Source: an uncultured Candidatus Saccharibacteria bacterium
GTDB taxonomy: Bacteria; Patescibacteriota; Saccharimonadia; Saccharimonadales; Saccharimonadaceae
Assembly (NCBI GenBank): GCA_963522905.1
Contig: CAUQYS010000003.1
Coordinates: 42,845 to 106,844 of the forward strand
Reading direction: 5' to 3'
Length of the DNA stretch: 64,000 nucleotides
The position numbers and the translations under genes are program-made. Shown one piece after another: positions 1 through 64,000 of this stretch; positions within the stretch are counted from its first letter, which is position 1, and the number at the start of each line of letters is the position of its first letter. The notes below the pieces were generated by a model. That model saw nothing but the letters and a program-made list of their open reading frames with translations, had not been told where the DNA came from and did no database searches.

Positions 1-959
1 TTATCATTCGTGTGCATGAAGATGGCGGCGGCAAGTGGCAGCACGTCGCCATTGGCCGCTTGGCGGAGCGTTTCATAATCTGCCAGGCGCTTTGACACCG
101 CAGCGAGCTGGTTATCGAGCTCCTTCACCTGCCCTTGCTTGTCTGGCTCAGTCGCCAGCATATCGCGCTCGGCTTGCAGGCTATCATGCTGGGCACTGAG
201 GCGAGCTTGATAGCCAGTAAGGTCGAGCTCGGCGATGAGGAACCACGCCTGCGTGCGATGGAAGGCGCGGAACAATTGCTGATAAAACGCTTCGTTGCGC
301 CCTGAGAAACCACGCCGCGTGCCGGTATCGATCAGCAACTTCGCAAATGGCGCGAGGTCATTCACCGCAGTAATCTCACGCACCGCCACACCGTACTTGG
401 TGGCCGCCTTGACGCAGCTGCGCGTCTTGGCGTCGAAGCTCTTGAGTAGTGCTGCATCGTCGTGGTAGGGGGAAATATCTTTGGCAAAGAACCAGCGCAC
501 ATAGCGCGCGTTGCAGTCGGTCTGCTGCGGGGGGATGGCGCGGAAACCTGTCTTTTCCAGTTGTTGCAGTGCCTTGGCTGTACCGGCTACCTCAGTAAGC
601 TGAGTAGGGTCACTTCCCTGCCGCAGGATGAGTGGCGGCTGTAGGCGAAGCAGAATACCTTTATGCGTTTTGACATATTTCTTGAGCTCTGTCAATAGTG
701 TACTGAGCACGGCTGGGTTGTGATAATCCACCAGCGGCCCTTGCAAACATTCAAACTCGCTATAGCCCAAGGTGCGCCACTCATATAACACGGCGGTAGC
801 CACCAAGCGATCATTCTCAGCAAACAACCCCAGATAATGTGGCTGCCAGCCCAGCTGTGCCACTCGCTTGGCATTAGCGGCCGACTGGACGAAGCTCCCC
901 AGCGGGTGCTGCGCGGCAAATTGCTCGAGAGTGGATGGATCGATAGGTTTGAGCTGCAT
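1..959 (-). CDS. FemAB-family peptidoglycan cross-bridge aminoacyltransferase (3' end runs off the window)
   Basis: The frame is open from ATG 957-959 (minus) to the window edge. It is probably missing from the ORF track because no stop lies in the window. My translation reads MQLKPIDPSTLEQFAAQHPLGSFVQSAANAKRVAQLGWQPHYLGLF... It carries the helical insert ELDLTGYQARLSAQHDSLQAERDMLATEPDKQGQVKELDNQLAAVSKRL, typical of FemA/FemB/MurM. Confidence 0.75.
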   Translation of the reverse strand, partial: MQLKPIDPSTLEQFAAQHPLGSFVQSAANAKRVAQLGWQPHYLGLFAENDRLVATAVLYEWRTLGYSEFECLQGPLVDYHNPAVLSTLLTELKKYVKTHKGILLRLQPPLILRQGSDPTQLTEVAGTAKALQQLEKTGFRAIPPQQTDCNARYVRWFFAKDISPYHDDAALLKSFDAKTRSCVKAATKYGVAVREITAVNDLAPFAKLLIDTGTRRGFSGRNEAFYQQLFRAFHRTQAWFLIAELDLTGYQARLSAQHDSLQAERDMLATEPDKQGQVKELDNQLAAVSKRLADYETLRQAANGDVLPLAAAIFMHTND

Positions 960-1154
960 AATAATAGCGCTAGTATAGCATTTTTGAGTGGTGAGAGGAA
1001 GAGATGTGCATTAGCGATACATATTAGCCTTAGACTCTTCACAGCGCGCGTACCCCTGGGTTAGATCAATAATACTTTGTACCAATATTCATTATTTCAT
1101 CGTGGCGTGCATGGAACTTTCGCAACAATCATCAGTGAAAAACCGCCACAAAGT

Positions 1155-1163
1155 TGCTATACT
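1155..1163 (+). promoter_or_regulatory. Extended -10 promoter (TGcTATACT) for a leaderless transcript
   Basis: TGcTATACT is followed by 6 nt (aatgtt) and the ATG at 1170. Confidence 0.6.
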
Positions 1164-1169
1164 AATGTT

Positions 1170-2123
1170 ATGAAACATTTTTTACAGACTGAGGCATGGG
1201 AGGCCTTTCAACAAGCGCAGCAGCGCCACACGGTGCGGCGGGCAGACAAAGGGTGGCAGTATTATGGCATTATCGAGCATGGTCGGCTCAATCATCGGCT
1301 GTATGTGCCCTATGGACCTGAGGCAGACAACGATGCAGCCCAAGAAGCGGCGCTCAAGGATATCATCGCTACTGGGCGGCAATATGGCGCAGACTTTGTG
1401 CGGGTCGATCCCCGAACGACGCGACTTGAGCAGTTGCAAAACCTCGGCTTTCGCAAGGCAAAGAGCCTCCAGCCAGACCGAACGATTATTAATGATGTGA
1501 CGATGGATCACGATGCCATCCTAGCTAATGCCAAACAAGCGGTGCGTTACACCTGGCGCAAGAACCAGAAGGCCGGGGTGCGCTTCCACACCAGTTATGA
1601 GCCGGCGGATATTGAGATCTTTCTTGATATGATTCACGATGTAGCCAAGCGCACTGGTATGCAGCCTCATAGTGATGCCTACTTTCGCCAAATGGCAGAG
1701 GTGCTCTTCCCGCGCAAGGCAGCTGGCCTAATGTATGCCACGCTGGAGGACAAACCGGTTGCAAGCCTTATCTTCTTTAGTGATGGTACGACGATGGCCT
1801 ATGCCCATGCGGCGTCCTACACCGCCCAGCGCAACCTCAGCCCAGCCACAGCACTGGTGGTGTCTGCCCTCTTCTATGCCCACGATACCGGGCACAAATT
1901 CTTCGACTTTTATGGTATTGCGCCAGACGATGTACCAAAGGATCACCCCTGGGCGGGCTTTACGCACTTTAAGAAGTCGTTTGGGGGTACGCCAGTGGAC
2001 TATATCGGCACCTGGGAGAAGCCGCTCCATCCACTGCGCTACCGGTTGTACCACCTCTACCAAGCGCTGTATCAGCACATGCGCAGTCTGCGTCAGGCAT
2101 CGTATCGTCGCTCGCATAAGTAG
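1170..2123 (+). CDS. FemAB/FemX-like aminoacyltransferase (no coiled-coil insert)
   Basis: ORF 1077..2123 trimmed to ATG 1170 (MKHFLQTEAWEAFQQ...), which is supported by the -10 box 6 nt upstream. FemAB-like motifs are present: FLQTEAW, YAHAASY, GHKFFDFYGI, FKKSFGG. Confidence 0.7.
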   Translation: MKHFLQTEAWEAFQQAQQRHTVRRADKGWQYYGIIEHGRLNHRLYVPYGPEADNDAAQEAALKDIIATGRQYGADFVRVDPRTTRLEQLQNLGFRKAKSLQPDRTIINDVTMDHDAILANAKQAVRYTWRKNQKAGVRFHTSYEPADIEIFLDMIHDVAKRTGMQPHSDAYFRQMAEVLFPRKAAGLMYATLEDKPVASLIFFSDGTTMAYAHAASYTAQRNLSPATALVVSALFYAHDTGHKFFDFYGIAPDDVPKDHPWAGFTHFKKSFGGTPVDYIGTWEKPLHPLRYRLYHLYQALYQHMRSLRQASYRRSHK

Positions 2124-2145
2124 TTGGTAGAGAGATCACTTAGAA

Positions 2146-2172
2146 GAAGACGCTCTAGTAGGGCGTCTTTTT
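2146..2172 (+). terminator. Rho-independent terminator
   Basis: Stem GAAGACGC / GCGTCTTT with an 8-9 nt loop, followed by a T-run. Confidence 0.7.
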
Positions 2173-2729
2173 ATAGTATCCCTTCCCTACTCTACTGACG
2201 TGACTTTAGACGGAAAACAATATGAGATTTATACGCTGATGTGGGGCTATAGAGCTTGATATAGTTCCACGTATTATTCACGTGAAATAGAGATATGTAC
2301 AGGTGAAAATTGTGCTATCACTTCCCTACTGTGATTCAATTTTGGTTGTAACTATGATAAACACAAACTGTCTTTATTTCTGATTTATTATTCATACTTC
2401 CTTTTTGCATTGTATGAAGCGCGTTGATGAATGCAGCATGATGGTATGCGGGCAGACATTTGCAATGCAGAGACTTCTGCTGCTTTTCTGGTAGTCTGCC
2501 CATCCCCCATGCTCTACTGGATGAGATAGTAAAATCGTAATTGCTTTAGTCACAGGTCGTCACGCATCACACCTTGCACGTGAAAACTACACAGTGGGAA
2601 ACTATCAGAACAAACGATTACTCGATAGTGACTAATCTGCATAGCGAGAAACAAATCATATGATTTTAATCAGCTGCGTCTTAGCCTTATCACTAACCCC
2701 TGTCACCTCTGCCATTGAGCTGCCAAACG

Positions 2730-2738
2730 TGCTATACT
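2730..2738 (+). promoter_or_regulatory. Extended -10 box (TGcTATACT) about 120 nt upstream of valS
   Basis: Same TGnTATACT consensus seen in front of many genes here. It implies a ~115-nt valS leader containing the hairpin TTTTCAC(2790-2796)/GTGAAAA(2824-2830). Confidence 0.45.
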
Positions 2739-2861
2739 AGGTAGCTGAAGTTGCACCAAAAAATCGGCCTGGCAGATGCTGCACGCATATTTTTCACGTG
2801 AAGTATTGACCGCGCCGTTTTCGTGTGAAAAGTATCAATAATCTGTAAGGAAGCCACCGCC

Positions 2862-5411
2862 ATGAAACTTGCCAAGACCTACAACCCTAACGAATACGAG
2901 CCAAATATCTACGCTATGTGGGAAAGTGCTGGTGTGTTTCGGCCAAAAGGGGAGGGCACACCGTATAGCATCGTGATGCCGCCGCCCAATGCCAATGGCA
3001 ACCTGCACGTTGGGCATGCGCTGGGCTCGGCCCTGCAAGATATTTTGGTGCGCTACCACCGGATGAAAGGCGATGATGCGGTGTTTATCCCTGGGGCAGA
3101 CCATGCTGGCTTCGAGACGTGGGTGGTGTATGAGCGCGAGCTAGAGAAGCAGGGCAAGACGCGCTTCGACTACTCGCGCGATGAGCTGTATGCGCAGGTG
3201 TGGGACTTTGTCGATAAAAAGCGGGGTGATATGGAGCTCCAGCTACGTGCCCTCGGCGTCGGGGCGGACTGGGAAGATATGGTCTTTACGCTTGACCCTA
3301 AGGTGGTGGAGACGGTCTATGACACCTTCAATAAGCTGTGGCAGGATGGGTTGATCTACCGCGGTGAGCGAATCGTGAACTACTGTACCAAGCACCAGAC
3401 CAGCTTTGCCGACATAGAGGTAGTGCACAAGACGGAGAAGTCTAAGCTGTGGCGTATTGCGTATCCACTACTCGATCATATTGGTGAAATTATCGTTGCT
3501 ACGACACGGCCGGAGACGCTACTGGGTGATACCGCCATCGCTGTCAACCCGGCAGATGAGCGCTACAAGAAGCTGATCGGCACCAAGGCGCTGCTCCCAC
3601 TGGTGGGGCGCGAGATCCCGATTATTGCTGACGAATATGTCGATGCGTCATATGGTACTGGTGCAGTCAAGATCACACCGGCCCACGACCCAAATGACTT
3701 CGAGATGGGGCAGCGGCATGGGCTGCCAGTGGAGCAGGTAATTGGCTTCGACGGGCGAATGACCAATGTACCCACGCCATTTGATGGCCTCACCACGACG
3801 GAGGCGCGCCAACGGGTGCTGGAGGCGCTGGAGCGTGAAGAGCTCCGTCGTGGCGAGGAAGAGCTGGAGCACTCGGTGGGACATTGCTACAAGTGCGATA
3901 CTGTCATTGAGCCAATGGTTAAGGAGCAGTGGTTCATTTCGATGCGGCCATTGGCGGATGCAGCGATTGCTGCTATTGAGCACGGTGATGTGACCTTCAC
4001 TCCCGCCAATAAAGGCGAGGTGGTCATCAAATACCTGCGCGAGATCAAAGATTGGAACGTTAGTCGGCAGATCCCGTGGGGGATACCCATCCCAGCCTTC
4101 CAGAGCACGACTGATCCAAGCGACTGGATCTTCAACACAAACGTCAACGAAAAAGAAATAGTTGTAAATGGAACAACATATCGTCGAGAAGAAGATACAC
4201 TTGATACTTGGTTTAGCAGTGGGCAGTGGCCATTCATCACCACCGACTATTTGCAGGATGGGCCGCTGGCGAAATTCTACCCCAACGCGGTAATGGAGAC
4301 GGCGGGGGACATTCTCTTCTTCTGGGTGGCGCGGATGATGATGCTTGGCCTGTACTGCACGGGGCAGGTGCCGTTCCGACATGTGTATCTGCACGGGCTG
4401 GTACTGGATGAGCATGGGCAGAAGATGAGCAAGAGCAAGGGCAATGTGATCAACCCAATGGAGGCGATTAGCCAATATGGCTCGGACGCACTGCGCATGG
4501 GGATTATCGCCAGCCGCTCAGCCGCTCAGCCGCAGGCCTTTAATACCGGCAAGGTGGTGGCAGCGCGCAACTTTTGTAATAAATTGTGGAACATCGCTCG
4601 CTTCATTGAGGCGCAAGTGGGGGATACGCAACCGGTGCATGTGCCAGTGCCGCAATCGATGGCTGATCATTGGATTATCCGACAGCTGAGCAAGGCAGGG
4701 GAGACGATGGAGCAGCAGCTAACGCAGTATCGTTTTGCCGAGGCGGCAGAGACACTTTACCACACAGTGTGGGATGACGTAGCCGATTGGTATATTGAGG
4801 CAGCTAAGGTGGAGCAGCACGCTGATATGCTGGTGTGGGTGCTCGATACATGCCTGCGCTTGGCTCACCCGTTTGCACCATTTGTGACAGAGACAATTTG
4901 GCAAAGCCTGAGCTGGCATAACGACCTGCTGGCGGCAGCGCGATATCCGCAGGCTGAGAAATACAATGAGCTGCAAGCAGCTGAGTTTGGCCGGCTCAAG
5001 CGATTCGTGATTGAAGCGCGCTACGTAACGAGTGAGTTGCCAGGTAATGAGCGCTATACGATGCTCTATATGGATGACGCGCTCGTAGCGGATAATGCCG
5101 AGCTGGTGCGGCGTTTGGCTGGCCTGGCGGCAGTGGAGCATACTGATGCAGCACGAGGCCTGCGCCTGGCTGCCAGTGGCCGCGATGCCTGGCTTGATGT
5201 AAGCGACGAGACACTCTATGAGCACCAGACAAATCTCGAGAAACGCTTGGTTGCAGCACGTAATGACGCCGCCAAGCTGGAGGCACGTCTAGCAAACGAA
5301 CGTTATACCAGCCAAGCACCCGCTCATTTGGTGGAAGAATCACGCCAGCAGCTGGCAAGCAAGCAGGCGTTGATCGAGCGGCTGGTGAAGGAATTGCAGG
5401 TGATCGAATAG
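2862..5411 (+). CDS. valS: Valine--tRNA ligase
   Basis: 849 aa. HIGH motif PPPNANGNLHVGHA, KMSKS motif KMSKSKGN, and a C-terminal coiled coil. SD aaggaag lies upstream. Confidence 0.97.
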   Translation: MKLAKTYNPNEYEPNIYAMWESAGVFRPKGEGTPYSIVMPPPNANGNLHVGHALGSALQDILVRYHRMKGDDAVFIPGADHAGFETWVVYERELEKQGKTRFDYSRDELYAQVWDFVDKKRGDMELQLRALGVGADWEDMVFTLDPKVVETVYDTFNKLWQDGLIYRGERIVNYCTKHQTSFADIEVVHKTEKSKLWRIAYPLLDHIGEIIVATTRPETLLGDTAIAVNPADERYKKLIGTKALLPLVGREIPIIADEYVDASYGTGAVKITPAHDPNDFEMGQRHGLPVEQVIGFDGRMTNVPTPFDGLTTTEARQRVLEALEREELRRGEEELEHSVGHCYKCDTVIEPMVKEQWFISMRPLADAAIAAIEHGDVTFTPANKGEVVIKYLREIKDWNVSRQIPWGIPIPAFQSTTDPSDWIFNTNVNEKEIVVNGTTYRREEDTLDTWFSSGQWPFITTDYLQDGPLAKFYPNAVMETAGDILFFWVARMMMLGLYCTGQVPFRHVYLHGLVLDEHGQKMSKSKGNVINPMEAISQYGSDALRMGIIASRSAAQPQAFNTGKVVAARNFCNKLWNIARFIEAQVGDTQPVHVPVPQSMADHWIIRQLSKAGETMEQQLTQYRFAEAAETLYHTVWDDVADWYIEAAKVEQHADMLVWVLDTCLRLAHPFAPFVTETIWQSLSWHNDLLAAARYPQAEKYNELQAAEFGRLKRFVIEARYVTSELPGNERYTMLYMDDALVADNAELVRRLAGLAAVEHTDAARGLRLAASGRDAWLDVSDETLYEHQTNLEKRLVAARNDAAKLEARLANERYTSQAPAHLVEESRQQLASKQALIERLVKELQVIE

Positions 5412-5446
5412 CAGTACTGCAAATTTAATACCTTGTGCTAATAGAG

Positions 5447-5480
5447 AAGGCTACCGTCGATGTGAGATGGTAGCCTTTTT
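5447..5480 (+). terminator. Rho-independent terminator
   Basis: Stem AAGGCTACC / GGTAGCCTT followed by TTTTT. Confidence 0.85.
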
Positions 5481-5882
5481 GATGGGTAGAGATAATGAAG
5501 TGTGTTGATTTAACCTCTTGCGTTCTCAATGACAAAAGGGTACTTAGTGGTAAGAAGGGAAGCGCGAACACAGATAAAGGGATTATTGTGATGACGAGCT
5601 GTAGTAACCTGAAGCTGAAAATCTCACCGCATCACTCTTTCTATTCGTATCGTTATTTTTCTGAAGCTTACTACGAGCGTTCATCGTATGGATTTATATA
5701 AGCATACACATGCTGAGACAAACAGCTTTCACCTCTTATCAAGCAAGCTAACAGGGAAAAGAGTTTATACAGAAATGGAGGGAACTCCTACATCTACACG
5801 AAACATACTTGACAGATAAGAAACATCCTGCTACCATGAATATGAACAAAAATAGAACTAACGATAGTCACCAATACACACA

Positions 5883-6257
5883 ATGAAACACAAACACCAC
5901 ACTACTTCATACAAAACCATTCTCGCGCAGGCGGCTGTGGCGGTCTTTAGCTTGGCGACTGCACTGGGGGTGTTTTTGCACGATGGGCAATTTGATAAGA
6001 TGACCACCGCGCTTCTCACGCTCGAGCCTGCCGTGCTGCGAAGCCGTGGGCTGCAAGGCTCGGCAGAGCACGATAAGCTAACAACCGACCCGCACGTCCA
6101 TCCGCATCATACGTCGCTTGGGCATAAGGCGGCGCATCACGGGCAACACCACACGCCGAGTGTGCCACCGCGCGATGATGAATATAGATACCTGGCGCAC
6201 AAACAGCGGGGAGCGCGCCATGCCTTTGATAATCAGTTCTTGCCGATTGTTGGTTAG
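5883..6257 (+). CDS. Hypothetical His-rich small membrane-anchored protein
   Basis: 124 aa. N-terminal hydrophobic helix ILAQAAVAVFSLATALGVFL and a His-rich tail (HVHPHHTSLGHKAAHHGQHH). Candidate promoter TTGACA-17-TGcTACCAT at 5809..5837. No homology recognised. Confidence 0.4.
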   Translation: MKHKHHTTSYKTILAQAAVAVFSLATALGVFLHDGQFDKMTTALLTLEPAVLRSRGLQGSAEHDKLTTDPHVHPHHTSLGHKAAHHGQHHTPSVPPRDDEYRYLAHKQRGARHAFDNQFLPIVG

Positions 6258-6713
6258 TTATTGATGGTGATACGGATGACCAGCGGCAATCTGCTGCGCC
6301 CGGTAGAGCTGCTCGACCAAGATGAGCCGCACCAACTGATGAGGGAATACTAGGCGAGACAGCGACCACACCAGGTTGGCGCGCTCCATCACCGCCTCCG
6401 TCACACCATATGCTCCACCAATGATAAGCACGAGTGATTTGCCTTGCGCCATTGGCTGATGTAGACTGCGCGAGAGGGTAGGCGAGTCGAGCATTGTGCC
6501 GCGCTCATCTAGCAGTACAACGTACGCCTGGGGCGAAAGCGCCCGCAGAATCTGCTGCGACTCCTCACGGCGCGCTGCATCACCACTGTGCGAGCTGGCG
6601 GGGAGGAGCTTCCACTGCAGCTGCCAGGCGCGAGTTATGCGCTGCTTGTAGCGTGCAATACCATCAGCCAGCCAGGGCTCGTGCCGCTTGCCAATGGCAA
6701 TGATAGTGATCAC
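6258..6713 (-). CDS. rlmH: 23S rRNA (pseudouridine1915-N3)-methyltransferase RlmH (SPOUT)
   Basis: 151 aa. Contains IIGGAYGV and the C-terminal LSLSRLVFPHQLVRLILVEQLYRA signature. GTG start overlaps the HIT gene stop. Confidence 0.85.
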   Translation of the reverse strand: MITIIAIGKRHEPWLADGIARYKQRITRAWQLQWKLLPASSHSGDAARREESQQILRALSPQAYVVLLDERGTMLDSPTLSRSLHQPMAQGKSLVLIIGGAYGVTEAVMERANLVWSLSRLVFPHQLVRLILVEQLYRAQQIAAGHPYHHQ

Positions 6714-7135
6714 GCGCTGGCGTCTCCACCACTGCTGGGTACTGCTGCAGCAAGGCGCTGGGCGGTGGTAGACAGGTGAGTGTCGCTGGTATTAGTCGGG
6801 TAGCCATGATGGAGCTGTAGCACCTCGCGGTCATATAGCGGCACGAGATGAATGTGAGCGTGTGGCACATCAAAGCCCTCTACCACAACGCCAACCCGCT
6901 CAGGCTGGAATGTCATCTCCATTGCGTGGGCAATCCGCTGCGCTACCACCCAGAGGTGCTGATACACCTCAGTGGGGAGCGCCCACAGCGAGTCAATCTG
7001 CTGCTTGGGTACCACCAGCACATGGCCATCACTCAGCGGGTTGATATCAAGAAAGGCAATCGTGTGCTCATCCTCATACACCGTGTGGCTTGGTATTTCA
7101 CCCTTGATAATTTTAGTAAAAATAGAATCCTGCAT
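6710..7135 (-). CDS. HIT-family (histidine triad) nucleotide hydrolase
   Basis: Trimmed to ATG 7133-7135 (MQDSIFTKIIKGEIP...), because the longer ORF would overlap a tRNA. HIT motif HAHIHLV is present. TATACT lies 6 nt upstream of the ATG (leaderless). Confidence 0.85.
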   Translation of the reverse strand: MQDSIFTKIIKGEIPSHTVYEDEHTIAFLDINPLSDGHVLVVPKQQIDSLWALPTEVYQHLWVVAQRIAHAMEMTFQPERVGVVVEGFDVPHAHIHLVPLYDREVLQLHHGYPTNTSDTHLSTTAQRLAAAVPSSGGDASA

Positions 7136-7210
7136 AGCTCTAGTATACGCGAAGGTGGGGCAAGAGCTCAAGGATATCTGCTGCGCGATATTTTCGTTCG
7201 GCACCACATC

Positions 7211-7219
7211 TGTTATAAT
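7211..7219 (+). promoter_or_regulatory. Extended -10 promoter (TGtTATAAT) for tRNA-Ser
   Basis: TGtTATAAT lies 15 nt upstream of the mature tRNA 5' end. Confidence 0.6.
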
Positions 7220-7234
7220 GAGAGCAGACCACGT

Positions 7235-7322
7235 GGAGAGGTGCAGGAGTGGTTGAACTGGCCGCTCTCGAAAAGCGGTAAGCCGCAAGGCTTCGAGGGT
7301 TCGAATCCCTCTCTCTCCGCCA
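7235..7322 (+). tRNA. tRNA-Ser (anticodon CGA), CCA encoded
   Basis: Manual fold: acceptor GGAGAGG/TCTCTCC, anticodon stem CCGCT/AGCGG with loop CTCGAAA, long variable arm, T-arm GAGGG-TTCGAAT-CCCTC. Confidence 0.9.
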
Positions 7323-7447
7323 TATTTTTGATCGTATTTATCTGCGAGCTCTGGGCTAGCAGGTTTTTATTATAATAACGACGCATCGCGACGTGAGGGG
7401 TGCCGCTTGGTGCACTTCTGTCTTGCACATACTCACCAGAGGTAATG

Positions 7448-7474
7448 AAAAAGCGCACACCGCGAAGTGTGCGC
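7448..7474 (-). terminator. Rho-independent terminator (minus strand)
   Basis: Stem GCGCACAC/GTGTGCGC with a 6-nt loop. The A-run on plus is a T-run on minus, just downstream of the pilin-like gene. Confidence 0.8.
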
Positions 7475-7510
7475 ATATGTTTGTGTGAGAAGAGAGCCAA
7501 GCGGCATCGG

Positions 7511-7939
7511 CTAGGTAGTCGAAGCGCCGGTGTTGCTGCTGTTGGTCGTGGTGTTGATGTTGCCACCAGGGATGATGGTGTTGATAACAAAGTTCACCGC
7601 GGCGTAGGCGAGCAGCGCCACTACGACACCAACGAGGGCATACATAATCGTATTCTTCGCGCCTTGTACCTGTGATGAATTACCACCAGAGACGACATAG
7701 CGAATACCACCGAAGATGATCATAATAACCGCGATAGCACCAACGAGGAATAGCATGATGTTGCTTACCCGTGTGAAGATACCGGCGTCACCAAAGAGAT
7801 CGGCAGGCTGGTCTTTGCCCCGTGAGCGGCTGGCACCATCTGACACGCCACCAATTGCAGCGCTGGGCGGTGCAGCAGCAATTATCCCACCCCCGATGAG
7901 GGCAAGAGCACTGATAGATAGTAGACATTTTTTTAGCAT
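7511..7939 (-). CDS. VirB2/TrbC-like two-helix pilin-like protein (solitary paralog)
   Basis: Trimmed to ATG 7937-7939 (MLKKCLLSISALALIGG...). A signal peptide is followed by helix IMLFLVGAIAVIMIIFGGIRY, loop VVSGGNSSQVQGAKNTIMY and helix ALVGVVVALLAYAAVNFV. Confidence 0.7.
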   Translation of the reverse strand: MLKKCLLSISALALIGGGIIAAAPPSAAIGGVSDGASRSRGKDQPADLFGDAGIFTRVSNIMLFLVGAIAVIMIIFGGIRYVVSGGNSSQVQGAKNTIMYALVGVVVALLAYAAVNFVINTIIPGGNINTTTNSSNTGASTT

Positions 7940-8267
7940 AATAAACTTAGCTCCTTTTATCTTGTAATTATACGATATGGCGTTTTTTTTGTCGAGAGGA
8001 AAGCGGTGAAATTTCTCAGCTTGTGGTACTGTGGTGATTCGCTCCTTCATCTCTTTTGCTAGTAGCGTCTTGAAAGCTTGCTATTATGACGATATCTTGA
8101 ACCTCAACGTGAGGAATTGGTATGTTAGTGGGACGCGCTTGGCAGTCTACTTATTTATATTGCTTGATAAAGGGAAGGGGAGTGCAGGAAATATATGGCT
8201 CACGACACTGCGACGAAGTAGGGATAAAATTGTATCTCACAAATGTCTAGCGCAATCGCCTGACCTA

Positions 8268-8276
8268 TGCTACAAT
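8268..8276 (+). promoter_or_regulatory. Extended -10 promoter (TGcTACAAT) for tRNA-Ser
   Basis: TGcTACAAT lies 35 nt upstream of the tRNA. Confidence 0.5.
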
Positions 8277-8310
8277 AGCCAGTGCACGTTGGTGCACAAT
8301 CCGACACGCT

Positions 8311-8403
8311 GGAGGAGTACCCAAGTGGCTGAAGGGGACGGTTTGCTAAATCGTTAGTGTGGGGAGACCTGCAGCGGGAGTTCGAATCTCCCCTCCTCCG
8401 CCA
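8311..8403 (+). tRNA. tRNA-Ser (anticodon GCT), CCA encoded
   Basis: Manual fold: acceptor GGAGGAG/CTCCTCC, anticodon stem ACGGT/ATCGT with loop TTGCTAA, long variable arm, T-arm GGGAG-TTCGAAT-CTCCC. Confidence 0.9.
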
Positions 8404-8780
8404 GGATTGTTTGGGCTATGGCTATTGGCTCGGTGTTTTTGATAAAACAGCCGCACAGTAATATCCACAGCTCAAGAATGACAAGCCAAAATAGACGAAT
8501 GCTGAGGTTGCTTAGCAACCTATAGTTTTAACATAAAACACAGCACAACGAGAGATAAACGAATCATTGTAGATATTACAATGATATTTTTATTTGTGTA
8601 GAACATAGCAAAATATACAATGCTATTAATACATGCGAAGTATCATAAATGTCAAGAGCTCTATCTGGGGTATGATCTATATATGTACGGTGCAAGCGTA
8701 CGACTGGCGAGAGAGGCGAAGTATGAGTGTTGCGCGAGGCGTACACCACAGGATTGCGCAGTTATGCAGGTTATGGTTAA

Positions 8781-8808
8781 TTGACCAGTGCGGCCATTAT
8801 GATAGAAT
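8781..8808 (+). promoter_or_regulatory. Sigma70-type promoter TTGACC-N16-TGaTAGAAT
   Basis: -35 TTGACC (8781-8786) and extended -10 TGaTAGAAT (8800-8808), about 50 nt upstream of the GTG start, which has SD GGGGAGG. Confidence 0.6.
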
Positions 8809-8858
8809 AGTCTTTGTAACGTAAATCTAACGCCAACCGACAAGGGGAGGAAAGAGCA

Positions 8859-11726
8859 GTGAAGATTAGACGTCAAAAACGTGGGATCGTCATGCGCATC
8901 GCATCGGTTGTGGCTGTGAGTGGGCTCGCTATAGGCGGGCTTTTTTATGGTCTCAACTCGGTGAACGCAGCCGGTCTGAATAAAAACTATAATTATATCA
9001 AGGCAAATTACGCTGTGCCGAACGCCAACGTAGCCTGGGTGTCGCCCAACGGGGACGACAACAAGGGTAACGGAAGCGAGTCAGCACCGTACAAGAGCTT
9101 TGGTCGCGCCGTCACGAAGATCGGCGACGGCGGAACAGTGGTAGCAAAGAGTGGTATCTACCGCGAGCCACACTTTTTTGTGACGAAGAAGAATGTCACT
9201 ATGCAGGCAGCACCGAACGCTGAGGTGTGGCTGAAGGGTAGTGATGTTGTAACCAACTGGTCGCGCGAGGGCAATACGTGGAAGGCCACCGGCAACTTCC
9301 AGAACTTCTGCCACGTCTGTACGACCAATATCAAGCCAGAAGTCGAAGGTATGGCTGCCTACCCAGAGCAGGTCTTTATTAATGACAAGCCACTGACGCA
9401 GGTGGGGAGCAAGGCTGAGGTCGGCCCAGGCAAGTTCTATGTGGAAGACGCCACTCAGACGACGCGTAGCGGTGGGCACTTCAACCCAGGCCGGCAAGAC
9501 ACCGTGAGTTACTACCTAGGCTCAGACCCAACGGCTGGCACAACGGAGATCTCGCAGCGCACTCGCGCCTTTACTACAACAGGCGAGAACTTCAAGCTGC
9601 AGGGTATTAATATTTCGCAATACGCACCTAACCAAACCTGGGGCTTTAAAGACCCACAGCTGGATGACAAGGCTGGGCCAATCGCTATCTCCATCAACGG
9701 GAAGAACTCGCTGGTGCAAGATGTGATCGTAGCGCAGAACTCGAACTCGGGGTTGTTCCTCGATAAAGCATCGGGCAGCGTAGTGAAGAACAGCCAATTC
9801 CTCGACAACGGGGGTAATGGTGCTGGTGCCAACCGCATCGAGAATGCGGTGTTTGAAAACAACACCTTTAGCAACAACAACGCCGCTGGCTTCGAAACCA
9901 ATGGTAGCTACTGTACCTCATGGTGTGGTATGGCCGATGTGAAGGTGACTCACGCCGAGAACTTCACCTTCCGCAACAACGTGGTGGATTACTCGAAGTC
10001 TGGCTCGACCAACTCCGACATCGCTGTGGCCAAGCGCCACCAGCTGCCAGGCTTCTGGTGTGATGAAGGATGTATTAACACCAACATCGTCAACAACTAC
10101 TTTACCAACGTCCAGATGGCGATCTTCTACGAGGTGTCGCACACTGGTATCATCGCTTCGAACATCATCGAGGGTTCGGGCTCTGGTATCTTAGTGTCGG
10201 GTAGCAGTAAGACGAAGATCTACAACAACTCTATCTCACGCACCGCCTACCCAATCCGCATCCGTGAGGATACCCGCAGCAAGGGTTGTAATGCCTACCA
10301 AGGTAGCACCTGTACTGCACCGGAGAGCTGGTCGCAGGCCAAAGGCCTGAGCTGGGATACAACAGGCACAGAGATGTACAACAACATCATCTCATCACGT
10401 GCCGCAACTGCCAAGGATGGCGATAGCCCATACTGGGCATACGGTGTCCGCACCAAGGGTGGTGCTAACATTGGCGGGCCAAAGGTTGGCACAAACGAGA
10501 TGTTTGCTGGCCTCGACTACAACGTCTACTACCGCAACGATACCAATGTCGACAAGACCGTCTTTACCTGGGACTTGGCTCAGACGGACGCGCCGATCGA
10601 CGTTCTCTTTAGCAAGACATCCGACATTGCCAAAGATGGCCGGGTCAGCAAGGCGATCGATGGCCTGGAGCGCAACTCGCTCGACCAAACTGGCTCACGC
10701 AGCGCCAACCCATTCTTCACCAGCGAAGCTGCGAACAACAACGACTACAACAAGAGTAACTACACCATCAAGGCTGGAAGCCCAGCTGCCAACAGTGGTA
10801 AGGAGCTGCCTGCCGACGTAGCGAAGGCAATCGACCCAAGCGGTGCAACCGTGAAGGCCGGCACCAAGGTGAACCGTGGTGCACTGGTCAACGCCAACAT
10901 GACTGGTGGCGAACCAAACATCAGCAGTAAGAGCAGTAGCACCCCACAACAAAATAACGCCAACGGTGCAACGACCAACGGGCAGGCAAACCCAAAAGCA
11001 CCGGGCATGGGCAGCGCCAGTAAAGCTGACACTGCTCATGCAGCCCAAACTGCTGAAGCCGACACCAAGAGTGACAACAGCACTGTAGCGGTCCCAGACG
11101 CCCATCTTAAGGCGGCAATCAACAAGCGCTTGTCTGAGACCCTTGGCGCACGCCGCAGTGCCTCACAGGACGTAACAGCAGGCGAGATGCAAAAGTTGAC
11201 TGGCCTGTCGCTCATCCTGCCGGGTGATGCAGCAGATGACCGCAAAGTGGCCGACCTGACTGGTCTTGAGGTGGCAACGAACCTCGACTGGCTGGCAATT
11301 GATGGCAACAAAGTGAAGAGCCTTGCACCGCTCGCCAAGCTAACCAAGCTGACTTCGTTGACCGCTCATTCCAACCAGATCGAGTCGCTTGACCCAATCG
11401 CTGGCCTGGCGAACCTCAAGCTTGTGATGGTCTCGGGCAATCCAATTACCTCCACCAAGCCGCTTGCTAAGCTTGCGCACCTCAAGCGGGTCTCGCTCTC
11501 GGGCAAAGATGGCTTCGTGCTAGACATTGCCGACGTTGCGGCCAGCAAGAGCAGCCTGGAGTCGCTCTCACTCTACGACTACAGCCGCAAGACCACACTG
11601 GCCAACGGTAGCCAACTAGCGACATTTGGCAGCCTCAAGAAGCTTCGCCTCACTGGCGTCAAGCTAAATGCTGCCGATAGCGCCGCCATTGGCACACTCA
11701 AACTCGAAAAGCGCCGCATAGACTAG
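8859..11726 (+). CDS. Secreted right-handed beta-helix (pectate-lyase-like) protein with C-terminal leucine-rich repeats
   Basis: 955 aa with a GTG start after SD GGGGAGG. Signal peptide IASVVAVSGLAIGGLFYGLNSVNAAG. PbH1-like repeats (NSGLFLDKASGSVVKNSQFLDNGGNGAGANRIENAVFENNTFSNNNAAGFE). A Ser/Asn/Ala-rich linker is followed by ~22-aa LRRs (LTSLTAHSNQIESLDPIAGLANLKLVMVSGNPITS). Confidence 0.7.
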   Translation: MKIRRQKRGIVMRIASVVAVSGLAIGGLFYGLNSVNAAGLNKNYNYIKANYAVPNANVAWVSPNGDDNKGNGSESAPYKSFGRAVTKIGDGGTVVAKSGIYREPHFFVTKKNVTMQAAPNAEVWLKGSDVVTNWSREGNTWKATGNFQNFCHVCTTNIKPEVEGMAAYPEQVFINDKPLTQVGSKAEVGPGKFYVEDATQTTRSGGHFNPGRQDTVSYYLGSDPTAGTTEISQRTRAFTTTGENFKLQGINISQYAPNQTWGFKDPQLDDKAGPIAISINGKNSLVQDVIVAQNSNSGLFLDKASGSVVKNSQFLDNGGNGAGANRIENAVFENNTFSNNNAAGFETNGSYCTSWCGMADVKVTHAENFTFRNNVVDYSKSGSTNSDIAVAKRHQLPGFWCDEGCINTNIVNNYFTNVQMAIFYEVSHTGIIASNIIEGSGSGILVSGSSKTKIYNNSISRTAYPIRIREDTRSKGCNAYQGSTCTAPESWSQAKGLSWDTTGTEMYNNIISSRAATAKDGDSPYWAYGVRTKGGANIGGPKVGTNEMFAGLDYNVYYRNDTNVDKTVFTWDLAQTDAPIDVLFSKTSDIAKDGRVSKAIDGLERNSLDQTGSRSANPFFTSEAANNNDYNKSNYTIKAGSPAANSGKELPADVAKAIDPSGATVKAGTKVNRGALVNANMTGGEPNISSKSSSTPQQNNANGATTNGQANPKAPGMGSASKADTAHAAQTAEADTKSDNSTVAVPDAHLKAAINKRLSETLGARRSASQDVTAGEMQKLTGLSLILPGDAADDRKVADLTGLEVATNLDWLAIDGNKVKSLAPLAKLTKLTSLTAHSNQIESLDPIAGLANLKLVMVSGNPITSTKPLAKLAHLKRVSLSGKDGFVLDIADVAASKSSLESLSLYDYSRKTTLANGSQLATFGSLKKLRLTGVKLNAADSAAIGTLKLEKRRID

Positions 11727-11766
11727 GTTCCTCCCCATCAGCCAAGTCTGGTAGCGTATACAAAAG

Positions 11767-11791
11767 GCCGAGCAGAAATGCTCGGCTTTTT
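11767..11791 (+). terminator. Rho-independent terminator
   Basis: Stem GCCGAGCA / TGCTCGGC with loop GAAA, followed by TTTTT. Confidence 0.9.
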
Positions 11792-12053
11792 GGTGTGAAA
11801 AAGAGTGCACTTCGAGCTGCTGGCGCGCTCTATCGTAGGCAATATTTTATACCCATGGCTGCTATAAATCATGCTATGAGGAGGTGTCTCTAGTTATTCT
11901 ACAGAAGCAAATGCGAGAGAAGCGATATGAGAATGACTGAGGTTTTGAGCCATAGGCATGGTGGATCCGTAATACTGCAAGGGCAAGAATTAAAACGAGA
12001 CGTGGGTCTAGTATTTCTAGGTATTTGCCAAATATGTATTCTATTCTTGTGTA

Positions 12054-12088
12054 ATAAAAAAACTCAGCATGCAACAACATACTGAGTT
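12054..12088 (-). terminator. Rho-independent terminator (minus strand) after tRNA-Arg
   Basis: Stem AACTCAG/CTGAGTT. The A7 run on plus is a T-run on minus. Confidence 0.65.
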
Positions 12089-12099
12089 AGTATTCTCTA

Positions 12100-12176
12100 T
12101 GGTACACTCGGCGCGATTCGAACGCACGACCTTTGGCTCCGCAAGCCAACGCTCTATCCAGCTGAGCTACGAGTGC
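12100..12176 (-). tRNA. tRNA-Arg, anticodon GCG by manual fold, CCA encoded
   Basis: The reverse complement reads GCACTCG TA GCTC AGCTGGATA GAGC G TTGGC TTGCGGA GCCAA AGGTC GTGCG TTCGAAT CGCGC CGAGTGT A CCA. It has a G1-U72 wobble and loop TTGCGGA, giving anticodon GCG. Confidence 0.85.
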
Positions 12177-12293
12177 ATACCTGGGAAACAAATGTTGCCC
12201 AGACCAAACTATAAGGTGCACTGGATGATACCAGATCGCTTATTATTGTAGCACAGAGGTGCGCTGAGGGCAAGATGCCCGTGGCCAAAACCG

Positions 12294-12929
12294 CTACTGC
12301 AGCCGCAGGTAAATAATCAACCGCTCAAGCAAGTCGGGCTTGCGCTCGCTCATTGGGAGGTGAGAGGCGATGAGATCAACGAGTTGCTCGCCCACATCCT
12401 CGGGGAAGTACATGACGATAGGCATAGCGAAGCGTTTACGTGGGATGAGCGTGATCCAATTCTGCGTGGGCTTGGCAGTAACGCTAAAGGAGCGGAAGGT
12501 GTCGTACGAGTAAGTCCGCTGGCCCACCACCACCTCGGCGTGGCTAGCGCTATAATTCAGTAGGGCAGCTGGCCGCTGCAGCGAGACGATCAATGCCACC
12601 GCCATAATGGGAATGAGCAGCGCAAAGGTGTAGGACTTAAACAAAAAGATCGAAATTGCGAAGAGCACCACCACAACCACGCCAAAAATCACATACCAGC
12701 CACGGGGGCGGGTGGTATCATTTACCTCGCGCTCTTGCCAGATGAGGAGCGGCTCGGTGGGGTCGGGGAAGGGCGAAACCTGCGACGAATTGCTATTGGC
12801 TTCACTCGGCCCACGGCGAATCTCGAGCGGTGGGTTGGGCTCATCAGTAGCCTGCGTCTCAGCACGAGTGGTGCGCGATGGGTCGGCGGCATCTGAGGAT
12901 GATGACTGATCGAATTGCGATGGCTGCAT
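12294..12929 (-). CDS. Hypothetical membrane protein (two central TM helices)
   Basis: Trimmed to ATG 12927-12929 (MQPSQFDQSSS...), because TGcTATACT lies 6 nt upstream (leaderless). TM helices are WYVIFGVVVVVLFAISIFLF and FALLIPIMAVALIVSL. Confidence 0.55.
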   Translation of the reverse strand: MQPSQFDQSSSSDAADPSRTTRAETQATDEPNPPLEIRRGPSEANSNSSQVSPFPDPTEPLLIWQEREVNDTTRPRGWYVIFGVVVVVLFAISIFLFKSYTFALLIPIMAVALIVSLQRPAALLNYSASHAEVVVGQRTYSYDTFRSFSVTAKPTQNWITLIPRKRFAMPIVMYFPEDVGEQLVDLIASHLPMSERKPDLLERLIIYLRLQ

Positions 12930-13107
12930 ATGTTTAGTATAGCATAGAGTAGAACTCAGGGCATACTCCATCGGATAAGAATGGTAGAAAAATAAGATAA
13001 AGAAAGATGAAGATGAATTTTTGAGATCTGGGCTATGTGGCGATTTGATTCAATATAAAATACCCTCAGTAACACACCTGCTACCGAGGGTTCGAGTAAG
13101 CCCAACA

Positions 13108-13196
13108 TGGCGGAGAGAGTGGGATTCGAACCCACGGTAGGGGGTGCCTACGCCGGTTTTCAAGACCGGTACCTTCAACCACTCGGTCATCTCTCC
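13108..13196 (-). tRNA. tRNA-Ser (anticodon TGA), CCA encoded
   Basis: The reverse complement reads GGAGAGATGACCGAGTGGTTGAAGGTACCGGTCTTGAAAACCGG...GTGGGTTCGAATCCCACTCTCTCCGCCA. Anticodon loop is CTTGAAA. Confidence 0.9.
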
Positions 13197-13206
13197 AGTC
13201 TCGCTT

Positions 13207-13215
13207 ATTATAGCA
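13207..13215 (-). promoter_or_regulatory. Extended -10 promoter (TGcTATAAT, minus strand) for tRNA-Ser(TGA)
   Basis: The reverse complement of ATTATAGCA is TGCTATAAT, 10 nt upstream of the tRNA 5' end. Confidence 0.6.
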
Positions 13216-13356
13216 TGAGATGGGATAGGGTAAAAGATGGGGTGACTAACTTTTGCGTAAGCCCTGGATATTATCCTTATCCCCCTTGTTCTGCAGAGCC
13301 GAAACATTGTTCCTTCTCTCCAATGTTGATTATAGATGGGGCAATACCACAACGAC

Positions 13357-14037
13357 TTACGTAAACGGCTGATGGGCCACCACCACTGCAATAACCTGCC
13401 GTGCACCAGCAGTGCGGAGGCAACGCGAAGCATAGCGGATCGTTGCCCCCGTTGTAGAAATGTCATCGATAAGGCAATAGGTGACCTCTGATGAGAGTGT
13501 GCGGGGGCAGGTAAATGCCTGGCGGGCTTGCTGCTGGCGCTGAGTACGACTGCTCCCTAGCTGCACACTGTGCTGAGCGCGCGTGAGGACTGGCTGGCAG
13601 GGCAGGGCACGCCGCTGCGCAAAGGCCTGCGCAAGCAACCGGCAGTGGTCATACCCGCGCTGGCGCTGGTGTGCCGGAATGGTTGGGATGGGTACGATGA
13701 TGGTATCGGCTGGTAGTGGCGGCGTAACGGCATCGAGCAAGCCTGCCAGGGTGTGCTGAGCCGCCTGGGCACGCTCAAACTTGTAGCGGTCGATCAATCG
13801 CTCTAGCGCGCCCTCACGCTGCAGGGCACACCAGGCAGCCGCATAGGGCAGCGAGCAGGTTTGGCACTGGCCAGACAGGGTAGGTTGGCCACATTCGAGG
13901 CAACGGTAGAGCGGGTTGCGAATGATGTCGTTTTTACAATTATCACAGAGTAGTGTCCCAACGATGTTGCAACCACAACAGGTATGCGGAGCGAGGAGGG
14001 TAGCAAGATAGGTCGGTATTGTGATTTTTACACTCAT
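13357..14037 (-). CDS. comF: ComF-family protein (phosphoribosyltransferase domain with N-terminal Cys-rich zinc-finger-like region)
   Basis: Trimmed to ATG 14035-14037 (MSVKITIPTYL...). Cys clusters CCGCN...CDNCKN and CLECGQP...CQTC. PRTase motif YCLIDDISTTGAT. SD GGAGAGG lies upstream. Confidence 0.8.
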   Translation of the reverse strand: MSVKITIPTYLATLLAPHTCCGCNIVGTLLCDNCKNDIIRNPLYRCLECGQPTLSGQCQTCSLPYAAAWCALQREGALERLIDRYKFERAQAAQHTLAGLLDAVTPPLPADTIIVPIPTIPAHQRQRGYDHCRLLAQAFAQRRALPCQPVLTRAQHSVQLGSSRTQRQQQARQAFTCPRTLSSEVTYCLIDDISTTGATIRYASRCLRTAGARQVIAVVVAHQPFT

Positions 14038-14142
14038 GAGGCCTCTCCGGTTGATTATACGCCATTGATTAGCTATAATAAATCCAGACTGTTGTCGAAA
14101 TGGTAATTGTGAATTAGCAAAAGAAAGTATGTGGAGGAAACT

Positions 14143-14667
14143 ATGGCCCGGAGTCAAGATGATGATCTTTTGATCGGTGATGAGCTTGCGGCAGCATTTT
14201 TGGAGGGTGATGACTCGCTCGCGCCAGCTGCGCCAACTCACCAGCCGATGAATCACGCCCAAGCAAACCCAATGCCTGCCCAGAGTCAGCAGAGCCAAAC
14301 TTCGCCATGGGGCGAAGAGCCTGCCCAGAGCGAAGAGGACTACACTGGCCAATTGGCAGTCGATGTGTACGAGACCGAAACACAGCTCGTGGTGAAGGCC
14401 CGCACCGCTGGAGTAAACCGCGAGGAGCTAGATGTGAAGATCAATGACGGGCTGTTGACAATCGTTGGCACCCTAAGCAGTGGTGACGACACCGTAGCCA
14501 CCAAATGGCACAACCAAGAGTGCTACTGGGGTGAATTTAGCCGTACGCTGGAGCTGCCCGTAACGGTACGTGAGGATGAGACGACTGCCGTGCTGAAGGA
14601 TGGCGTACTGACCATTACCTTCGAGAAGGTTAAGCAAGAGCAGGCTAAGAAGATCCCGATCCTGTAG
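14143..14667 (+). CDS. Hsp20/alpha-crystallin family small heat-shock protein
   Basis: ATG 14143 lies 7 nt after GGAGG. Alpha-crystallin domain: LAVDVYETETQLVVKARTAGVNREELDVKINDGLLTIVG...FSRTLELP...AVLKDGVLTITF. Confidence 0.85.
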   Translation: MARSQDDDLLIGDELAAAFLEGDDSLAPAAPTHQPMNHAQANPMPAQSQQSQTSPWGEEPAQSEEDYTGQLAVDVYETETQLVVKARTAGVNREELDVKINDGLLTIVGTLSSGDDTVATKWHNQECYWGEFSRTLELPVTVREDETTAVLKDGVLTITFEKVKQEQAKKIPIL

Positions 14668-14695
14668 AGAAGGGAAAACGAGCTTTGAGATAATG

Positions 14696-14719
14696 ACCCC
14701 GCTGATGCGGGGTTGTTTT
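14696..14719 (+). terminator. Rho-independent terminator
   Basis: Stem ACCCCGC / GCGGGGT with loop TGAT, followed by TGTTTT. Confidence 0.85.
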
Positions 14720-15051
14720 GTGCTACGGGTAGCTAATAAGGTCTTTCATGGTATTCTTGTCTTATATATTCTTATTTCGTTTAGTAGAGCGTGAATATTG
14801 GCAATCTGGGGCTGGTAGACGGCACTCTAAGAGGTTAGCGCTGTAGTAATCGGAGAAGAGGGTTTCAGATGGAATTTCTTAGCTAGAGTAGAATAGTATG
14901 GCTAGTGCTACGCAAAAACGGCTAATATTAGACATCTCTGCAGTAAGAAGAGACAAGATTTCTTGCACGAGCGTCAACAAGCATATTCCTAACGAAAGTA
15001 CCACCCTGCGAGAGGGTGGTATAAGAGAGCCAATGAAGAAAGGTGGTTGTG

Positions 15052-15492
15052 TTATTGCCCTTGGTTGGCACCGATATTGACGACGACGAAGTTGACGAGC
15101 GCGTAGGCGATGATCGCAACGACAAGACCAACGATGGCGTACATGATGGTGTTCTTAGCGCCAGTAACGGCATTTGAGTCACCATTTGATACGGTATAGC
15201 GCACACCGCCGATGACGATCATGATAACAGCGACTGCACCAACGATGAAGAGGATCACGTTGACGACAGTTTGAAAGATACCAGTGCCTTCAGTACAGCC
15301 TTCTTTTTCGCTACCAAAGAGACAACTTACTTGGTCGTTCCCCTTAGCAGAGCCAACTCCCTTCCTGAGGCCAAGACCGTTGTCGGATGCAGCTGCTGCG
15401 CCAACGTGTGGAGCTACCAGCCCAGCAACACCTGCAGCTAGCACTGGCACGGCGAGGAGTGTAAGCATAGCTTTTTTGATATTGATTTTCAT
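15052..15492 (-). CDS. VirB2/TrbC-like pilin-like protein (array member 6)
   Basis: Signal peptide MKINIKKAMLTLLAVPVLAAG and Cys pair CLFGSEKEGC. Module: ILFIVGAVAVIMIVIGGVRYTVSNGDSNAVTGAKNTIMYAIVGLVVAIIAYALVNFV. Confidence 0.75.
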   Translation of the reverse strand: MKINIKKAMLTLLAVPVLAAGVAGLVAPHVGAAAASDNGLGLRKGVGSAKGNDQVSCLFGSEKEGCTEGTGIFQTVVNVILFIVGAVAVIMIVIGGVRYTVSNGDSNAVTGAKNTIMYAIVGLVVAIIAYALVNFVVVNIGANQGQ

Positions 15493-15649
15493 TGTCGTAT
15501 CCTTTCTATTGGCGTTAGTACTGTCTTGTACTACCTGTACTATCTATATATACCAAAAATTTGCCAAAATGTTAAGAGCTAACGGAGAAAATTACCGAAA
15601 AAGAGCCTATTTTATTGCAGAATGCAAGCAAAGTAAATGATAGTGGTAG

Positions 15650-16102
15650 TTAGACGTAATTATATTGGGCGGTTGGAGTGGATTGGCCACCACCACTCAC
15701 GAGGTTATCAACGACGAAATTGACCATGGCATAGGCGAGAATAGCCACAACAAGGCCGACAATAGCGTAGAGAATGGTATTTTTGGCACCCTGGATGCCG
15801 TTTGAGTCGCCGTTAGATGTGGTGTAGCGAATACCACCGATGACGATCATGACGACGGAGATAGCGCCGAGGGCAAAGAGCATGATGTCGATGATGCTTT
15901 TGATAGCTGAGCCGATGGTTATTTGGTTGCTGTCTCCACCAGCACCCTTGATGCCTTCCTTAACCTTTTCCTTTGCCGTAGTGCTTGCCGCAAAGGTGTT
16001 GATGGGTGATGGCGCTGCTGCGCTGATCGATGGGGCAATGGCACCAGCTACAACAGTGGAGCAGATGCTTGCGCTGAGAAGTATTTTTGTAAAGGTATTC
16101 AT
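15650..16102 (-). CDS. VirB2/TrbC-like pilin-like protein (array member 5)
   Basis: Signal peptide MNTFTKILLSASICSTVVAGA. Module: IMLFALGAISVVMIVIGGIRYTTSNGDSNGIQGAKNTILYAIVGLVVAILAYAMVNFV. SD GGGAG lies upstream. Confidence 0.75.
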   Translation of the reverse strand: MNTFTKILLSASICSTVVAGAIAPSISAAAPSPINTFAASTTAKEKVKEGIKGAGGDSNQITIGSAIKSIIDIMLFALGAISVVMIVIGGIRYTTSNGDSNGIQGAKNTILYAIVGLVVAILAYAMVNFVVDNLVSGGGQSTPTAQYNYV

Positions 16103-16118
16103 GGTGGTTGTATCTCCC

Positions 16119-16547
16119 TTATGTTATCGATATTCTATCAGTAATCCAATTTACTATACCATAGGCAAGTATAGCAATGACAAGACCTGCTACTGCATAG
16201 AGGATAGTGTTGCGAGCGGCCTTAACTTTCTGTGGGTCGCCATCAGCTAATGTAAAGCGAAAGCCCGCATAGACAATCATAAGGGCAGAGACGCCACCAA
16301 GAACAACGAGGGCAATGTTAATGCCACGTGTGACGATGACCATTGGAGTGAGAGCACCACCTTGTGCACTTGAAGTTACCGCATGGCAGCCATCGTTACC
16401 ATCACCGTCGGTAGCTAGATCGCAGGCATTATCAGTCTTGAGTTCTCCTGTGACGTCAACACGGGCAAAGGCGGAGGGTGAATAGGTAAGACCGAGCAAC
16501 AGGGCTGTACCAATAAGACAGAGTGTGCGCTGTAGAGATAGCTTCAT
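16119..16547 (-). CDS. VirB2/TrbC-like pilin-like protein (array member 4)
   Basis: Trimmed to ATG 16545-16547 (MKLSLQRTLCLIGTALLLG...). Cys pair NACDLATDGDGNDGC. Module: INIALVVLGGVSALMIVYAGFRFTLADGDPQKVKAARNTILYAVAGLVIAILAYGIVNWI. The start shares one nt with the upstream stop (TGATG). Confidence 0.7.
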   Translation of the reverse strand: MKLSLQRTLCLIGTALLLGLTYSPSAFARVDVTGELKTDNACDLATDGDGNDGCHAVTSSAQGGALTPMVIVTRGINIALVVLGGVSALMIVYAGFRFTLADGDPQKVKAARNTILYAVAGLVIAILAYGIVNWITDRISIT

Positions 16548-16837
16548 CAAAAGACTCCATTTAGAACAGTATTGGTAATGACAAAAGCGAGAAGAACAAC
16601 AGCGAGACCAACAATGGCACCAAGCAGGGTGTTCTTGGCGCGACTTACTTGGCTTGGGTCGTCTTGTGACACGGTATACATAAAACCCGCTACAATAATG
16701 ACGATAACTGCAACCACCCCGGCCCAAATATAAGCAGTGTTAAGGACATTTTGAAGAATGCTTGAGTTATCCGCGGAGCTTTGGTATTTGATATCTTGTG
16801 CACTAACACCTTTGAGGGCTGAGAATATAGGCCACAT
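16547..16837 (-). CDS. VirB2/TrbC-like pilin-like protein lacking a signal peptide (array member 3)
   Basis: 96 aa. Contains ...AYIWAGVVAVIVIIVAGFMYTVSQDDPSQVSRAKNTLLGAIVGLAVVLLAFVITN. The ATG directly follows the stop of 16838..17242 (TAAATG). Confidence 0.65.
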   Translation of the reverse strand: MWPIFSALKGVSAQDIKYQSSADNSSILQNVLNTAYIWAGVVAVIVIIVAGFMYTVSQDDPSQVSRAKNTLLGAIVGLAVVLLAFVITNTVLNGVF

Positions 16838-17242
16838 TTAGATAACTCCCGCTACCATATCAACAATTGCTGCTGCTGAGATTGCAATAACGAGACCAAT
16901 AAGAGCATCGCGGATCGTGTTCTTTGCTTTAGCCATTGCATCGGGGCTGCCTGTACTGACCATATACATATAGCCACCCTTAATGATAAACCCAACGGCA
17001 ACATAGGCAACGATAACCATTGCAGCCTGAAGGATATTGAGGGCAATTGTGAGGATCATCGTCTGGATGTCGGTCGTTTGGATCGAACTGCAATCGTTCG
17101 AGTCTTGGAGACCACGGTACCAAGCGGGCATACCAAGGAAGTTGGGTGGTGAACAGGGTGCAGCAGCGTGCGCTGGAGTAGCAGACGCAAAGGAGAGTAT
17201 GGTGGCAACAGCAAGCCCAAAAACAGCAAGACGGCGAATCAT
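16838..17242 (-). CDS. VirB2/TrbC-like pilin-like protein (array member 2)
   Basis: Signal peptide MIRRLAVFGLAVATILSFASATPAHA and Cys pair (PCSPP...NDCSS). Module: ILQAAMVIVAYVAVGFIIKGGYMYMVSTGSPDAMAKAKNTIRDALIGLVIAISAAAIV. ATGA overlap with the upstream gene. Confidence 0.65.
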   Translation of the reverse strand: MIRRLAVFGLAVATILSFASATPAHAAAPCSPPNFLGMPAWYRGLQDSNDCSSIQTTDIQTMILTIALNILQAAMVIVAYVAVGFIIKGGYMYMVSTGSPDAMAKAKNTIRDALIGLVIAISAAAIVDMVAGVI

Positions 17243-17637
17243 CGGATAATTCCTCCTGGCACAAGGAAGTTAAGCGCAATACCCATAACTGCATATGCCA
17301 AAATACCAATGACAACATTAGTGATAACTGTCTTGGCTTGGGCTGTTTTGTTGGCATCACCGCTAGCAGTTGAGTAGAGAATACCAGCGTAAATAAGCGC
17401 GCCAACGGCCGCAATGCCAACGCCGACATTCATGATTCTGAGAACGCCAATGAGTAGGCTAGAGATGTTGTCATCTCCCTTATCTTTTGGGTTAGCCTCT
17501 TGGGAACAACTTACGCCTGTGAAGTCAATAATCCCGCAGCCACTGCCTGTTGCCATCACCTGCACTGGCGCAGCAATACTACCGGCAAACATCGCCAGCA
17601 CTGCACCAAGGCCCAAGATTAATCGCTTATATTTCAT
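17239..17637 (-). CDS. VirB2/TrbC-like pilin-like protein (array member 1)
   Basis: Trimmed to ATG 17635-17637 (MKYKRLILGLGAVLAMFAGS...). Cys pair GCGIIDFTGVSC. Module: LLIGVLRIMNVGVGIAAVGALIYAGILYSTASGDANKTAQAKTVITNVVIGILAYAVMGIALNFL. Confidence 0.65.
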   Translation of the reverse strand: MKYKRLILGLGAVLAMFAGSIAAPVQVMATGSGCGIIDFTGVSCSQEANPKDKGDDNISSLLIGVLRIMNVGVGIAAVGALIYAGILYSTASGDANKTAQAKTVITNVVIGILAYAVMGIALNFLVPGGIIR

Positions 17638-17936
17638 GATACTATTCCTACGCTGTAGTGTATACGATACGAGCGGTGTTGTAAAGACTGGGGTGGGGTG
17701 CGAACAGAGTAGGAGTGAGGGGTTATATATTGGCATTGTTATAATGGTGCATAAAATTTGAGTTGCTTGATCTATCGGGCGATTTCCTCCCTGTTGTGTT
17801 ACTCAGGAGGAGATGATAAATTGCGGATGGTTATTGTGGCTCAGCACTGGGGATGTGACCTTAGATAATGGTAGCCCGTACAACAGCTCAGAGAGCTGCG
17901 CGCTATACAAGGTTTTGATATGCAGGCAGCAAAAAC

Positions 17937-17965
17937 TTGACCACTGTGCGATATTATGCTAATGT
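17937..17965 (+). promoter_or_regulatory. Sigma70-type promoter TTGACC-N17-TAATGT (with TGc extension)
   Basis: TTGACC (17937-17942) and TGcTAATGT (17957-17965). The ATG at 17976 follows 10 nt later, giving a near-leaderless transcript. Confidence 0.5.
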
Positions 17966-17975
17966 CGAACAAGAC

Positions 17976-20945
17976 ATGAACAGAGCGTGGCGAGTGGTTG
18001 CGCGGGCGAGGGGTTGTCTGCGGCAATATACGGGGTGGCTGGCACTATTAGTGACGGCACTCTTAGGGCTCACGCTCGCTACCCCTGTGCCGGTGTATGC
18101 TGCTGAGACGGCACAGCGCCAGGGCGAGAACCTCGTCTTTCGTCATAATACCTTCAAGCCACACCGAGCCAACGACAAAGATCTGACTGCTCGTGGTTTA
18201 CCTGCTGGTGTGCACTTCTATGAGTATGAGCCAACGACCAATCGGCGCCAAACCATCGTCTTCCCAGCTGGTAGTGATCCGCTTCGTGCCAAGGAAGCGA
18301 CGTACGTAGAGTATATCTTTGTTGAGCCAGATACGTATAACAAGATGGATGATGCCATTGCCATCTCTGTCTCGGGGCAGCAGGAGGCCGCGCCGCAAAA
18401 TAATGGTGGCCAAAACAACCAAAATAACCAAAATAACGGTGGTCAAGCTGAGCAAAACGCTGGTAATAATCAGAACAACGCCAACGGCCAAAATGGTGGG
18501 AATAACGGCCAAGCGGCAAATAATAACAACAACCAGCCCCAAGACAAACCCGCCGAGCAAGCAGACAAAGATGATGGTGCCACGACCAGTTGTAGTGGCA
18601 CAGCGCTGGGAAGCATTGGCTGGATTGTCTGCCCAGTGAGTAACTTCATGGCGTGGATCACTGACCAGCTTTACCAGCAAGTGGCGCAGTACTTGGCGGT
18701 GCAGCCACTCCAATCTAGCGGCGATGGCACACTCTTTCGTTTTTGGGCGATCATGCGCGACTTGGCCAACATCGCCTTTATCATCGTCTCGCTCATCGTA
18801 ATTTATTCGCAAGTTACCAGTGTTGGTATTAGCAATTATGGCATCAAGAAGATGTTTCCGCGCCTTGTCGTGTCAATTATCGTCGTTAATATGTCGTTTT
18901 GGCTATGTGCGGCAGCGATTGATATTTCGAACATACTGGGCTTTCAGCTGCAGCAGCTGTTTGTCAATATTGCCTCGACGGTTAACGGGGCGGATTATAA
19001 TACGCTTAACAAAATTACGTGGCCTAATATCATGAGTGCTCTACTGACGGGTAGCGCTGGTGCGGTGGGTGCGGTGGTGGGAGTGAGTGCACTGGTGGGC
19101 GCGACCGATGGGGCGCTGGCGATGGCTATTCCGCTGCTGGTGGGTGTCCTGCTGGCGGTCATCATCGCTGCGGTAATTATTGCGGCGCGTCAGGCGCTTA
19201 TCACGATTCTTGTTATCATCTCGCCCTTTGCCTTCTTGCTGCATGTGCTGCCCAGTACAGAGAAGTATTTTGATAAGTGGAAGGATCTCTTTATGACGAT
19301 GATGCTGATGTTTCCGCTGATGTCGATATTGTTTGGTGGATCGCGCCTGGCAGGAGTAGCTATCCTGACCAATGGTAAGGATGCGAACAATCTCAACCTC
19401 ATCATCCTTGGATTGGCAGTGCAGGTGGTGCCACTGGTGCTAACGCCCTTTGTGGTGCGGATGAGTGGCTCGCTGCTTGGTCGGCTGGGCGCGATTATGA
19501 ATGATCCGCGGCGTGGCATCGTTGACCGGACGCGAACCTGGGCGCAACAGCGGGCAGACCTGCGCAAATCGCGCGTGCTTGCTGGTGATGCGCAGCGCAA
19601 CTGGCTGGGCAATGCAGCGCGGCGGAAAGCCCTGAAGAAGCGCGCTATTCAGCAGCGAACCGATGCTTATACGAAGCGCTTTGAAACAATGGCCGACTTA
19701 TCGGCGGTGGGGCGGAGCAACGATGAATACAACCGCTACACCGACCTGCGTGGCAAGGAGGGAGCAGCGCGGCGCGACCGAGCCTGGAACGTGCGCCTCT
19801 TGCATGATAATGAGCTCAAGCAGCGAGCGCTTAATACCCAGCTCACCTCTGATGAAGCCAAGAATGCCGCCCATAAGCTGGATACGCTCTATGATGAGCT
19901 GAAGCTTGGCGGTGAGGTGCCAGCTGGCTTGAGCCATGGCCTGGGGCGACGCGCTTATGCGGCAGCTGAGGTGGGTGCACTAACGGAGATCCGCAGTGCG
20001 ATGGCGCAGCGCGAAGTGCGGGCGAAGATCGACCGTGAGCTCCTCGCTGATGGGGCAGTAGCTAATGCTGATGGTGTGGTGCTGCGCGATGGCGATGGCA
20101 TTGCCTTGCGCCGCCGGATGGTCGATGGCCAGACGCTGCAAGATTACGCCACAGGGGTAGGGCACAAGAACCTGATGGTAGCAGGCCAGACGGCGCGGCT
20201 GCGCAAGGAGTTTGGCGAGCATGTTGCGGCGGAAGACCAGCTGATGCGCCACTTCAAGCTCAACAGTAACCAATGGCAAGCTATGGCTGCTACTGGTGAT
20301 ACTGCCATCACCCTCACCGATGCTAGTGGCAACCAGCACACCTTCCGGGCGGACAATGAGTACGTGAAGGAGGCGGCTATCGAGCACCAATTCCGCGCCG
20401 GCTCGGCTGGCCAAAAGCGCGAGATCATCCGCGAGACTGGCCGCGAGATCGAATACGTGGCAGACGATGGCACGGTGCAGGTGCGTCAGGGGTACAACTA
20501 TGATGCCCGCGCCACTGTCTCGGCTGAGGCGGTGGCCTCTGGGGTGGCGAGTGCGGTGCCATTTGTGAATGACGTGACGTACGATGCAATCTTGCGCGGC
20601 GAATACAACGGTGCAGCTGCCGAGAAGATGCACTCGCTACGCCAAGTCTTTGAGGGGCGGCTCAAGGCAGAGAACTTCGCTGGGGCAAATGATGGCGCAC
20701 TAGAGCTGATCTATAGTATCCCCGACTTGCCCGACTACCAGCAGATCAAAGACTCGTATCTTCGCACCCTCTCGCCTGAGAAACGGGCTGCCATCGAGCC
20801 GACTTTTGACCAAGCTTATGCTGAGCGTCACCAAGCCCTTCGCCACGATGCTTACCGCATTCTCAACACTCCAGAGCTCCGCCGCAATACCAATGCCGCC
20901 AACCGTGCTGTGTATGAGCGGTATGCGGAGCGGCCGCAGGGGTAG
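17976..20945 (+). CDS. VirB6/TrbL-like polytopic membrane protein with N/Q-rich ectodomain and long hydrophilic C-terminal domain
   Basis: Trimmed to ATG 17976 (MNRAWRVVARARGCLRQYTGWLALLVTALLGLTLATPVPVYAAE). An Asn/Gln/Gly low-complexity tract is followed by at least 6 hydrophobic helices (LANIAFIIVSLIVIY, LVVSIIVVNMSFWLCAAAI, AIPLLVGVLLAVIIAAVIIAA, ITILVIISPFAFLLHVL, LFMTMMLMFPLMSILFGG, LIILGLAVQVVPLVLTPFVV). A ~480-aa hydrophilic tail follows. Assignment rests on architecture and pilin neighbourhood only. Confidence 0.55.
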   Translation: MNRAWRVVARARGCLRQYTGWLALLVTALLGLTLATPVPVYAAETAQRQGENLVFRHNTFKPHRANDKDLTARGLPAGVHFYEYEPTTNRRQTIVFPAGSDPLRAKEATYVEYIFVEPDTYNKMDDAIAISVSGQQEAAPQNNGGQNNQNNQNNGGQAEQNAGNNQNNANGQNGGNNGQAANNNNNQPQDKPAEQADKDDGATTSCSGTALGSIGWIVCPVSNFMAWITDQLYQQVAQYLAVQPLQSSGDGTLFRFWAIMRDLANIAFIIVSLIVIYSQVTSVGISNYGIKKMFPRLVVSIIVVNMSFWLCAAAIDISNILGFQLQQLFVNIASTVNGADYNTLNKITWPNIMSALLTGSAGAVGAVVGVSALVGATDGALAMAIPLLVGVLLAVIIAAVIIAARQALITILVIISPFAFLLHVLPSTEKYFDKWKDLFMTMMLMFPLMSILFGGSRLAGVAILTNGKDANNLNLIILGLAVQVVPLVLTPFVVRMSGSLLGRLGAIMNDPRRGIVDRTRTWAQQRADLRKSRVLAGDAQRNWLGNAARRKALKKRAIQQRTDAYTKRFETMADLSAVGRSNDEYNRYTDLRGKEGAARRDRAWNVRLLHDNELKQRALNTQLTSDEAKNAAHKLDTLYDELKLGGEVPAGLSHGLGRRAYAAAEVGALTEIRSAMAQREVRAKIDRELLADGAVANADGVVLRDGDGIALRRRMVDGQTLQDYATGVGHKNLMVAGQTARLRKEFGEHVAAEDQLMRHFKLNSNQWQAMAATGDTAITLTDASGNQHTFRADNEYVKEAAIEHQFRAGSAGQKREIIRETGREIEYVADDGTVQVRQGYNYDARATVSAEAVASGVASAVPFVNDVTYDAILRGEYNGAAAEKMHSLRQVFEGRLKAENFAGANDGALELIYSIPDLPDYQQIKDSYLRTLSPEKRAAIEPTFDQAYAERHQALRHDAYRILNTPELRRNTNAANRAVYERYAERPQG

Positions 20946-20967
20946 TATAATAAATAGCAGAGGAATA

Positions 20968-21606
20968 CTAGCGCGCAGTGTCTGCTTTTGCCACTGCTTT
21001 TTTGTACGATCTTCGAGACAGTCGGCCTGCCAGTGGTGCTGCCACAACAACTCCCCCAAAGCCAGCCGCTACTGCTTTTGCTGCGTTGCTTTGCTGGGTT
21101 GCAAGCCTCTCTTCGCGCGACGGCTGTGCGCCCAGATCAGCTACGTCTGAGGGGTCAACGACGGCAGTGTCATCGGTTGTTTCGATGAAGACTTTTGGAG
21201 GAGTAAGGTGGTTAATGTCACCCGGATATTCGCAAATTACCAAGCAGCCCATATATGAGGCAGCGAGTGATGCAGCCCCACCCAGTATCAATGCCATACC
21301 ACCCATTTCGCAGGCTACATCAAGTCGTGACAATTGATGGCTTCTCTGCTCGAGATACTCGGCACGAGCCCCATGAATCGCCCTTTGGGTTGCCTCATCC
21401 ATAACTGCTTCGTCTGGGCTAGAGCCGCTGGTCGATAGCTCGGCTGGTGTCTGCGGGTAGGATTCAGTCATTGCTGGAGTAGGGAAGACCGCTGTTGGGT
21501 TGCTTTTGCTATAGGTAGAATCAAGATGTGATGCTATAAAGGACGGCAGCTCAGTTGCAAGACTGGTTGATGACTTTGGCAGTATGGCAGGTGGTTGGTT
21601 TCTCAT
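20968..21606 (-). CDS. Hypothetical membrane protein
   Basis: Trimmed to ATG 21604-21606 (MRNQPPAILPKSS...). Hydrophobic segments are MGGMALILGGAASLAASYMGCLVI and AVAAGFGGVVVAAPLAG. Convergent with the VirB6-like gene. No homology recognised. Confidence 0.4.
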   Translation of the reverse strand: MRNQPPAILPKSSTSLATELPSFIASHLDSTYSKSNPTAVFPTPAMTESYPQTPAELSTSGSSPDEAVMDEATQRAIHGARAEYLEQRSHQLSRLDVACEMGGMALILGGAASLAASYMGCLVICEYPGDINHLTPPKVFIETTDDTAVVDPSDVADLGAQPSREERLATQQSNAAKAVAAGFGGVVVAAPLAGRLSRRSYKKAVAKADTAR

Positions 21607-21788
21607 GACCGAGGTCGATTCCTTGTGTTTGTCAGAAATTATTGTAAATGATAGTTTGATCATACAAACTAATGACATAGTTTGTCAAGCTAATAAGATC
21701 TGCGGCCTCTAACCATTACTCTCATAATTTTCGTCTGGGTGAGGTGTGGTGGGCCCAATATAGAATCTAATACTCTTATCCTCCACAC

Positions 21789-21816
21789 CCAAAACCCACC
21801 GACCAAGCGGTGGGTT
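21789..21816 (-). terminator. Rho-independent terminator (minus strand) after the ABC operon
   Basis: Stem AACCCACCG/CGGTGGGTT with a 6-nt loop. On the minus strand it is followed by TTTT. Confidence 0.6.
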
Positions 21817-21879
21817 ATGAGGCACGAAACAGAGGTAATGTGCCAGTTTTTTGCTGTAATAGACTAGCGCGCTGTGCTG

Positions 21880-23094
21880 CTACTTGCGGGTAAAGATCTC
21901 GCGCAGGCTGAGCTTGCGGCTGTACTCGAGTGCGCCAAAGCGGAAGAGGCGCACGCCCATCATGATGGCGATGACGGCACAGACAGTCAGGATGCTAATG
22001 CTAATGGCGGCGTCTGTCGCACTGAGGTTGCCAATCGCATTGCGCAGCATGAGTGGGATGGGCGAGGTAAGTGGGAAGTAGGTGATGATCTTGCTTGGCA
22101 GCGCGTCTGGTGTGGAGACGAGCATAGCGGCGGCATAGAGCGGCGCAAAGAGCAGGATCATGATGGTGGCAAAGAAGCTACCAGCTTCCTTGGCGGTGGG
22201 TACAGCGGCACCAATAGCCACCAGCATACCAGTGAAGAAGAGGAAACTTGCGGCAAAGGCAAGGAAGCCTATCCCAATTCGCACGGGGTCAACCGCAATG
22301 TGCGAGAGGTCGACATCGGGCAACTGCAGCTGGTCTTTGAAGAAGAGATAAGCAACAAGCACTGGCAAAATAACGAGCAACCCCTGAATAAACGCCAGGA
22401 CGATGAGCGAGATAATCTTGCCGATGATGAGTGTGCGAGCGTGCACCGTGGTGAGGATCATCTCAATGACACGGTTTTCCTTTTCCTCTGTTGTGCTGGT
22501 GAGCATTTGGTTGCCAAAGAAGCTAATGAGGAAGTAGAACAGCACCAAGAAAAGCCCGGGTAGGATCATCTCATTGATGGCGTTGTATTCTTTGCCATTT
22601 TTGTAGACGGTATTCTTGGTGTTAATTTTGTCTTGGATGACCATGCGCACTGCTGGGCTGACCTCTGATTGGACAGAGTTAGAGAGTAGGCTGGTGGCGA
22701 TGCCGCTGTAGCGGCCGTTGTCAAAGAGCCCAACATCTTTGCCATAGACTTCCACCCGTTCTTTGGCGATGTCTTTGGGGTAGTAGATGTAGGCGTCGAG
22801 CTTACCTTCTTGGACTCGCTTGATGGTGGCGTCTTTGTCCGTGGCAGCGACGGGCTGGGCTTTGGTGGCGGCGAGCAGCTCTGGCTTGACGAGCTTGGAC
22901 TCATCCGTCACGGCAAAGCTAAAGGCTTGCTTCTCGAGGTTCTTAGCAGCATCGGCCGAGGCTTTATTAGAGAGGAATATAACCCCAAAGAGCACGGCAA
23001 ACACCAGCGGGAAGCTGATTGCCGCAAGCCAAAACGACTTCTTCTTGAGCGAACGGGTAATCTCGAACCGGATGACGGTAGATAGGTTATGCAT
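21880..23094 (-). CDS. ABC-2 type transporter permease (NatB-like topology)
   Basis: Trimmed to ATG 23092-23094 (MHNLSTVIRFEITRSLKKKSFW...), 1 nt after the ATPase stop. One N-terminal TM helix, a large extracytoplasmic domain, and 5 C-terminal TM helices. Confidence 0.75.
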   Translation of the reverse strand: MHNLSTVIRFEITRSLKKKSFWLAAISFPLVFAVLFGVIFLSNKASADAAKNLEKQAFSFAVTDESKLVKPELLAATKAQPVAATDKDATIKRVQEGKLDAYIYYPKDIAKERVEVYGKDVGLFDNGRYSGIATSLLSNSVQSEVSPAVRMVIQDKINTKNTVYKNGKEYNAINEMILPGLFLVLFYFLISFFGNQMLTSTTEEKENRVIEMILTTVHARTLIIGKIISLIVLAFIQGLLVILPVLVAYLFFKDQLQLPDVDLSHIAVDPVRIGIGFLAFAASFLFFTGMLVAIGAAVPTAKEAGSFFATIMILLFAPLYAAAMLVSTPDALPSKIITYFPLTSPIPLMLRNAIGNLSATDAAISISILTVCAVIAIMMGVRLFRFGALEYSRKLSLREIFTRK

Positions 23095-23095
23095 A

Positions 23096-23839
23096 TTAGT
23101 TGTCCTCCTTGCTGGGCTGGCTATAGACCTGGATGAAGATATCGTCGAGCGATTTGCCGCCAAACTGCGCGCGCACCTCGTCTACTGTACCATAGGCATG
23201 AGCCACGCCGTCTTTGAGCAGCAAGATGCGGTCGCACAAGCGCTCAACTTCGTCCATCTGGTGGGTGATCATCACGACTGTGGCACCCTTGGCTTGGTGC
23301 TCCTCAATGATTTCCATGAGCAAGCGCCGGTTGACGGGGTCGAAACCTTTGGTGGGTTCGTCGAGAATGATAAGCTCTGGGTCGTTGATGATGGTGATAC
23401 CGAGCTGAACCTTTTGCTGCTGGCCACCACTGAGCTTATCCAGGCGGGTCTTGGCTTTGTCGGCCAGGCCAACCCGCTCGAGGAAGGCGAGTGACTTGCT
23501 GCGTGCCTCGCTGCGGCTGAGGCCTTTGAGCTGGCCAAAGTAGACCATCGTGTCGATGACGCTCTCCTTCTTGTACAGGCCGCGCTCTTCGGGCAGGTAA
23601 CCAAGCTTGACGTCGCCCGAGACAGAGTATGGCTTGCCATCGATGAGCAGCTCGCCACCAGTTGGTTGATAAATGCCGAGGAGTGAGCGGATCGTGGTGG
23701 TCTTGCCCGAGCCGTTGCTCCCCAAAAACCCAAACGTCTCGCCGCGTTTCACCTCAAAGCTGAGGTCGTCGATGACGCTGGTCTTGCCAAATTTCATCGA
23801 AAAATGGCTGACGGTGATGATAGAATCTGTTACTTCCAT
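23096..23839 (-). CDS. ABC transporter ATP-binding protein
   Basis: Walker A GSNGSGKTTT, signature LSGGQQQKV, Walker B LIILDEPT. TGaTATGAT lies 6 nt upstream of the ATG (leaderless). Confidence 0.92.
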   Translation of the reverse strand: MEVTDSIITVSHFSMKFGKTSVIDDLSFEVKRGETFGFLGSNGSGKTTTIRSLLGIYQPTGGELLIDGKPYSVSGDVKLGYLPEERGLYKKESVIDTMVYFGQLKGLSRSEARSKSLAFLERVGLADKAKTRLDKLSGGQQQKVQLGITIINDPELIILDEPTKGFDPVNRRLLMEIIEEHQAKGATVVMITHQMDEVERLCDRILLLKDGVAHAYGTVDEVRAQFGGKSLDDIFIQVYSQPSKEDN

Positions 23840-23914
23840 AACGATATCATATCATATCGAGGTGCGATGTAAAGAGCAGCGATATAATATCCAAAAAACA
23901 TAGCTTGCCAGCCA

Positions 23915-23923
23915 TGCTACAAT
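23915..23923 (+). promoter_or_regulatory. Extended -10 promoter (TGcTACAAT), leaderless
   Basis: TGcTACAAT is followed by 6 nt (actcct) and ATG 23930. Confidence 0.6.
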
Positions 23924-23929
23924 ACTCCT

Positions 23930-25396
23930 ATGAAACTGAAACGACTGATGATGCCGCTGCCGTATCGGCGTTTGGTGATTGCTTTTGTGGCGGGGTTTTG
24001 TGTGATGGTGTTTGAGCTGGTAGCAGCGCGGGTGATGTCGCCAGTGGTGGGGGCGTCGACGTATGTGTGGGCGAGTATTATTGGCGTCATCATTGCGGCG
24101 ATGAGCCTGGGCTACTGGCTGGGTGGCGTGCTAGCCGATACGCGCTCGCGCGATGGCGATGTGGCGTGGCTGCTGCTTGGTGCGGCGCTGCTGATGCTAA
24201 CGGAGCTATGCCAATACCACGATATATTGCGGTGGGTAGCGCAGCTGCCGATCGATATTCGCCTGCAAGCTACAGTAGCGGCAAGCCTACTTTTTGCTCC
24301 GACCAGCCTGGTGCTGGGAGCAGTGAGTCCCTACCTGGTGGAGCGGCAGACAGAGACGCTGGCGCGAACGGGGCGGTCGGTGGCGTCGCTGAGTGCGGTG
24401 AATTCGATTGGTGGGATCGTTGGCACCTTTGCGGCGGGGTTTTTCTTGTTTGGTTGGCTGGGGATTCACGACGTGCTGGTGGTACTCATTAGTCTGCTCG
24501 TGCTAGCCAGCTGGCTGGTGGTGCCAGGCCAGCGCTGGCAGTGGCGCGTGGTGGTGAGTGTGCTGTGCGTGGGCCTGGCGCTGGGCTATCGCGTGGCACC
24601 AGTGGTGCGGGCCCAGGCTGCGCAGATGATCGATACCGCCGCGGCGCACTACACACTCCAGCAATGGCATCGGCAGGATGGCGTGATTATCCGCGGGATC
24701 GCCAGTGGCCCGGTCGGTGTGCAGTCTGGTGTGGTGGTTGGGCAGCCTCAGCAGCTGCCATTTTGGTATACGCGCCAGATGATGCAGGCGGTAGAACAGG
24801 CCCCGCAGCGGCAGCGCATTTTGGTGCTGGGCGGTGGGACTTTCACAGTGCCGCGCCTCCTTGCTCAGCGCTATCCGCAGAGCCAGATCGATGTGGTAGA
24901 GATTGATCCAGGGCTCTTGCCGATTGCTCGCCAGTATTTTTATTATCGCGACCCAGCCAATGTGCGGCCGATCTTCCAAGATGCGCGCGTCTTTCTCGAG
25001 CGCAGCACCGAGCAGTACGATATCGTCCTTGTTGATGTGTACAACGACGGCGATGTACCCGCCTCACTGGCAACACACGAGTATGCTACCGCACTCAAGC
25101 GGCATCTCCGCCCCCAGGCTCGTGTGGTGGTTAATATGATTGCCAGCCGCCAGCCAGCCTGCCAGCCACTGTTCGCTGCTCAGGATGCGCCGTATGCCGC
25201 TCTATTGGGGCAGGGGAGTTTTCGTTATGAGCGGGCAGATGGCTGGGATTATACTAATGTCGTGGCGACGTACGGTGGCGATAATACTTCTCGCCAGCCA
25301 GCTCCCTTCGCCAGCCAGCCGCCGTACCATGATGATTATGCTCCTCTCGAGCGATTGCGGCAGGAGTGCCGAGAGGTGTCTGAGAGTAAGAGATAG
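23930..25396 (+). CDS. Fused polytopic membrane domain / spermidine-synthase-like methyltransferase-fold protein
   Basis: 488 aa. About 7 N-terminal TM helices, then a Rossmann-like region ILVLGGGTFTVPRLLAQRYPQSQIDVVEIDPGLLPIARQYF...YDIVLVDVYND. Confidence 0.7.
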   Translation: MKLKRLMMPLPYRRLVIAFVAGFCVMVFELVAARVMSPVVGASTYVWASIIGVIIAAMSLGYWLGGVLADTRSRDGDVAWLLLGAALLMLTELCQYHDILRWVAQLPIDIRLQATVAASLLFAPTSLVLGAVSPYLVERQTETLARTGRSVASLSAVNSIGGIVGTFAAGFFLFGWLGIHDVLVVLISLLVLASWLVVPGQRWQWRVVVSVLCVGLALGYRVAPVVRAQAAQMIDTAAAHYTLQQWHRQDGVIIRGIASGPVGVQSGVVVGQPQQLPFWYTRQMMQAVEQAPQRQRILVLGGGTFTVPRLLAQRYPQSQIDVVEIDPGLLPIARQYFYYRDPANVRPIFQDARVFLERSTEQYDIVLVDVYNDGDVPASLATHEYATALKRHLRPQARVVVNMIASRQPACQPLFAAQDAPYAALLGQGSFRYERADGWDYTNVVATYGGDNTSRQPAPFASQPPYHDDYAPLERLRQECREVSESKR

Positions 25397-25481
25397 CTAG
25401 CTCTCCGATAACAATGGGAAGGGTCGTACATAATGCTTTGTTGTTATATAAATATAATGAAGCTAGATATTCTCTGCGTTA

Positions 25482-25672
25482 GCTCCACCTCCCCATACTT
25501 CATCCGATGGAGTGTGAAAACTCGTTGTAATAACGAGTTTTCAGCCCAGCGCAAGAGGTCGATATCCAGTGAATATCGACCCTTATAGCGTTCCTGAGGA
25601 TGGAGTGTGGGGAGGTGGAGCGTGAGATAATGCCAAAGTGCTGAGTTTTTGTGCGCTATCACCAACAGAGGT
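25482..25672 (+). ncRNA. Candidate structured RNA / intergenic repeat element, copy E1
   Basis: Closing stem GCTCCACCTCCCCA (25482-25495) / TGGGGAGGTGGAGC (25608-25621), extended by CTTCATCC/GGATGGAG with one T-G wobble. Internal hairpins GAAAACTCGTT/AACGAGTTTTC and GGTCGATAT/ATATCGACC. Collinear sequence blocks are shared with 51487..51623 (minus). Function unknown. Confidence 0.45.
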
Positions 25673-25708
25673 CACCCGCAAAATCGGTTGTAGTTTTCAC
25701 AAAACCTC

Positions 25709-25764
25709 TTGCCAAGCACCATATCTGGCGCCTATAGTAGGACCCAGACGCTACATATATAGCG
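25709..25764 (+). promoter_or_regulatory. Candidate nrd promoter (TTGCCA-N18-TATAGT) overlapped by two AT-centred palindromes
   Basis: Palindrome GCACCATATCTGGCGC (25716-25731, 12/16 self-complementary) fills the spacer. Palindrome CGCTACATATATAGCG (25749-25764, 14/16) lies just past the expected start site. Their centres are 33 bp apart. Confidence 0.35.
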
Positions 25765-25867
25765 AGCACACATAAACACGGGAGAGACAACAATACAGCT
25801 TGGCTCCAGGCGTGCCCTGGTGGCTGGTTTTGTGCACCGTATGATAAGGAGCCTAAGGGGAGGGATA

Positions 25868-28303
25868 ATGACGATTCATATTACCAAGCGCGATGGCACG
25901 ACCGAGCCATTTGACACAACCAAGATAAATGCCACGTTGCTGGCAGCAAGCCAGGGGCTGGCCGATCCGCTGCAGAAGATCGTGCAGATTGCTCGCGAGC
26001 TGCAGCTGACGCTCTTTGATGGGATGACGACCAAGCAGCTGGAGGAGACGCTCATCCAGACGACGGTGCAGAATATTAAGGATGACCCAGACTACGACAC
26101 GATTGCGGCGCGCCTGCTGCTGGGCACGATCTACCGCGATTTGCTGGGCGTATATACTACTGATGAAGAATTGCGCCAGCGTCACGCTGAGGCCTTTCCG
26201 CGCTATATTCGCCAGGCAGTGGCCGATGGCTTGCTTGACCCCCGCATGCAAGATGAGACGATCTTCGACCTCGAGCGCCTGGCTGCTGCGCTTGACCCGA
26301 GTAAAGATAAACTCAGCAAATATCTTGGCGTGGTGACCAACCGCAACCGCTACGCCCTGCGCAAGCAAAACGGCGAGCCGCTCGAAGTGCCGCAGTTTAC
26401 CACTATGCGCATCGCCATGGGCCTGAGCTACAATGAGGAACACCCTACTGAGGCAGCCATTGAGTTTTACCAGCACATGGCTAATCTCGAATACAGCCCG
26501 GGCGGTAGCACCCGCGTTAATGCTGGTGGGTTGTTCCCGCAGCTGAGCAACTGCTTCGTCATGGAAGTGCAGGATGATATGGAGTCCATTGCCAAGAGTG
26601 TGCGCGATACAATGTGGATTGCCAAAGGGACGGGCGGCATTGGTATCAGCTTTACCAAGCTGCGGGCGGCGGGCAGCCCCGTCAAGACGACCAACACAAC
26701 AAGCACGGGGCCAATTCCATTTATTAAGATGATCGATACAGCGCTGTTTGCGGTGTCACGCAAGGGTAAGAAGATGGGTGCAGCTGCTGTGTATATGGAA
26801 AACTGGCACATCGATTTCAAGGAATTTATAGACCTGCGCTCTAACTCCGGCGACCCGTATTTGCGGACACGCTACCTCGACACAGCGGTGTTTATTAGTG
26901 ATGAATTTATGCGCCGGGTGCAGGCTGATGAAGACTGGTATCTCTTTGATCCAGCCGAGGTGAGTGACTTGAGCGAGCTGTATGGTGCGGCTTTCGCTAA
27001 GCGGTATGCGTATTACATTACTCAGGCCGAAGCGGGCAAGCTGCGCGCTTATGATAAGCTGCCTGCACGCCAGCAATTCCACAGAATTCTCAGTAGTTTG
27101 CAGGCGACCGGCCACCCGTGGCTCACCTGGAAGGACGCTATTAACCTCCGGGCGCTTAACAATAACACTGGTACTATTCACCTCAGCAATCTCTGTACAG
27201 AGATCACTTTGCCGCAAAACGAGCACAATATTGCGGTGTGTAATCTGGTGAGTATCAACCTCAGCGCTTTCCTGGATGACGCGACCAAGACGTGGGACTG
27301 GCCACGACTCGAGCAGGCGACGCGCTCAGCCACGCGGCAACTTGATAACCTTGTAGACATTACCACAACACCTATCTCGGAGGCGATGAATAGTAACCTG
27401 CAAAATCGAGCGATTGGCCTGGGCTTTATGGGTCTTGCCGATGTGCTAGAAAAGCTCGAGCTGAGCTATGAATCTGAGGCGGCGTACGAGCTGATCGATC
27501 AGCTGGCGGAGTTTATTAGCTACTACGCCATCGACGAGTCGGCCGAGCTAGCGGTGACGCGCGGTAGCTATCCTAACTTTGCTGGCAGTGGCTGGAGCAA
27601 GGGGGAATTGCCTATCGACACGATTGACCGGCTTGGCGCGCAGCGGGGTGAGGCAGTAGCAATTAACACGACTCGCCGCCTCGACTGGGAGGCACTTCGC
27701 CCCAAGGTGAGGCGCGGCATGCGCAATGCCACGCTTATGGCCATCGCTCCCACCGCCAATATCTCGCACGTGACGGGTACCACTCCAGGGATCGACCCGC
27801 AATTTAGCCAGATCTTTAGCCGGAGCACGCTCAACGGTAAATTCCTTGAGGTCAATGCTAACCTGGTGCGCAAACTCAAAGCACTCGGCCTGTGGGAGGA
27901 GCTTAAGGATGAGCTGCTTACTAACCAAGGCGACATCCAGCACATGGAGCAGATCCCTCAGGCGGTGCGCGACGTGTATAAGACGAGCTTTCAGCTTAGC
28001 CCGTATGCCTTCATTGAGGTGGCAGCCCGCGCTCAGAAGTGGGTTGACCAAGCGATTAGCCGCAATATGTATTTAGAATCGCGTAATATCGAGGAGTATA
28101 TTACGATCTACAGCGAAGCCTGGCGTCGCGGCCTGAAAACGACGTATTATTTGCACGTGAAGCCACGCCACCAGTCCGAGCAGGTCTCCATCCGTGCCAA
28201 CAAAACCGAGCAAAAACTCCACCAAGACGCCAAGCGCGTGGGCTTTGGTGGCTTCTACCGCGCACGCAAGAAGCAGGAGGAAGGGAAGGAGAAGGAATCA
28301 TGA
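25868..28303 (+). CDS. nrdA: Class I ribonucleoside-diphosphate reductase alpha subunit with N-terminal ATP-cone
   Basis: ATG 25868 after SD GGGGAGGG. ATP-cone HITKRDGTTEPFDTTKI. Active-site motifs LSNCFVME, NLCTEI and IAVCNLVSINL. Radical-transfer pair TTYYL. Confidence 0.93.
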   Translation: MTIHITKRDGTTEPFDTTKINATLLAASQGLADPLQKIVQIARELQLTLFDGMTTKQLEETLIQTTVQNIKDDPDYDTIAARLLLGTIYRDLLGVYTTDEELRQRHAEAFPRYIRQAVADGLLDPRMQDETIFDLERLAAALDPSKDKLSKYLGVVTNRNRYALRKQNGEPLEVPQFTTMRIAMGLSYNEEHPTEAAIEFYQHMANLEYSPGGSTRVNAGGLFPQLSNCFVMEVQDDMESIAKSVRDTMWIAKGTGGIGISFTKLRAAGSPVKTTNTTSTGPIPFIKMIDTALFAVSRKGKKMGAAAVYMENWHIDFKEFIDLRSNSGDPYLRTRYLDTAVFISDEFMRRVQADEDWYLFDPAEVSDLSELYGAAFAKRYAYYITQAEAGKLRAYDKLPARQQFHRILSSLQATGHPWLTWKDAINLRALNNNTGTIHLSNLCTEITLPQNEHNIAVCNLVSINLSAFLDDATKTWDWPRLEQATRSATRQLDNLVDITTTPISEAMNSNLQNRAIGLGFMGLADVLEKLELSYESEAAYELIDQLAEFISYYAIDESAELAVTRGSYPNFAGSGWSKGELPIDTIDRLGAQRGEAVAINTTRRLDWEALRPKVRRGMRNATLMAIAPTANISHVTGTTPGIDPQFSQIFSRSTLNGKFLEVNANLVRKLKALGLWEELKDELLTNQGDIQHMEQIPQAVRDVYKTSFQLSPYAFIEVAARAQKWVDQAISRNMYLESRNIEEYITIYSEAWRRGLKTTYYLHVKPRHQSEQVSIRANKTEQKLHQDAKRVGFGGFYRARKKQEEGKEKES

Positions 28304-28587
28304 GCCACGAGTATAGCAATATAGCAAAGATGAGAGCAAGCACAGAACTGCCAGTTGATGGAACGCAGCAGCCAGAGCTCGCGCCGGGTGGTGTCCACCA
28401 CACTATCGGCACTGTAGCAACGGGAGAGGCAGACGGCACAGCCTCAATACATTATGTCCAAGATGCCCTTGATGTTGGTCTGGACTCACCACTCTTCCCA
28501 GTACCGCAAACAGAGAAAAAATTGAGTCAGCAAGATAACAGCTTCGTAGCCGAGCGTCACCCAGCAGATATGGGACCAGAAATATAA
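28300..28587 (+). CDS. Hypothetical acidic 95-aa protein between nrdA and nrdB
   Basis: The ATG overlaps the nrdA stop (ATGA), suggesting translational coupling. No Cys and no recognisable domain. Confidence 0.35.
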   Translation: MSHEYSNIAKMRASTELPVDGTQQPELAPGGVHHTIGTVATGEADGTASIHYVQDALDVGLDSPLFPVPQTEKKLSQQDNSFVAERHPADMGPEI

Positions 28588-28640
28588 GCTTGGATAGTAT
28601 AATAATTTAATTCGTTTTTTACAAAAACAAGGAGGTAATA

Positions 28641-29618
28641 ATGGGCATTTTAGGATCAGGCGTACGCGATGGCTTGCAGCTCAAGCCGGTGCGCTATGAC
28701 TGGGCGTACCGCCTATACAACCAAGCGGTGGCTAACACGTGGTTCCCTAATGAGGTACAGTTGAGTCAGGATTTGGCGGATTTTGAGAAATTGAGTGAGG
28801 ACGAAAAGCATGCCCTCAAGATGGTGATTAGCTACCTTAACCCTAACGAGCTGCTGATTAATAAATCGCTGGCTTTTGGTATTTACCCCTGCGTGAACGC
28901 CGCCGAGTGCCACCTGTATCTTTCGAAACAGATGTGGGAAGAGGCGAATCACTTTATGACCTTCGAGTATATTATCGAGACCTTCCCGTTTGACCGTGAG
29001 GAAATTTATGCGGCGGGCTGGGGTAAAAAATCCTTGGCGGATAAAGCCGCCTTCCAGACCAAATACGTCACGCGTATGATGGAAGAGCGCCCGGATGTGA
29101 CGACGCTGGAGGGCAAGAAGGACTTTGTGCGCAACTTGGTGGCGTATAACATCGTGCTGGAGGGGATTTGGTTCTACAGTGGTTTTATGGTGGGAATGAG
29201 CTTCCGCCGGCGCAACCTACTGCGCAACGTTGGCACGCTGCTGGACTGGGTAACGAAGGACGAAAATCTACACCTGGAGTTTGGCATTAACCTGCTGCTG
29301 ACTATTTTGCACGAAAACCCGGACTTGCAGACCGAGGAGTTTGCTGAGGAAATCCGCAGCTTGATTCTCGAAGCTGTTGAGCTCGAGAAAGCGTATAACA
29401 AAGACATGCTGCCGCGCGGCATTCTGGGCCTAAACGCTGACTACGTCAACCAGTATGTCATGTATATGACTGACCGGCGGCTGGAAGAGCTCGGCTTTGA
29501 GCCAGAGTATAACGTGACGAACCCGGCCAAGTGGATGGCCGCTGCCAACGACACGCTGGAGCTGGTGAACTTCTTCGAGAGTACGAATACGAGTTATGAG
29601 GTGAATACGACGAAGTAG
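28641..29618 (+). CDS. nrdB: Ribonucleotide reductase beta subunit, class Ic-like (Phe at the radical-Tyr position)
   Basis: SD AAGGAGG. Metal ligands: NPNELLI (Glu where class Ia has Asp), EEANH (ExxH), VLEGIWFYSGF, DENLH (ExxH). The residue at His+4 is Phe (HFMTF), not Tyr. C-terminal tail FFESTNTSYEV. Confidence 0.88.
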   Translation: MGILGSGVRDGLQLKPVRYDWAYRLYNQAVANTWFPNEVQLSQDLADFEKLSEDEKHALKMVISYLNPNELLINKSLAFGIYPCVNAAECHLYLSKQMWEEANHFMTFEYIIETFPFDREEIYAAGWGKKSLADKAAFQTKYVTRMMEERPDVTTLEGKKDFVRNLVAYNIVLEGIWFYSGFMVGMSFRRRNLLRNVGTLLDWVTKDENLHLEFGINLLLTILHENPDLQTEEFAEEIRSLILEAVELEKAYNKDMLPRGILGLNADYVNQYVMYMTDRRLEELGFEPEYNVTNPAKWMAAANDTLELVNFFESTNTSYEVNTTK

Positions 29619-29657
29619 TAGACAGAACAATCTTACTAGTCTACCAGTCTTACGGGA

Positions 29658-29772
29658 GCTCTCACTCCATCACCAGACCGAAAATGTTCCGGCCAGAATA
29701 TGCAACAGAGCTTTTCCGCCTGCTTGGTCGCTGGCCTCCAGATATTTTCTTGTCTGGCAATGGAGTGAGAGC
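29658..29772. other. 115-nt rod-like imperfect hairpin (inverted repeat) 40 nt after the nrdB stop (E2)
   Basis: Paired segments are GCTCTCACTCCAT/ATGGAGTGAGAGC (13 bp), CCAGAC/GTCTGG, GAAAAT/ATTTTC, GGCCAG/CTGGCC and CAACAG/CTGcTTG. They are separated by small internal loops. Confidence 0.5.
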
Positions 29773-29829
29773 GGCCCGCTGATGTAGCAAATAATATTCG
29801 CAAATTAGATACGAAAGGAATATGAGCTT

Positions 29830-30225
29830 ATGAATACCCTCACACAAACCATCCTCGATACCGTGCCAGTTGGTGCGCTGGCCACCGTCAATCGCGACCG
29901 CACGCCGCTGGTGACGCCGCTGCACTTTGTGCGCGTGGGGGATGCGATTGCCTGGCTGTCTGATCGTGAGGCGCGCCACTCGCACAACGCCTTTCGCACT
30001 GGGTGGGCAGAGTTTGTGGTGTGGAATGATGCCAAGCAGGCCGTCTATCTCCACACCACAGTGCGCGAAGCCCGCGAGGACGAGGTCGCGGCCATCACTG
30101 AGGCATACACGGCCAAGCTGGGGAGCTTCCGCCCGCAGTGTGTGCAGCCGCAGTGGTATGTCGCACCAATTGGCCAACTGGATGATAATTCCACAACAGA
30201 AAATTGGGTGCACTACCTTGCATAA
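29830..30225 (+). CDS. Pyridoxamine 5'-phosphate oxidase-family (FMN-binding split-barrel) protein
   Basis: 131 aa. Contains ILDTVPVGALATVNRDRTPLVTPLHFV...AIAWLSDREARHSHN. Preferred over the antisense ORF 29662..30246. Confidence 0.6.
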   Translation: MNTLTQTILDTVPVGALATVNRDRTPLVTPLHFVRVGDAIAWLSDREARHSHNAFRTGWAEFVVWNDAKQAVYLHTTVREAREDEVAAITEAYTAKLGSFRPQCVQPQWYVAPIGQLDDNSTTENWVHYLA

Positions 30226-30283
30226 AACGCTATATATAGCGTACAATAGACACTATAACTAAAAAACGGGTAGGGAATAATAT

Positions 30284-30514
30284 ATGACGCAGACGACACA
30301 AACGACATCACCAACAACCGATCCAGCGACTACGCAGGCGCAGACCACCAAGCCCCAGCTGACGGACGACATGACGCTCGAGGAAAAGCTTGACGCCATC
30401 GAGCAGGCACTGCTGGCTGCTCAGCAGGTTGCCATCGACCAAGCAGCGGCGGGTGGCACCCCTGTTATCATGCCAGATCCAGCGGAGCTAACAATGTGCG
30501 AGGGCTGCCAATAG
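30284..30514 (+). CDS. Hypothetical small Thr/Gln-rich protein ending CEGCQ
   Basis: 76 aa with its own SD (GGGTAGGGA) and terminator. No homology recognised. Confidence 0.45.
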   Translation: MTQTTQTTSPTTDPATTQAQTTKPQLTDDMTLEEKLDAIEQALLAAQQVAIDQAAAGGTPVIMPDPAELTMCEGCQ

Positions 30515-30538
30515 GTGGCGCGTATCAATAACCAGCAG

Positions 30539-30563
30539 AAGCCAGCTACCAGGCTGGTTTTTT
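30539..30563 (+). terminator. Rho-independent terminator
   Basis: Stem AAGCCAGC/GCTGGTTT followed by a T-run, nested inside ACCAGCA(30531)/TGCTGGT(30563). Confidence 0.75.
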
Positions 30564-30617
30564 GCTGGTATACTGCTTATGGATACATGCTACAATAGAA
30601 CGCGAGAGGGAGATTGT

Positions 30618-32234
30618 ATGACACAGACACACCAACCAACGTATATTTTTGTCACCGGTGGGGTACTCTCTGGGGTGGGTAAGGGCATCACGGCGGCCAG
30701 TATTGGCGCGGTGCTACAGGCTAAGGGCTTATCTGTCTCGGTGCAAAAGTGCGACCCGTACCTCAACGTCGATGCTGGGCTGCTTAACCCCAAGGAGCAT
30801 GGCGAGTGCTTCGTGACCAAAGATGGGGCGGAGACCGATCTTGACCTTGGCCACTACGAGCGCTTCTTAGACCTTGAGCTGACCCAGCGCAATGCTACGC
30901 TAGCGGGGCGGCTGCTGCGTGACTTGATCGCCGATGAGCGGGCCGGGAAATTTGGCGGCCAGACGGTGCAGCTGGTGCCGCACCTTACCCAAGCGATCAA
31001 GCGAGCCATCCACCAGGCAGCGGCAGGGCAGGTGCACATTGTGGAGATTGGTGGCACGGTGGGAGATTATGAGGGGCTGAGCTTCGTTGAGGCGATCCGC
31101 GAATTCTCATTAGAGGTGGGGCGCGAGCACTGTCTCTTCGTCCATGTGGTGTATGTGCCGTTTCTTGCGACGAGCCAGGAGTACAAAACCAAGCCAGCTC
31201 AGAATGCCATGGCTGACCTGCGTGGCTTTGGCATTATGCCCGATGTGGTGGCAGTCCGCACCGAGGGCAGCACAGTACCACCGCGTGGTGTGGCGGATAA
31301 GATTGCCATTGCTAGTGGGGTGCGACCAGAGGGGATCATTATGATGCCAAATGTCGATACGGTCTACAAAGTACCCCTGATGGTGGCGCGCGAATTGGGC
31401 CCGGTGCTGGCGAGCTTTACTGGCAATATGACGGTGCCAGATATGACGCGCTGGCAGCAGCTCGTCCGGCATGACAGCCAGACCTATCGCCAGCGACTGA
31501 CGATTGGCCTCGTGGCAAAATATGTTGATAATGCCGATACCTATCTTTCCATCACTGAGGCGCTCAAAGCAGCCGCCTGGGCGCACCGCAGTGAGGTGAC
31601 GATCCAATGGATCAATGCCGAGACAGTGACTGACGCAGCGCTCAGCGCTGTGGATGCTGTGGTGGTACCTGGCGGCTTTGGCAAGCGCGGGGTAGAAGGG
31701 AAGATTGCGGCGGCGAGTTATTGCTTGCAGCACAATATACCGTATCTTGGTATATGCCTGGGGATGCAGGTGGCGGTGATTGCCGCTGCCCGCCGCGGTG
31801 GTCTGGCCCAGGCTGGCAGTGCGGAGTGTGGCGCAGCGCCAGATAATGCCGTCATCTACCTTATGCCTGACCAGCAGGGCAAGCAATCGACTGGCGGGAC
31901 GATGCGCTTGGGCAATTACCCAGCGGTGCTGTGGGCTGGCTCACGCACCGCTAAGGTATATGGGACAACAGAGGTTGTGGAGCGTCACCGCCACCGCTAT
32001 GAGGTGAATCAAGCGCATCTTGCTGCTATTAACGCGGGCGGGGTTGTGGTGTCGGGTACGTCACCCGATGGCAGGCTGGTCGAGTTTGTCGAGGTACCTA
32101 CCTGCGACTACTTCGTTGCGACTCAGGCTCACCCAGAGTTTACCTCGCGGCCATTCCGGGCTCATCCCCTCTTTGCTGGTTTAGTGCAGGCGGCGCTCAA
32201 GCGGCAGAAACGGATGCAGAAGGGTAAGGCGTAA
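30618..32234 (+). CDS. pyrG: CTP synthase
   Basis: Trimmed to ATG 30618 (MTQTHQPTYIFVTGGVLSGVGKGI...) after SD GAGGGAG. Glutamine amidotransferase domain GICLGMQ...HRHRYEVN. Confidence 0.95.
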   Translation: MTQTHQPTYIFVTGGVLSGVGKGITAASIGAVLQAKGLSVSVQKCDPYLNVDAGLLNPKEHGECFVTKDGAETDLDLGHYERFLDLELTQRNATLAGRLLRDLIADERAGKFGGQTVQLVPHLTQAIKRAIHQAAAGQVHIVEIGGTVGDYEGLSFVEAIREFSLEVGREHCLFVHVVYVPFLATSQEYKTKPAQNAMADLRGFGIMPDVVAVRTEGSTVPPRGVADKIAIASGVRPEGIIMMPNVDTVYKVPLMVARELGPVLASFTGNMTVPDMTRWQQLVRHDSQTYRQRLTIGLVAKYVDNADTYLSITEALKAAAWAHRSEVTIQWINAETVTDAALSAVDAVVVPGGFGKRGVEGKIAAASYCLQHNIPYLGICLGMQVAVIAAARRGGLAQAGSAECGAAPDNAVIYLMPDQQGKQSTGGTMRLGNYPAVLWAGSRTAKVYGTTEVVERHRHRYEVNQAHLAAINAGGVVVSGTSPDGRLVEFVEVPTCDYFVATQAHPEFTSRPFRAHPLFAGLVQAALKRQKRMQKGKA

Positions 32235-32288
32235 TCTTCTCGCTGTGCTTACGCTATTCTTGCGGCGCATCTGTTGTATACTATAATC

Positions 32289-33953
32289 ATGGAACAGACG
32301 ATTCGTGATGCAGTATATACTCTTTATCAACAAACACCGCCGGTGGAATTAACGCGGCCAGAGCCGAAATTTGGCGATTTTGCGACCAACGTCGCACTCA
32401 AGCTTGCCAAGCCACTGGGCAAGAACCCACGCGAGATTGCCGAGGAGGTGGCAGCGGTGCTGCGCCAGACTGGCCAATTTTCTGACGTGAGCGTGGCTGG
32501 CCCGGGCTTTATTAATCTCCGCCTGAGCGACGCAGCGCTGTGGCAGGCGGCCAACACCGCACCGCAGCAGATCTATGGCGGCATGCGCTACACGCTGGAA
32601 TATAGCTGCCCCAACGCCTTTAAGGAGCTGCACACTGGCCACTTGTACCAGACGGTGTATGGCGATATATTGGCGCGGATCATCGAGTCGGTCGGCGCGT
32701 CGGTAGACCGAGCTAGCTTTGGTGGTGATGTCGGCCTGCACGTTGCTAAGTGCTTGTGGGGGATGCGCCACACGCTAGGAGGCGAGCTACCAGAGAAATT
32801 AACAGAGGTAGAGAGCGATGTTTTTGCTCGGGCGCGGTGGATTAGCCAGGCCTATGTGATTGGTGCGAAAGCGTACGAAGACAATGACACAGCCAAGCAA
32901 GAGATCATCGAGCTCAACAAGCTGGTCTACAGCTACCACGAACACGATGAACACAATACACCGCTGGCTCAGATCTATTGGACGACGCGCCAGTGGAGCT
33001 TGGATTACTTCGATGCCTTTTATACGATGATTCAGGTCGATCATCTTGACTATATTCCTGAGAGTAGCACCGCACCGATTGGCCTGGCCGTGGTGCACGA
33101 GCAGCTGGAGCGGGGGAATTTGCAGCGTTCTGAGGGGGCGGTGGTCTTCGTCGGCGACCCAGCCAAGCACCTGCACACCCGCGTCTTCGTCACGTCCAAC
33201 GGCCTGCCAACGTATGAGACGAAGGATATTGGCGTTATCTGGAAGGAGGTGGCAGACTACCACTTCGACCACCGGATTCTCATCACTGGCAACGACCAAA
33301 AGGAGTATATGCGCGTGGTGTATGCTGCGGCAGAGCTCTTCCGGCCTGAGCTAGCTGGGCGGATGACCCACCTGACCAATGGCACGGTGCGCTTTGGTGA
33401 TGGTAGCAAGATGAGTTCGCGCCTGGGCAATGTGGCGCGAGCGGCCGATGTGCTCACTATCGTCCAAGAGCGCGTGGCACACCTCACCACAGACCCAGTG
33501 GTGCAGCGCCAGGTGGCACTTGGGGCGATCAAATATGCCTTTGCGAAGTATCGCATGGGCAACGATATCGCCTTTGATATGGATGAGACGGTGAGCCTGC
33601 AGGGCAATTCTGGCCCCTACATTCAATACGCTCACGCTCGGGCCTGTAGCATCCTGGCCAAGGCGAGTGCCGAGCCTGCCGAGCCGACCGATTGCACTGA
33701 TGATGAGCGCCTGCTCCTGCGCAAGCTGAGCGAATATCCAGAGGTCGTCGAGAAGGCCGCTCGCGAGTATCTTGTGCATGGCATCTGTCACTACCTCTAT
33801 GAGCTTGCCCAAGAATTTAACCGCTTTTACGAGAAAAACCGTGTCGTTGGCAGCCCGCGCCAGGCTGAGCGCCTCAGCCTGGTGCAGCGCTACCGTGACA
33901 CTCTGGCTGCTGGCCTTGCTCTGCTCGGTATCGAAGCGCCGGAGCGGTTGTAG
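32289..33953 (+). CDS. argS: Arginine--tRNA ligase
   Basis: ATG 32289 lies 6 nt after TATACT. HIGH-type motif NAFKELHTGHL and a C-terminal anticodon-binding domain (...YIQYAHARACSIL...). Confidence 0.93.
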   Translation: MEQTIRDAVYTLYQQTPPVELTRPEPKFGDFATNVALKLAKPLGKNPREIAEEVAAVLRQTGQFSDVSVAGPGFINLRLSDAALWQAANTAPQQIYGGMRYTLEYSCPNAFKELHTGHLYQTVYGDILARIIESVGASVDRASFGGDVGLHVAKCLWGMRHTLGGELPEKLTEVESDVFARARWISQAYVIGAKAYEDNDTAKQEIIELNKLVYSYHEHDEHNTPLAQIYWTTRQWSLDYFDAFYTMIQVDHLDYIPESSTAPIGLAVVHEQLERGNLQRSEGAVVFVGDPAKHLHTRVFVTSNGLPTYETKDIGVIWKEVADYHFDHRILITGNDQKEYMRVVYAAAELFRPELAGRMTHLTNGTVRFGDGSKMSSRLGNVARAADVLTIVQERVAHLTTDPVVQRQVALGAIKYAFAKYRMGNDIAFDMDETVSLQGNSGPYIQYAHARACSILAKASAEPAEPTDCTDDERLLLRKLSEYPEVVEKAAREYLVHGICHYLYELAQEFNRFYEKNRVVGSPRQAERLSLVQRYRDTLAAGLALLGIEAPERL

Positions 33954-35212
33954 TGGGTGAGTGTACGCCACATACCAATCCATCTATCTTAGATGAGTCG
34001 CTGATGGCAGGGCTCAAGACACCAAGACGTGGTATAGCGGAGAGCAATCCCGAGATTGGCCGCCAGCGTTTGCCCGATTCTACTCAGCTCAAGATCATCG
34101 GCACAGCCTACGAGCAGTCGCCGCTGACATTTGATGACGCGATCGAAGCAACTATTCTTGTGGGTCACTTGGTGCGGCAGACACTTGAATTCGAAGACAT
34201 GGATGAAGCAACACCACTGTTGACTGCAGAACTCCTCGCGCAACGCGAGAAGGCTAATTGCTATGGCTACACCATTGTGGCATCGGAGTGCCTGGATCAA
34301 ATAGGGGTGGAGCATTATGTTGGGTATGTTAACCAGCATGCAGTGGTTATGTTGTTTGACCGCACGAGTGGAAGCAAGCGCTCGTTTTTGCTCGATGTTG
34401 CAACCAAGGAGTTTTACCAAGAAACGACCAAGGCGGTTGGTGGTGAAGACCCGCTTGACCAATTATGGCGTGGTGAGCTGCGCGCGATTAATACCTTGCA
34501 GACTAGTGAATTATTACGAAAAGTCGATATAGATGATCCAGGTAAGCGCCAAAAGTTCATAAGAGATCGGTTCTGGCTAAGCTTTGACAAAGACAGCCGC
34601 CATCGAGACGACGATGAGTATGAGTATCTGCTCCATAGCCAGCTGCAGCTCATTACCATGCCATCAGTGCCAGGCCGCGAAATGCTACGCCTGTACCACA
34701 ATGTGATCATTAATACACTGGGCAATAACCCCGATCCAGTTGCTGCGAGTGAGGATATTATTGATCAATTTGCTGGTATCTATCCAGATATTGATCCACG
34801 CAACAAGCTTGAGCATGCAAAGGCTCTACGCACAAAACTCATCGATCGGCACATGGGGGATAGCGCCCTGGCCTTAGCGGATGTGATCAAGGCAAGCTTG
34901 CTGCCCGACGATACTTCGGAGAGTCGGTTCTTTAAGGGTGAAACACTGCGCAAGATTGCAAAAGTTGAGGGCGACCCCAAGAAGGCAGCCGAAGCGATAG
35001 AAGAGTATAATGGGTTGTTTGAATTGCCATCTGATAATGCCGAGTTCTTGGTGAGCGTAGGGCGGGTGGTGGCACGTAAACCAGTGCTATCACGTGGGTT
35101 TGAGAAGACGCGCATGGAGAGGATCGCAGCTGCCGAGCGAGACAAAAAGAAGATTGAGAAACGATTAGCGAAGTCCTCGCGCCATAGAACATCACCAACA
35201 CAAGACCGCTAG
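33953..35212 (+). CDS. Hypothetical soluble protein with a possible papain/transglutaminase-like Cys-His-Asp arrangement
   Basis: The GTG overlaps the argS stop (alternative ATG at 34004). Contains KANCYGYTIVASECLDQIG...VNQHAVVMLFD...FLLDVATKE. Visibly AT-richer than its neighbours. Confidence 0.45.
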   Translation: MGECTPHTNPSILDESLMAGLKTPRRGIAESNPEIGRQRLPDSTQLKIIGTAYEQSPLTFDDAIEATILVGHLVRQTLEFEDMDEATPLLTAELLAQREKANCYGYTIVASECLDQIGVEHYVGYVNQHAVVMLFDRTSGSKRSFLLDVATKEFYQETTKAVGGEDPLDQLWRGELRAINTLQTSELLRKVDIDDPGKRQKFIRDRFWLSFDKDSRHRDDDEYEYLLHSQLQLITMPSVPGREMLRLYHNVIINTLGNNPDPVAASEDIIDQFAGIYPDIDPRNKLEHAKALRTKLIDRHMGDSALALADVIKASLLPDDTSESRFFKGETLRKIAKVEGDPKKAAEAIEEYNGLFELPSDNAEFLVSVGRVVARKPVLSRGFEKTRMERIAAAERDKKKIEKRLAKSSRHRTSPTQDR

Positions 35213-35228
35213 CAATTAATGTAGAATA

Positions 35229-35237
35229 TGCTATAAT
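35229..35237 (+). promoter_or_regulatory. Extended -10 promoter (TGcTATAAT) for mscL
   Basis: Perfect TGnTATAAT 32 nt upstream of the ATG. SD AAGGAG lies in between. Confidence 0.65.
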
Positions 35238-35268
35238 TTGAATAAACAATGGTTAATAAGGAGAACCT

Positions 35269-35718
35269 ATGGCAGAACGAAAAACAACCAAAACCAAAGC
35301 AGCTGCTGCAAAGAAGCCTACTGCACGCCGCACCCCACGCAAGGCTGCCCAAGAGGCTGCAGCTGCTGCCCAAGCGATGGAACAGAAGATGAAGAATAGC
35401 CACCTCGGCGGTTTTGCCGACTTCATCCGTGAGCAGGGCGTGGTTGGCTTGGCTGTTGGTTTGGCGATTGGTACTGCTGCTGGCGATACGGTTAAAAAAT
35501 TAGTTCAGGGGTTCATTAGCCCAGTGGTGCAGTTTATCGTCGGTTCGCAGAAGGGGCTCGAGGCTGCTAGTACGCATATTGAGATTGCTGGGCGCAGCGC
35601 TGACTTTGCGTGGGGAGCTTTCGTGAGCTCGCTCATCACCTTGCTGGCTACAGCGTTCGTCATCTACCTGATCATCCACTTTCTCAAGCTCGACCGCTTG
35701 GACAAGAAAAAAGACTAA
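35269..35718 (+). CDS. mscL: Large-conductance mechanosensitive channel MscL with Lys/Ala-rich N-terminal extension
   Basis: Contains FADFIREQGVVGLAVGLAIGTAAGDTVKKLVQGFISPVV...FVSSLITLLATAFVIYLIIHFL. About 45 extra basic residues lie at the N-terminus. Confidence 0.85.
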   Translation: MAERKTTKTKAAAAKKPTARRTPRKAAQEAAAAAQAMEQKMKNSHLGGFADFIREQGVVGLAVGLAIGTAAGDTVKKLVQGFISPVVQFIVGSQKGLEAASTHIEIAGRSADFAWGAFVSSLITLLATAFVIYLIIHFLKLDRLDKKKD

Positions 35719-35743
35719 GTAGGCAAGAGCCTGCGTAGCGATC

Positions 35744-35770
35744 AACCACACCCACCGCGGTGTGGTTTTT
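35744..35770 (+). terminator. Rho-independent terminator
   Basis: Stem AACCACAC/GTGTGGTT followed by TTT. Confidence 0.8.
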
Positions 35771-36027
35771 CTATGGTGAATAATAAATTTGCGCACTGCC
35801 CAAATACCTACGTAGCCTGAACACAATAATAAACCATTCGGAAATAACAGGGGTAAAGGAGGAAATTTACTCTATAGTTGTGTCTGGAAGCGAGGAGATA
35901 GGAGGGTAGGCAAAGACACCTGAACAAAAAAGTAGTACACGCAACTTGCGTATCAGTAAAGCTTATGCTTATAACAGTGATAGCTAAGGATGAGCGCTAT
36001 GTGGTGGACATGTAGTATACTAGAAGC

Positions 36028-36579
36028 ATGAAACCAAGCTTCAAACCAAAACGGATTTTGTGGGTAGACCTTGAGATGACGGGGCTGGACCCTACTACAG
36101 ATGAGATACTAGAAGTGGCGGCGATTGTGACGGACTGGACTTTTGCCGAGATTGCAACGTACGAAGGGGTGGTGCGCCATGATGCGGTTAAGCTTAAGCG
36201 CCTCCTCGATGGCAACGCCAGCTTTTGGGATCAGCATCCGGCAGCGCGGCGTGGGCTGGAGGAGCAGAATGCCCAGGGCAAGCCGCTGGCAGAGATCGAG
36301 CAAGAGCTGCTGGCATTTTGCGATGCGCAGTGTGCTGGCGAGGGGCGGATATTGCTGGCGGGGAACTCCATCCACCAAGATCGCCGCTTTATCGATCACT
36401 GGTGGCCGCAGCTGGCCCAGCGTTTGCACTACCGCATGCTCGATGTAAGCGCCTGGAAGGTGGTGATGGAGGGCAAATACGGCAAGAAATTTGCCAAGCC
36501 AGAAGACCACCGCGCGCTGGAGGATATTCGTGGTAGTATTATGGAGCTGCGCTATTATCTCCAAAAGGTCGCTCTGTAA
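36028..36579 (+). CDS. orn: Oligoribonuclease (DEDDh 3'-5' exonuclease)
   Basis: Contains ILWVDLEMTGLDPTTDEILEVAAIVTD, GNSIHQDRRFI and HRALEDI. TATACT lies 6 nt upstream of the ATG (leaderless). Confidence 0.88.
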   Translation: MKPSFKPKRILWVDLEMTGLDPTTDEILEVAAIVTDWTFAEIATYEGVVRHDAVKLKRLLDGNASFWDQHPAARRGLEEQNAQGKPLAEIEQELLAFCDAQCAGEGRILLAGNSIHQDRRFIDHWWPQLAQRLHYRMLDVSAWKVVMEGKYGKKFAKPEDHRALEDIRGSIMELRYYLQKVAL

Positions 36580-37442
36580 TGCCCGAGCTGTGGCGCGATA
36601 TCACGATCGATACAATTGAGCAGCGACGGGCGCTGCTAAGCGAACTGCGCCTACCTGAGCTGCAGGCCCGTATAGTGCGCGAGCATCGCTGGCTGCCACA
36701 GGCGATAGAAGGGGAGGCGTGGCTGCTGCTGACGCTGGATATACCATACGTCAGTCGGCACAATGTGAAGTACCACACCATTACCATTTTACTCAGTAAA
36801 ACCGAGATTATTACGCTGCACCAGGGCGAGCTAGATGATGAGCTCATTCAGCGCATTACTGCGCTGCAACCCAGTCACACGACGCCATCGCTTATTCTGG
36901 CGACTATTGCGCAGTTTTCTATTGAGCAATTTATGCCGCTGCTCAACCATATCGACGATGTGACCGACCAGCTGGAGGATACGATGATTCGCACCCCAGA
37001 CAACCAGCAGCTCCAGCAGCTCTTTGTGTACAAGCGTCAGTTAGCCGACCTGCGCAAAGTGGTGCTTCCCTTGATGAATGTGCTCAATGGCCTCAGTAAC
37101 GGCCGCTATGCCTTGTTTGATAAAAAATGCACGGTGTATGTGCGCGATAGTTACGACTACGCCTGGCGCGTCCACGAGCTTATTGATACAATGCGCGACC
37201 TTCTCACCAGCGCGCTCGATATGTACCTCTCGGTGGTGTCTAACCGTATGAACGATGTGATGAAGCGCCTGACCTTGGTTGCCACTGTCTTTATGCCGGT
37301 CTCGTTCTTGACGGGCCTGGGCGGGATGAACTTCGTGCAGTTGCCGTTTCGCAGTGATGTCGCCTTCTGGCTGATGATCGGCCTGATTGTCCTCATACCG
37401 CTGGCGATGGTGGGGTATTTTGTGCGGCATAAGTGGTTGTAG
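36579..37442 (+). CDS. corA: CorA-family magnesium/cobalt transporter
   Basis: GMN motif (LTGLGGMNFVQLPF) before the last of two C-terminal TM helices. The start overlaps the orn stop (TAATG). Confidence 0.85.
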   Translation: MPELWRDITIDTIEQRRALLSELRLPELQARIVREHRWLPQAIEGEAWLLLTLDIPYVSRHNVKYHTITILLSKTEIITLHQGELDDELIQRITALQPSHTTPSLILATIAQFSIEQFMPLLNHIDDVTDQLEDTMIRTPDNQQLQQLFVYKRQLADLRKVVLPLMNVLNGLSNGRYALFDKKCTVYVRDSYDYAWRVHELIDTMRDLLTSALDMYLSVVSNRMNDVMKRLTLVATVFMPVSFLTGLGGMNFVQLPFRSDVAFWLMIGLIVLIPLAMVGYFVRHKWL

Positions 37443-37454
37443 TATCATAGTGCT

Positions 37455-37796
37455 ATGACACACAAGCAGCTCGAAGAATTTTTGCTCAGCCTGCCCGGAG
37501 CGTGGCTCGACTATCCCTTTGGGGATGATATCGCGGTGTACAAGGTAGGGCGCAAGGATGTGCCTGGCCAGCAGGAGAAGATGTTTGCGCTTATTGCCGA
37601 AGGGTCGCAGCCACTAAGGGTGAGCCTCAAGTGCGACCCGCAGCTGGCCCTCACCCTGCGCGAGCGGTATGAGTCGGTCCAGCCAGGTTACCACCTCAAT
37701 AAAAAGCATTGGATTACTGTTATTTGCAGCGGCCAGTTGAGTGATGATGAGGTGATTGACCTAGCGCGGCTCAGTTACCGGCTGGTGACGGAGTAG
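37455..37796 (+). CDS. MmcQ/YjbR-family protein
   Basis: Contains LPGAWLDYPFGDDIAVYKVGRK...MFALI...PGYHLNKKHWITV. TATCAT lies 6 nt upstream of the ATG. Confidence 0.75.
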   Translation: MTHKQLEEFLLSLPGAWLDYPFGDDIAVYKVGRKDVPGQQEKMFALIAEGSQPLRVSLKCDPQLALTLRERYESVQPGYHLNKKHWITVICSGQLSDDEVIDLARLSYRLVTE

Positions 37797-37835
37797 CGCG
37801 CTCGTTTTTTGAGAAGAATCGTCAGTATAGGAAGG

Positions 37836-37866
37836 AGTGCTCACGGTGTGAGCGCTTTTCTTTTTG
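37836..37866 (+). terminator. Rho-independent terminator
   Basis: Stem AGTGCTCAC/GTGAGCGCT followed by TTTTCTTTTT. Confidence 0.85.
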
Positions 37867-37976
37867 TTGAGTGATAATGCCTTAATACTTACCATCTCAC
37901 GCGGAGGAAAACTCTTGGGAATACGCCATGCAACTATACACAATCAGATGTTTGTTTTATATAGTGCAGCGCATTA

Positions 37977-38001
37977 ACAAAAGCCCGCCAGAGAGGCGGG
38001 C
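37977..38001 (-). terminator. Rho-independent terminator (minus strand)
   Basis: Stem GCCCGCC/GGCGGGC with loop AGAGA. The A-run on plus is a T-run on minus. Confidence 0.8.
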
Positions 38002-38032
38002 TGTGTCAGTAGAGTAAGTAGTAAGTGTATTG

Positions 38033-39187
38033 CTACTTTGTTGAGGTGAAGTTGCTAAACGACTTGGTGGCAGCGTCGAGCGTCTTGCTGTTGGTGGCGA
38101 CGTAGTCGGCGATGGCTTTGCGGTTGCCACTGGCGGTTTTGAGCTTCTGGAGGTAGCTCTTGAGGATGGATAGCTGGTAGCTCATTTCACGTGCGTAGAC
38201 GCGGTCGAGCGCGCCAGTCAGGTAAGCGTCTTCGAGTGTTTTGGAGAGTTTGTCGGAGTAGGCTTTTTCGGTCTTTTTGGCATCGCCGACTAGCTCGGTC
38301 TTGATCTTCGCATCCTTGAGCGACGACTTGAGTTCTGTCCCCATACTACCCAGCGAGGTGGTGAGCGTGGTGTTCATGCTCGAGAGCTCATTTTCTGTCA
38401 GGCGTGATTGCTGCTCCTTGGTGGCTGCTTGCAGTGTCTCGATGCGGGCTAGGGTGCTTTGGGCTTGCTTAGTGTAGTTGGGCTGGCTATTGACCATCAT
38501 CATGATAATGGCAAAGGCAAGTAGGAGTACGCCGCCGATCAGGCCAAACACCGCAAAGCGGTTAATCTGTACTGGTTGCTGCTTGGGTGCAATCTCGTTG
38601 AGGTAGTCTACTGGGAAGGAGGTGTCTGGTTCGCTTGCTGCACCAAGGTCTGCGTCGGTAGCAGCCATAGCAGTGGCGCCGAGTGGCTGCTGCGGGTTGG
38701 TATATGCCTGGCCATTGTAGCCGCCCGATTGTGGCTGGTAGGGTTGCGCAGTGGGCTGACTAGGGCTTGGGTAGGCGCTCGCATAGCTCTGTGATTGGTC
38801 TGCGCTAGTGTGTGAACTGGGTTGGTTAATTGGTTGGGGTGCCGTAGCTGGTGGCTGTTGCTCGGGCTGTGGCGCGTAGTGGTATGACTGGCCTGCGCCA
38901 TAGCTCGCGGCTGGTTGGTCGTGTGATGGCTGATACGGCTGGTAGGAAGCAGCTTGGGGCTGCGGTGATGAAGGAGTGGGCTGCTCTTGATACTGTGGCT
39001 GAGTTGGTTGGCTCTGTGTTGCCGGATTATATGCACCATAGCCATAATCCTGCGCACCCGACGCCGCTTGGGTAGCATAGTAGGGGACATACGGAGCAGC
39101 TGCCGGCGCATTGGGTTGCGGGGGCTGTTGCTCGGGCTGCGGGGCCGAACCATTCGGTTGGGGAGTGTATGGTTGCTGTGGATTCAT
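38033..39187 (-). CDS. Hypothetical single-pass membrane protein with Pro/Gln/Tyr-rich N-terminal half and helical C-terminal ectodomain
   Basis: Trimmed to ATG 39185-39187 (MNPQQPYTPQPNG...). TGgTATTAT lies 7 nt upstream (leaderless). TM helix FAVFGLIGGVLLLAFAIIMMMV. Confidence 0.6.
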   Translation of the reverse strand: MNPQQPYTPQPNGSAPQPEQQPPQPNAPAAAPYVPYYATQAASGAQDYGYGAYNPATQSQPTQPQYQEQPTPSSPQPQAASYQPYQPSHDQPAASYGAGQSYHYAPQPEQQPPATAPQPINQPSSHTSADQSQSYASAYPSPSQPTAQPYQPQSGGYNGQAYTNPQQPLGATAMAATDADLGAASEPDTSFPVDYLNEIAPKQQPVQINRFAVFGLIGGVLLLAFAIIMMMVNSQPNYTKQAQSTLARIETLQAATKEQQSRLTENELSSMNTTLTTSLGSMGTELKSSLKDAKIKTELVGDAKKTEKAYSDKLSKTLEDAYLTGALDRVYAREMSYQLSILKSYLQKLKTASGNRKAIADYVATNSKTLDAATKSFSNFTSTK

Positions 39188-39460
39188 AGTTACTATAATA
39201 CCATTTAAACACAACCACTAACAGAGGTAAAGAGCATAATCTCTAACAGAGGTCAGATGGATGAAGTAAGCATAGTATATACCCCTCTACCCTATATACT
39301 CTATACCCCTATATACTATATAAAAATTAGTCTCTGTTTTGGTTTGTTGCTGTATATGATCGGTCGTGTGGGTTGAATAGTTTTCGGGGGAGGTGAGAAT
39401 GATCAGATAGGCGATTGGTGCGGTTCGATTGGTCTATACTCAATGCGGTATACTATACCT

Positions 39461-41209
39461 ATGGATGCCAAAGAAGAGGTGCGGGCACGCTTAAATATAG
39501 AGGATGTGGTGGGCGAGTATGTGCAGCTTAAGCGGGCGGGGCGGAGTTACAAAGGCTTGAGCCCCTTTACTAGTGAGCGGACGCCGAGCTTTTTTGTGAG
39601 CCCGGAGAAGAATATTTGGCATGACTTTAGTAGCGGGCGGGGCGGCGATGTCTTTAGCTTTATTATGGAAGTAGAGGGGCTAGACTTTCGCCAGGCGCTG
39701 GAGCTACTCGCGCGCAAGGCGGGGGTGGATCTCTCGCTGTATGAGCAGAAGGGTAATCGCGACCTGGCGCGGCGCAAGCAGCGGCTCCTTGAGGCGCATC
39801 GACTAGCGGCGAATTTTTATCAGCATTGCTTGGTGCGGAGCCAGGATGCGCTGGCGTATGTGTTTCGGACGCGGCGGCTGAGTAAGGCGATTGTCCAGCA
39901 GTTTCAGATTGGCTATGCGCCGCGTGATGGTCAGGCTCTGGTAACGTATCTTAAGAAAAAAGGCTTCTCGCTGGCAGAGCTGCGCGAGGCGGGCTTGGTG
40001 AACCGCTACGATGGCGACCTCTTTCGCGGGCGGATGATGGTGCCGTTGATGGACGCTGGTGGGCAGGTGATTGGTTTTACGGCGCGGCTCATTACTGATG
40101 TACCCAATGCGCCCAAGTACCTCAACACACCTCAGACGTTGCTCTACGACAAAGGCCGGCACGTCTTTGGCCTGATGCAGGCAAAGCAGGCAATTCGCAC
40201 CCGGGGCTATGCCGTGATTGTCGAGGGTAATATGGATGTGATAAGCAGCCATCAGGCGGGCGAAGCAGCAGTAGTGGCGACGGCGGGCACCGCCATGACG
40301 GAGCATCACATTCGGGCGCTTAAGCGGCTGGCGGGCGATATTCGACTGAGTTTTGATGGTGATAACGCCGGGCAGGCCGCCACAGAGCGAGCAATTGGCC
40401 TGGCTGCCCAAGCGGGGGTGGAGCTAAAGGTGGTGTCGCTGCCGGTGGAAGCGAAAGATCCCGATGAGCTCATCCAGCAGCAGGGGGTGGCAGCGTGGCA
40501 GCAGGCGATTGCAGCGGCTCAGCCAGCGGTGGATTGGCTCCTGGCGCAGTATCGGCAGCAGCTTGATCTCACCACGGCGGCGGGCAAGCGGCAGTTTACG
40601 ACAGTTGGGCTGGCATTTGTTAATCGTTTGGGCGACCCAGTGGAGCGCGAGCACTACCAGCGGCAGATTGCTCAGGCGGTGGGCTCTAGTGTGCAGGCTG
40701 TGCAGGCCAAGGCGCAGCAAACGGCACCGGCTGCACCCATCCGCAAGGCCATTAAGGCGGCTGCGGCTGCACCACGCAATCGCTACCTCGTACAAGACGA
40801 CGTGCTTGCGCTGGCGATGCTCGATGGGCCGAGCCAGGAGTTGTTTGGGCGAGTTGACTCACAGCTCTTTGCGGGGGAGGCGCGCCAGGCCTTGGCTCAG
40901 TACTATGCGGCGCACCACGGGCAACCTCTTACCACTACGCCGCCGCCATTGCAAAATTTTGACGAGTATATTACAATGGTGCGGGTACGTGCCGACGCTC
41001 GGTATGGTGCGTGGAGCGAGACCGATCGCTACTACGAGACCGCCCGGCTTTTGCGGCAGATCGAAACCGAACACAAGCAGCAACACAAACAAGATCTCAT
41101 CACCCACTTGCGCCAAGCAGAAGAGAGCGGCGATACGACTGCTGCCGCTGCTTTGCGCGAGCAACTGAACCAATTAATCAAGGAGATAGCGCGTGGCAAC
41201 CGACGATAA
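39461..41209 (+). CDS. dnaG: DNA primase DnaG (zinc-ribbon ligands all substituted)
   Basis: Start set at ATG 39461 ([17 protein letters not shown]...), 6 nt after TATACT. The alternative ATG 39443 lies only 2 nt after another TATACT. TOPRIM region [13 protein letters not shown]...[10 protein letters not shown]. The zinc-ribbon region reads [31 protein letters not shown]. Confidence 0.9.
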
Positions 41210-42218
41210 GGATACCAAGCAAAAAAAACCAGCAACCACAGCTCAGGCAGCGCCGCCCGATGCCCAGCCACCGATCATGGATCTAGCCGTCGACGATATG
41301 GAGCCCGACCTCGCAGCACTTGAGGAAGAAGACACGCCAGAGGAGATTCTCAACAGTAACCAATACTTTGATGATATTAGTGACGACTCGGTCCGGCTGC
41401 ATCTGCGTGAGATCGGCAAGATCCCGCTACTGAGTGCTGACGAAGAGGTTGATCTCGCTTATCGCATCAAGCAAGGCGATAAGCGGGCGAAAGACAAAAT
41501 GGCCGAGGCTAATATGCGACTGGTGGTAAGCATTGCCAAGCGGTACAGTGGTCGTGGCCTCGATTTTCTCGATCTTATCCAAGAAGGGCACACGGGGCTA
41601 TTGCGGGCGGTGGAGAAGTTTGACCCAGACAAGGGCTTTAAATTCAGCACCTATGCCACCTGGTGGATTCGCCAGGCGATTACCCGTGCGATTGCTGACC
41701 AAGCGCGCACTATTCGTATTCCTGTCCACATGGTGGAGACGATCAACAAGCTGCTGCGCACCCAGCGCCGCCTCACGCAAGACCTCAACCGTGAGCCAAC
41801 CATTACCGAGCTTGCTAAAGAGCTTGATATGGAGCCGGATAAGGTTGAGTATGTGATGAAGATCAAGCAAGACATCAGCAGCCTGGATGCTGGTGTGGGG
41901 CGCGATGGTGACGACTCGGAGGAGTCGGTGCTCGGGGACTTTATCGAGGACGAAGATACGGTCAGCCCTGAAGAGTCGGCCTCCAACCAACTTCTCAAAG
42001 AGCAGGTGCAAGACATTCTCTCCACCTTGAGTGACCGCGAGCAGAAGATTATTAAAATGCGCTTTGGTCTGGAGAATGGCAAGAGCCACACGCTGGAGGA
42101 AGTTGGGCAGGAGTTTGCCGTGACGCGTGAGCGTATTCGTCAGATTGAGGCCAAGGCTCTCGCCAAGCTGCGCAAGCATAAGGATGCCAAGAAGCTGTAT
42201 GAGTATTTGCAGCAGTAG
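41193..42218 (+). CDS. rpoD: Primary RNA polymerase sigma factor (sigma-70 family)
   Basis: GTG start 7 nt after AAGGAG, overlapping the dnaG end. Region 2: [31 protein letters not shown]. Region 4: [24 protein letters not shown]. Confidence 0.93.
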
Positions 42219-42238
42219 GGAATAGTGCACGAGAATAA

Positions 42239-42269
42239 TCGGCATACAGTATGTATGTCGATTTTTTGG
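42239..42269 (+). terminator. Rho-independent terminator
   Basis: 10-bp stem ATCGGCATAC/GTATGTCGAT (one G-T pair) followed by TTTTTT. Confidence 0.9.
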
Positions 42270-42470
42270 ATAAATTGCTTGCAAAAGTCGTTACTGTATG
42301 GTTTTTTGGTGAAGCTTCTGTATAATAATGGCTATTTACTTTGCTGTGAGGGCACAAACCTCTCGAATACCCACTCCTACTATCGCTACCGAGAAATAGA
42401 GATCATGATTGTAGAGGGGTGAATACGAAAGCCCTAAAAATGCAGAAGGTACTCCCAAAATACTTTACAT

Positions 42471-42501
42471 AAAAATACCCAGTAGTACGCTGGGTATTTT
42501 T
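42471..42501. terminator. Bidirectional terminator
   Basis: Stem AATACCCAG/CTGGGTATT flanked by A5 and T5. It lies 18 nt downstream of the minus-strand gene 42519..42989. Confidence 0.8.
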
Positions 42502-42518
42502 ATATCGAAGCATGTGGC

Positions 42519-42989
42519 TTAGTAGTAATAATAGTACCACCAAGATGGCTTGGACAATACACCAACAAACACAAGTATCCAGAAAAGCCAGATAAGACAC
42601 CAGCAGACTGACCCAAAGATGCCCCAGCCCAGACTAACGTTACCCCACGTTGTAGACATACCGGCCTCCTTAGACTTATTGCGCGAAATAATGCCAAGGA
42701 GAATACCACCGATAGAGATACCAAAGAAGCTCAAGACGCATCCAATAACACCCAGTGTCTCACCCGGGTTATCATAACGAACGGGGTAGGCATATGGTGT
42801 TGGCTGCGGCGCTGGTGCAGCAGGTTGCTGGTATTGATATGTTGGCTGTGGCTGGGGTACTGGTGCGGCTGGCTGCTGGTATTGGTATGTCTGCTGCGGC
42901 TGCGGTTGTGGTTGGGCTACCGGTTGTGGTTGCACAGCTGGCTGTGGTTGCGGGGCAGCAGGTTGCTGGGGTGTTGGCTGGTTGTTCAT
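42519..42989 (-). CDS. Hypothetical membrane protein with Pro/Gln-rich N-terminus and Trp/Tyr C-terminal tail
   Basis: PQ-rich repeats (QQPAAPVPQPQPTYQYQQPAAPAPQP), then 3 hydrophobic helices. It ends SKPSWWYYYYY. SD GAGGAG and -10 TATAAT lie upstream. Confidence 0.6.
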   Translation of the reverse strand: MNNQPTPQQPAAPQPQPAVQPQPVAQPQPQPQQTYQYQQPAAPVPQPQPTYQYQQPAAPAPQPTPYAYPVRYDNPGETLGVIGCVLSFFGISIGGILLGIISRNKSKEAGMSTTWGNVSLGWGIFGSVCWCLIWLFWILVFVGVLSKPSWWYYYYY

Positions 42990-43119
42990 AGACTCCTCGT
43001 ATTAGGCTATTATAGTATTGTGCATTTGCCTCATGCACACGTGATCTGATGGGAGGATTATAGCAGGGGAAGGGCGATGTGTCAATTATCTGATGATTTA
43101 TATACCCCACTGGGGTATT

Positions 43120-43695
43120 TTACAGCCAACCAATCTCGCGGCAGAGGGCGTCGACTTGCTGGTGGAGTTCGGTGAGATCGTGGCTGTTGGAGATAAAGTG
43201 GTCGGCAATGGCGATGGGGCCACCTTTCTCGATATCTTCAATTTCCGACCAGTCGCGGGCGATTGCTTCCTGCGCGGTAAAGGGCCGCTCGGGTCGCTGG
43301 GCGAGGCGGCGGTGACGGAGCTGTTTGGGTGCGACGATGGCCGCGACAACGAGCTCACCTGGGAAGTGGTGGGTGAGGTATTTGTACTCTGTCCAGGAGT
43401 AGAGCCCGTCAAAGAGGATGTGGCGCTGCCCAGCGGCGGCAAGGCGCTGCATTTGCTCGGCAGCAGTGCGGATGATGATGTCTTTGCCAGCCTCTTCGCG
43501 CCAGGCTTTGCGAAATTCGGCTTGTGATTGCGGGGTGATGGCGATGCCGCGGCGGCGCATTTCGTCGTAGAGTATGCCACCAGCGTAAACCTTGGGGATG
43601 CCAAGGCGTGCGACGTGGTTGACTGCCTCGCTCTTGCCTGCGCCCGAGAGGCCAACGAAGGCAAGGATTGTCGTCGGGTGAGATGGATGATTCAT
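43120..43695 (-). CDS. P-loop nucleotide/nucleoside kinase-like protein (CoaE/UPF0200-like)
   Basis: Walker A ILAFVGLSGAGKSEA. It has the overall size and layout of small NMP/dephospho-CoA kinase-like proteins. Substrate unknown. Confidence 0.6.
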   Translation of the reverse strand: MNHPSHPTTILAFVGLSGAGKSEAVNHVARLGIPKVYAGGILYDEMRRRGIAITPQSQAEFRKAWREEAGKDIIIRTAAEQMQRLAAAGQRHILFDGLYSWTEYKYLTHHFPGELVVAAIVAPKQLRHRRLAQRPERPFTAQEAIARDWSEIEDIEKGGPIAIADHFISNSHDLTELHQQVDALCREIGWL

Positions 43696-43701
43696 ATCTC
43701 T

Positions 43702-43710
43702 AGTATAGCA
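43702..43710 (-). promoter_or_regulatory. Extended -10 promoter (TGcTATACT, minus strand), leaderless
   Basis: The reverse complement of AGTATAGCA is TGCTATACT. Six nt follow, then the ATG at 43695. Confidence 0.6.
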
Positions 43711-43761
43711 GATAATAGCGCTTATGGTTGGCAGTGCGAGGAATGGTACAATAAATATAGT

Positions 43762-44013
43762 ATGGAAGAGCAGCCAGCTGCACAGCCATCACGACCAGAG
43801 CGACTCCCACACTACGCACCAACTGACCTTGCGTCGCGCATATTCTACTTGCGCATACGAGTGCGACAGCAAAAGGGAACGGCGCTTCCGTCGCAATGGA
43901 TGCGCGATGCTGCCTGCAGCCCGGCCACAAGCGAAGATCTGCTTATGCTTGGCAAAACAACAGTGGTGTGGAATAATGCAGAAGCTAATGTTATTTTTAT
44001 AGCAAAAGAGTAA
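43762..44013 (+). CDS. Hypothetical 83-aa protein with a WhiB-like N-terminal W-x3-AAC motif only
   Basis: Internal ATG of ORF 43528..44013 (MEEQPAAQPSRPE...). TGgTACAAT lies 9 nt upstream. It contains SQWMRDAACSPATSEDLL but no CxxCxxxxxC. Confidence 0.35.
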   Translation: MEEQPAAQPSRPERLPHYAPTDLASRIFYLRIRVRQQKGTALPSQWMRDAACSPATSEDLLMLGKTTVVWNNAEANVIFIAKE

Positions 44014-44019
44014 ACATCT

Positions 44020-44454
44020 ATGAAACGCGAACAACCAAGAAAGCCAACACCTGCCACACAGGCAATGCGAGAAAAAATGAAGAGTGATGGCGTGAGCCCA
44101 GCACGGTATGTTGCAGAGCAGCTACTTCGGGGAGAGAAAGTACCAGATATATCGGAGTGGATTGCCTTAGCGGCGTGCGGCTCAAAAGGTCCATTTTACT
44201 TTGACCTCGATGTTCCCAGCCCTGATGCAAACAAACCAGAGTATTCTCGGAAGGCCGATATCGCTCGGCGAGCACAGTTTGCAAAGCAGGTGTGTAGTAT
44301 GTGCTCAGCGCAGTATGAGTGTTTAGCAAGTCAGTTAGGTCGCGGGCAGGATGACGATAGTTTGATTGTTGGTGGCACAACGAAGAGACAGCGCGAAGCA
44401 GCGCGTCGGTGGGCGGGGCAAGTCAAAAAAGCCCAAATCTCAGACAATCTGTAA
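44020..44454 (+). CDS. WhiB-like (Wbl) 4-Cys iron-sulfur transcription factor candidate
   Basis: Contains SEWIALAACGSKGPFYF...AKQVCSMCSAQYECLA, i.e. C-x(n)-C-x2-C-x5-C. This is followed by a turn LIVGG (compare GVWGG) and a basic tail TKRQREAARRWAGQVKK. Confidence 0.6.
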   Translation: MKREQPRKPTPATQAMREKMKSDGVSPARYVAEQLLRGEKVPDISEWIALAACGSKGPFYFDLDVPSPDANKPEYSRKADIARRAQFAKQVCSMCSAQYECLASQLGRGQDDDSLIVGGTTKRQREAARRWAGQVKKAQISDNL

Positions 44455-44619
44455 CAAAAACACCAATCGCCACACTCGCACAAATGATACATTTTGTAGC
44501 AAAGTAGCACCCCTCTTAGCACGTAGCAAGGGATGCTATTGAGTGGTAGAGGTGTGGCGATGTGGGTGTGGTGTGCCTTGCGACGCAACGCCGCGTTTTA
44601 TCCTGCAAGACACTGCTCA

Positions 44620-44628
44620 TGCTATAAT
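44620..44628 (+). promoter_or_regulatory. Extended -10 promoter (TGcTATAAT) for the GH16 gene
   Basis: Perfect TGnTATAAT about 100 nt upstream of ATG 44729. Confidence 0.55.
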
Positions 44629-44728
44629 AATTGAAAAATCCGACAAAACGTGTACACTTATATAATAACGTATATAAGCGCGGATAGTGCAGGCTGAGGA
44701 GATAGGAGTGCAGCGACGAGGTGGGCTG

Positions 44729-45943
44729 ATGTATGGAGTAGTGAGTGTCCTTGTTGCGGGTGCTGTGTCGGTGATGTTTGGTGGGGTTGCCCAGGCGCAG
44801 CAGTGGCAGATGGTGTATAACGAGGAGTTTACGGCGCCACTGTCGAATTGGAAGGTTCTTCAGCAAAATAAGGATAATTATGGCAAGGAGCATTTGGCAT
44901 ATAGCGCCAACAATGTTGCGGTGACTAACGGCGCTTTGCAGATTACGACCCGGCGTCACTGCGTGTCGAGTGTGGCTGAGCCACTGGGCGATAGTAATGC
45001 GAGCCAAGAGCCGTGCCCATCTGGCAAGATGACACGCTACCAGAGTGGGCGAGTGGAGTCGGGTCGGGTGCTCGATGGGCATAAGCCATTCCGTGTGGAG
45101 GTACGAGCGAAGATTAATTGGAATGGCGAGAATGGGACGCGCCCAGCTATTTGGCTGCGCAATAGTGTGACACTTGCCAACTGTAGCAACAACAAGCAAG
45201 CGAATGACCCCTATGGTGAGCTCGACATGCTGGAGTGGTATTCATGGACGCCGACCTATACGTGGTCGACGACGCATATTCGTTGTTACCACAGCCCGTC
45301 ATCACAGATATGGAAGACGAAGGGGTTAGGACATAGCCGAGAGAACCTACTGCCGTCCCCAGTGACGTTGGCGAACGACTGGCATGTCTGGGCGACGGAA
45401 TACGATGGTGAGACGGTCAAATTCTTTGTTGATAACCAGCCGGTGCTGGTGTATAACTATCGAGCGGGCGATGAGAAGAGTCATCCAACCACTCGAGTTC
45501 CGTCAGAAAAACCAGCAAAAATGGGCATGGATGCGAATCAATTCAAGCAGGTCTTTGACGATACGTGGTACGTCATCCTCAACGATTATGTGGAGTGGAA
45601 GAGTGAGGAGCACCCGCCCGACTCATCGAAGAAGTTTGCCAACCAGACCTTCCTTATCGACTACGTCAAGATATACCAAAGCGGCACTCCGGCTACTGGC
45701 GAAAAACCACCGGCTGCTCCACCAGAGAAAAAGGACGACAAGAAAGATAAAAAGCCGGGCACCAAACGGATGACGGTGAAGAAGAAAAAGGGTGCGTTTG
45801 CTGCGCAGGGTCCGCTGGCTGAGCTGATGAGCAACTTTGTGCCAGCACTGCTGCTGAGCCTGTGTTTGCTGCTTATCGCACTAGCTGGCTGGCTAGTGTG
45901 GTGGTGGCGTCGCCGTCGCCACCGCGCTCCGCCCGCGCCGTAG
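44729..45943 (+). CDS. Glycoside hydrolase family 16 (beta-glucanase-like) with C-terminal Pro/Lys linker and membrane anchor
   Basis: ATG 44729 after GAGGTGGG. Signal peptide MYGVVSVLVAGAVSVMFGGVAQA. Catalytic ExDxxE motif in YGELDMLEW. C-terminal region KPPAAPPEKKDDKKDKKPG...LLLSLCLLLIALAGWLVWWWRRRRHR. Confidence 0.75.
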   Translation: MYGVVSVLVAGAVSVMFGGVAQAQQWQMVYNEEFTAPLSNWKVLQQNKDNYGKEHLAYSANNVAVTNGALQITTRRHCVSSVAEPLGDSNASQEPCPSGKMTRYQSGRVESGRVLDGHKPFRVEVRAKINWNGENGTRPAIWLRNSVTLANCSNNKQANDPYGELDMLEWYSWTPTYTWSTTHIRCYHSPSSQIWKTKGLGHSRENLLPSPVTLANDWHVWATEYDGETVKFFVDNQPVLVYNYRAGDEKSHPTTRVPSEKPAKMGMDANQFKQVFDDTWYVILNDYVEWKSEEHPPDSSKKFANQTFLIDYVKIYQSGTPATGEKPPAAPPEKKDDKKDKKPGTKRMTVKKKKGAFAAQGPLAELMSNFVPALLLSLCLLLIALAGWLVWWWRRRRHRAPPAP

Positions 45944-46012
45944 AGCGGGTGGCAATTAGCAAGGGAGAGGTGCGGCTGCGAGATACTCCCATGCCGCTCA
46001 GCGCTTCACCAA

Positions 46013-46021
46013 TGCTATACT
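46013..46021 (+). promoter_or_regulatory. Extended -10 promoter (TGcTATACT), leaderless polA
   Basis: TGcTATACT is followed by 6 nt (agaact) and ATG 46028. Confidence 0.6.
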
Positions 46022-46027
46022 AGAACT

Positions 46028-48595
46028 ATGATGAAGCGCCTAGTGATTATTGATGGCAAAAGTGTGTTCTACCGTGGGTACTATGCCATGCCCAACCTTT
46101 CGACGGCTGATGGCACACCAACTGGCGGGGTGTATGGCTTTGCGGCGCTGAGCCTAGAGCTGATCAAGCGCCTCCAGCCAGACTATGTGTGCGTGGCGTG
46201 GGACAAGCCCAAGACGAATATCCGTCGCCGTCTTGCCATTTACGACCAATACAAGGCTGGTCGCAAGCCGGCTCCGCCAGATTTTTACGCCCAGATACCG
46301 CTACTCCACGAGCTTTTGCAGGCCTTTGGTTGGCCGCTATATGAGTTTGATGAATATGAGGCAGACGATATTATGGCGACGCTCGATGCTCAGGCTGAGC
46401 AGGAGGGGGATATCGAGACGTATCTTATAACGAGCGACCTTGATGCCTTGCAAATACTCGACCAAAATACCTACCTCTATGCCCTGAAGAAAGGCTTGAC
46501 CAATATCGACAAATTCGACATCGCTGCCTTTGAGCAGCGCTATGGTATTCGGATTAGCCAGTTCCTCGACTTTAAGAGCCTCAAGGGCGATGCGTCGGAT
46601 AATATCCCGGGCGTGCCAGGCGTGGGGGAGAAGACGGCGGTTACGTTGCTGCAGCAATTCGATACGCTTGACAACCTTTATGATAACCTCTGGCAGGTCA
46701 AGGATACGCTGCGGCGCAAGCTGGAGCAGGGCAAAGATTCGGCCTATATGAGCCGCGAGCTGGCGCGGCTATATACCGATGCACCAGTGACGCTTGACCG
46801 AGCAGCGATGGCGATGGATAACTGTGACCCAGCGGCGGTGCGGGCGATGTTGCAGCGGCTGGAGTTTCGTAGTTTGCTGCGCCAACTCCCGCCACAGATG
46901 CAGGCGGCAGAGAGTACTCAGCCACCCGATGCACCAGTGGTGCAGCATGCGGCCGAGCTGCCTGCTCACCAGGCTAAGGCGCTCTTCCTGATGGCCAAAG
47001 AGCTGCTGGTCTGGCCGGTCGAGGGCGGTGTCTGGGTGAGCCACGAGCGGGGCAAGGCGGCCCGCCTGAGCTGGCGTGATGCGGTTGATGTTATCCCGCA
47101 TGTGCCGATTGTCGGGCACCGCACCAAGGAGCTATTACGCCACTTACTGGCTCGTGGCGTGCGGCAGCTGCCAGTCGTGAAGCATGATACCGCCCAAGGG
47201 TCGTTTTTGCTTAATCCCCTGCGCACGTCGCGGGCACTGGCTGATCTCGCAGGGCTGGAATCGCTTGATGACCCACGCCTGGCCATTAGTGCACTGTGGG
47301 CGGTGTACGATGAGCAAGCTCAGGCACTCGATGCGCTGCCCGAGCTTGCCCGGGTGGCCCGGACAATGGACTTTCCGCTTATTCCTGTGCTAGCGCGGAT
47401 GGAGTGGCGCGGTATCCGGCTCGATAGCCGCACACTTGCGGCGATGCAGCGCACCTTGAGTAGCGAGATCGCCGAGTTGCAGCAGCAGATCTATGGCATG
47501 GTGGGGTATGAGCTTAATATTGGCAGCCCGGCCCAGCTAGCCGAGGCGCTCTTCGTCAAGCTTCAGCTGCCAACAGCGGGCATCAAGAAGGGCAAGACGG
47601 GTTACTCGACGAGCCAGAAGGAGCTGGATAAGCTCCGGCCGCATCACCCGATTATTGGGCTAGTGGAGCGCTACCGCGAGCTGACGAAGCTGCAAAATAC
47701 GTATGTCGAGGCGCTGCCGCAGCTGACCGATGACGCGGGCTATATCCATACCACCTTCAACCAAGATGTGGTGGCGACGGGCCGGCTCAGTAGTACCGAC
47801 CCAAATTTGCAAAACATCCCTATCCGCAGTGAGCTGGGGCGGCACGTTCGCGATGCCTTTGTGCCAGCGCCGGGCAATGTGTTTGTCAATGCCGACTATT
47901 CACAGTTTGAGCTGCGCCTAGCGGCGGTGCTGTCGGGGGAGGAGGCGATGATTCGTGATTTTAATACCGATATCGACATCCATGCCAACACCGCCGCCCA
48001 GGTGTATGGTGTGCCGCTCGATGTCGTGACGAAAGAGCAGCGCCGCCGAGCCAAGGTGGTGAACTTTGGTGTGCTGTATGGGATGAGCCAGCATGGCCTG
48101 GCCGCCGCCGCGCAGATGAGCTATGCCGAGGCGCAGCACTTCATCGATGAATACTACCGCCTCCGGCCGAAGCTCAAAGCCTATATGGCGCAGACTATCC
48201 AGCAAGCGCATGATGCGGGTTTCGTCCAGACGCTGTTTGGTCGCCGCCGCTGGACGCCGGATGTTGCGTCGCGCAACTTTGCGGTGCGCAGCGCTGCCGA
48301 GCGAGCGGCTGCCAATATGCCGATCCAAGGTACCGAGGCTGACCTCATGAAGCTTGCCATGCTGGCGGTGGAAGACAAGCTGGCCCAGGCTGGAGAGCAG
48401 CTAGCCGACGGCGATGGCCAGCCGATCGGTTGGCAGGTGGTACAGATCCACGATAGCATTATGGTAGAGTGCCCGCGTACTCATGCCGAGCAGGTAGGCC
48501 GCATCCTGCGCGAGACAATGGAGCATATTTATCCGCAGCTTGGCGTCAAGCTCAAGGTCGATGTCTCGATTGGTGAGCATTGGGGAGCGGTGTAA
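46028..48595 (+). CDS. polA: DNA polymerase I (5' nuclease plus polymerase; 3'-5' exonuclease motifs degenerate)
   Basis: 5' nuclease region LVIIDGKSVFYRGYYA...YEADDIMATL. Polymerase motifs DYSQFELRLAA, RRRAKVVNFGVLYG and QIHDSIMVE. The Exo I/II positions read LVWPVEGG and VGHRTKELL, lacking the DxE and NxxxD acids. Confidence 0.93.
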   Translation: MMKRLVIIDGKSVFYRGYYAMPNLSTADGTPTGGVYGFAALSLELIKRLQPDYVCVAWDKPKTNIRRRLAIYDQYKAGRKPAPPDFYAQIPLLHELLQAFGWPLYEFDEYEADDIMATLDAQAEQEGDIETYLITSDLDALQILDQNTYLYALKKGLTNIDKFDIAAFEQRYGIRISQFLDFKSLKGDASDNIPGVPGVGEKTAVTLLQQFDTLDNLYDNLWQVKDTLRRKLEQGKDSAYMSRELARLYTDAPVTLDRAAMAMDNCDPAAVRAMLQRLEFRSLLRQLPPQMQAAESTQPPDAPVVQHAAELPAHQAKALFLMAKELLVWPVEGGVWVSHERGKAARLSWRDAVDVIPHVPIVGHRTKELLRHLLARGVRQLPVVKHDTAQGSFLLNPLRTSRALADLAGLESLDDPRLAISALWAVYDEQAQALDALPELARVARTMDFPLIPVLARMEWRGIRLDSRTLAAMQRTLSSEIAELQQQIYGMVGYELNIGSPAQLAEALFVKLQLPTAGIKKGKTGYSTSQKELDKLRPHHPIIGLVERYRELTKLQNTYVEALPQLTDDAGYIHTTFNQDVVATGRLSSTDPNLQNIPIRSELGRHVRDAFVPAPGNVFVNADYSQFELRLAAVLSGEEAMIRDFNTDIDIHANTAAQVYGVPLDVVTKEQRRRAKVVNFGVLYGMSQHGLAAAAQMSYAEAQHFIDEYYRLRPKLKAYMAQTIQQAHDAGFVQTLFGRRRWTPDVASRNFAVRSAAERAAANMPIQGTEADLMKLAMLAVEDKLAQAGEQLADGDGQPIGWQVVQIHDSIMVECPRTHAEQVGRILRETMEHIYPQLGVKLKVDVSIGEHWGAV

Positions 48596-48689
48596 GAACA
48601 CCAACCGAACAGAGGTCGACCTCTGGACAAACCGCCTACAGCGGTGTATAATCTGGGCCATCACAAGCAAGACAGAATAGAGGTTAGGC

Positions 48690-49490
48690 ATGGCACAAAG
48701 CGAAGCAGTATATTCATCATTTCCTCGTGGTGGAGCATGTAGTGGCCTTGAGCTGCCCAACCCAAATGAGCTACCAGCGTATGTCGATAGCGCAGACCGC
48801 TACGCCCCTGAGCAACATCCCACCAGCTACCACACCATGCGCAGTGCTATCATCGAAGCAGCCCAGGCGAGTGGTGAGCTGCAGCCCCTGACTGAGGCGG
48901 AGATGGAGCGGCGAATGCAGCAGGAGGCAAGGATTGAGCATCTCTTGCGAGAAGCAAGACGGGCTGAGATCTATGGACGAAATCTGCCTGCAGAAAAAAC
49001 CCGCGCCGCGCTGCAAAAGCTAGAGCAAAAAACAGTGCCAACTTTTGGTTTTTTGTATAGCCCACAGGGAGATCTGGTTGCATTTGACCACTCTCGGTTC
49101 GACTCGATGAACCCGGCCGATTGGCGAGTGGTCTGCTGTGATGTGGGTGGCGAGCCGTATGAGGCTCGAGTGACCGATGTGTATCAATACACACCAAAGA
49201 CACACAAAAAGTTGACCGAGATGGGCATCTTGCCCGCAGCGATCGATGCACGCATCGTCGTCACTATAGAGGTAGAGCAGGGTGGCGAAGCGGTGTATCA
49301 TATCGATTGCTACGATGGTAAATCACCAATTGTAACGGGCAAAATACTCAGCCATCACGCAGCAAACGGCGAACCAACAGTGTACTTGAATGAGTGGGGT
49401 GGCACAGATGCTGCCGAAGTGAGTGCACGCGAAGCTCAGGATGATTCTGCTCGCGATAATAACGAAACAACACTCGTTCGTGCGGCCTAG
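48690..49490 (+). CDS. Hypothetical soluble protein
   Basis: 266 aa with no signal peptide or TM helix. No homology recognised. Confidence 0.45.
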   Translation: MAQSEAVYSSFPRGGACSGLELPNPNELPAYVDSADRYAPEQHPTSYHTMRSAIIEAAQASGELQPLTEAEMERRMQQEARIEHLLREARRAEIYGRNLPAEKTRAALQKLEQKTVPTFGFLYSPQGDLVAFDHSRFDSMNPADWRVVCCDVGGEPYEARVTDVYQYTPKTHKKLTEMGILPAAIDARIVVTIEVEQGGEAVYHIDCYDGKSPIVTGKILSHHAANGEPTVYLNEWGGTDAAEVSAREAQDDSARDNNETTLVRAA

Positions 49491-49567
49491 CGGACGGACA
49501 CGTATCTACTCTCCCACTCTGCATACGCACAGTAGCTCGGTATGGAAATACGCTAGGCTATGCTGGC

Positions 49568-49596
49568 TTGACTTTTCTTGCGGGAGGTTCTATTGT
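49568..49596 (+). promoter_or_regulatory. Sigma70-type promoter TTGACT-N17-TATTGT
   Basis: -35 TTGACT (49568-49573), a 17-nt spacer, and -10 TATTGT (49591-49596), 40 nt upstream of ATG 49637. Confidence 0.55.
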
Positions 49597-49636
49597 GTAA
49601 CAAACCAATAACAACACACTCACGGAGATATCCCTT

Positions 49637-50773
49637 ATGACCTTAATGCCACCAAACGGTAGAGATTTGAGCCCAGATCAGCTATGGGAGCTCAAGGGGA
49701 AGCAGCGCCGCAAAGGATATGACAAAACAGCCACGCAGCAACAAGCCGAAAATAAAGCTGCTGTTAATAGTCTCTACGCCGGCCTTGGCGGCAACAGCGC
49801 GCCCAGCAGTACCTTTGACAAAACAGATACTGCTACGCAAGAGAATAGCGACCCGCGGATGAATGACCTTGCCGCGCAGGTGGGTGCGCTGTATGGCACT
49901 CCCCAAGCCCATAAGCGAGAGAACCCTGATGAGATGGCGACAAATCGCTTCTACTGGGACGTGAGCAAGACTGGCGAACCTAATGAGGCAGAGAAGGATA
50001 GTGCTCTGCCAGCTAAGCAGTATGAGCCACTTACTCCTGAGGATGAAGGCGATCACTTGCTAAATGGCCGCCGGACGAGTGCACGCAAGGTGTATAATCA
50101 GCTTGATGCATCGACAGCTGATCGTTTGGCTGGGGAGGGTGACTCGCGGCTTGCGGCGCTTGATGTGATCGATGGCTTTGGCGACTCGATCCATGTCAAC
50201 CAGAAAGGGAAATTTGACAATCAACTAGGCAAGACCAAGACCGAGGTGCGGCAGCGGTTTGAAAAGCTTGGCATTGGTAAGCATCTTGATACGCGCGACG
50301 GTGACTTCACGCAGCGCATAGAAACCCGCGTTACCACAGAAGTGCTGGAAGCTGGCGTGGGTGACACTGGTGAGTACGTGATGGGCAAAGACCAAGTGAA
50401 TACTGAGACACATGGCGATATTCTCGATACCGACAAGGCACGTGAAGCAGTGCGAGCTGTTGCAGCAGAGGAGTTCTTGCTGTGCATCAAAAATGATGAT
50501 ATTGCATATAATGCGCTTGCAGCAGCTGACCCATCACTCGCACGTTTTGTTAGTGGCTATGGGAGCTTTTTCTCTGATCGCAATATTGAGAGTGAGACGA
50601 ATAAGAACCTCGCCGAGCTGGGTCGCCGTCTTGAGCAGTCGGAGCCTGCTATGCAGCTCATGCAGCAGATGCAAGAGCAAAAGCTCGCTGTAGCGCCATC
50701 TCCCGAGAACTCGCAAAACACCAAACAACAGCAATCTATCGCCGAGCACTTTGGCTTCGATCTCGCGGCATAA
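49637..50773 (+). CDS. Hypothetical acidic soluble protein
   Basis: 378 aa, Asp/Glu/Gln-rich, with no TM helix or signal peptide. No homology recognised. Confidence 0.45.
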   Translation: MTLMPPNGRDLSPDQLWELKGKQRRKGYDKTATQQQAENKAAVNSLYAGLGGNSAPSSTFDKTDTATQENSDPRMNDLAAQVGALYGTPQAHKRENPDEMATNRFYWDVSKTGEPNEAEKDSALPAKQYEPLTPEDEGDHLLNGRRTSARKVYNQLDASTADRLAGEGDSRLAALDVIDGFGDSIHVNQKGKFDNQLGKTKTEVRQRFEKLGIGKHLDTRDGDFTQRIETRVTTEVLEAGVGDTGEYVMGKDQVNTETHGDILDTDKAREAVRAVAAEEFLLCIKNDDIAYNALAAADPSLARFVSGYGSFFSDRNIESETNKNLAELGRRLEQSEPAMQLMQQMQEQKLAVAPSPENSQNTKQQQSIAEHFGFDLAA

Positions 50774-50844
50774 TCACAGGGATTTTTCCGCATTATACTC
50801 TCGGATCTATTGAGTTTTTGTAGGCTTTGTGGTATTGTACTCTC

Positions 50845-51450
50845 ATGTATAAAGGCGAGCGGCCAAAAGTTTTTCCGATTATTGTCACTATCTTGGTGAT
50901 TTCGTTGGTGGTGGCAGCAGTTGCGTCGGTCATCCGCATGGTGGCAACTCGCCAGGAATCGAATAACACCAATACGCAGCAATCGACCGAGAGCTTCTAT
51001 GACCAAGTGGTGGCGCATAATGCAACCAACAGTGTACGCTGGACAGTGCGCGGGCCGATTGTGGCAGATGAGACCTTCCGCTCGTACCAGATCGAGATTT
51101 CGCCCAATAAGCGGACGTATACGGTGTATCAAGGCTACTTAGATAAGCAGCTTGACCGCAAAGAGTTTGAGAACAACCAGCAGGCCTACGAGCAACTCGT
51201 GTATGCCCTGAGCAAGGCGCAGATCCAAGACACGCGCACTGTGGATGATGACGACGTGCGTGGGGTGTGTGCGACTGCTGGGCGGCTCTACACCTTCGAG
51301 ACAATGGATGGCGGCACGACGAAGACGCGCATCTGGACATCGAGCTGTCAAGGTTCGCCTGGCTCAATGAAGGCCGATGTACCTAAGATTCATGCACTCT
51401 TTGCCAACCAGATCCCTGGCTTTGCACCGATGTTTGATAAGACGCAATAA
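50845..51450 (+). CDS. Hypothetical N-terminally anchored extracytoplasmic protein
   Basis: ATG 50845 lies 6 nt after TGgTATTGT (leaderless). Anchor VFPIIVTILVISLVVAAVASVI. The ectodomain has two Cys. Confidence 0.5.
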   Translation: MYKGERPKVFPIIVTILVISLVVAAVASVIRMVATRQESNNTNTQQSTESFYDQVVAHNATNSVRWTVRGPIVADETFRSYQIEISPNKRTYTVYQGYLDKQLDRKEFENNQQAYEQLVYALSKAQIQDTRTVDDDDVRGVCATAGRLYTFETMDGGTTKTRIWTSSCQGSPGSMKADVPKIHALFANQIPGFAPMFDKTQ

Positions 51451-51486
51451 AAAGGCGCTGAGCGGCTCGCTCTCGAAGCTTACATA

Positions 51487-51623
51487 ACCTACTGTGGTTT
51501 TGCGCACCCTCTTATGAAATACCGTGACAGTTAGTTCTCTCCAGAGCACGGTTCTCTTGCGTAAGATCAAAAAAATTATTACAACTCCTCACACTCCATC
51601 CAATGAAGAAGCGGGGGAGGAGC
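51487..51623 (-). ncRNA. Candidate structured RNA / intergenic repeat element, copy E3 (paralog of 25482..25672)
   Basis: The minus strand reads GCTCCTCCCCCGCTTCTTCATTGGATGGAGTGTGAGGAGTTGTAATAATTTTTTTGATCTTACGCAAGAGAACCGTG...CACGGT...GGTGCGCAAAACCACAGTAGGT. It shares collinear blocks with E1: GCTCC, TCCCC, CTTCAT, GATGGAGTGTGA, GTTGTAATAA, CGCAAGAG and GTGCGC. Confidence 0.4.
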
Positions 51624-51716
51624 TTATACGCGGATAAAGATGGCTTTGAGGTATCGATTGTGCGATGACTCTGCGCGGATTGTCTGATGCTCATGCTAGC
51701 CACACCCCACCGCCAA

Positions 51717-51725
51717 TGGTATAAT
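51717..51725 (+). promoter_or_regulatory. Extended -10 promoter (TGgTATAAT), leaderless
   Basis: TGgTATAAT is followed by 7 nt and ATG 51733. Confidence 0.6.
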
Positions 51726-51732
51726 CGAGCGT

Positions 51733-52308
51733 ATGATTCGTGCAGTAATTTTTGATTGTTTTGGCGTGCTCTATGGTGGGAGTATCGAGGTGCTGATGGC
51801 GCAGTGCCCGCCGGATCGCCGGGCCGAGCTAGAGGATATTAACAAGCAGTCGGACTATGGCTACATCTCACGGCAGGAATTTATTACAGAGGTGGCGCGG
51901 CTCTCGGAGCAGACGCCAGCCCAGATAGCTGCGTTGCTTGAGCAGGTGCATGTGCGCAATAGCGAGCTCATTGCCATGATTCACACGCTGCGCCAGCGCT
52001 ACCCGGCCATCAAGGTGGGGCTGCTGAGCAATGTGGGGAGCGATACGATCGAGCGGCTGTTTGCTCCTGATGAGCTGCGCGAGCTCTTTGATACTGTAGT
52101 GCTCTCGTATGCCGAGCATGTTGCCAAGCCAAGCCGCGAAGCCTTCGAGCTGGCGGCAGATCGGCTTGGCGTGCTGCCTGGCCAGTGTGTGATGATCGAC
52201 GACCGATTGGACAACTGCTCTGGAGCTGAAGCTGCTGGCATGCGTGCCATCCTCCACACAGCCAATCGCCGCACAATGGCTGAGCTTGAGGAGCTGCTGG
52301 GGGAGTGA
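51733..52308 (+). CDS. HAD-superfamily hydrolase
   Basis: Motif I VIFDCFGVL, motif III-like K in HVAKPS, and motif IV MIDDRLDN. Confidence 0.75.
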   Translation: MIRAVIFDCFGVLYGGSIEVLMAQCPPDRRAELEDINKQSDYGYISRQEFITEVARLSEQTPAQIAALLEQVHVRNSELIAMIHTLRQRYPAIKVGLLSNVGSDTIERLFAPDELRELFDTVVLSYAEHVAKPSREAFELAADRLGVLPGQCVMIDDRLDNCSGAEAAGMRAILHTANRRTMAELEELLGE

Positions 52309-52844
52309 TGACATCCGTGTGGCTTGGGCTGATGGCTGGTTGTTTGCTTGTATTGCTTGTCTACACACTATGGATGGTGCCGCCGCAGCTTGGTAAAACG
52401 CTCAGTATGCATATTGAGCAGCGGACAAGGACAGTGATTGCGGGCAAAATCCTCTTGCCACTGACTGGCCTGAGCCTTACGCTGTGGGCTGTGCAGTCGG
52501 CATTGCCACGAGCGGTACAGCTACTCCTTCTTGTCGTGAGCCTTAACTTTTGTGTGATGGGGTTAGTGCCATTTGGCGTGAGCCAGCGGCGCACCCTGGT
52601 TCATAACATTGCAGCCTGGGGCTGTATACCGGTTATAACGATCATTGAGGCGCTTGTCCTGCTGAGCGATACTCATCCGATGGTGCGGGTGGTAACGAGT
52701 GGCGCTCTGGTGTGCCAGGCTATTGTTCTTGGCTGCTACTTCTTTGCCAAGCCGTGGCATCGCTATATTATGCTAGTGGGGCAGGCGATTTATTTTTCGC
52801 TTTTTGTGGCGATCGTCTGGGCGATGGAGTATGCCCATGCCTGA
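52305..52844 (+). CDS. Hypothetical polytopic membrane protein
   Basis: 179 aa with about 5-6 hydrophobic helices. ATGA overlap with the HAD gene stop. Confidence 0.55.
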   Translation: MMTSVWLGLMAGCLLVLLVYTLWMVPPQLGKTLSMHIEQRTRTVIAGKILLPLTGLSLTLWAVQSALPRAVQLLLLVVSLNFCVMGLVPFGVSQRRTLVHNIAAWGCIPVITIIEALVLLSDTHPMVRVVTSGALVCQAIVLGCYFFAKPWHRYIMLVGQAIYFSLFVAIVWAMEYAHA

Positions 52845-53718
52845 GCTCCCTGAAGTTGAGACGATTCGTACGAGCTTAGCTCGCTTGGTGGTGGGGAGGC
52901 AGATTGTGGCAAGCACGGTGTATGACTCACCCAAGAGTTTTCCCAACGACCCTGCGGCGGTGGCGCACTTTCTCCATGGTGCAACGATCACGGCGGTGGA
53001 GCGTCGTGCTAAAGTGCTGCTGATTCGCCTGAGCACCAACTACACGCTGGTGGTGCACCTGAAAATGACGGGCCAGCTGCTCTTTGTTGGAGAGGAGCGC
53101 TGGGGCGGTGGCCACCCAAACGATAGCTTTCTCCACGAACTACCTGACCGCTTAACGCGGGTAGCGCTGACCTTTGCGGATGGCGCGCATTTATACTTTA
53201 ATGACCTGCGCAAATTTGGCTGGATGAAGCTCTACCCTACACCAGAGGTGGCAGAGCTGCCCTTTATGCAAAAAGTTGGGCCCGAGCCGCTTGACCCGCA
53301 TACGACGACGGCGCAGTTCATCGCGCGCATTCGTCGGCGCAATGGCACGACCATGAAGGCGGCTATCCTTGACCAAACGACCATCGCTGGCGTGGGCAAT
53401 ATCTATGCCGATGAATCGCTGTGGATGACGCAGCTCCACCCCGCCACGCGGGTGCGTATGGTGGATGATGAGCAGCTTGCCGCGCTCTTTGCCCATATTC
53501 GGCAGGTGCTGCAGCTCAGTATTGATAAGGGTGGCAGCACCGACCGCAATTATGTCGATGCTGAAGGTAAGAAGGGGAGCTACCTAGCCTTTGCGCAGGT
53601 GTTTCGGCGTGAGGGGCAGCCCTGCCCGCGCCACCCCGACGTAGAGATTATGAAGATTCGCGTGGCAGGCCGCGGGACGCATATTTGCCCAGTGTGCCAG
53701 GTGAAAGTGGGGGAGTAG
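52837..53718 (+). CDS. mutM: Formamidopyrimidine-DNA glycosylase (Fpg/MutM)
   Basis: Trimmed to ATG 52837 (MPELPEVETIRTSL). H2TH region. The C-terminal zinc finger reads CPRH...CPVC, with His in the second ligand position. Confidence 0.9.
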   Translation: MPELPEVETIRTSLARLVVGRQIVASTVYDSPKSFPNDPAAVAHFLHGATITAVERRAKVLLIRLSTNYTLVVHLKMTGQLLFVGEERWGGGHPNDSFLHELPDRLTRVALTFADGAHLYFNDLRKFGWMKLYPTPEVAELPFMQKVGPEPLDPHTTTAQFIARIRRRNGTTMKAAILDQTTIAGVGNIYADESLWMTQLHPATRVRMVDDEQLAALFAHIRQVLQLSIDKGGSTDRNYVDAEGKKGSYLAFAQVFRREGQPCPRHPDVEIMKIRVAGRGTHICPVCQVKVGE

Positions 53719-53721
53719 CCG

Positions 53722-54663
53722 ATGCTTTATCTCATTGTGGGAAAGAATAGCTACGTAGTAGAGCAAGAGCTGACGAAGATCACTCAGCACGCGCCAGTGC
53801 CAGCAGAACACATCGATACTCAGCAGCTTGATGCCGCGGGTTTGGCGGAGTTAGTGCGCGGCGTGTCGCTCTTTGCGGCACAGCGGCTCATTGTGCTGCG
53901 ACGCCTGTCTGAGCGCCCAGACCTCTGGGAGCAGCTTGGCCAGTGGGCCCAGGATATTCCTGACGAGACGACGCTTGTGTTGGTAGAGCCAGGGCTAGAT
54001 AAGCGCACCAAAACGTACAAAGCACTGCACAAAGCCGCGACTATCATCACTGCAGACCCACTGACCGACCGGCAGCGCCCTGCCGCCGAGCGGTGGCTGC
54101 GCCAGCTCGCCAATGAACGCGGCGTGCCGCTGAGCTCAGCGCAGCTGCGCAGTATGGTAGAGCGCGCTCTGGTGCCGGATGAGAAGGGCTATGGTGGGTC
54201 GATCGACCAGCTGCAGCTGGCGCACGCTATCGACGCATTGGCTCAGCTCGACACCATTACCGATGATGCAATTGCCACCGTGTTGCCACCGGCCCGTGAG
54301 TTCTCAGTCTTTGATGTCGTAACCCTGGCGGTAGAGCGCCGAGGCTCAGCTTTGCACGCTGCCTTAGATGAGCTGCGCCTGAGCCACGACCCATACCAAA
54401 CTGCGGCGCTCATCTGGGCGCAGTGGGCTCAGCTGGCGGCAATTGCATGCTATGGCGAGGCAGGGGAGGCAGAGATTGCGCGCGAGCTCTCACTCCACCC
54501 CTACGTCGTCAAAAAAACCAAGCCACTCGCCAGGCAGGTCGCGCCAGCTGATATCCGCACCCTCACCCAGCGCGCTGCTCAGCTTGATGCCGACATGAAG
54601 ACGACGGGCATATCGCCGTGGGATGCGGTGGAGAGTTTTTTGTTTGCGGTGGCGGGGCGGTAG
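53722..54663 (+). CDS. holA: DNA polymerase III delta subunit (HolA-like)
   Basis: 313 aa. N-terminal region LYLIVGKNSYVVEQELTKI...LFAAQRLIVL. Its size and layout match HolA. Assignment is by pattern only. Confidence 0.6.
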   Translation: MLYLIVGKNSYVVEQELTKITQHAPVPAEHIDTQQLDAAGLAELVRGVSLFAAQRLIVLRRLSERPDLWEQLGQWAQDIPDETTLVLVEPGLDKRTKTYKALHKAATIITADPLTDRQRPAAERWLRQLANERGVPLSSAQLRSMVERALVPDEKGYGGSIDQLQLAHAIDALAQLDTITDDAIATVLPPAREFSVFDVVTLAVERRGSALHAALDELRLSHDPYQTAALIWAQWAQLAAIACYGEAGEAEIARELSLHPYVVKKTKPLARQVAPADIRTLTQRAAQLDADMKTTGISPWDAVESFLFAVAGR

Positions 54664-54853
54664 TAGGCGAATATCCTCTCTACTAATTTGAGGTTGGTGT
54701 GTTTGCAATAGATGTATGTTACTTAAAGAGCTTAGCCTCTCATCTCACGAACATTGAATCTGCACTAAACAATAGGACAACAATTGCTGTTTATGAATAG
54801 CTGTGGTAATCTTCTATTGAAGACAGCAACTCTAACGGAAGGAATTGATCCAC

Positions 54854-55264
54854 ATGCGCGCATTTTTCAAACCACTGCTTGTTCTAGTTGACGCAGGACT
54901 CTTATTGTACTGGTTCATGGTAATTACAGACTTGTTTCCCAAAGATCTACGCTTCAGAGACTACAGCAATGAGATAGTGCAAGCATGGAATTGGTCTTTC
55001 TTTCCGCTCGATGTAGCCGCTGCATTGGTCGTGTTTCTAGGCGCGTTCTTGATGAATCGAAAAATTGCAGCAGGCGAGCTTGTGCTTATGTTCGGATTGA
55101 CTTTAACGTTCTGTGCAGGGTTTATGGCGATATCATTCTGGGCCTACTACGGAGACTTTGAGATATTCTGGTGGGGAGCTAACTCGATTCTTATGATCGT
55201 ACCATTACTCGTGTTTGCTAATATGATTTATGAAAAAATGAAACCCACACAGGCCATTAACTAG
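54854..55264 (+). CDS. Hypothetical 4-TM membrane protein (AT-rich gene)
   Basis: ATG 54854 after GGAAGGA (MRAFFKPLLVLVDAGLLLYWF...). The 60-nt line 54901-54960 has 23 G+C. Confidence 0.5.
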   Translation: MRAFFKPLLVLVDAGLLLYWFMVITDLFPKDLRFRDYSNEIVQAWNWSFFPLDVAAALVVFLGAFLMNRKIAAGELVLMFGLTLTFCAGFMAISFWAYYGDFEIFWWGANSILMIVPLLVFANMIYEKMKPTQAIN

Positions 55265-55428
55265 TATCTCGTTCGTATTTTTTAAATCATTTCAAGGAAA
55301 TCGTTATGTGTAGTAACGCTAAAGCATGCTTCATAAGTATGAGGATGAATCAAGCCTAACGTCTTGCCTAGTGAATATATGGTATAATAACGTTATCGCA
55401 AACAGTGGCGCAACCTAAGGAGGTATGT

Positions 55429-55950
55429 ATGGCTACAGTACAGACAACAGTTACCACTCAGACGGTGCACACACAGCAGCATTCGCCAGGGCGGCAGTAT
55501 GGCGTGCGCGCATGTCTGCTCATTGCGAGCCTTGCACTGGCTTGCCAGGCATTTATCAATATCTTTCTTGGCTGGCGTGCGTATACCGTTATTTCTTCGA
55601 GTGGTGGGCAAATACCGAGCCTCGACTCTAATATGACAGTGCCGGCTATCGTGTTTGTCTTTGGTGTTAATCTTGCTGCTCAGGCCATCTATCTTGCCTA
55701 TACAGCAATTCGTTCCCGAGACATCCGAAGCAAAGGAAAGCAGGGGATTGCCATCGTCGCCATCCTCGCGTATCCTGTTGCCGACATGGTGAAGTACTCA
55801 CTCTTCCACCACATTCTCCATACCGGTGTGCCATACAACACATTCCTTGATGGGCCTGTACCGTGGACGTCTGGGATCGTGCTCACCATCGCTGGTTCGC
55901 TCTACTTGTGGTATGTGCTGTTGCGGCCACAAAAGAGCGAGTGCCAGTAG
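55429..55950 (+). CDS. Hypothetical polytopic membrane protein
   Basis: ATG 55429 lies 5 nt after AAGGAGG (MATVQTTVTTQ...). It has 4-5 hydrophobic helices. Confidence 0.55.
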   Translation: MATVQTTVTTQTVHTQQHSPGRQYGVRACLLIASLALACQAFINIFLGWRAYTVISSSGGQIPSLDSNMTVPAIVFVFGVNLAAQAIYLAYTAIRSRDIRSKGKQGIAIVAILAYPVADMVKYSLFHHILHTGVPYNTFLDGPVPWTSGIVLTIAGSLYLWYVLLRPQKSECQ

Positions 55951-56050
55951 CCCCTGTGGTGGCCCGGCTCTTTACAAATCCTGCGCCATGCCTTATAATG
56001 AGCGCTTGATTGTAGTACTAACCCATAATAATAAGCGATAGAGGAAATTA

Positions 56051-56305
56051 ATGCCCATCATCAAATCAGCTGTCAAACGCATGAAGCAAACGGCTACTCG
56101 CCGCCAGCGCAACATTGCCACCAAGCGCGCCATCAAGGCCAGCACCAAGGCCTTCACTGCTGAGCCAAGCGCTGCCGCCCTGAGCCAGGCCCAGAGCGAG
56201 CTCGACAAAGCCGTCAAGAAGGGGTTGCTCAAGAAAAACACCGCCAGCCGCCGCAAAGCATCGCTCGCCAAGGCTGCCAAGGCTGCTGGCGTCAAACTTG
56301 CGTAA
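56051..56305 (+). CDS. rpsT: 30S ribosomal protein S20
   Basis: MPIIKSAVKRMKQTATRRQRNIATKRAIKA... Confidence 0.92.
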   Translation: MPIIKSAVKRMKQTATRRQRNIATKRAIKASTKAFTAEPSAAALSQAQSELDKAVKKGLLKKNTASRRKASLAKAAKAAGVKLA

Positions 56306-56333
56306 CACAGAAGCAGCAAGAGCAGACACCAAA

Positions 56334-56359
56334 ACACCTCGAGAGAGGTGTTTTTCTTT
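56334..56359 (+). terminator. Rho-independent terminator
   Basis: Stem ACACCTC/GAGGTGT with loop GAGA, followed by TTTTCTTT. Confidence 0.85.
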
Positions 56360-56465
56360 GCTATACTTCGCATGTCTACCTCTGTTAATCGCGACTTACC
56401 ATTGACGAAACGAAATTACTTATGGTAGGATAGATGGAGTTTTGGGTAAGGCAAAAGTAGGAGTT

Positions 56466-58010
56466 ATGGACGAGATAAAGGTGCGGCAACAAATCATCGA
56501 CAAACTAGGTGAGAGTAATAATATTTTGGTGGCGGTCAACGCCCACCCTACGGTAGATGAGCTAAGTGCGGCACTGGGGTTGACGCTTTTGCTCAACAAG
56601 CTCGACAAGCACGCCACAGCCGTCTTTAGTGGGGATGTGCCAACGGCAGTGGGCTTTTTGGAGCCAGAGCGTACCTTTGAGAGCACGGTGGATAGTCTGC
56701 GAGATTTCATCATTGCCCTTGATAAGGAAAAGGCCGACCATTTGCGCTACAAGCTCGATGGCGACCTCGTCAAGATTTTCATCACACCATACCGCGCGAC
56801 GATTAGCCAGAGTGATTTGGAATTTAGCCAGGGCGACTACAATGTGCAGTTCGTCGTGACGATCGGTGTGCGCAGCGAGGATGACCTCGACCCAGCGCTC
56901 AAGGGGCATGGCCGTATCCTGCGCGAGTCGCCAGTGGCAGCGCTGCACATTGATGCGCCAGGTACGCTAGGCAATATCGTCTGGACGGATCCTCAGGCCA
57001 GCAGCTATAGTGAGCTGGCGGCAAGCCTCGCTCAGGGCTTTGATAGTACGGATGATGAACAGCCGCTCTTGGACAAGCATATTGCCACGGCCTTTTTGAC
57101 TGGTATTGTAGCGGCCACCGAACGCTTTAGTAACGAAAAGACTACCTCGCGTGTTATGACCCTCGCCGCGCAATTGATGAGTGCTGGCGGTGACCAGCAG
57201 CTGATTGCAGCCAAGCTCGCCGAGGCCAAGCAGCTCGCTGCAGGCCCAATGCCTGCCAAGCCGGCCAGCAAGAAGCCTGCTCAGGCAAATAACAAAGATA
57301 AGTCACTCGTCATCTCGCACAACGCTGAGGCTGGAAAAAAAAAGTTAAGCCAGACCGACGCTGACGAAGCCGAGCTGGCTCAGCAACTGGCCAAGAATAA
57401 TCCACAGCCCGAGCCCGCGCCAGCCCCGCGCCGTTCATCAGGACGCAATAGCAGTGCCGAGCCATGGCGCCAGCCCATCGAGACACCGCTGAGTGAGCCG
57501 AGCCTGGGTGGCACACTCAATGCTACTACCAAGCAAGCGGCCGATGACAAGCGCCGCGAGAGCGAGAATGGCCGAAATAAGACTATCCTCTCGCACAAGG
57601 GTGGGCGTTACCTCGACAGCGATGACACGCCAGGTAGCCAAGCGCCGCTCAATGCCGCCACAGCAGCACTCAATCACGAGCCAACTGTCCCCAATGTGAA
57701 TGACATGCCGCGTGTGCCGATGGCTCACAACGACGACATCCTTCCGCCGCCAACGGGCAAAGAAACCCTGGCCGACCTCGACGCCAAGCACCGTACCGCG
57801 CCAGCTGATGATGCCGAAGGGCCGGCTCTGCCACCGCTGCCACCAATGCCAGATTTCTCTAGCTTGCCACCATTGCCACCAGGTGTGCCACCACTGCCTG
57901 GCTCTGATGCCGATAACCCTATGGCTCAGCTCGATGCTGCGCTTCAGTCTGAGGCTAAGGCCAAGAAAGACCAAGCCAACCCATCGCAATTCCACGTACC
58001 GGAGAAGTAG
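56466..58010 (+). CDS. DHH-family phosphoesterase-like protein with degenerate catalytic motifs and long disordered Pro/Ala-rich tail
   Basis: ATG 56466 (alternative TTG at 56442). The N-terminal layout ILVAVNAHPTVDELSAALGLTLLLNKLDKHATAVF resembles NrnA-type DHH motifs I/II, but the DGD acids are replaced (TVDE). The C-terminal ~250 aa are low complexity. Confidence 0.45.
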   Translation: MDEIKVRQQIIDKLGESNNILVAVNAHPTVDELSAALGLTLLLNKLDKHATAVFSGDVPTAVGFLEPERTFESTVDSLRDFIIALDKEKADHLRYKLDGDLVKIFITPYRATISQSDLEFSQGDYNVQFVVTIGVRSEDDLDPALKGHGRILRESPVAALHIDAPGTLGNIVWTDPQASSYSELAASLAQGFDSTDDEQPLLDKHIATAFLTGIVAATERFSNEKTTSRVMTLAAQLMSAGGDQQLIAAKLAEAKQLAAGPMPAKPASKKPAQANNKDKSLVISHNAEAGKKKLSQTDADEAELAQQLAKNNPQPEPAPAPRRSSGRNSSAEPWRQPIETPLSEPSLGGTLNATTKQAADDKRRESENGRNKTILSHKGGRYLDSDDTPGSQAPLNAATAALNHEPTVPNVNDMPRVPMAHNDDILPPPTGKETLADLDAKHRTAPADDAEGPALPPLPPMPDFSSLPPLPPGVPPLPGSDADNPMAQLDAALQSEAKAKKDQANPSQFHVPEK

Positions 58011-58130
58011 AGGTTGCTGGCTTCTGCTGTTAAATGAGAAATGACACGATAAACCGGCCATGGTTTGGCCGGTTTATGGTAGAGGAAGGGTAAAAACCGT
58101 AAGATCATAAGATTTGTATATGTAGATTTC

Positions 58131-58160
58131 TTGACAGCCCAGAGAGAGAGTTATTATATA
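58131..58160 (+). promoter_or_regulatory. Sigma70-type promoter TTGACA-N18-TATATA, leaderless
   Basis: TTGACA (58131-58136) and TATATA (58155-58160), followed by 7 nt and ATG 58168. Confidence 0.55.
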
Positions 58161-58167
58161 GTCCATT

Positions 58168-58833
58168 ATGGACAGCAGCAAACCCAATCTACTTAAAAAC
58201 TATAACGTTACAGGCGTCCAGCGAGAAGCATACAAGAGGGACGCAGAGCGGCAACGACTCATTGCTCTCTTGGATGTTCTTGATAAACCTGATGCAACAG
58301 AAGAGGTTGATGTACATGCTCGGGGTACTGCTAATATTACTACCGTCAGTGCGAGTCTTAACAGATTGGGTATTTATATTAATCGCAGTGCTCACGCACA
58401 AGCTCGTTTATTTGAACCACACCAAATATATACGACAGAAATGGGAGAAGAAAATATCGACCTTGCGACATCTGTTGTTGCATTTGAGTCGGAGGGCATT
58501 GCGGGTGAGGGCTGCGATGGCGTACTTATACTATTCAAGCTCTCTGGTGAGATGGCAGGAGAGGCGCAAGCGGCATCAACAGCACGCGACCTGAAGTTTG
58601 GCTATAATTGCTCGTATGGTGGTCTTGCAACCAAGGATGGCATAACTTGGTTTAAGTTTGAGGGAGACAAATTTATACTAAGAACCAAACAGCTATCCTA
58701 TGACGATCCATCGCACTACGATGAAATTCTTGAGTTGACCGAAGAGCTTAATACGTTTATGCAGGTGAGACAGGGTGAGCATAATCACCACAAAGGACAA
58801 TCTTTCACACCAGCAGGAAGTATCGAAGCTTAG
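58168..58833 (+). CDS. Hypothetical soluble protein (AT-rich orphan)
   Basis: 221 aa with no TM helix or signal peptide. The 60-nt line 58321-58380 has 24 G+C, versus 34 in 57841-57900. Confidence 0.5.
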   Translation: MDSSKPNLLKNYNVTGVQREAYKRDAERQRLIALLDVLDKPDATEEVDVHARGTANITTVSASLNRLGIYINRSAHAQARLFEPHQIYTTEMGEENIDLATSVVAFESEGIAGEGCDGVLILFKLSGEMAGEAQAASTARDLKFGYNCSYGGLATKDGITWFKFEGDKFILRTKQLSYDDPSHYDEILELTEELNTFMQVRQGEHNHHKGQSFTPAGSIEA

Positions 58834-58845
58834 GTAGTCCAAAAG

Positions 58846-58870
58846 ACCAGCCCTTCGCGGCTGGTTTTTT
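58846..58870 (+). terminator. Rho-independent terminator
   Basis: Stem ACCAGCC/GGCTGGT followed by TTTTTT. Confidence 0.85.
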
Positions 58871-58879
58871 GCTCCGTCA

Positions 58880-58888
58880 TGCTATACT
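58880..58888 (+). promoter_or_regulatory. Extended -10 promoter (TGcTATACT), leaderless truB
   Basis: TGcTATACT is followed by 6 nt (aaccac) and ATG 58895. Confidence 0.6.
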
Positions 58889-58894
58889 AACCAC

Positions 58895-59599
58895 ATGACG
58901 CACCAAACACCTGATTCATCATACGATCGCATTCTCCACATCGACAAGCCAGCTGGTATGACGAGCTTTGGGGTGGTGGCGCGGGTGCGGCGGGTGCTGA
59001 GCCAGCAGGCTGGCAAGAAGGTGAAGGTGGGGCACTGTGGCACGCTCGACCCCTTTGCAACGGGCCTTTTGCTGCTGGTGACGGGCACGGAGTGCCGCAA
59101 TGCCATGCGCTACACCAAGCTCGATAAGACGTACGAAGCGACGATCATCCTGGGCCAAACCAGCACCACAGGCGACCCAGAAGGGGAGATAACGCCGTAT
59201 GTGCCAGAAGATGCCAAGGTGCCCATCGCACCGCCATCACGTCAGCAGCTTGATAAGGTGCTGCAGCACTTCATTGGTGAGATTCGCCAGCGGCCACCGA
59301 TCTTTAGTGCCATTAAGATCAACGGCCAGCGGGCCTACAAGCTCGCGCGCGATGGCAAGGAAGTGGAGCTGCCAGAGCGCACCATTACGATTCACTCGCT
59401 GGAGGTGCTGGAGTATCAGTATCCGCGGCTCGTCATTCGCACGCGGGTGAGCAGTGGTACGTATATCCGCAGCCTGGCGGTAGATATTGGCAGGCAGCTT
59501 GGCACGGGGGCGTACTGCGCGGCGCTGCGGCGCACAGCGATTGCTGATTGGCCAGTAGCAGAGGCGCAGCAGCTGCAGGATTTTGGAATTGTTGATTAG
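58895..59599 (+). CDS. truB: tRNA pseudouridine(55) synthase
   Basis: ILHIDKPAGMTSFGVVARVRR...VGHCGTLDPFATGLLLLVTG, which contains the catalytic Asp motif. Confidence 0.92.
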   Translation: MTHQTPDSSYDRILHIDKPAGMTSFGVVARVRRVLSQQAGKKVKVGHCGTLDPFATGLLLLVTGTECRNAMRYTKLDKTYEATIILGQTSTTGDPEGEITPYVPEDAKVPIAPPSRQQLDKVLQHFIGEIRQRPPIFSAIKINGQRAYKLARDGKEVELPERTITIHSLEVLEYQYPRLVIRTRVSSGTYIRSLAVDIGRQLGTGAYCAALRRTAIADWPVAEAQQLQDFGIVD

Positions 59600-59634
59600 C
59601 CATACACAATAAATAAAGAAGCGAGGAGTAACCG

Positions 59635-60333
59635 ATGAACATCACGCTACACACTGGCACAACCGCCGCAACTATCACGACAGATGGTGCATATATCACC
59701 AGCTTGACCGATGAGCGTGGGGATGTATTCTACCCACTGCAGCCGCTCACTACCCCTGATGGTGAGCGTAAAACGCGTGGTGGCTGTCATGTCTGCCTAC
59801 CCAACTTTGGCCCGGGTGGAGCGAGTGGTCTGGCGCAGCATGGCTTTGGCCGCACCAGCCAGTGGCAGGTGGTGGAGCACACCAGCGACCGAGTGGAGCT
59901 CATACTGAAGGGGAGTGGTGCTTATGCTGGGCTGGAGTCTCGCTTGGTGTATACAGTGGCGGAGCACCAGCTTGCAATGCAGCTCACGCTGGTAAATGTT
60001 GGTGAGGATGAACTGCTCGTGGCGCCAGCCTTCCACCCGTATTTTGCATATGATAGCGCGCTCGTGCTGGATGGCCAGCCATTAGCCGACCTTACGCCGC
60101 TCGCGGAGACGATCTTCGTTGATGGGCCCACGCGCCAGCTTGCCACGGGCCGGCGCACCATTACGCTGCAAAGTGAGGAATTACCTCGCTGGGCGGTCTG
60201 GACAGATGGGCTGGGCTCGTACCTCTGTGTTGAGCCAACGCACAGCGGCAACTCCTTCGCCAATAACCCAGCTCATGCCGCAGCGCTAGTGCCGGGACGG
60301 ACGGCGCGGTATGGCGTGTGGGTGGGGTGGTGA
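59635..60333 (+). CDS. Aldose 1-epimerase-family protein (hexose-6-phosphate mutarotase-like)
   Basis: Contains RGGCHVCLPNFGPGG, HGFGRTSQWQVV and APAFHPYF. It is shorter than typical family members. Confidence 0.6.
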   Translation: MNITLHTGTTAATITTDGAYITSLTDERGDVFYPLQPLTTPDGERKTRGGCHVCLPNFGPGGASGLAQHGFGRTSQWQVVEHTSDRVELILKGSGAYAGLESRLVYTVAEHQLAMQLTLVNVGEDELLVAPAFHPYFAYDSALVLDGQPLADLTPLAETIFVDGPTRQLATGRRTITLQSEELPRWAVWTDGLGSYLCVEPTHSGNSFANNPAHAAALVPGRTARYGVWVGW

Positions 60334-60416
60334 GTCTACTGCGAGAAGCGGTAGAGCTCTGAAATCTTAGTATCCTCAAGTTGACACCACTACCCAACGA
60401 TGGTTATAGTGGAGTT

Positions 60417-61757
60417 ATGAACCATAACACACCACCACCATCCGAGCATCATACCAATGGAGAATTCCAGGCTTCGCCGGAGAGTCTTAATAGGCTACTA
60501 GCAGAGGGGTGGTATACGCTTTATCTCTATGGTGAGCCATACGAAGAGCCGCCAGTAGCCCCATCGTATGGTGATACGTGGCACCGAGGGTATCGTGTGG
60601 AACTGCCAGATGATGTCGTCCGGAAGATATTTATTGGTCAAGGTAGTGATGAGATGATTGCCGCACCAGATGACTACGAGCAGAGTGATAAGGGGCGACG
60701 CCTCCAATATCCGCAGCAAATTGCCTTCCGCTTCTCGTGTATGCGCAATAATCAGCCGACTGGCGACGAGCTCTTTCTTGATATAAAAACCCAACTTCCT
60801 ATCAAAGGCTCTGATGACGTACTCACCATTGCTCGCACATATGCCATCCGTAAGGGCGACGAAGAGAGAGGCGCAACTGGCACACAAGAAGTAGAGTATT
60901 CGATTGGCCATAAGTTCATTAGCCCGAATAATCTTCAGCCACACACAGAAGGAACCTTGACGGTAGAGGATGTACAGAAATTACTTGATGACCGTCGAGC
61001 ACTCGATATCCCAATGACAAACGATGATGTCCGCCGCCTTGAGGAGGTGCTTAAAGAGGTGCTAGAGATTGCCAAAGATAACGGTCCACGTGATAGAGTG
61101 CGCTACCCCTACGAGAATACCCCAAGCTTTATGGATATGGAGCGCTATGCAACGCAGCTCGAGCAGTGTTTGCTGAGGCCTGAGACTCAGCACCTCCAAG
61201 CACTCATCGACAAAGGCGAGCCGCTGATCGATATACCAATAACGCACCGCGAAGCTGCGCCTGATCTCGTGTGGCCAACAGCAGAGAATACCAAGGGGGT
61301 TGACTACCAGTCGCCATTCCCCGACGCAGAGACCTTCTTTGCTGCACTCGACATTAGCGAATTTATCGATAGTGACATTGGCAATATGCGCCTCTTACTC
61401 ACCGAGCCATTCTATGACCCAGAGAACGATACCAATTACTTTGCTGTTGCCTATCGGGGTAAGCCAGCCCGCCGCCGTGCGCATTGTGTTGCACCAGAGC
61501 TGGTGGAGACGCTTCGGCAATTTTATACCGCACTCGATGCCCGCTACCCTGCACGGACGGGCAACAAGGTGGGCAAGCGGCGTGAGCTCCTTGCGATGGG
61601 TCAGAACCACCGTGCCATTGCACAGGCAACCTTCCAGTATTACAACCTGATGCGGCTACTGGTAACCAGGGATGACATCAAGCAGCAAGCAGCGCTGCTC
61701 GGCCAGGAGAATAATAACACCATCATCACCCAGGCTCACCGGGCACTCCTTCAGTAA
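60417..61757 (+). CDS. Hypothetical soluble protein
   Basis: ATG 60417 (alternative TTG at 60381, 7 nt after TAGTAT). 446 aa. No homology recognised. Confidence 0.45.
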   Translation: MNHNTPPPSEHHTNGEFQASPESLNRLLAEGWYTLYLYGEPYEEPPVAPSYGDTWHRGYRVELPDDVVRKIFIGQGSDEMIAAPDDYEQSDKGRRLQYPQQIAFRFSCMRNNQPTGDELFLDIKTQLPIKGSDDVLTIARTYAIRKGDEERGATGTQEVEYSIGHKFISPNNLQPHTEGTLTVEDVQKLLDDRRALDIPMTNDDVRRLEEVLKEVLEIAKDNGPRDRVRYPYENTPSFMDMERYATQLEQCLLRPETQHLQALIDKGEPLIDIPITHREAAPDLVWPTAENTKGVDYQSPFPDAETFFAALDISEFIDSDIGNMRLLLTEPFYDPENDTNYFAVAYRGKPARRRAHCVAPELVETLRQFYTALDARYPARTGNKVGKRRELLAMGQNHRAIAQATFQYYNLMRLLVTRDDIKQQAALLGQENNNTIITQAHRALLQ

Positions 61758-61823
61758 CAAGTATCTGTTAGTAAGGGAAGAGATGCGAGAGCTGATGGAG
61801 CTTCGAAGTAAAGTTTTCTTACA

Positions 61824-61852
61824 TTGACACCGCGCCGCCCTCCTGCTACAAT
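61824..61852 (+). promoter_or_regulatory. Sigma70-type promoter TTGACA-N17-TACAAT (with TGc), near-leaderless rpsO
   Basis: TTGACA (61824-61829), a 17-nt spacer, and TGcTACAAT ending at 61852. The ATG at 61861 follows 8 nt later. Confidence 0.75.
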
Positions 61853-61860
61853 ACACCAGT

Positions 61861-62127
61861 ATGATTACTAAGGATAACAAAGCGAAAGCGATTGCTTTGA
61901 CTCAGGTCAGCAAGAACGACGTCGGCAGCCCACAGGCGCAGGTGTCTATCTTGACGGCTCGTATCAAAGAGGTGACCGAACACCTTAAGTCCAACAAGCA
62001 CGACAACATGGCTCGTCGTGGCCTCAAGCAAATGGTCGGCCGGCGTAAGCGGCTGCTCCGCTACCTTGAGCGGACCAACTTTGATGCCTACAAAGCAACG
62101 CTCGAAACCCTCGGTCTGCGCAAATAA
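61861..62127 (+). CDS. rpsO: 30S ribosomal protein S15
   Basis: Contains GSPQAQVSILTARIKEVTEHLKSNKHDNMARRGLKQMVGRRKRLLRYL. Confidence 0.92.
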   Translation: MITKDNKAKAIALTQVSKNDVGSPQAQVSILTARIKEVTEHLKSNKHDNMARRGLKQMVGRRKRLLRYLERTNFDAYKATLETLGLRK

Positions 62128-62146
62128 GCGCTCGCCGCGAGAAATA

Positions 62147-62175
62147 GACCTCCTCATCTATTGGGGAGGTTTTTA
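62147..62175 (+). terminator. Rho-independent terminator
   Basis: Stem GACCTCC/GGAGGTT followed by TTTT. Confidence 0.75.
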
Positions 62176-62263
62176 AGATTCATAGTATCACAATTGACAA
62201 ATATCGGCCTAAAATGTATCGTAATATAATATACCACACCATAAATAAAAAAGGAGTTGTAGC

Positions 62264-62962
62264 ATGTACGAAGCAGGGCATGGGGCAAGCAGCCATGGCA
62301 TTTCTACTCTCGAAGCTATGCTGGGTCGGACCGAGTATGAGAAGGCAGTAGCTAACTTTGACTCATTTGTTAGCCAACAGCTTGAGGGTGCACCGTTGCT
62401 ACGTGAAGACCCAGACCTACAACGATACGTGACGTATAGTCACTTGACACTTGACGATGTGGCAGACATAGCTGATGCTACAGATTCGCCACGGATGCGT
62501 GAGCTGCTCAAGGCGGCGGATGCAGTGCGGGCGCAATATCGCAAGCAGCATGAGGGTACACTTCAGCCTCTCGAGACCTTTGATGGCTCGACACATGTGC
62601 TTGTAGATCTGTATGAGTATATGACAACACAGAATGGGCAGGTGCAACGAAAAGAAAAAGGTGTAACCATCCAATGTATTATGAATGGCATCAGTATTCG
62701 TGGCTATGGTGGTGAAGGATTTGTTCATCAGGTAGATCTTGGCGGGGCGCAGTATGTGATTGACCCAGATGGACTTGCTGTGCGATATACACAGCAGACG
62801 CAAACAAAGCCAAGCAAGGACCTTGGTAAGTATGCCCAGGTAGAGGATATGGACGTTGTCAAGAGGCTCATTGAGCGCTCCAAGAAGAATGCCGCGCCTA
62901 CGACGCTTGACGTTGTCCGTGGTGGAGTTAAGCGCATGATGAACATATTCTCTCGCCCTTAG
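62264..62962 (+). CDS. Hypothetical soluble protein
   Basis: 232 aa. SD AAGGAG lies 8 nt upstream. Candidate promoter TTGACA (62194)-N17-TATCGT. No homology recognised. Confidence 0.5.
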   Translation: MYEAGHGASSHGISTLEAMLGRTEYEKAVANFDSFVSQQLEGAPLLREDPDLQRYVTYSHLTLDDVADIADATDSPRMRELLKAADAVRAQYRKQHEGTLQPLETFDGSTHVLVDLYEYMTTQNGQVQRKEKGVTIQCIMNGISIRGYGGEGFVHQVDLGGAQYVIDPDGLAVRYTQQTQTKPSKDLGKYAQVEDMDVVKRLIERSKKNAAPTTLDVVRGGVKRMMNIFSRP

Positions 62963-63048
62963 GGTATCTGATGAGGGCGGCCCTTCGCCTTGTGTATTAT
63001 TCTCCCACCAATGTTATACTAGAAAAACCATCACGAAAGGAGCACACC

Positions 63049-63717
63049 ATGGCATTTGGCCCAATAATGACAGTCACGGCAAAGCAGGGGATCGAGCTGG
63101 AGCTTGCGCCGTTTGCACGGGATGAACTGAGGCCGTTTGTGGAGGGGTTTGCGCGCGGGACGGTCACGCAGTATTTTGCCGAGCATCGAGCGCAGACGCT
63201 CGAGACCGAGCAAGCATGGTATGACAAAACAATCGCAGATAAAGAGAGTATCGTCTGGGGTATCTGGGCTAAGGATGGCGAAACGTGGCGGCTGATTGGC
63301 AGTACATCACTGGTGAATATTACGAGAAAGCACGTCCACACTGCCACAAGTGGCATCATTATTGTGGATAAAGATTACTGGGGTAAGGGTGTTGCTAGTG
63401 CTAGCCACCATGCTCGCACGTGGTACGCCTTTGAGAATCTAGGGCTGCACTGCATCAAATCCGCTGTGGTGCAGGGTAACGTTGCCAGCCTGTGCGCCCT
63501 CCAGCGATGTGGCTATACTCATCTCTACACCCAGCGCAACGATGTCTTTATCAATGGTAAGCTGCACCACACCGATCACCTTGAGTGTCTCAACCCTATT
63601 GACTGGGCCTGGAACCAGTGGTGGGGGAGCGACCAACCCTCGCCCGAGCACACAGCAGCTCGCCAGCGCAGCCTCGCCGCACTAGAGTGGGCGCGCGAGC
63701 GGGTGGTGTTGCTGTAG
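63049..63717 (+). CDS. GNAT-family N-acetyltransferase (RimJ/RimL-like)
   Basis: ATG 63049 after AAGGAG, with promoter TGtTATACT at 63012-63020. Acetyl-CoA-binding-like region IIIVDKDYWGKGVASAS...LGLHCIKSAVVQGNVASLCALQRCGY. Confidence 0.7.
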   Translation: MAFGPIMTVTAKQGIELELAPFARDELRPFVEGFARGTVTQYFAEHRAQTLETEQAWYDKTIADKESIVWGIWAKDGETWRLIGSTSLVNITRKHVHTATSGIIIVDKDYWGKGVASASHHARTWYAFENLGLHCIKSAVVQGNVASLCALQRCGYTHLYTQRNDVFINGKLHHTDHLECLNPIDWAWNQWWGSDQPSPEHTAARQRSLAALEWARERVVLL

Positions 63718-63764
63718 CAGTGCAATGCTTTACAAAACTAACCACTATACGCTATCATGCAACA

Positions 63765-64000
63765 ATGAGTCAAGAAAAACAACCGCTAGCTGAAACTTCG
63801 CCAGTATCTTTCCCGTACGAAAGAGCGAGAGAGCCACTATGTACGGCTGATCGGCTTAAACAAGAACGTCGGCGGTTTGTGGTTGATAAAGCAGCGCGCG
63901 AGACAAAGCGGTTTGCACAAGATTTGGAGACGATGGCAGCAGGGGGTAAGGCTGCGGAATATCTAGTGAATGGCAGCTCGGCAGATATGATACCTGAGGA
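63765..64000 (+). CDS. Hypothetical protein (5' part; runs off the window)
   Basis: ATG 63765 lies 6 nt after TATCAT (leaderless pattern). The frame MSQEKQPLAETSPVSFPYERAREPL... is open to the window end. Confidence 0.4.
   Translation, partial: MSQEKQPLAETSPVSFPYERAREPLCTADRLKQERRRFVVDKAARETKRFAQDLETMAAGGKAAEYLVNGSSADMIPE

What the first reader, a model, noticed from the sequence alone, without database searches (positions are those of the whole stretch)
15052..17637. Tandem array of six diversified VirB2/TrbC-like pilin paralogs with translational coupling
Six consecutive minus-strand genes (96-150 aa) all end in the same ~70-aa module: a hydrophobic helix, a short polar loop (xSxGDxxxxxxAKNTI), and a second helix (xYAxxGLVVAxxAYxxVNF). 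This is the architecture of T4SS pilins.
- Their N-terminal exposed halves are unrelated.
- Four carry exactly one Cys pair: CLFGSEKEGC, NACDLATDGDGNDGC, PCSPP..NDCSS and GCGIIDFTGVSC.
- One (16547..16837) has no signal peptide.
- Stop/start overlaps at ATGA 17239-17242, TGATG 16545-16549 and TAAATG 16835-16840 suggest co-translation at fixed ratios.

Classical T4SSs use one pilin. Seven paralogs, divergent from a VirB6-like gene, suggest a heteromeric or host-range-variable surface filament whose composition and function are not described.
Basis: partly seen in the sequence, partly recalled or inferred. Interest (0 to 1): 0.7.

Follow-up and report, generated by a model that had tools for sequence, protein, structure and literature searches.

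The report
Known six-pilin array of Saccharibacteria
The six small genes are real VirB2-like secretion-system pilin genes. They are this genome's copy of a six-pilin cluster already described in Saccharibacteria and shown there to be essential, so the finding is correct but not new.

Summary
Six co-oriented minus-strand genes (15052-17637) share a two-helix C-terminal module of about 70 aa and have unrelated N-terminal parts. The Cys pairs and stop/start overlaps are as described, and a seventh paralog lies at 7511-7939. Five of the six pass Pfam's threshold for PF18895 T4SS_pilin, and one also passes TrbC/VirB2. The genome is a Saccharibacteria (Saccharimonadia) chromosome.

The claim that the array is undescribed is wrong. 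It was noted in 2018. It was shown to be essential in Southlakia epibionticum by Tn-seq in 2023, catalogued in 2025 (441 arrays), and reviewed as [quoted passage not shown].

This analysis adds three points:
- The six genes plus the seventh are position-specific orthologs across Saccharimonadia, including the signal-peptide-less fourth gene and the Cys pairs at positions 3, 5 and 6. dN/dS is below 1 throughout. This favours a fixed set of differentiated subunits over antigenic or host-range variation.
- In distant relatives the array and its VirB6-like gene sit next to PrgI, TraC-like, VirB4 and CHAP genes.
- In this clade those genes are absent from the window, so the cluster is split. VirB4 could not be located in this genome.

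Whether a pilus forms is still unknown.

The parts
15052..15492 (-). Pilin g1 (146 aa). It has a signal peptide, an exposed N-terminal part with the Cys pair CLFGSEKEGC, and the two-helix module. It is the last gene of the array and the most conserved within the clade.
   Evidence: PF18895 at 43.3 bits. The AF2 hairpin covers residues 72-143 with pLDDT of about 84-95. C-module dN/dS is 0.02. Position-1 orthologs are found in 22 of 23 distant loci.
15650..16102 (-). Pilin g2 (150 aa). It has a signal peptide and no Cys in the mature part.
   Evidence: PF18895 at 33.2 bits. Position-2 orthologs are found in 21 of 23 loci.
16119..16547 (-). Pilin g3 (142 aa). It has a signal peptide and the Cys pair NACDLATDGDGNDGC. 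Its start overlaps the g4 stop (TGATG).
   Evidence: PF18895 at 40.2 bits. The position-3 Cys pair is present in 22 of 23 distant loci. By best BLAST hit this is the least conserved position: 2 of 23 hit g3.
16547..16837 (-). Pilin g4 (96 aa). It has no signal peptide, only the two hydrophobic helices after a polar lead of about 35 aa.
   Evidence: PF18895 at 42.5 bits, and TrbC/VirB2 PF04956 at 28.1 bits against a cut-off of 27.9. Position-4 orthologs have exactly two hydrophobic segments in 23 of 23 loci.
16838..17242 (-). Pilin g5 (134 aa). It has a signal peptide and a conserved N-terminal motif, C..FLGMPAWYRGLQ..C. Its start overlaps the g6 stop (ATGA).
   Evidence: PF18895 at 44.3 bits. 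Position-5 orthologs are found in 23 of 23 loci, and the Cys pair in 22 of 23.
17239..17637 (-). Pilin g6 (132 aa from the ATG at 17637; the ORF extends to 17736). It has a signal peptide, the Cys pair GCGIIDFTGVSC and a conserved C-terminal LNFLVPGGI. It is the first gene of the array, next to the VirB6-like gene.
   Evidence: PF18895 gives only 20.4 bits, below the cut-off. An HMM of the paralog module gives 78.9 bits. Position-6 orthologs are found in 23 of 23 loci. The gene is called as 132 aa in the strains.
7511..7939 (-). Seventh, unlinked pilin paralog g7 (142 aa from MLKKCLL). It has no Cys in the mature part and shares the DQPADLFG..GIF motif with g1.
   Evidence: 89.4 bits with the module HMM. 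PF18895 is listed in precomputed tables for the identical gene. An orthologous 'extra' pilin is present in 18 distant loci.
17937..20945 (+). VirB6-like polytopic membrane protein (up to 1002 aa; the start is uncertain, since strains-984 aa). It has a Q/N-rich exposed region and a long hydrophilic C-terminal domain. It is transcribed divergently from the array.
   Evidence: There are 826 homologs, most carrying PF19590 TrbL_3 in precomputed tables. The window protein itself gives only TrbL at E=0.17, and 2 of 27 family members hit TrbL. The gene is adjacent to the T4SS core genes in relatives.
17638..17936 (.). Divergent intergenic region between g6 and the VirB6-like gene. It holds promoter-like matches on both strands.
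   Evidence: Consensus matches lie at 17685-17657(-), 17664-17636(-) and 17730-17757(+). These are pattern matches only.
14999..15021 (-). Terminator-like hairpin about 30 nt after the g1 stop. It is the probable end of the operon.
   Evidence: The stem has 9 pairs, 5 of them G-C, followed by a T-rich tail. This is a pattern match only.

Best explanation
**Shown**
- This is the Saccharibacteria chromosomal T4SS pilin array: six co-oriented genes, plus one unlinked paralog, for VirB2-like (Pfam T4SS_pilin) two-helix membrane proteins. They sit next to a divergently transcribed VirB6-like gene.
- Each array position is a distinct ortholog conserved across Saccharimonadia.

**Inferred mechanism**
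- The six genes are transcribed as one unit from the divergent promoter region. A possible extra promoter precedes g1.
- g6, g5, g4 and g3 are translationally coupled through overlapping or abutting stop and start codons.
- Five of the six products, and the unlinked g7, are exported by Sec and lose their signal peptides. g4 inserts without one.
- All are then helical hairpins in the membrane. The polar loop (..S.GD....AKNT..) faces the cytoplasm, and the variable, often disulfide-stapled N-terminal parts lie outside.
- The VirB4-driven T4SS core, encoded elsewhere in this genome, would extract them and assemble them into one heteromeric wall-spanning or extracellular structure. In that structure the paralogs would play non-redundant roles, for example a major subunit plus minor, tip or base subunits.
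- As proposed for S. epibionticum, that structure would serve the epibiont-host interface rather than conjugation.
For: - **Family.** PF18895 is above threshold for 5 of 6 genes, and TrbC is above threshold for g4. All 86 aligned relatives hit T4SS_pilin and 23 also hit TrbC. Sources name close relatives 'pilin' or 'Type IV secretion system pilin'. The family has 80,295 representative clusters.
- **Fold.** AF2 gives a confident helix-loop-helix at residues 72-143.
- **T4SS link.** In L088 and L089 the same six-gene array plus TrbL_3 is followed by a second TrbL_3, PrgI, TraC-like, VirB4 (DUF87/P-loop_TraG) and CHAP genes. VirB4, PrgI and TraC-like genes are found in 17-18 of the related loci.
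- **Fixed set.** Exactly six modules lie upstream of the VirB6-like gene in nearly all loci with enough flank. Positional best hits are 22/23, 21/23, 21/23, 23/23 and 23/23 for positions 1, 2, 4, 5 and 6, and 18/18 for the extra gene. Signal-peptide absence and Cys pairs are position-specific.
- **Selection.** dN/dS is 0.02-0.15 in the module and 0.13-0.36 in the exposed part.
- **Coupling.** The stop/start overlaps are as described.
- **Literature.** The pilins are essential in S. epibionticum, which lacks a recognisable relaxase or coupling protein (PMC10633639). The 'six VirB2-like pilins' are reviewed in PMC12857230.
Against: - No VirB4, PrgI or TraC-like gene lies in the 64 kb window or within 10 kb of the array in any locus of this clade. 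I could not locate VirB4 in this genome.
- No pilus has been seen in any Saccharibacterium that is attributable to these proteins (PMC12857230 treats it as a possibility).
- Foldseek against the PDB gave no match at E<=0.001, and no conjugative pilin appeared in the list. A sequence profile search of the PDB found nothing relevant. The structural link to VirB2 therefore rests on Pfam profiles alone.
- Position 3 is not cleanly orthologous by best hit.
- g6 is below the Pfam threshold.
- Heteromeric assembly is an inference from conservation and is not tested.
Confidence: 0.62

Rival explanations
1. The paralogs are alternative pilins used for antigenic or host-range variation. They would be interchangeable major subunits whose variable exposed parts adapt the filament to different host strains, as proposed for Bartonella and Anaplasma VirB2 arrays and suggested for Patescibacteria.
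For: - The exposed N-terminal parts are unrelated between paralogs.
- They evolve 2-5 times faster than the module.
- This is the interpretation offered in PMC12102498.
Against: - Gene number, order and position-specific features are conserved across loci whose VirB6-like protein is only 31-41% identical.
- dN/dS is below 1 in the exposed parts (0.13-0.36).
- The genes are co-oriented and translationally coupled, not individually switchable.
- I did not look for inverted repeats, recombination cassettes or pseudogene donors. The array's ORFs are intact in the strains examined.
Confidence: 0.12
2. The proteins never form an external pilus. They would be membrane or cell-wall-spanning parts of the T4SS channel itself, a short stalk or conduit in a monoderm envelope, or assembly chaperones for it.
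For: - The T4SS of Patescibacteria is related to the monoderm MPF-FATA class, which has no pilus (PMC12102498).
- No pilus made of these proteins has been imaged (PMC12857230).
- g4 lacks a signal peptide, and all seven proteins keep two membrane helices.
Against: - The family is profile-related to TrbC/VirB2 pilins.
- Disulfide-stapled exposed N-terminal parts at positions 3, 5 and 6 suggest extracellular exposure.
- Nothing here discriminates a long filament from a short one.
Confidence: 0.2
3. They are secreted effectors or unrelated small membrane proteins (holins, bacteriocin-immunity proteins) that merely sit beside the T4SS. The TM7x transcriptome paper calls the equivalent genes 'six putative effector genes'.
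For: - They are small proteins, most with signal peptides.
- The 'effector' label is used in bioRxiv 10.1101/2022.03.25.485537.
- There are weak Pfam side hits to DUF6112 and DctQ.
Against: - All 86 relatives hit T4SS_pilin, with a best E-value of 4e-27.
- No holin or immunity family appears among the hits.
- Two conserved transmembrane helices are not expected of soluble effectors.
- The gene set is conserved alongside the T4SS core in relatives.
Confidence: 0.04

Closest known systems
Pilin array of the essential T4SS of Southlakia epibionticum ML1 (SEML1_0006-0019; Wang et al. 2023, PMC10633639; reviewed in PMC12857230)
   Same: - It belongs to the same class, Saccharimonadia.
- It has six sequence-divergent VirB2-like pilins in tandem, associated with VirB6-like genes.
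- It is chromosomal, and no relaxase is seen nearby.
- The distant relatives examined here (L088, L089) show the array inside a full T4SS cluster, as described for ML1.
   Different: - In this window's clade the array and one VirB6-like gene stay at the ancestral site, but the PrgI, TraC-like, VirB4 and CHAP genes are not adjacent.
- Essentiality is not tested here.
- I did not compare sequences with ML1 directly because its sequences were not at hand.
'Sec-secreted array' or 'six putative effector genes' of Nanosynbacter lyticus TM7x (bioRxiv 10.1101/258137; 10.1101/2022.03.25.485537)
   Same: - It is an array of 4-6 small signal-peptide proteins with VirB2 similarity, syntenic across the Saccharibacteria groups G1, G3, G5 and G6.
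- Nanosynbacter relatives of the window pilins were recovered (P0169, P0175).
   Different: - The lineage is different, and identity to g1 is about 30-33%.
- The genes are interpreted there as effectors rather than pilins.
VirB2 arrays of Patescibacteria (Quinonero-Coronel et al. 2025, PMC12102498)
   Same: - It is one of the class of 441 arrays of 2-11 genes, detected with the same Pfam models (PF18895, PF04956).
- Within-array identity here is low (24-48% to g1), comparable to their mean of 25%.
   Different: That paper proposes versatility towards different hosts. The position-specific orthology found here points to a fixed differentiated set, at least in Saccharimonadia.
Canonical conjugative pilins: VirB2 (Agrobacterium), TrbC (RP4), TraA (F)
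   Same: - The pilin is small, with a signal peptide, two hydrophobic helices and a short polar loop.
- g4 passes the TrbC Pfam threshold.
   Different: - Canonical systems have one pilin per system and occur in diderm hosts.
- No sequence or fold match to solved pilin structures was obtained.
- Cyclisation, acetylation and lipid binding are unknown here.
VirB2 paralog arrays of Bartonella and Anaplasma
   Same: Both show tandem amplification of VirB2-like genes beside a T4SS.
   Different: Those arrays are thought to serve antigenic variation. Here number, order and identity of the paralogs are conserved, with dN/dS below 1.
Mbov_0395 family pilin-like conjugal transfer protein of Mycoplasma ICEs (NCBIfam NF045849)
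   Same: All six genes give sub-threshold matches of 22.8-37.7 bits over the two-helix module.
   Different: All scores are below the curated cut-off of 40 bits, so the genes are not members of that equivalog.

Membership tests
Pfam PF18895 T4SS_pilin | The profile match reaches the curated gathering score (26.6 bits). | tested here: met
   g1 to g5 score 43.3, 33.2, 40.2, 42.5 and 44.3 bits. g6 scores 20.4 bits, below the cut-off. g7 is listed with PF18895 in precomputed tables. All 86 of 86 relatives match.
Pfam PF04956 TrbC/VirB2 pilin | The profile match reaches the gathering score (27.9 bits). | tested here: inconclusive
   Only g4 passes, at 28.1 bits. g5 scores 15.9 bits and the others give no hit. 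Of 86 relatives, 23 hit TrbC at E<=0.01.
VirB2-type conjugative pilin (functional class) | The protein has two hydrophobic helices joined by a short polar loop, preceded by a cleavable signal peptide. | tested here: met
   AF2 places helices at 72-101 and 106-143 with pLDDT of about 84-95. Three hydrophobic segments are found at positions 1, 2, 3, 5 and 6 (one of 23 position-6 proteins has four) and two at position 4. Signal-peptide cleavage is inferred from sequence only, and g4 has no signal peptide.
VirB2-type conjugative pilin (functional class) | The structure resembles solved pilin subunits (TraA, VirB2, TrbC). | tested here: inconclusive
   Foldseek against the PDB gave no hit at E<=0.001 and listed no pilin. 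A bare helical hairpin is not discriminating. The profile search of PDB sequences was negative.
VirB2-type conjugative pilin (functional class) | The pilin gene is genetically linked to a VirB4 ATPase and T4SS core genes. | tested here: not met
   This is not met in the window or its clade: there are no VirB4, PrgI or TraC-like hits. It is met in distant relatives with the orthologous array. Whether VirB4 is present elsewhere in this genome was not determined.
VirB2-type conjugative pilin (functional class) | The subunits polymerise into an extracellular filament. | not testable with these tools
   This needs microscopy or biochemistry. It has not been shown for any Saccharibacterium (PMC12857230).
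Saccharibacteria T4SS six-pilin array (S. epibionticum type) | Six tandem, sequence-divergent T4SS_pilin genes lie in a Saccharimonadia chromosome. | tested here: met
   The taxon follows from the relatives found.
Saccharibacteria T4SS six-pilin array (S. epibionticum type) | The array is adjacent to a VirB6-like (TrbL_3) gene and orthologous by position to arrays in other Saccharimonadia. | tested here: met
   Position 3 is only weakly assignable.
Saccharibacteria T4SS six-pilin array (S. epibionticum type) | The array is embedded in a contiguous T4SS cluster (VirB3/PrgI, VirB4, VirB8-like, hydrolase). | tested here: not met
   Downstream of the VirB6-like gene come an unknown 236-aa ORF, an ABC-2 transporter, a spermidine-synthase-like gene and ribonucleotide reductase. 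The same layout is seen in the strains and the sister lineage.
Saccharibacteria T4SS six-pilin array (S. epibionticum type) | The array is essential for epibiotic growth. | not testable with these tools
   The Tn-seq result exists only for ML1 (PMC10633639).
Antigenic-variation VirB2 arrays (Bartonella/Anaplasma type) | The paralogs turn over or diversify rapidly, with lineage-specific copy number. | tested here: not met
   There are six conserved positions across the class, and dN/dS is below 1.

The most novel reading that the evidence does not exclude
The seven paralogs are obligate, non-interchangeable subunits of one heteromeric VirB2-type filament or conduit built by a monoderm-type T4SS. 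That would be a composite conjugative-type pilus with a major subunit (g1 and/or g7), specialised minor subunits (Cys-stapled g3, g5, g6) and a signal-peptide-less initiator or base subunit (g4). It would be conserved since the origin of Saccharimonadia and used to tap the host cell.
Probability: 0.3. Interest if true: 0.7.

Novelty: already known. Interest (0 to 1): 0.3.

Why it matters
The Saccharibacteria T4SS is the only T4SS reported to be essential for the survival of the bacterium that carries it. Its pilins are the only VirB2-like pilins reported so far for a T4SS in a monoderm. How ultrasmall epibionts draw resources from their hosts is an open question. This window adds no new kind of system.

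The comparative result obtained here does sharpen the question. Six array positions and a seventh gene each have their own conserved identity across the class, including one member without a signal peptide. That argues for a composite structure with differentiated subunits rather than a variation cassette. It also tells experimenters which paralogs to delete or tag individually. The split of the cluster in this human-associated clade shows that the array and the ATPase core need not be co-located.

Tried and rejected
- **Fold search.** Foldseek of the AF2 model of g1 against the PDB gave no match at E<=0.001 and listed no conjugative pilin. A two-helix hairpin is too simple a fold to be discriminating.
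- **PDB sequence search.** A profile of the family against PDB sequences returned only spurious membrane-helix hits.
- **NCBIfam.** Only sub-threshold hits to the Mycoplasma ICE pilin-like family were found, so the genes are not filed there.
- **VirB4 in this genome.** I queried with a Saccharimonadia VirB4 from L088 and tried to match 'longest contig' lengths to the contigs that carry the window's array. VirB4 is so conserved that 8000 candidates passed and all 120 hits listed were at least 88% identical, and none could be tied to this clade. The result is inconclusive.
- **dN/dS against the sister lineage L007.** dS was saturated. I used within-clade alleles instead.
- **Pfam on the VirB6-like protein and 26 relatives.** The tool's Pfam copy returned no TrbL_3 hit, and only 2 of 27 hit TrbL. 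The VirB6-like label therefore rests on precomputed PF19590 hits and on context.
- **Holin or immunity-protein reading.** Rejected: no such family appears among the hits.
- **Loci with a VirB6-like match but no pilin.** Eighteen loci showed this. Several are too short. Several of the others match best to the second VirB6 paralog. I did not pursue them.


Full report
**Observation.** The six genes exist as described.
- ORF listing and translation give minus-strand genes at 15052-15492 (g1, 146 aa), 15650-16102 (g2, 150 aa), 16119-16547 (g3, 142 aa), 16547-16837 (g4, 96 aa), 16838-17242 (g5, 134 aa) and 17239-17637 (g6, 132 aa).
- The last ~70 residues align throughout, with pairwise identity of 27-63%. 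The preceding parts are 7-26% identical.
- The four Cys-pair motifs, the lack of an N-terminal hydrophobic segment in g4, and the ATGA, TGATG and TAAATG junctions are all present.
- An HMM built from the six modules finds one more copy in the window, at 7511-7939(-), and nothing else.

**What the proteins are.**
- Five of the six exceed Pfam's gathering score for PF18895 T4SS_pilin. g6 is below it at 20.4 bits. g4 also just passes TrbC/VirB2.
- NCBIfam gives only sub-threshold matches to the Mycoplasma ICE pilin-like family.
- A profile of the seven paralogs retrieves close relatives that sources name 'pilin' or 'Type IV secretion system pilin'. All 86 aligned relatives hit T4SS_pilin, and 23 also hit TrbC.
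- The family is very large: 80,295 representative clusters at E<=0.001.
- AlphaFold2 on g1 with this alignment gives a confident helix-loop-helix at residues 72-143 and a poorly ordered N-terminal part.
- Structure and sequence searches of the PDB gave nothing specific. The link to VirB2 therefore rests on profile similarity and on genomic context.

**Organism and context.**
- The window is a housekeeping chromosomal region. It holds ValRS, tRNAs, HSP20, a ComF-like PRTase, an ABC-2 transporter, RNR, CTP synthase, ArgRS, DnaG, RpoD and PolA.
- Relatives of the divergent 1002-aa gene at 17937-20945 are Saccharibacteria/Saccharimonadia MAGs, several of them with oral-metagenome labels. Most carry PF19590 TrbL_3 (VirB6-like) in precomputed tables.
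- The identical g1 protein occurs on many metagenomic contigs of up to ~1.03 Mb, with the same gene order.

**Link to a T4SS.**
- In two distant Saccharimonadia genomes (L088, L089) the same arrangement is found: a seventh pilin, PRTase, HSP20, six pilins, and a divergent TrbL_3 gene.
- There it is followed directly by a second TrbL_3, PrgI (VirB3-like), a TraC-like gene, a VirB4 ATPase (DUF87/P-loop_TraG) and a CHAP hydrolase.
- tblastn with those proteins finds PrgI, TraC-like and VirB4 in 17-18 of the related loci. It finds none in the window or in any locus of the window's own clade.
- In that clade the VirB6-like gene is followed by an ABC-2 transporter and RNR. The cluster is therefore split here.
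- I could not determine where VirB4 lies in this genome, or whether it is present at all.

**Conservation pattern.** This is the main result that I did not find stated in the papers I read.
- Scanning 79 related loci shows exactly six pilin modules immediately upstream of the VirB6-like gene in nearly every locus with enough flank. This includes loci whose VirB6-like protein is only 31-41% identical. Most also have a seventh copy a few kb away.
- In 23 distant loci, the best match of each positional gene to the window's paralogs follows position: position 1 to g1 in 22/23, position 2 to g2 in 21/23, position 4 to g4 in 21/23, position 5 to g5 in 23/23, position 6 to g6 in 23/23, and the extra gene to g7 in 18/18. 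Position 3 is ambiguous.
- Features are position-specific. Position 4 never has a signal peptide (23/23). An exposed Cys pair is found at position 3 (22/23), position 5 (22/23) and position 6 (19/23), less often at positions 1 and 2, and never in the extra gene. Position 5 keeps a PAWY(R/K)GL motif, and position 6 keeps a C-terminal LIPGG(I/V)F-type motif.
- Within the window's clade, dN/dS is 0.02-0.15 in the module and 0.13-0.36 in the exposed parts. Against the sister lineage, dS is saturated but dN shows the same ranking.
- The paralogs are therefore old, individually maintained and under purifying selection.

**Mechanism.**
- Shown: family membership, gene order, stop/start coupling, position-specific conservation, and linkage to the T4SS core in relatives.
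- Inferred: co-transcription from the divergent intergenic region, with a terminator-like hairpin after g1 (pattern matches only); Sec export and signal-peptide cleavage for five of the six array genes and for the unlinked g7; signal-peptide-independent insertion of g4; and VirB4-dependent assembly into a single heteromeric wall-spanning or extracellular structure with differentiated subunits.
- The antigenic or host-range variation model is disfavoured by the conservation data.
- A short intramural conduit rather than a long pilus cannot be excluded.

**What is known.** The array is not new.
- McLean et al. (bioRxiv 10.1101/258137, 2018) described an array of 4-6 small signal-peptide proteins with VirB2 similarity in Saccharibacteria G1, G3, G5 and G6.
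- Wang et al. (2023, PMC10633639) found the T4SS of S. epibionticum ML1 and its 'series of predicted pilin subunits' essential by Tn-seq. They noted the lack of recognisable coupling protein and relaxase.
- Quinonero-Coronel et al. (2025, PMC12102498) reported 441 VirB2 arrays of 2-11 genes, especially in Saccharimonadia and Microgenomatia. They suggested host-adaptation versatility.

**Verdict.**
- The pilin interpretation is supported, and the novelty claim is not.
- This is the orthologous array in another Saccharibacteria lineage, so I rate it 'already known' with modest interest.
- The residual value lies in the position-specific orthology, which argues for a composite structure, and in the split cluster of this clade.

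Noticed in passing
Outside the window: proteins P0241-P0389, with sequences P0242, P0250 and P0274: The top hits of the pilin profile are single polypeptides holding 2-17 tandem pilin modules. Examples are P0241 (1775 aa, 17 modules) and P0242 (552 aa, 6 modules behind one signal peptide). In other organisms, arrays of this kind therefore also exist as fused 'poly-pilin' proteins. I did not find this mentioned in the papers I read.
   Followed up: partly
L049-L089 and L088:18689-20572: VirB4 is 87-95% identical in amino acids among Saccharimonadia loci whose adjacent VirB6-like proteins are only about 31-40% identical to the window's. All 120 database hits listed were at least 88% identical to the L088 VirB4. 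This is unusually strong conservation for a T4SS ATPase.
   Followed up: partly
Window 20968-25396, compared with L088:12817-22649: In this clade and its sister lineage (L007), the genes after the VirB6-like gene are an unknown 236-aa ORF, an ABC-2 transporter pair, a spermidine-synthase-like gene and RNR. Distant relatives instead have a second TrbL_3, PrgI, TraC-like, VirB4 and CHAP genes there. The T4SS cluster has been broken at this point.
   Followed up: partly
Window 8859-11726 (+): A 955-aa protein with Beta_helix/NosD and LRR_4 domains, possibly a surface protein or adhesin, lies between the seventh pilin and the array. It is present in the clade and in L007, but absent from this position in L088 and L089.
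   Followed up: no
L006:13429-17916, corresponding to the site next to tRNA-Ser at window 13108-13196: One strain carries an inserted element with a large serine recombinase (Resolvase/Recombinase) and a Replic_Relax gene where other strains have short hypothetical genes. This looks like an integrative element near the tRNA-Ser gene.
   Followed up: no
Window 17937-20945 (+), residues ~150-205: The VirB6-like protein has a long Q/N/G-rich low-complexity stretch (GGQNNQNNQNNGG...NNNNNQPQ) before its membrane domain, and a hydrophilic C-terminal region of about 480 aa (an 'extended VirB6'). The tool's Pfam copy gave no TrbL_3 hit for it or for 26 relatives, although precomputed tables list PF19590 for most relatives.
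   Followed up: partly
Window 12294-12971 (-) and 20968-21678 (-): Two ORFs without any Pfam family flank the region. The 225-aa one has same-sized unannotated counterparts close to the seventh pilin in distant relatives: 218 aa in L088 and 227 aa in L089. It may be a conserved unrecognised partner.
   Followed up: no
L063, L064, L065, L068, L074, L077, L080-L082, L085: These Saccharibacteria loci hold a VirB6-like gene with full 10 kb flanks but no pilin module and no VirB4. Several of them (L063, L064, L065, L068, L085) are among the best matches to the second TrbL_3 paralog of L088. VirB6-like genes therefore also occur outside the array and T4SS context.
   Followed up: no
Window 7235-7322 (+): ARAGORN calls a tRNA-Ser(cga) here, but Rfam's tRNA model did not report it at gathering threshold. 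It lies close to the seventh pilin gene.
   Followed up: no

What the first reader, a model, noticed from the sequence alone, without database searches (positions are those of the whole stretch)
25482..25672. Highly structured 140-190 nt element (E1) upstream of the nrd operon with an anti-SD-like 5' arm
- A 14-bp perfect closing stem GCTCCACCTCCCCA/TGGGGAGGTGGAGC is followed by a 2x2 internal loop and then CTTCATCC/GGATGGAG.
- That second stem has one T-G pair. It would be C-A on the other strand, which favours a plus-strand RNA.
- The junction carries an 11-bp hairpin (GAAAACTCGTT/AACGAGTTTTC) and a 9-bp hairpin (GGTCGATAT/ATATCGACC).
- GATGGAGTGTG occurs in both halves as a direct repeat.
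- The 5' arm CACCTCCCC resembles the anti-SD tail of 16S rRNA. It is complementary to the GGGGAGG SD sequences of nrdA (25854) and the beta-helix gene (8846).
- A TATAAT box lies at 25453 and AACAGAGGT follows at 25664.

I could not match it to any RNA family I know.
Basis: seen in the sequence. Interest (0 to 1): 0.65.

Follow-up and report, generated by a model that had tools for sequence, protein, structure and literature searches.

The report
Dispersed structured repeat element in Saccharibacteria
The hairpin-rich element upstream of the ribonucleotide reductase genes is real. It is not an nrd regulator but one copy of an undescribed, multi-copy, rearranging intergenic element of a Saccharibacteria clade, whose fold on one strand is kept by many compensatory base changes.

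Summary
Window 25482-25621 folds into a 14+8 bp stalk capped by two hairpins (RNA MFE -87.4 kcal/mol, z = -12). It is the strongest structure outlier in the 64 kb.

E1 is not nrd-specific. A covariance model built from it finds more than 120 full copies at about 30 different intergenic sites in related ~1 Mb Saccharibacteria genomes. Copies lie in every orientation relative to their neighbours.

Between relatives, copies are present or absent, flipped in place, reduced to a bare stalk, or replaced by a second element type (E2, which follows nrdB at 29658-29772).

The stalk sequence, including the "anti-SD" CACCTCCCC, differs completely between sites but stays complementary. The junction strands of the head are near-invariant. 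Of 46 pairs, 29 show double compensatory changes. G-U outnumbers A-C 444 to 68, so one strand is under selection, most likely the transcript.

There is no Rfam match, no literature record and no linked transposase.

Best reading: a new stalk-and-head mobile element family that encodes a structured small RNA of unknown role. This is a new variant of the small dispersed palindromic repeats known in bacteria.

The parts
25453..25458 (+). TATAAT, a -10-like box directly 5' of the element. ATAAT-GAAGCT is shared with a copy at an unrelated site (L082).
   Evidence: Across 27 sites, -10-like hexamers scoring at least 5/6 occur upstream in sense orientation in 10 sites, against 2 in the antisense control. 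The consensus promoter scan does not call it because there is no -35.
25459..25481 (+). 5' leader: GAAGCTAGATA, a pyrimidine tract TTCTCT, then GCGTTA (family consensus ..TTCTCT GCGYTAGC). TCTC can pair with GAGA of the 3' tail (P0).
   Evidence: Flank conservation across sites. The leader stays in place when the inner part is inverted.
25482..25505 (+). 5' strand of the stalk: P1 GCTCCACCTCCCCA (25482-25495), a TA loop, then P1b CTTCATCC (25498-25505). It is pyrimidine-rich.
   Evidence: The stalk covaries across sites: helices 1-2 have 18 of 20 pairs with double changes.
25506..25516 (+). J1, GATGGAGTGTG: a near-invariant junction strand and a direct repeat of 25599-25609. In the model, UGGA pairs with UCC(N) of J3 and GU pairs with GC of J2.
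   Evidence: Deletions between the two repeats give stalk-only copies. J1 stays conserved where the 3' arm has changed, as in L096 and L119.
25516..25542 (+). Hairpin H1: GAAAACTCGTT / loop GTAAT / AACGAGTTTTC.
   Evidence: Six of 8 pairs show double changes, e.g. CTCG/CGAG, CCGG/CCGG, CAGA/TCTG, TCTGTC/GACAGA.
25543..25556 (+). J2, AGCCCAGCGCAAGA: at least 95% conserved (CAGCCCA..CG.CAAGAGG). CGC and AAG pair with CTT..GCG of J3.
25557..25581 (+). Hairpin H2: GGTCGATAT / loop CCAGTGA / ATATCGACC. The base is conserved; the apical part covaries.
   Evidence: helix 7.
25582..25597 (+). J3, CTTATAGCGTTCCTGA: CCCTTATAG.GTTCC is at least 95% conserved.
25598..25621 (+). 3' strand of the stalk: GGATGGAG, TG, then TGGGGAGGTGGAGC. 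It is purine-rich and SD-like.
25622..25640 (+). 3' tail: GTGAGATAAT (family consensus GTGAGA.A) followed by GCCAAAG (GCAAGG in other copies).
29658..29772 (.). E2, a second element type directly after nrdB. It has 21-nt arms and a conserved core, CCAGACCGAAAATGTTCCGGCCAGA ... CTGGCCTCCAGATATTTTCTTGTCTGG. It is dispersed, varies in orientation, and can occupy the same site as E1 in other genomes.
   Evidence: (I4).

Best explanation
E1 (about 25459-25640, + strand) is one copy of an undescribed family of roughly 180-nt stalk-and-head elements. The family is confined to one clade of ~1 Mb Saccharibacteria genomes.

Shown:
- Each unit is a long, nearly perfect stalk. Its 5' strand is pyrimidine-rich and its 3' strand purine-rich.
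- The stalk is capped by a conserved multi-helix junction carrying two hairpins.
- At the DNA level the units behave as mobile, unstable intergenic repeats. They occupy many unrelated intergenic sites and are present or absent between close relatives.
- The inner part flips in place between the stalk arms.
- The head is lost by deletion between the GATGGAGTGTG direct repeats.
- E1-type and E2-type units can replace one another at one site.
- The fold of one particular strand is kept over time. Stalk and hairpin stems change by compensatory substitutions and tolerate G-U but not A-C. The junction strands are almost invariant.

Inferred:
- The selected molecule is the sense transcript. In the window it would start just after the TATAAT at 25453-25458.
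- That transcript is a stable structured small RNA.
- The long perfect stalk may let a double-strand RNase such as RNase III cut the head out of whatever transcript carries it.
- The RNA's role is unknown. It could serve the element's own spread or persistence, or a host function.

It does not act specifically on nrd, and its CCUCC arm is not a conserved seed.
For: Structure:
-.

Family and spread:
- blastn of E1 against 80 NrdA-anchored loci finds copies at three positions and in both orientations.
- Model R1 finds more than 100 full-length matches of 72-186 bits in loci L082-L181 and 20 more in L182-L201.
- There are 88 unique sequences in about 32 flank clusters.
- At least 6 full copies lie on one 1.008-Mb contig, ODJT01000001.1.
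- At least 6 contigs end inside a copy, which is how assemblies break at repeats.
- All copies are intergenic, with no orientation rule.

Covariation:
- 96.5% of cells are paired, against 87.3% when shuffled and 40-48% when the partner is slid.
- 29 of 46 pairs and 400 cells show double changes, with 0 of 500 shuffles reaching this.
- The stalk sequence is unrelated between sites, yet the head junctions are at least 95% conserved.

Strand specificity:
- G-U/U-G 444 against A-C/C-A 68.
- The H1 loop is GNRA-like (GUAA/GCAA) with a covarying closing pair.

DNA dynamics:
- Filled versus empty sites: L084 against L091/L092/L178, and L147 against L112.
- An independent insertion about 10 nt away in the opposite orientation, in L131.
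- In-situ inversions at 5 sites.
- Stalk-only derivatives.
- E1 in one genome and E2 in another at the same site.

Promoter hint:
-.

Not previously described:
-.
Against: - No expression data exist, so transcription is inferred only.
- The -10-like boxes lie at variable distances and lack a -35.
- No T-run enrichment follows the stalk: 4 of 27 in sense against 9 of 27 in the control.
- Five of about 29 sites have the element antisense to both flanking genes.
- G-T wobble is also tolerated in folded single-stranded DNA, so a DNA-strand reading is not excluded.
- No transposase, reverse transcriptase or recombinase was found next to copies or in the window.
- No convincing target-site duplication was found, so the mechanism of spread is open.
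- Alignment A4 was fitted to the model, which favours the structure. The unfitted MAFFT alignment A2 shows the same covariation.
Confidence: 0.6

Rival explanations
1. E1 is a non-autonomous single-stranded-DNA transposon, like REP/REPIN-RAYT elements or IS200/IS605-derived PATEs. A HUH tyrosine transposase encoded elsewhere in the genome would recognise the folded top strand (hairpin feet plus conserved flanking nucleotides). The selected structure is then DNA, not RNA.
For: - Folding is strand-specific, with G-T tolerated.
- The stalk ends are not conserved in sequence, unlike the inverted repeats of a classical MITE.
- Conserved single-stranded stretches sit next to covarying hairpins.
- No clear target duplication was found.
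- Copies are strictly intergenic and multi-copy.
Against: - No Y1/RAYT-like or other multi-copy ORF lies near 120 copies or in about 80 kb around the window.
- Orientation shows no relation to local gene direction.
- The element is one long palindrome with a three-way junction, not two subterminal hairpins.
- It has a GNRA-like loop.
- Old, diverged copies still keep the fold. That is not expected of dead DNA transposon copies.
Confidence: 0.15
2. E1 is selfish or neutral palindromic DNA with no function. Complementarity of the arms would be kept by DNA-level processes such as intrastrand template switching or gene conversion between arms and between copies.
For: - Inversions between the arms are frequent and so are direct-repeat deletions.
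- The family is restricted to a narrow clade.
- Elements pile up in the same intergenic regions.
Against: - Template switching would make perfect pairs and would be strand-symmetric. The G-U against A-C ratio of about 6.5 to 1 is not.
- Unpaired junction strands are the most conserved part, while stems drift.
- Covariation extends to the small inner hairpins.
Confidence: 0.12
3. E1 is an nrd-linked regulatory RNA, either a cis leader or a trans sRNA, whose CACCUCCCC arm pairs with GGGGAGG Shine-Dalgarno sequences such as that of nrdA.
For: - It lies 246 nt upstream of the nrdA start codon, on the same strand, with a TATAAT box.
- The arm is complementary to the SD sequences at 25857 and 8844.
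Against: - The nrd promoter (TTGCCA-N18-TATAGT, 25709-25738) lies downstream of E1.
- Relatives with 97-99% identical NrdA carry E1 inverted or reduced to a stalk at this site.
- The same element sits at about 30 unrelated sites.
- The arm sequence is not conserved in the family.
- In this copy the arm is locked in a perfect 14-bp helix.
- GGGGAGG is a generic motif, present 16 times in the window.
Confidence: 0.03
4. E1 is an invertible switch (inverton). The stalk arms would be the inverted repeats of a site-specific invertase, and the flipped segment would carry an outward promoter that turns neighbouring genes on or off.
For: - The same site is found in both orientations in different genomes at 5 of about 27 sites, with breakpoints at the stalk.
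- The arm length (14-24 bp) and insert size (about 90 bp) are in the range of invertons.
Against: - Arm sequences differ between sites, so one invertase could not recognise them all.
- No invertase gene is nearby.
- No conserved promoter lies inside the head.
- The inner hairpins covary, which a promoter segment would not need.
Confidence: 0.05

Closest known systems
Correia (NEMIS/CREE) elements of Neisseria
   Same: From my own knowledge of the literature:
- Both are small (about 100-155 bp), multi-copy and mostly intergenic.
- Both fold into a long hairpin when transcribed. Correia hairpins are cut by RNase III.
- Both lie next to or carry promoter-like boxes.
- Both break assemblies.
   Different: - Correia elements have conserved 26-bp terminal inverted repeats and a TA target duplication.
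- E1 copies have unrelated stalk sequences between sites and no clear duplication.
- E1 has a conserved three-way-junction head with covarying hairpins.
ERIC/IRU and REP/BIME/REPIN palindromic repeats of proteobacteria
   Same: - Both are dispersed intergenic imperfect palindromes.
- Both occur in both orientations and in clusters.
- Their RNA hairpins affect mRNA fate.
- REPs are reviewed in PMC3733652, and small repeats in general in PMC3184786 and PMC2229807.
   Different: - REPs are 20-40 bp with a GTAG or CGTC tag and are linked to RAYT genes. E1 is about 180 nt, has no such tag, and no RAYT was seen.
- ERIC is conserved in sequence along its whole length. In E1 only the head is conserved in sequence.
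IS200/IS605-derived palindrome-associated elements (PATEs) carrying guide-RNA (omega-RNA) scaffolds
   Same: - Both are non-coding and multi-copy.
- In both, a structure on one strand is under selection.
- Neither has an evident target duplication.
   Different: - No TnpA or TnpB was found.
- There is no hit to the Rfam IS605-orfB or HEARO models.
- E1 is a single closed stalk-plus-junction, not a left-end plus right-end architecture.
Curated structured-RNA motifs of unknown function found by comparative genomics (Rfam 'motif' families)
   Same: - Stems covary.
- Junction nucleotides are invariant.
- One loop is GNRA-like.
- There are more than 100 representatives.
   Different: - E1 is not in Rfam 15.
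- It is multi-copy within a genome, lies in any orientation, and shows DNA-level presence/absence and inversion.

Membership tests
Classical MITE | Terminal inverted repeats conserved in sequence among copies (the transposase binding sites) | tested here: not met
   Stalk and arm sequences are unrelated between sites but complementary within each copy. Only short leader and tail motifs (GCGYTAGC, GTGAGA) are shared.
Classical MITE | Target-site duplication of fixed length flanking each copy | tested here: inconclusive
   Filled and empty pairs give only ambiguous 5-bp repeats: AGGTT in L084 and GTCTT in L131. The flanks are too diverged to decide.
Classical MITE | Small, non-coding, multi-copy, with presence/absence polymorphism | tested here: met
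   The only ORFs inside E1 are 7-14 codons long and are not conserved.
Classical MITE | A parent insertion sequence with the same ends that encodes a transposase | tested here: inconclusive
   None was found in about 1.1 Mb of loci that carry copies or in about 80 kb around the window. Whole genomes could not be scanned.
REP/REPIN-RAYT | 20-40 bp palindrome with a GTAG or CGTC tag, and a linked RAYT gene | tested here: not met
   The unit is about 180 nt with a branched head. No tag is conserved at the ends. No recurrent ORF lies nearby.
Any Rfam 15 family | Match at or near the family's gathering score | tested here: not met
   The best hit is AgrB at 28.1 bits against 40, and it is partial.
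Cis-regulatory leader or riboswitch of nrd | Fixed position and sense orientation in the 5' UTR of the regulated gene across relatives | tested here: not met
   The promoter lies downstream of E1. Orientation at the nrd site varies. The downstream gene is on the same strand in only about two thirds of all sites, and in 5 of the 11 copies with intact leader and tail.
Trans-acting anti-SD sRNA | A conserved, accessible seed complementary to its targets | tested here: not met
   CACCTCCCC is not conserved in the family and is fully paired in this copy.
Structured non-coding RNA (generic) | Covariation that supports the fold, and strand asymmetry of wobble pairs | tested here: met
Structured non-coding RNA (generic) | Evidence of a transcript with defined ends | not testable with these tools
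   No expression data are available. -10-like boxes are enriched upstream, but there is no terminator signal.
Inverton | Inverted repeats shared by all sites of one invertase, and a promoter in the invertible segment | tested here: not met
   Arms differ between sites. No promoter is called inside E1.

The most novel reading that the evidence does not exclude
E1 and E2 would represent a new class of mobile RNA cassettes in ultra-small (CPR) bacteria. In this reading a freely evolving double-stranded stalk is a portable processing and insulation module, and interchangeable conserved heads are the functional RNAs, such as a ribozyme, a protein decoy, or a factor needed for the element's own copying. 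The heads would be cut out of any host transcript. The cassettes would spread, flip and swap between intergenic landing sites without a linked transposase.
Probability: 0.2. Interest if true: 0.8.

Novelty: new variant of a known kind. Interest (0 to 1): 0.55.

Why it matters
- Saccharibacteria and other CPR bacteria have tiny, densely coding genomes. A TM7x transcriptome preprint states that they have no validated small RNAs (10.1101/2022.03.25.485537).
- This is a well-supported structured element with more than 100 natural variants and a clear consensus. It is ready for RNA-seq, probing and structure work.
- It unites features normally seen apart. Its DNA behaves like a mobile repeat, and its conservation pattern looks like a functional RNA.
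- It is a practical caution for annotation. The same element recurs next to many genes and should not be read as a gene-specific regulator.
- The elements break assemblies and mark intergenic hot spots that differ between closely related strains. That makes them useful for strain typing and for choosing neutral insertion sites in these newly tractable organisms.

Tried and rejected
- **Phage or plasmid origin.** blastn of 25400-25900 against phage records found nothing. The one viral-contig pattern hit (L202) and the soil-metagenome hits are chance matches with no model hit.
- **Known RNA families.** Rfam at gathering score and at E <= 10 gave nothing usable. The CUGAGGA string at 25594-25600 resembles a hammerhead core box, but it is not conserved in other copies.
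- **Protein coding.** The ATG in J1 opens only 7 codons. A 32-codon frame in E2 is broken in some copies.
- **GATGGAGTGTG as a target duplication of a smaller head element.** Rejected: J1 stays conserved where the 3' arm has changed, and empty sites lack the stalk.
- **Stalk as an intrinsic terminator.** There is no T-run enrichment and no terminator call.
- **Linked transposase or recombinase.** There is no multi-context ORF family near copies. The tail motif GAGCGTGAGA occurs almost only in E1 copies, plus one E2-type copy.
- **Type I toxin-antitoxin link.** One E1 copy in relatives sits beside a 22-codon hydrophobic ORF inside a 570-bp insert. The window copy and most others have no such neighbour.
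- **TIGR arrays.** TIGR-Tas arrays of CPR bacteria (PMC12045711) have 36-nt tandem units and are unlike E1.
- **Extent of the stalk from MFE folds with 60-nt flanks.** Not informative, because chance pairings extend the helix.

Full report
**1. The observation**

- The sequence is as described.
  - Perfect 14-nt arms lie at 25482-25495 and 25608-25621.
  - A 2x2 loop follows, then CTTCATCC/GGATGGAG with one T-G pair.
  - An 11-bp hairpin lies at 25516-25542 and a 9-bp hairpin at 25557-25581.
  - GATGGAGTGTG occurs twice.
  - TATAAT is at 25453-25458.
- The inverted-repeat tool reports 24-nt arms that are 92% complementary.
- As RNA, the plus strand folds at -87.4 kcal/mol (z = -12.3) and the minus strand at -78.4 (z = -10.2).
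- In a sliding 140-nt fold of all 64 kb, E1 is the strongest outlier on both strands. The runner-up is a second palindromic element (E2, 29658-29772) directly after nrdB.

**2. Where the window comes from**

- The window is part of a 981-kb metagenome scaffold with 53.6% G+C.
- Neighbouring genes:
  - an ABC transporter pair;
  - a 488-aa methyltransferase-like gene ending at 25396;
  - nrdA (25868-28303), a 95-codon ORF, and nrdB (28641-29618);
  - a PNPOx-like gene, CTP synthase and ArgRS.
- T4SS-pilin gene clusters and housekeeping genes fill the rest. No transposase, integrase or reverse transcriptase is present.
- NrdA relatives place it in Candidatus Saccharibacteria.
  - About 24 species-level genomes have 97-99% identical NrdA. 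One of them is labelled as an oral MAG.
  - The next group has 70-78% identity and includes Nanosynbacter.

**3. E1 is not specific to nrd**

- blastn of E1 against the 80 NrdA-anchored loci finds it only in the close clade, and in several states:
  - same place and orientation as the window (10 loci);
  - inner part inverted (L009 group);
  - inverted together with about 80 nt of upstream flank (L018, L002, L004, L007);
  - reduced to a stalk-like remnant (L005, L077).
- The intergenic region ranges from 371 to 703 nt. Its last ~200 nt, which hold the nrd promoter TTGCCA-N18-TATAGT at 25709-25738, stay 93-97% identical.
- Some relatives carry a second E1 copy 1.8 kb upstream. It lies inside a 570-790-bp insert that the window lacks.
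- E2-type copies also sit in the nrd upstream region of several relatives. E2 after nrdB is inverted in L003 and L011.

**4. A dispersed family**

- Covariance model R1 was built from 25 copies. It finds nothing more in the window or in the distant NrdA loci.
  - R1 scores more than 100 full-length copies at 72-186 bits in those loci, plus 20 more in the remainder.
  - The soil and viral pattern hits have no model match.
- There are 88 unique sequences, and their flanks fall into about 32 sites.
- One 1.008-Mb contig holds at least 6 full copies.
- At least six contigs end inside a copy.
- Every copy is intergenic. Orientation relative to neighbours follows no rule: tandem sense, tandem antisense, convergent and divergent all occur.

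**5. What is conserved**

- The outer stalk has completely different sequences at different sites but remains complementary.
- So the anti-SD-like CACCTCCCC belongs to one subfamily and does not define the family.
- The 5' strand is nearly always pyrimidine-rich and the 3' strand purine-rich.
- The junction strands are conserved in at least 95% of unique copies:
  - C(C/U)GAUGGAGUGUGA;
  - UCAGCCCAGCGCAAGAGG;
  - the base of hairpin 2;
  - CCCUUAUAG.GUUCC.
- Short leader (TTCTCT-GCGYTAGC) and tail (GTGAGA.A, often followed by GCAAGG) motifs extend the unit to about 180 nt. Beyond them the flanks are unrelated.
- Covariation is very strong:

| Measure | Observed | Controls |
|---|---|---|
| Cells forming a standard pair | 96.5% | 87.3% shuffled; 40-48% with the partner slid |
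| Pairs with double changes | 29 of 46 | 0 of 500 shuffles reach this |
| Cells with double changes | 400 | 0 of 500 shuffles reach this |

- The unfitted alignment A2 shows the same pattern.
- Wobble pairs are strongly one-sided: G-U/U-G 444 against A-C/C-A 68.
  - The same transition mutation gives G-U on one strand and A-C on the other.
  - The imbalance therefore points to selection on the fold of the sense strand, which is the window's plus strand.

**6. DNA-level behaviour**

- Filled versus empty sites exist: L084 against L091/L092/L178, and L147 against L112.
- In L131 a separate insertion lies about 10 nt away in the opposite orientation.
- At five sites, different genomes have the same flanks but a flipped stalk and head. 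The leader and tail are left behind, which is what recombination between the stalk arms would produce.
- Stalk-only copies correspond exactly to deletion between the J1 and 3'-arm direct repeats.
- At one site E1 in one genome is replaced by an E2-type unit in another. One E2-type copy carries the E1-type tail.
- E2 cores occur 33 times in the same loci.
- No clear target duplication and no recurrent neighbouring ORF were found.

**7. Transcription signals**

- -10-like hexamers with A2 and T6 are more common upstream in sense orientation than in the antisense control. At 5/6 or better the counts are 10 against 2 of 27 sites, and at 4/6 or better, 22 against 10.
- Their distance from the element varies and there is no -35.
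- The window copy has a perfect TATAAT abutting the element, and ATAAT-GAAGCT is shared with a copy at another site.
- T-runs are not enriched downstream.
- Transcription from its own promoter is therefore plausible for this copy but unproven for the family.

**8. Interpretation**

- Best supported: E1 is a member of a new stalk-and-head family of intergenic elements that move and rearrange as DNA. Their sense-strand fold, most likely as RNA, is under selection.
- Inference: the long perfect stalk may serve as a processing helix that releases the conserved head.
- The main rival is a single-stranded-DNA transposon recognised by a HUH enzyme. It cannot be excluded without whole genomes and expression data.
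- The nrd-specific anti-SD regulator idea is not supported (sections 3-5).

**9. Comparison with known elements and novelty**

- The element works most like the small dispersed palindromic repeats of bacteria: Correia/NEMIS, ERIC and REP/BIME (reviews PMC3184786, PMC2229807, PMC3733652).
- It fails their defining tests. It lacks conserved terminal repeats, a fixed target duplication, tags and a linked RAYT.
- It adds a conserved branched head with RNA-like covariation.
- It is not in Rfam 15.
- The paper searches found no description of repeats or small RNAs in Saccharibacteria.
- I rate it a new variant of a known kind, of moderate interest.

Noticed in passing
window 29658-29772: E2 is a second highly structured element directly after nrdB (MFE -68.3 on the plus strand, -73.5 on the minus). 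It has a near-invariant core and an outer stem that differs and covaries between copies. It is also dispersed (33 cores in the metagenome loci), varies in orientation, and sits at the same site as E1 in another genome. Together, E1 and E2 bracket the nrd operon in this window.
   Followed up: partly
window 25750-25763 and 30228-30241: Two similar AT-rich palindromes. GCTACATATATAGC lies just downstream of the nrd -10 box, and CGCTATATATAGCG lies upstream of the small ORF and CTP synthase genes. They look like operators of one regulator of nucleotide metabolism; the resemblance to NrdR boxes is from memory only.
   Followed up: no
window 25659-25867: The ~200 nt between E1 and nrdA are far better conserved among relatives (93-97%) than the rest of the spacer. 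They include CACC.ACAGAGGTC....GCAAAATCGGTTGTAG and a GC-rich hairpin, CCAGGCGTGCCCTGG (25808-25822). The ACAGAGGTC motif recurs in the nrdB-downstream spacer of L005 and L011.
   Followed up: partly
window ~23905-23920 (empty site); L021:1481-2046 and the same region in L045, L014, L020 and L007: Relatives carry a 570-790-bp insert between the ABC-transporter and methyltransferase genes, flanked by an 8-bp direct repeat (ACCATGCT). In L021, L045, L014 and L020 it holds an E1 copy, a TTGACA-N17-TATATA promoter, a long 5' hairpin and a small hydrophobic ORF with a strong SD (22 codons, MEIILIWIAFAFLAILSINRED, in L021). In L007 the insert carries an E2-type element instead of E1 and a different small hydrophobic ORF. 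The arrangement resembles a type I toxin-like module.
   Followed up: partly
window 28300-28587: A 95-codon ORF with no Pfam hit lies between nrdA and nrdB, overlapping the nrdA stop. It is called as a gene in the source assembly.
   Followed up: no
window 7235-7322: ARAGORN calls a tRNA-Ser(cga) here, but the Rfam tRNA model does not report it at gathering score. The other three tRNAs (8311-8403, 12100-12176, 13108-13196) are found by both tools.
   Followed up: no
L183:~9330-9350 (nrd upstream region of a relative): A deletion joins GGGAGGTG at the end of the methyltransferase gene to the GGGGAGGTGGAGC arm of E1. It removes the element but leaves its leader, showing that the SD-like arm takes part in illegitimate recombination.
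   Followed up: partly
window 14650-17736 region and L001/L204 gene lists: Several tandem small genes with the T4SS_pilin domain (PF18895) and one with a TrbC hit lie 8-11 kb upstream of E1.
   Followed up: no

Follow-up and report, generated by a model that had tools for sequence, protein, structure and literature searches.

E3, a probable decayed copy of a structured intergenic repeat family in Candidatus Saccharibacteria

Introduction

Is the intergenic segment E3 a second copy of E1, the element that precedes nrdAB, and does its hairpin behave as that of a structured RNA? Both segments lie in the window, i.e., the whole 64,000-nucleotide stretch of contig CAUQYS010000003.1 from an uncultured Candidatus Saccharibacteria bacterium that was analyzed here; E1 is on the plus strand and E3, 26 kb away, on the minus strand. 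The original prediction held that the two are diverged copies of one structured element, and that E3 has exchanged a hairpin of E1 for another with the structure kept. Saccharibacteria live as obligate epibionts and have genomes of about 1 Mb; to our knowledge very few regulators or non-coding RNAs have been described in them.

Results

E1 and E3 are homologous

All the sequence blocks and hairpins that had been listed for the minus strand of 51487-51623 are present there (Table 1). With the whole nrd-upstream intergenic region as query, the Smith-Waterman score against the E3 intergenic region, on its minus strand, is 46. Dinucleotide shuffles gave a mean of 18.4 (s.d. 2.2) and a maximum of 30, and none of 2000 reached 46; as controls, the best match in the rest of the window scored 31, and the opposite orientation 24. 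The pair is also listed independently by the repeat scan of the window (I3). Two blocks shared by the segments have no other exact occurrence in the window, namely GATGGAGTGTGA (51589-51600 on the minus strand in E3, 25506-25517 in E1) and GTTGTAATAA (51576-51585 on the minus strand in E3, 25524-25533 in E1). The predicted alignment is thus statistically significant, and the homology of E1 and E3 is upheld by the alignment score, by a match of E3 to the covariance model R1 described below, and by a common motif in the 3′ flank. A chance likeness, which has nothing in its favor except the shortness of the individual blocks, is contradicted by the alignment, the exact blocks, the model match and the collinear 3′ motif alike; its probability is practically negligible, and we consider it refuted.

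Table 1. Positions of the features of E1, E3 and their surroundings in the window.
Feature	Position	Strand	Remarks
Three tRNA genes	8311-8400; 12103-12176; 13111-13196	+; -; -	Sole Rfam matches in the window
E1	25478-25625	+	Intact three-way-junction member; R1 160.4 bits
E1 P1, 5′ arm	25482-25505	+	Inverted repeat I23; 24 nt, 92% complementary
E1 P2 hairpin, GAAAACUCG / loop UUGUAAUAA / CGAGUUUUC	25516-25542	+	6 pairs changed on both sides family-wide
E1 P3 hairpin, AAG-A-GGUCGAUAU..AUAUCGACC-CUU	25553-25584	+	6 pairs changed on both sides
E1 P1, 3′ arm	25598-25621	+	I23; covarying pairs; counterpart missing in E3
GTGCGC..ACAGAGGT	25651-25672	+	Unique flank of the nrd-locus copy; also in E3
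nrdAB promoter-like site, TTGCCA-18-TATAGT	25709-25738	+	Downstream of E1
E3	51490-51627	-	Degenerate, 3′-truncated family relic; R1 17.2 bits; Smith-Waterman 46 against E1; fold z -0.88
Counterpart in E3 of the 5′ outer segment and 5′ arm (AUAAGCUCCUCCCCCGCUUCUUCAUUG)	51601-51627	-	From alignments; invariant in 7 orthologues
Family core motif in E3, GATGGAGTGTG-AGGAG-TTGTAATAA	51576-51600	-	25-nt E3 type, against the 28-nt E1 type
CTCCTC / GAGGAG in E3	51585-51590 / 51617-51622		Coordinates as originally predicted
CGCAAGAG	51554-51561	-	Remnant of J2/3 and base of P3 in E3; read from sequence, aligned by R1
E3-specific hairpin, ACCGTG(20 nt)CACGGT	51521-51552	-	From sequence; has no place in the consensus fold
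ACCGTG / CACGGT, arms of the E3 hairpin	51547-51552 / 51521-51526	-	20 nt between; sits where P3 would be
GTGCGC	51502-51507	-	3′ end block of E3
ACAGTAGGT	51487-51495	-	3′ end block of E3
GTGCGC..ACAGTAGGT	51487-51507	-	Homologous to the unique sequence 3′ of the nrd-locus copy
Promoter-like site, TAGCCA-17-TATAAT with TG	51697-51725	+	HAD hydrolase gene; adjoins E3 on the other strand

E1 belongs to a family of more than 190 copies

A search for GATGGAGTGTG-N(3-10)-TTGTAATAA in one representative genome per species returned 87 stretches, against about 9 expected by chance. All except two of these (85/87) are in Candidatus Saccharibacteria (TM7) MAGs, often with several per genome, and the window itself is 93-96% identical to some Saccharibacteria MAGs that carry the element. 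The covariance model R1 was built from 74 distinct full-length copies that could be aligned over ~150 nt. Because the search pattern forces its two motifs to be invariant, i.e., the invariance of GATGGAGTGTG and TTGTAATAA in alignment A1 is imposed by it, an independent search was made in metagenome contigs with a pattern from the 3′ half, CAAGAGGTCGA..TCGACCCTTATAG. This search yielded at least 120 metagenome stretches; about 75 of those listed are full-length and score at least 120 bits by R1, so the 5′ half is conserved too. The 3′-half set includes variants of the P2 loop, which is mostly, though not always, UUGUAAUAA.

The E1-type element thus defined is ~150 nt long, or ~200 nt with its outer extensions, and is represented by more than 190 copies, nearly all of them in Candidatus Saccharibacteria MAGs and metagenome contigs. 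In the fetched loci (denoted L below), R1 recovers about 110 copies at 125-176 bits and a degraded tail at 50-90 bits; searching related genomes with a covariance model, as had been proposed, therefore did bring up many further copies. The family that had been predicted from two copies alone is accordingly substantiated by the 87 genome stretches, the at least 120 metagenome stretches, and the strong covariation in P2, P3 and the closing stem. On long contigs the density is about one copy per 30-60 kb, and we estimate 5-30 copies per genome, a number that is low for a selfish repeat and counts against a MITE/ERIC-like reading.

Rfam 15, applied to the window at the gathering threshold, gave the three tRNAs and no match to E1 or E3. 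At E-values up to 10, searches with E3, E1 and two other copies gave sub-threshold AgrB and noise; AgrB is the best Rfam match on the elements, at 25.6-28.1 bits against a gathering score of 40, and is confined to one P2 variant. We found no description of the E1-type element in Rfam or in the searchable literature. The Saccharibacteria/TM7 structured RNA found in the literature, lysM-TM7 (Weinberg 2017, PMC5737381), is unrelated to it. Structured intergenic repeats are known as a kind, and a CPR family with this architecture appears to be new. We discarded a phage or viral origin: no match to the family was found in 50,697 phage records, and the single IMG/VR match is an AT-rich chance match.

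The family fold is a three-way junction with covarying helices

The RNAalifold consensus is a three-way junction with conserved junction nucleotides, in which a long closing stem, P1, encloses two hairpins, P2 and P3. The outer part of P1 varies between loci and stays complementary; in L101 and L141 the inner arms are wholly different, and still pair. A short helix, P1a, is formed by UGGA/UCCN. P2, of ~13 bp, occurs with the stem variants GAAAACUCG, GAAAACAGA, GCUAAUCGG and GGCAAUCGG, each with its own complement, and P3 combines a near-invariant base (AAG-A-GGUCGA; AAGAGGUCGA/UCGACCCUU) with a covarying 5-bp tip. In the MAFFT alignment 97.5% of the cells assigned to helices are paired, compared with 41-54% when the partners are slid, and 248 cells are changed on both sides, compared with 18-38. 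The covariation score is 0.274, against 0.146 in shuffles (0/500), and compensatory changes are present in 15 of the 43 pairs. Between orthologues at one locus, a G-C pair of L058 is replaced by A-U in L057 and L079, a compensated change.

G·U pairs are far commoner than A·C pairs in the alignment of E1-type elements; therefore the folding strand is the strand given here, i.e., the plus strand for E1. Template switching at the DNA level can keep palindromes complementary without selection, and such palindrome correction could mimic part of the covariation; the variation of the P3 loop, CCAGUGA or CUGGGAG, looks like hairpin-loop flipping. A pseudoknot between CCCAG in J2/3 and CUGGG in the P3 loop was rejected, as 99 of 500 shuffles were equally good.

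E1 has all the helices and conserved junctions of this fold and scores 160.4 bits over the full model length, with a minimum free energy of -102.7 kcal/mol (z -9.4); E1 is itself part of the seed alignment of R1, and the independent 3′-half search finds the same architecture elsewhere.

The conserved core always holds an in-frame mini-ORF of 7 codons, ATG GAG TGT ... TTG TAA TAA (25506-25533 in E1), which in E3 has 6 codons after a 3-nt deletion (51576-51600, minus strand). We rejected this frame, ATGGAGTGTG..TTGTAATAA, as a coding sequence (MECENSL, or MECEEL in E3, before the two stops): it has no Shine-Dalgarno sequence, and its middle codons follow the stem covariation. The double stop and the preserved frame are curious, though judged non-coding. 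ORFs of 89 aa antisense to the elements, whose N-termini are unrelated, were likewise dismissed as spurious.

The element is not specific to nrd

Copies reside in intergenic DNA next to unrelated genes, including nrdAB, a spermidine-synthase-like gene, polA and type IV pilus genes. Common distances are 70-130 nt past the end of a gene, or 14-56 nt from where a convergent gene ends. In 30 contexts a copy shares its strand with the gene downstream, and in 49 the two are on opposite strands. A consistent association with particular gene classes, which had been raised as something to look for, is thus absent from these neighborhoods: the neighbors are unrelated and the orientations mixed.

These data bear on whether E1 and E3 are cis-regulatory leaders or riboswitches of nrd or of other genes. 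In favor of such a role, E1 and nrdA are on one strand, with E1 243 nt ahead of the nrdA start codon, and this position is conserved in several species. However, the promoter-like site of nrdAB is downstream of E1, which places E1 outside the likely nrd 5′ UTR, and E1 is therefore not an nrd leader; the orientation statistics (opposite strand in 49/79 contexts) speak against a riboswitch in general, as do the unrelated neighbors (pilus genes, polA, the spermidine-synthase-like gene). We regard a leader or riboswitch as highly improbable, and the description of E1 as an nrd-upstream element fits its position in the window and not the family, other copies of which flank unrelated genes in both orientations.

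Orientation is not biased with respect to the replication strand either: by local GC skew, 5 loci are co-oriented and 6 anti-oriented. An IS200/IS605-like single-stranded DNA transposon, or another replication-linked single-stranded DNA element, was discarded since orientation is not tied to the replication strand.

Several other features of the window were recorded. Directly after the -10 of the nrd promoter-like site is an AT-rich palindromic stretch (25740-25770; ctacatatatagcg) that resembles an NrdR box by eye. A separate long hairpin, E2 (29658-29772, z -9.0, arms GCTCTCACTCCAT.../...ATGGAGTGAGAGC), lies between the end of nrdB at 29618 and a plus-strand gene at 29830. R1 gives no match there, so E2 is a different element; in L044 the same ~85-nt core is reversed, with other closing arms and non-homologous flanks. 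E2 probably stands for another repeat family, likewise closed by a hairpin. Copies of the motif CTAGTATAGC(A) / GCTATACTAG are found in several intergenic regions (956-1006, 2704-2740, 12927-12961, 43693-43727 and 46006-46037; I6, I8, D19); the motif is probably a local promoter -10 context. Three stretches of ~200 nt, 63-72% identical to each other (7574-7783, 15073-15282 and 15701-15910; D1, D2), are probably paralogous genes, and the degenerate 48-nt and 26-31-nt direct repeats at 38850-39145 and 42801-42969, rich in TGG/CTG (D3, D6, D10), probably mark a repetitive low-complexity coding region.

Copies are inverted, deleted and polymorphic between genomes

About 20 loci are occupied by the element, and its presence or absence, as well as the orientation of the whole unit, vary between genomes. 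At the locus between a 176-aa and a 130-aa gene, the whole unit with its outer extensions is found in both orientations. Some sites appear, from their sequence, to be empty or remodeled in relatives. Where occupied and empty sites are compared, the junctions are remodeled; TA flanks are seen at E1, at the polA-upstream locus and at L053:3284, and are missing at other loci. In L032 and L033 a solo hairpin is left after deletion between two direct repeats, GAUGGAGUG, which directly follows the 5′ arm, and GGAGGGAGUG, which is part of the 3′ arm. Many MAG contigs terminate inside a copy. E1 and its flanks are 100% identical to L044 over ~200 nt, and nrdA is ~96% identical, i.e., differs by ~4%.

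The close relative L012 has an additional E1-type copy, within a 563-nt segment that is missing from the window at ~23905-23926. This segment (L012:3291-3852), flanked by direct repeats ACCATGCT, also holds a perfect TTGACA-17-TATATA promoter, a strong Shine-Dalgarno sequence and a hydrophobic mini-ORF of 22 aa (MEIILIWIAFAFLAILSINRED), which could be a small membrane peptide or a toxin-like gene.

In the pilus region of L025, L053, L035 and L070, three copies in the same orientation are 1-2 kb apart, the third being degraded; the genes between them are pilC-like, pilin-like, prepilin-peptidase and SurA-like. We rejected an integron attC/cassette array as an explanation: the genes between the same-orientation copies in L053 and L035 are those of type IV pili and other housekeeping functions, and there is no RYYYAAC/GTTRRRY pair.

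In comparisons between genomes, the core is exactly inverted between its arms at three loci, namely the nrd locus (L002), L019, L021, L075 and L081 relative to L005, and L072 relative to L014 and others. Exact core inversion would fit a family of invertible DNA switches, whose arms would be recombination sites and whose core would alter expression when flipped. The near-palindrome made by the inner arms and the adjacent GATGGAGTGTG points the same way, as does the neighboring hairpin E2, which is also flipped between the window and L044 (~96% identical). However, no sigma-70-like promoter was found inside or beside the elements, and in about one copy in three the last base of the putative -10, TATAGY, is C. 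The crossover points vary from case to case, the inner arms of L101 and L141 are unrelated, the spacer between the arms is merely ~92 bp, and no recombinase was seen nearby. Moreover, covarying internal hairpins are needless for a switch bound by proteins. We therefore find an invertible switch quite unlikely.

Consensus scans of the window, L053, L058 and L046 also found no sigma-70-like promoter or terminator adjoining the elements. This result bears on whether the copies are independent genes for trans-acting sRNAs, a multicopy family that might serve, e.g., as a protein sponge. Such genes would account for the preservation of each copy, whole and under structural constraint, at orthologous loci of many species, and for the strand asymmetry, the many GGA/GGAGG motifs and the modest copy number. 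Nevertheless, these scans show neither a promoter conserved at a fixed distance nor a terminator past the 3′ arm, and the 5′ flanks of different loci are unrelated; an sRNA family is unlikely, if slightly less so than a switch.

E3 has lost the helices of the family

In its R1 alignment E3 retains the 5′ outer segment, the 5′ arm, GAUGGAGUGUG, the UUGUAAUAA loop and CGCAAGAG, and scores 17.2 bits (E 0.0046), compared with 125-176 bits for family members. The counterpart of the 5′ arm of P1 is present, and the 3′ arm is gone, with ~55 nt missing relative to E1. In P2 the loop is retained, the 5′ strand has shrunk from 8 to 5 nt (AGGAG), a U-rich sequence takes the place of the 3′ strand, and there is no pairing. 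In the region of P3 and J3/1 (AUAGYG), only CGCAAGAG survives of the base AAGAGGUCGA/UCGACCCUU, an unrelated hairpin occupies the remainder, and the J3/1 motif CUUAUAG is missing. On neither strand is the predicted fold of E3 better than that of shuffles (minus strand, z -0.9; plus strand, z +0.3).

E3 has orthologues with matching flanks in six other genomes. In three of these (L007, L010, L018) the ACCGTG arm of the E3 hairpin has become ACCGUA or ACCAUA and CACGGU is unchanged, i.e., the G-to-A changes are uncompensated, and the RNAalifold alignment of the 7 genomes has double changes in 0 of 82 predicted pairs. Thus, we conclude that the hairpin swap is a replacement during decay and not covariation, and the compensatory exchange that had been claimed for ACCGTG/CACGGT does not stand. 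Nor is it how the members of this family vary: they keep the base of P3 near-invariant and covary in the distal 5 bp alone, and in E3 all of it has been replaced.

The origin of E3 is indicated by its 3′ end. Among 89 loci, GTGCGC..ACAG(T)AGGT was found only at the orthologues of E3 and of E1, with ~0.06 matches expected by chance, and the motif is placed outside the repeat proper, in the unique flank of the nrd-locus copy. Since it shares this unique 3′ flank, E3 is an old inverted duplicate of the nrd-locus copy with its flank, and not the result of a separate transposition. It arose when the nrd-locus copy, with at least 50 nt of 3′ flanking sequence, was duplicated in inverted orientation; the 3′ arm, P2 and P3 were lost later.

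The 282-nt intergenic region of E3 is ~90% invariant over 7 species-level genomes, compared with ~84% in the flanking coding sequence. This is unexpected for a dead relic and counts against reading E3 as one; the conservation may reflect the neighboring promoter and terminator, or a new role of E3. An alternative is that E3 has diverged into a functional sister element, i.e., an RNA with an architecture of its own. The region is at least as conserved as the flanking coding sequence, and far more so than some neighboring stretches (0.2-0.6), and the 3-nt deletion in the P2 region preserves the mini-frame. Against this, the fold z-scores, the 0 of 82 covarying pairs and the uncompensated changes in the minus-strand hairpin all argue, no promoter or terminator of a minus-strand unit was found by scanning, the region contains the promoter-like site of the HAD gene as well as the end of the gene upstream, which could account for the constraint, and the pairwise identity of the window and L018, ~94%, is the genome average. 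A functional E3 is doubtful, and in our assessment E3 probably no longer performs the activity inferred for the family.

Discussion

Taken together, these data favor, with a probability of roughly 0.7, the reading that E3 is a decayed, 3′-truncated paralogue of E1, and that the E1-type family is a non-autonomous, MITE/ERIC-like repeat under selection. The E1-type elements are homologous members of one family, share a covarying fold with strand asymmetry, and are dispersed, inverted and deleted among genomes; E3, by itself, is an ordinary fossil copy.

The closest known repeats are ERIC/IRU, BOX, RUP and the Correia elements (CREE) of Neisseria. Like E1-type elements, these are 100-200 bp long, have imperfect terminal inverted repeats that give a long stem, and occur in few to hundreds of intergenic copies in either orientation, often between convergent genes or within operons, with presence/absence differences between relatives and, presumably for the E1 type as well, co-transcription with the neighbors. 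In contrast to ERIC-type repeats and CREE, E1-type elements have a branched three-way junction with two covarying internal hairpins, closing arms that vary by locus yet remain complementary, a low copy number, no target duplication or IHF-like site that we could see, and a host in a reduced-genome CPR lineage.

With MITEs the family shares its short, non-coding nature, terminal inverted repeats (24-bp arms, 92% complementary, with outer parts that differ by locus), multilocus and orientation-independent occurrence, polymorphism, and the breaking of assemblies. Unlike transposase sites, which should be conserved, the outer arms are not, and inspection of the 8-kb loci showed no autonomous parent, i.e., no element with a transposase and matching ends. 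Because no target-site duplication, transposase or parent element was found, the claim of mobility rests on comparisons between genomes. Orthologous copies that are intact across species set the family further apart from MITEs, and suggest selection at the level of the host or of the structure.

Invertons such as fimS likewise consist of a short segment between inverted repeats, of which both orientations occur among related genomes; the E1-type element differs in having no internal promoter or adjacent recombinase, and in its variable arms and RNA-like internal fold. RNA classes from comparative genomics (Rfam-type classes, lysM-TM7, HEARO) resemble it in their conserved junctions, abundant compensatory changes in helices and narrow phylogenetic range. 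Compared with Rfam-type classes, it has no Rfam 15 match and no consistent gene association or orientation, and its behavior additionally looks like DNA mobility and inversion.

On the reading that we prefer, a non-autonomous MITE/ERIC-like repeat would settle in intergenic DNA in either orientation, and its copies would be carried on the transcripts of neighboring genes, as no promoter of their own was seen. The element would be kept intact by selection on a folded single strand, most likely RNA, or else single-stranded DNA. The long stem could act as a transcript barrier or processing site, and the conserved junction and loops as a recognition surface for a putative protein.

More tentatively, the E1-type element may be a new class of functional RNA in Saccharibacteria (CPR), spread and switched on or off by DNA inversion between its closing arms, with E3 as a fossil or a neofunctionalized offshoot; we think this possible, and clearly less probable than the repeat. 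If it were true, the three-way junction and loops would be predicted to bind a protein or ligand, or to catalyze a reaction.

For the annotation of the window, E3 is to be entered as a relic, and E1 as a member of the family and not as an nrd-specific regulator. An element of ~150 nt that is intact at ~20 loci in dozens of species may be a new functional RNA in organisms where almost none are known; alternatively, it is an unusually well-preserved mobile repeat that remodels intergenic DNA by inversion and by deletion to hairpins, and that breaks MAG assemblies. On either reading, the E1-type element merits a covariance model and annotation, and provides a handle on recombination and transcript architecture in CPR bacteria.
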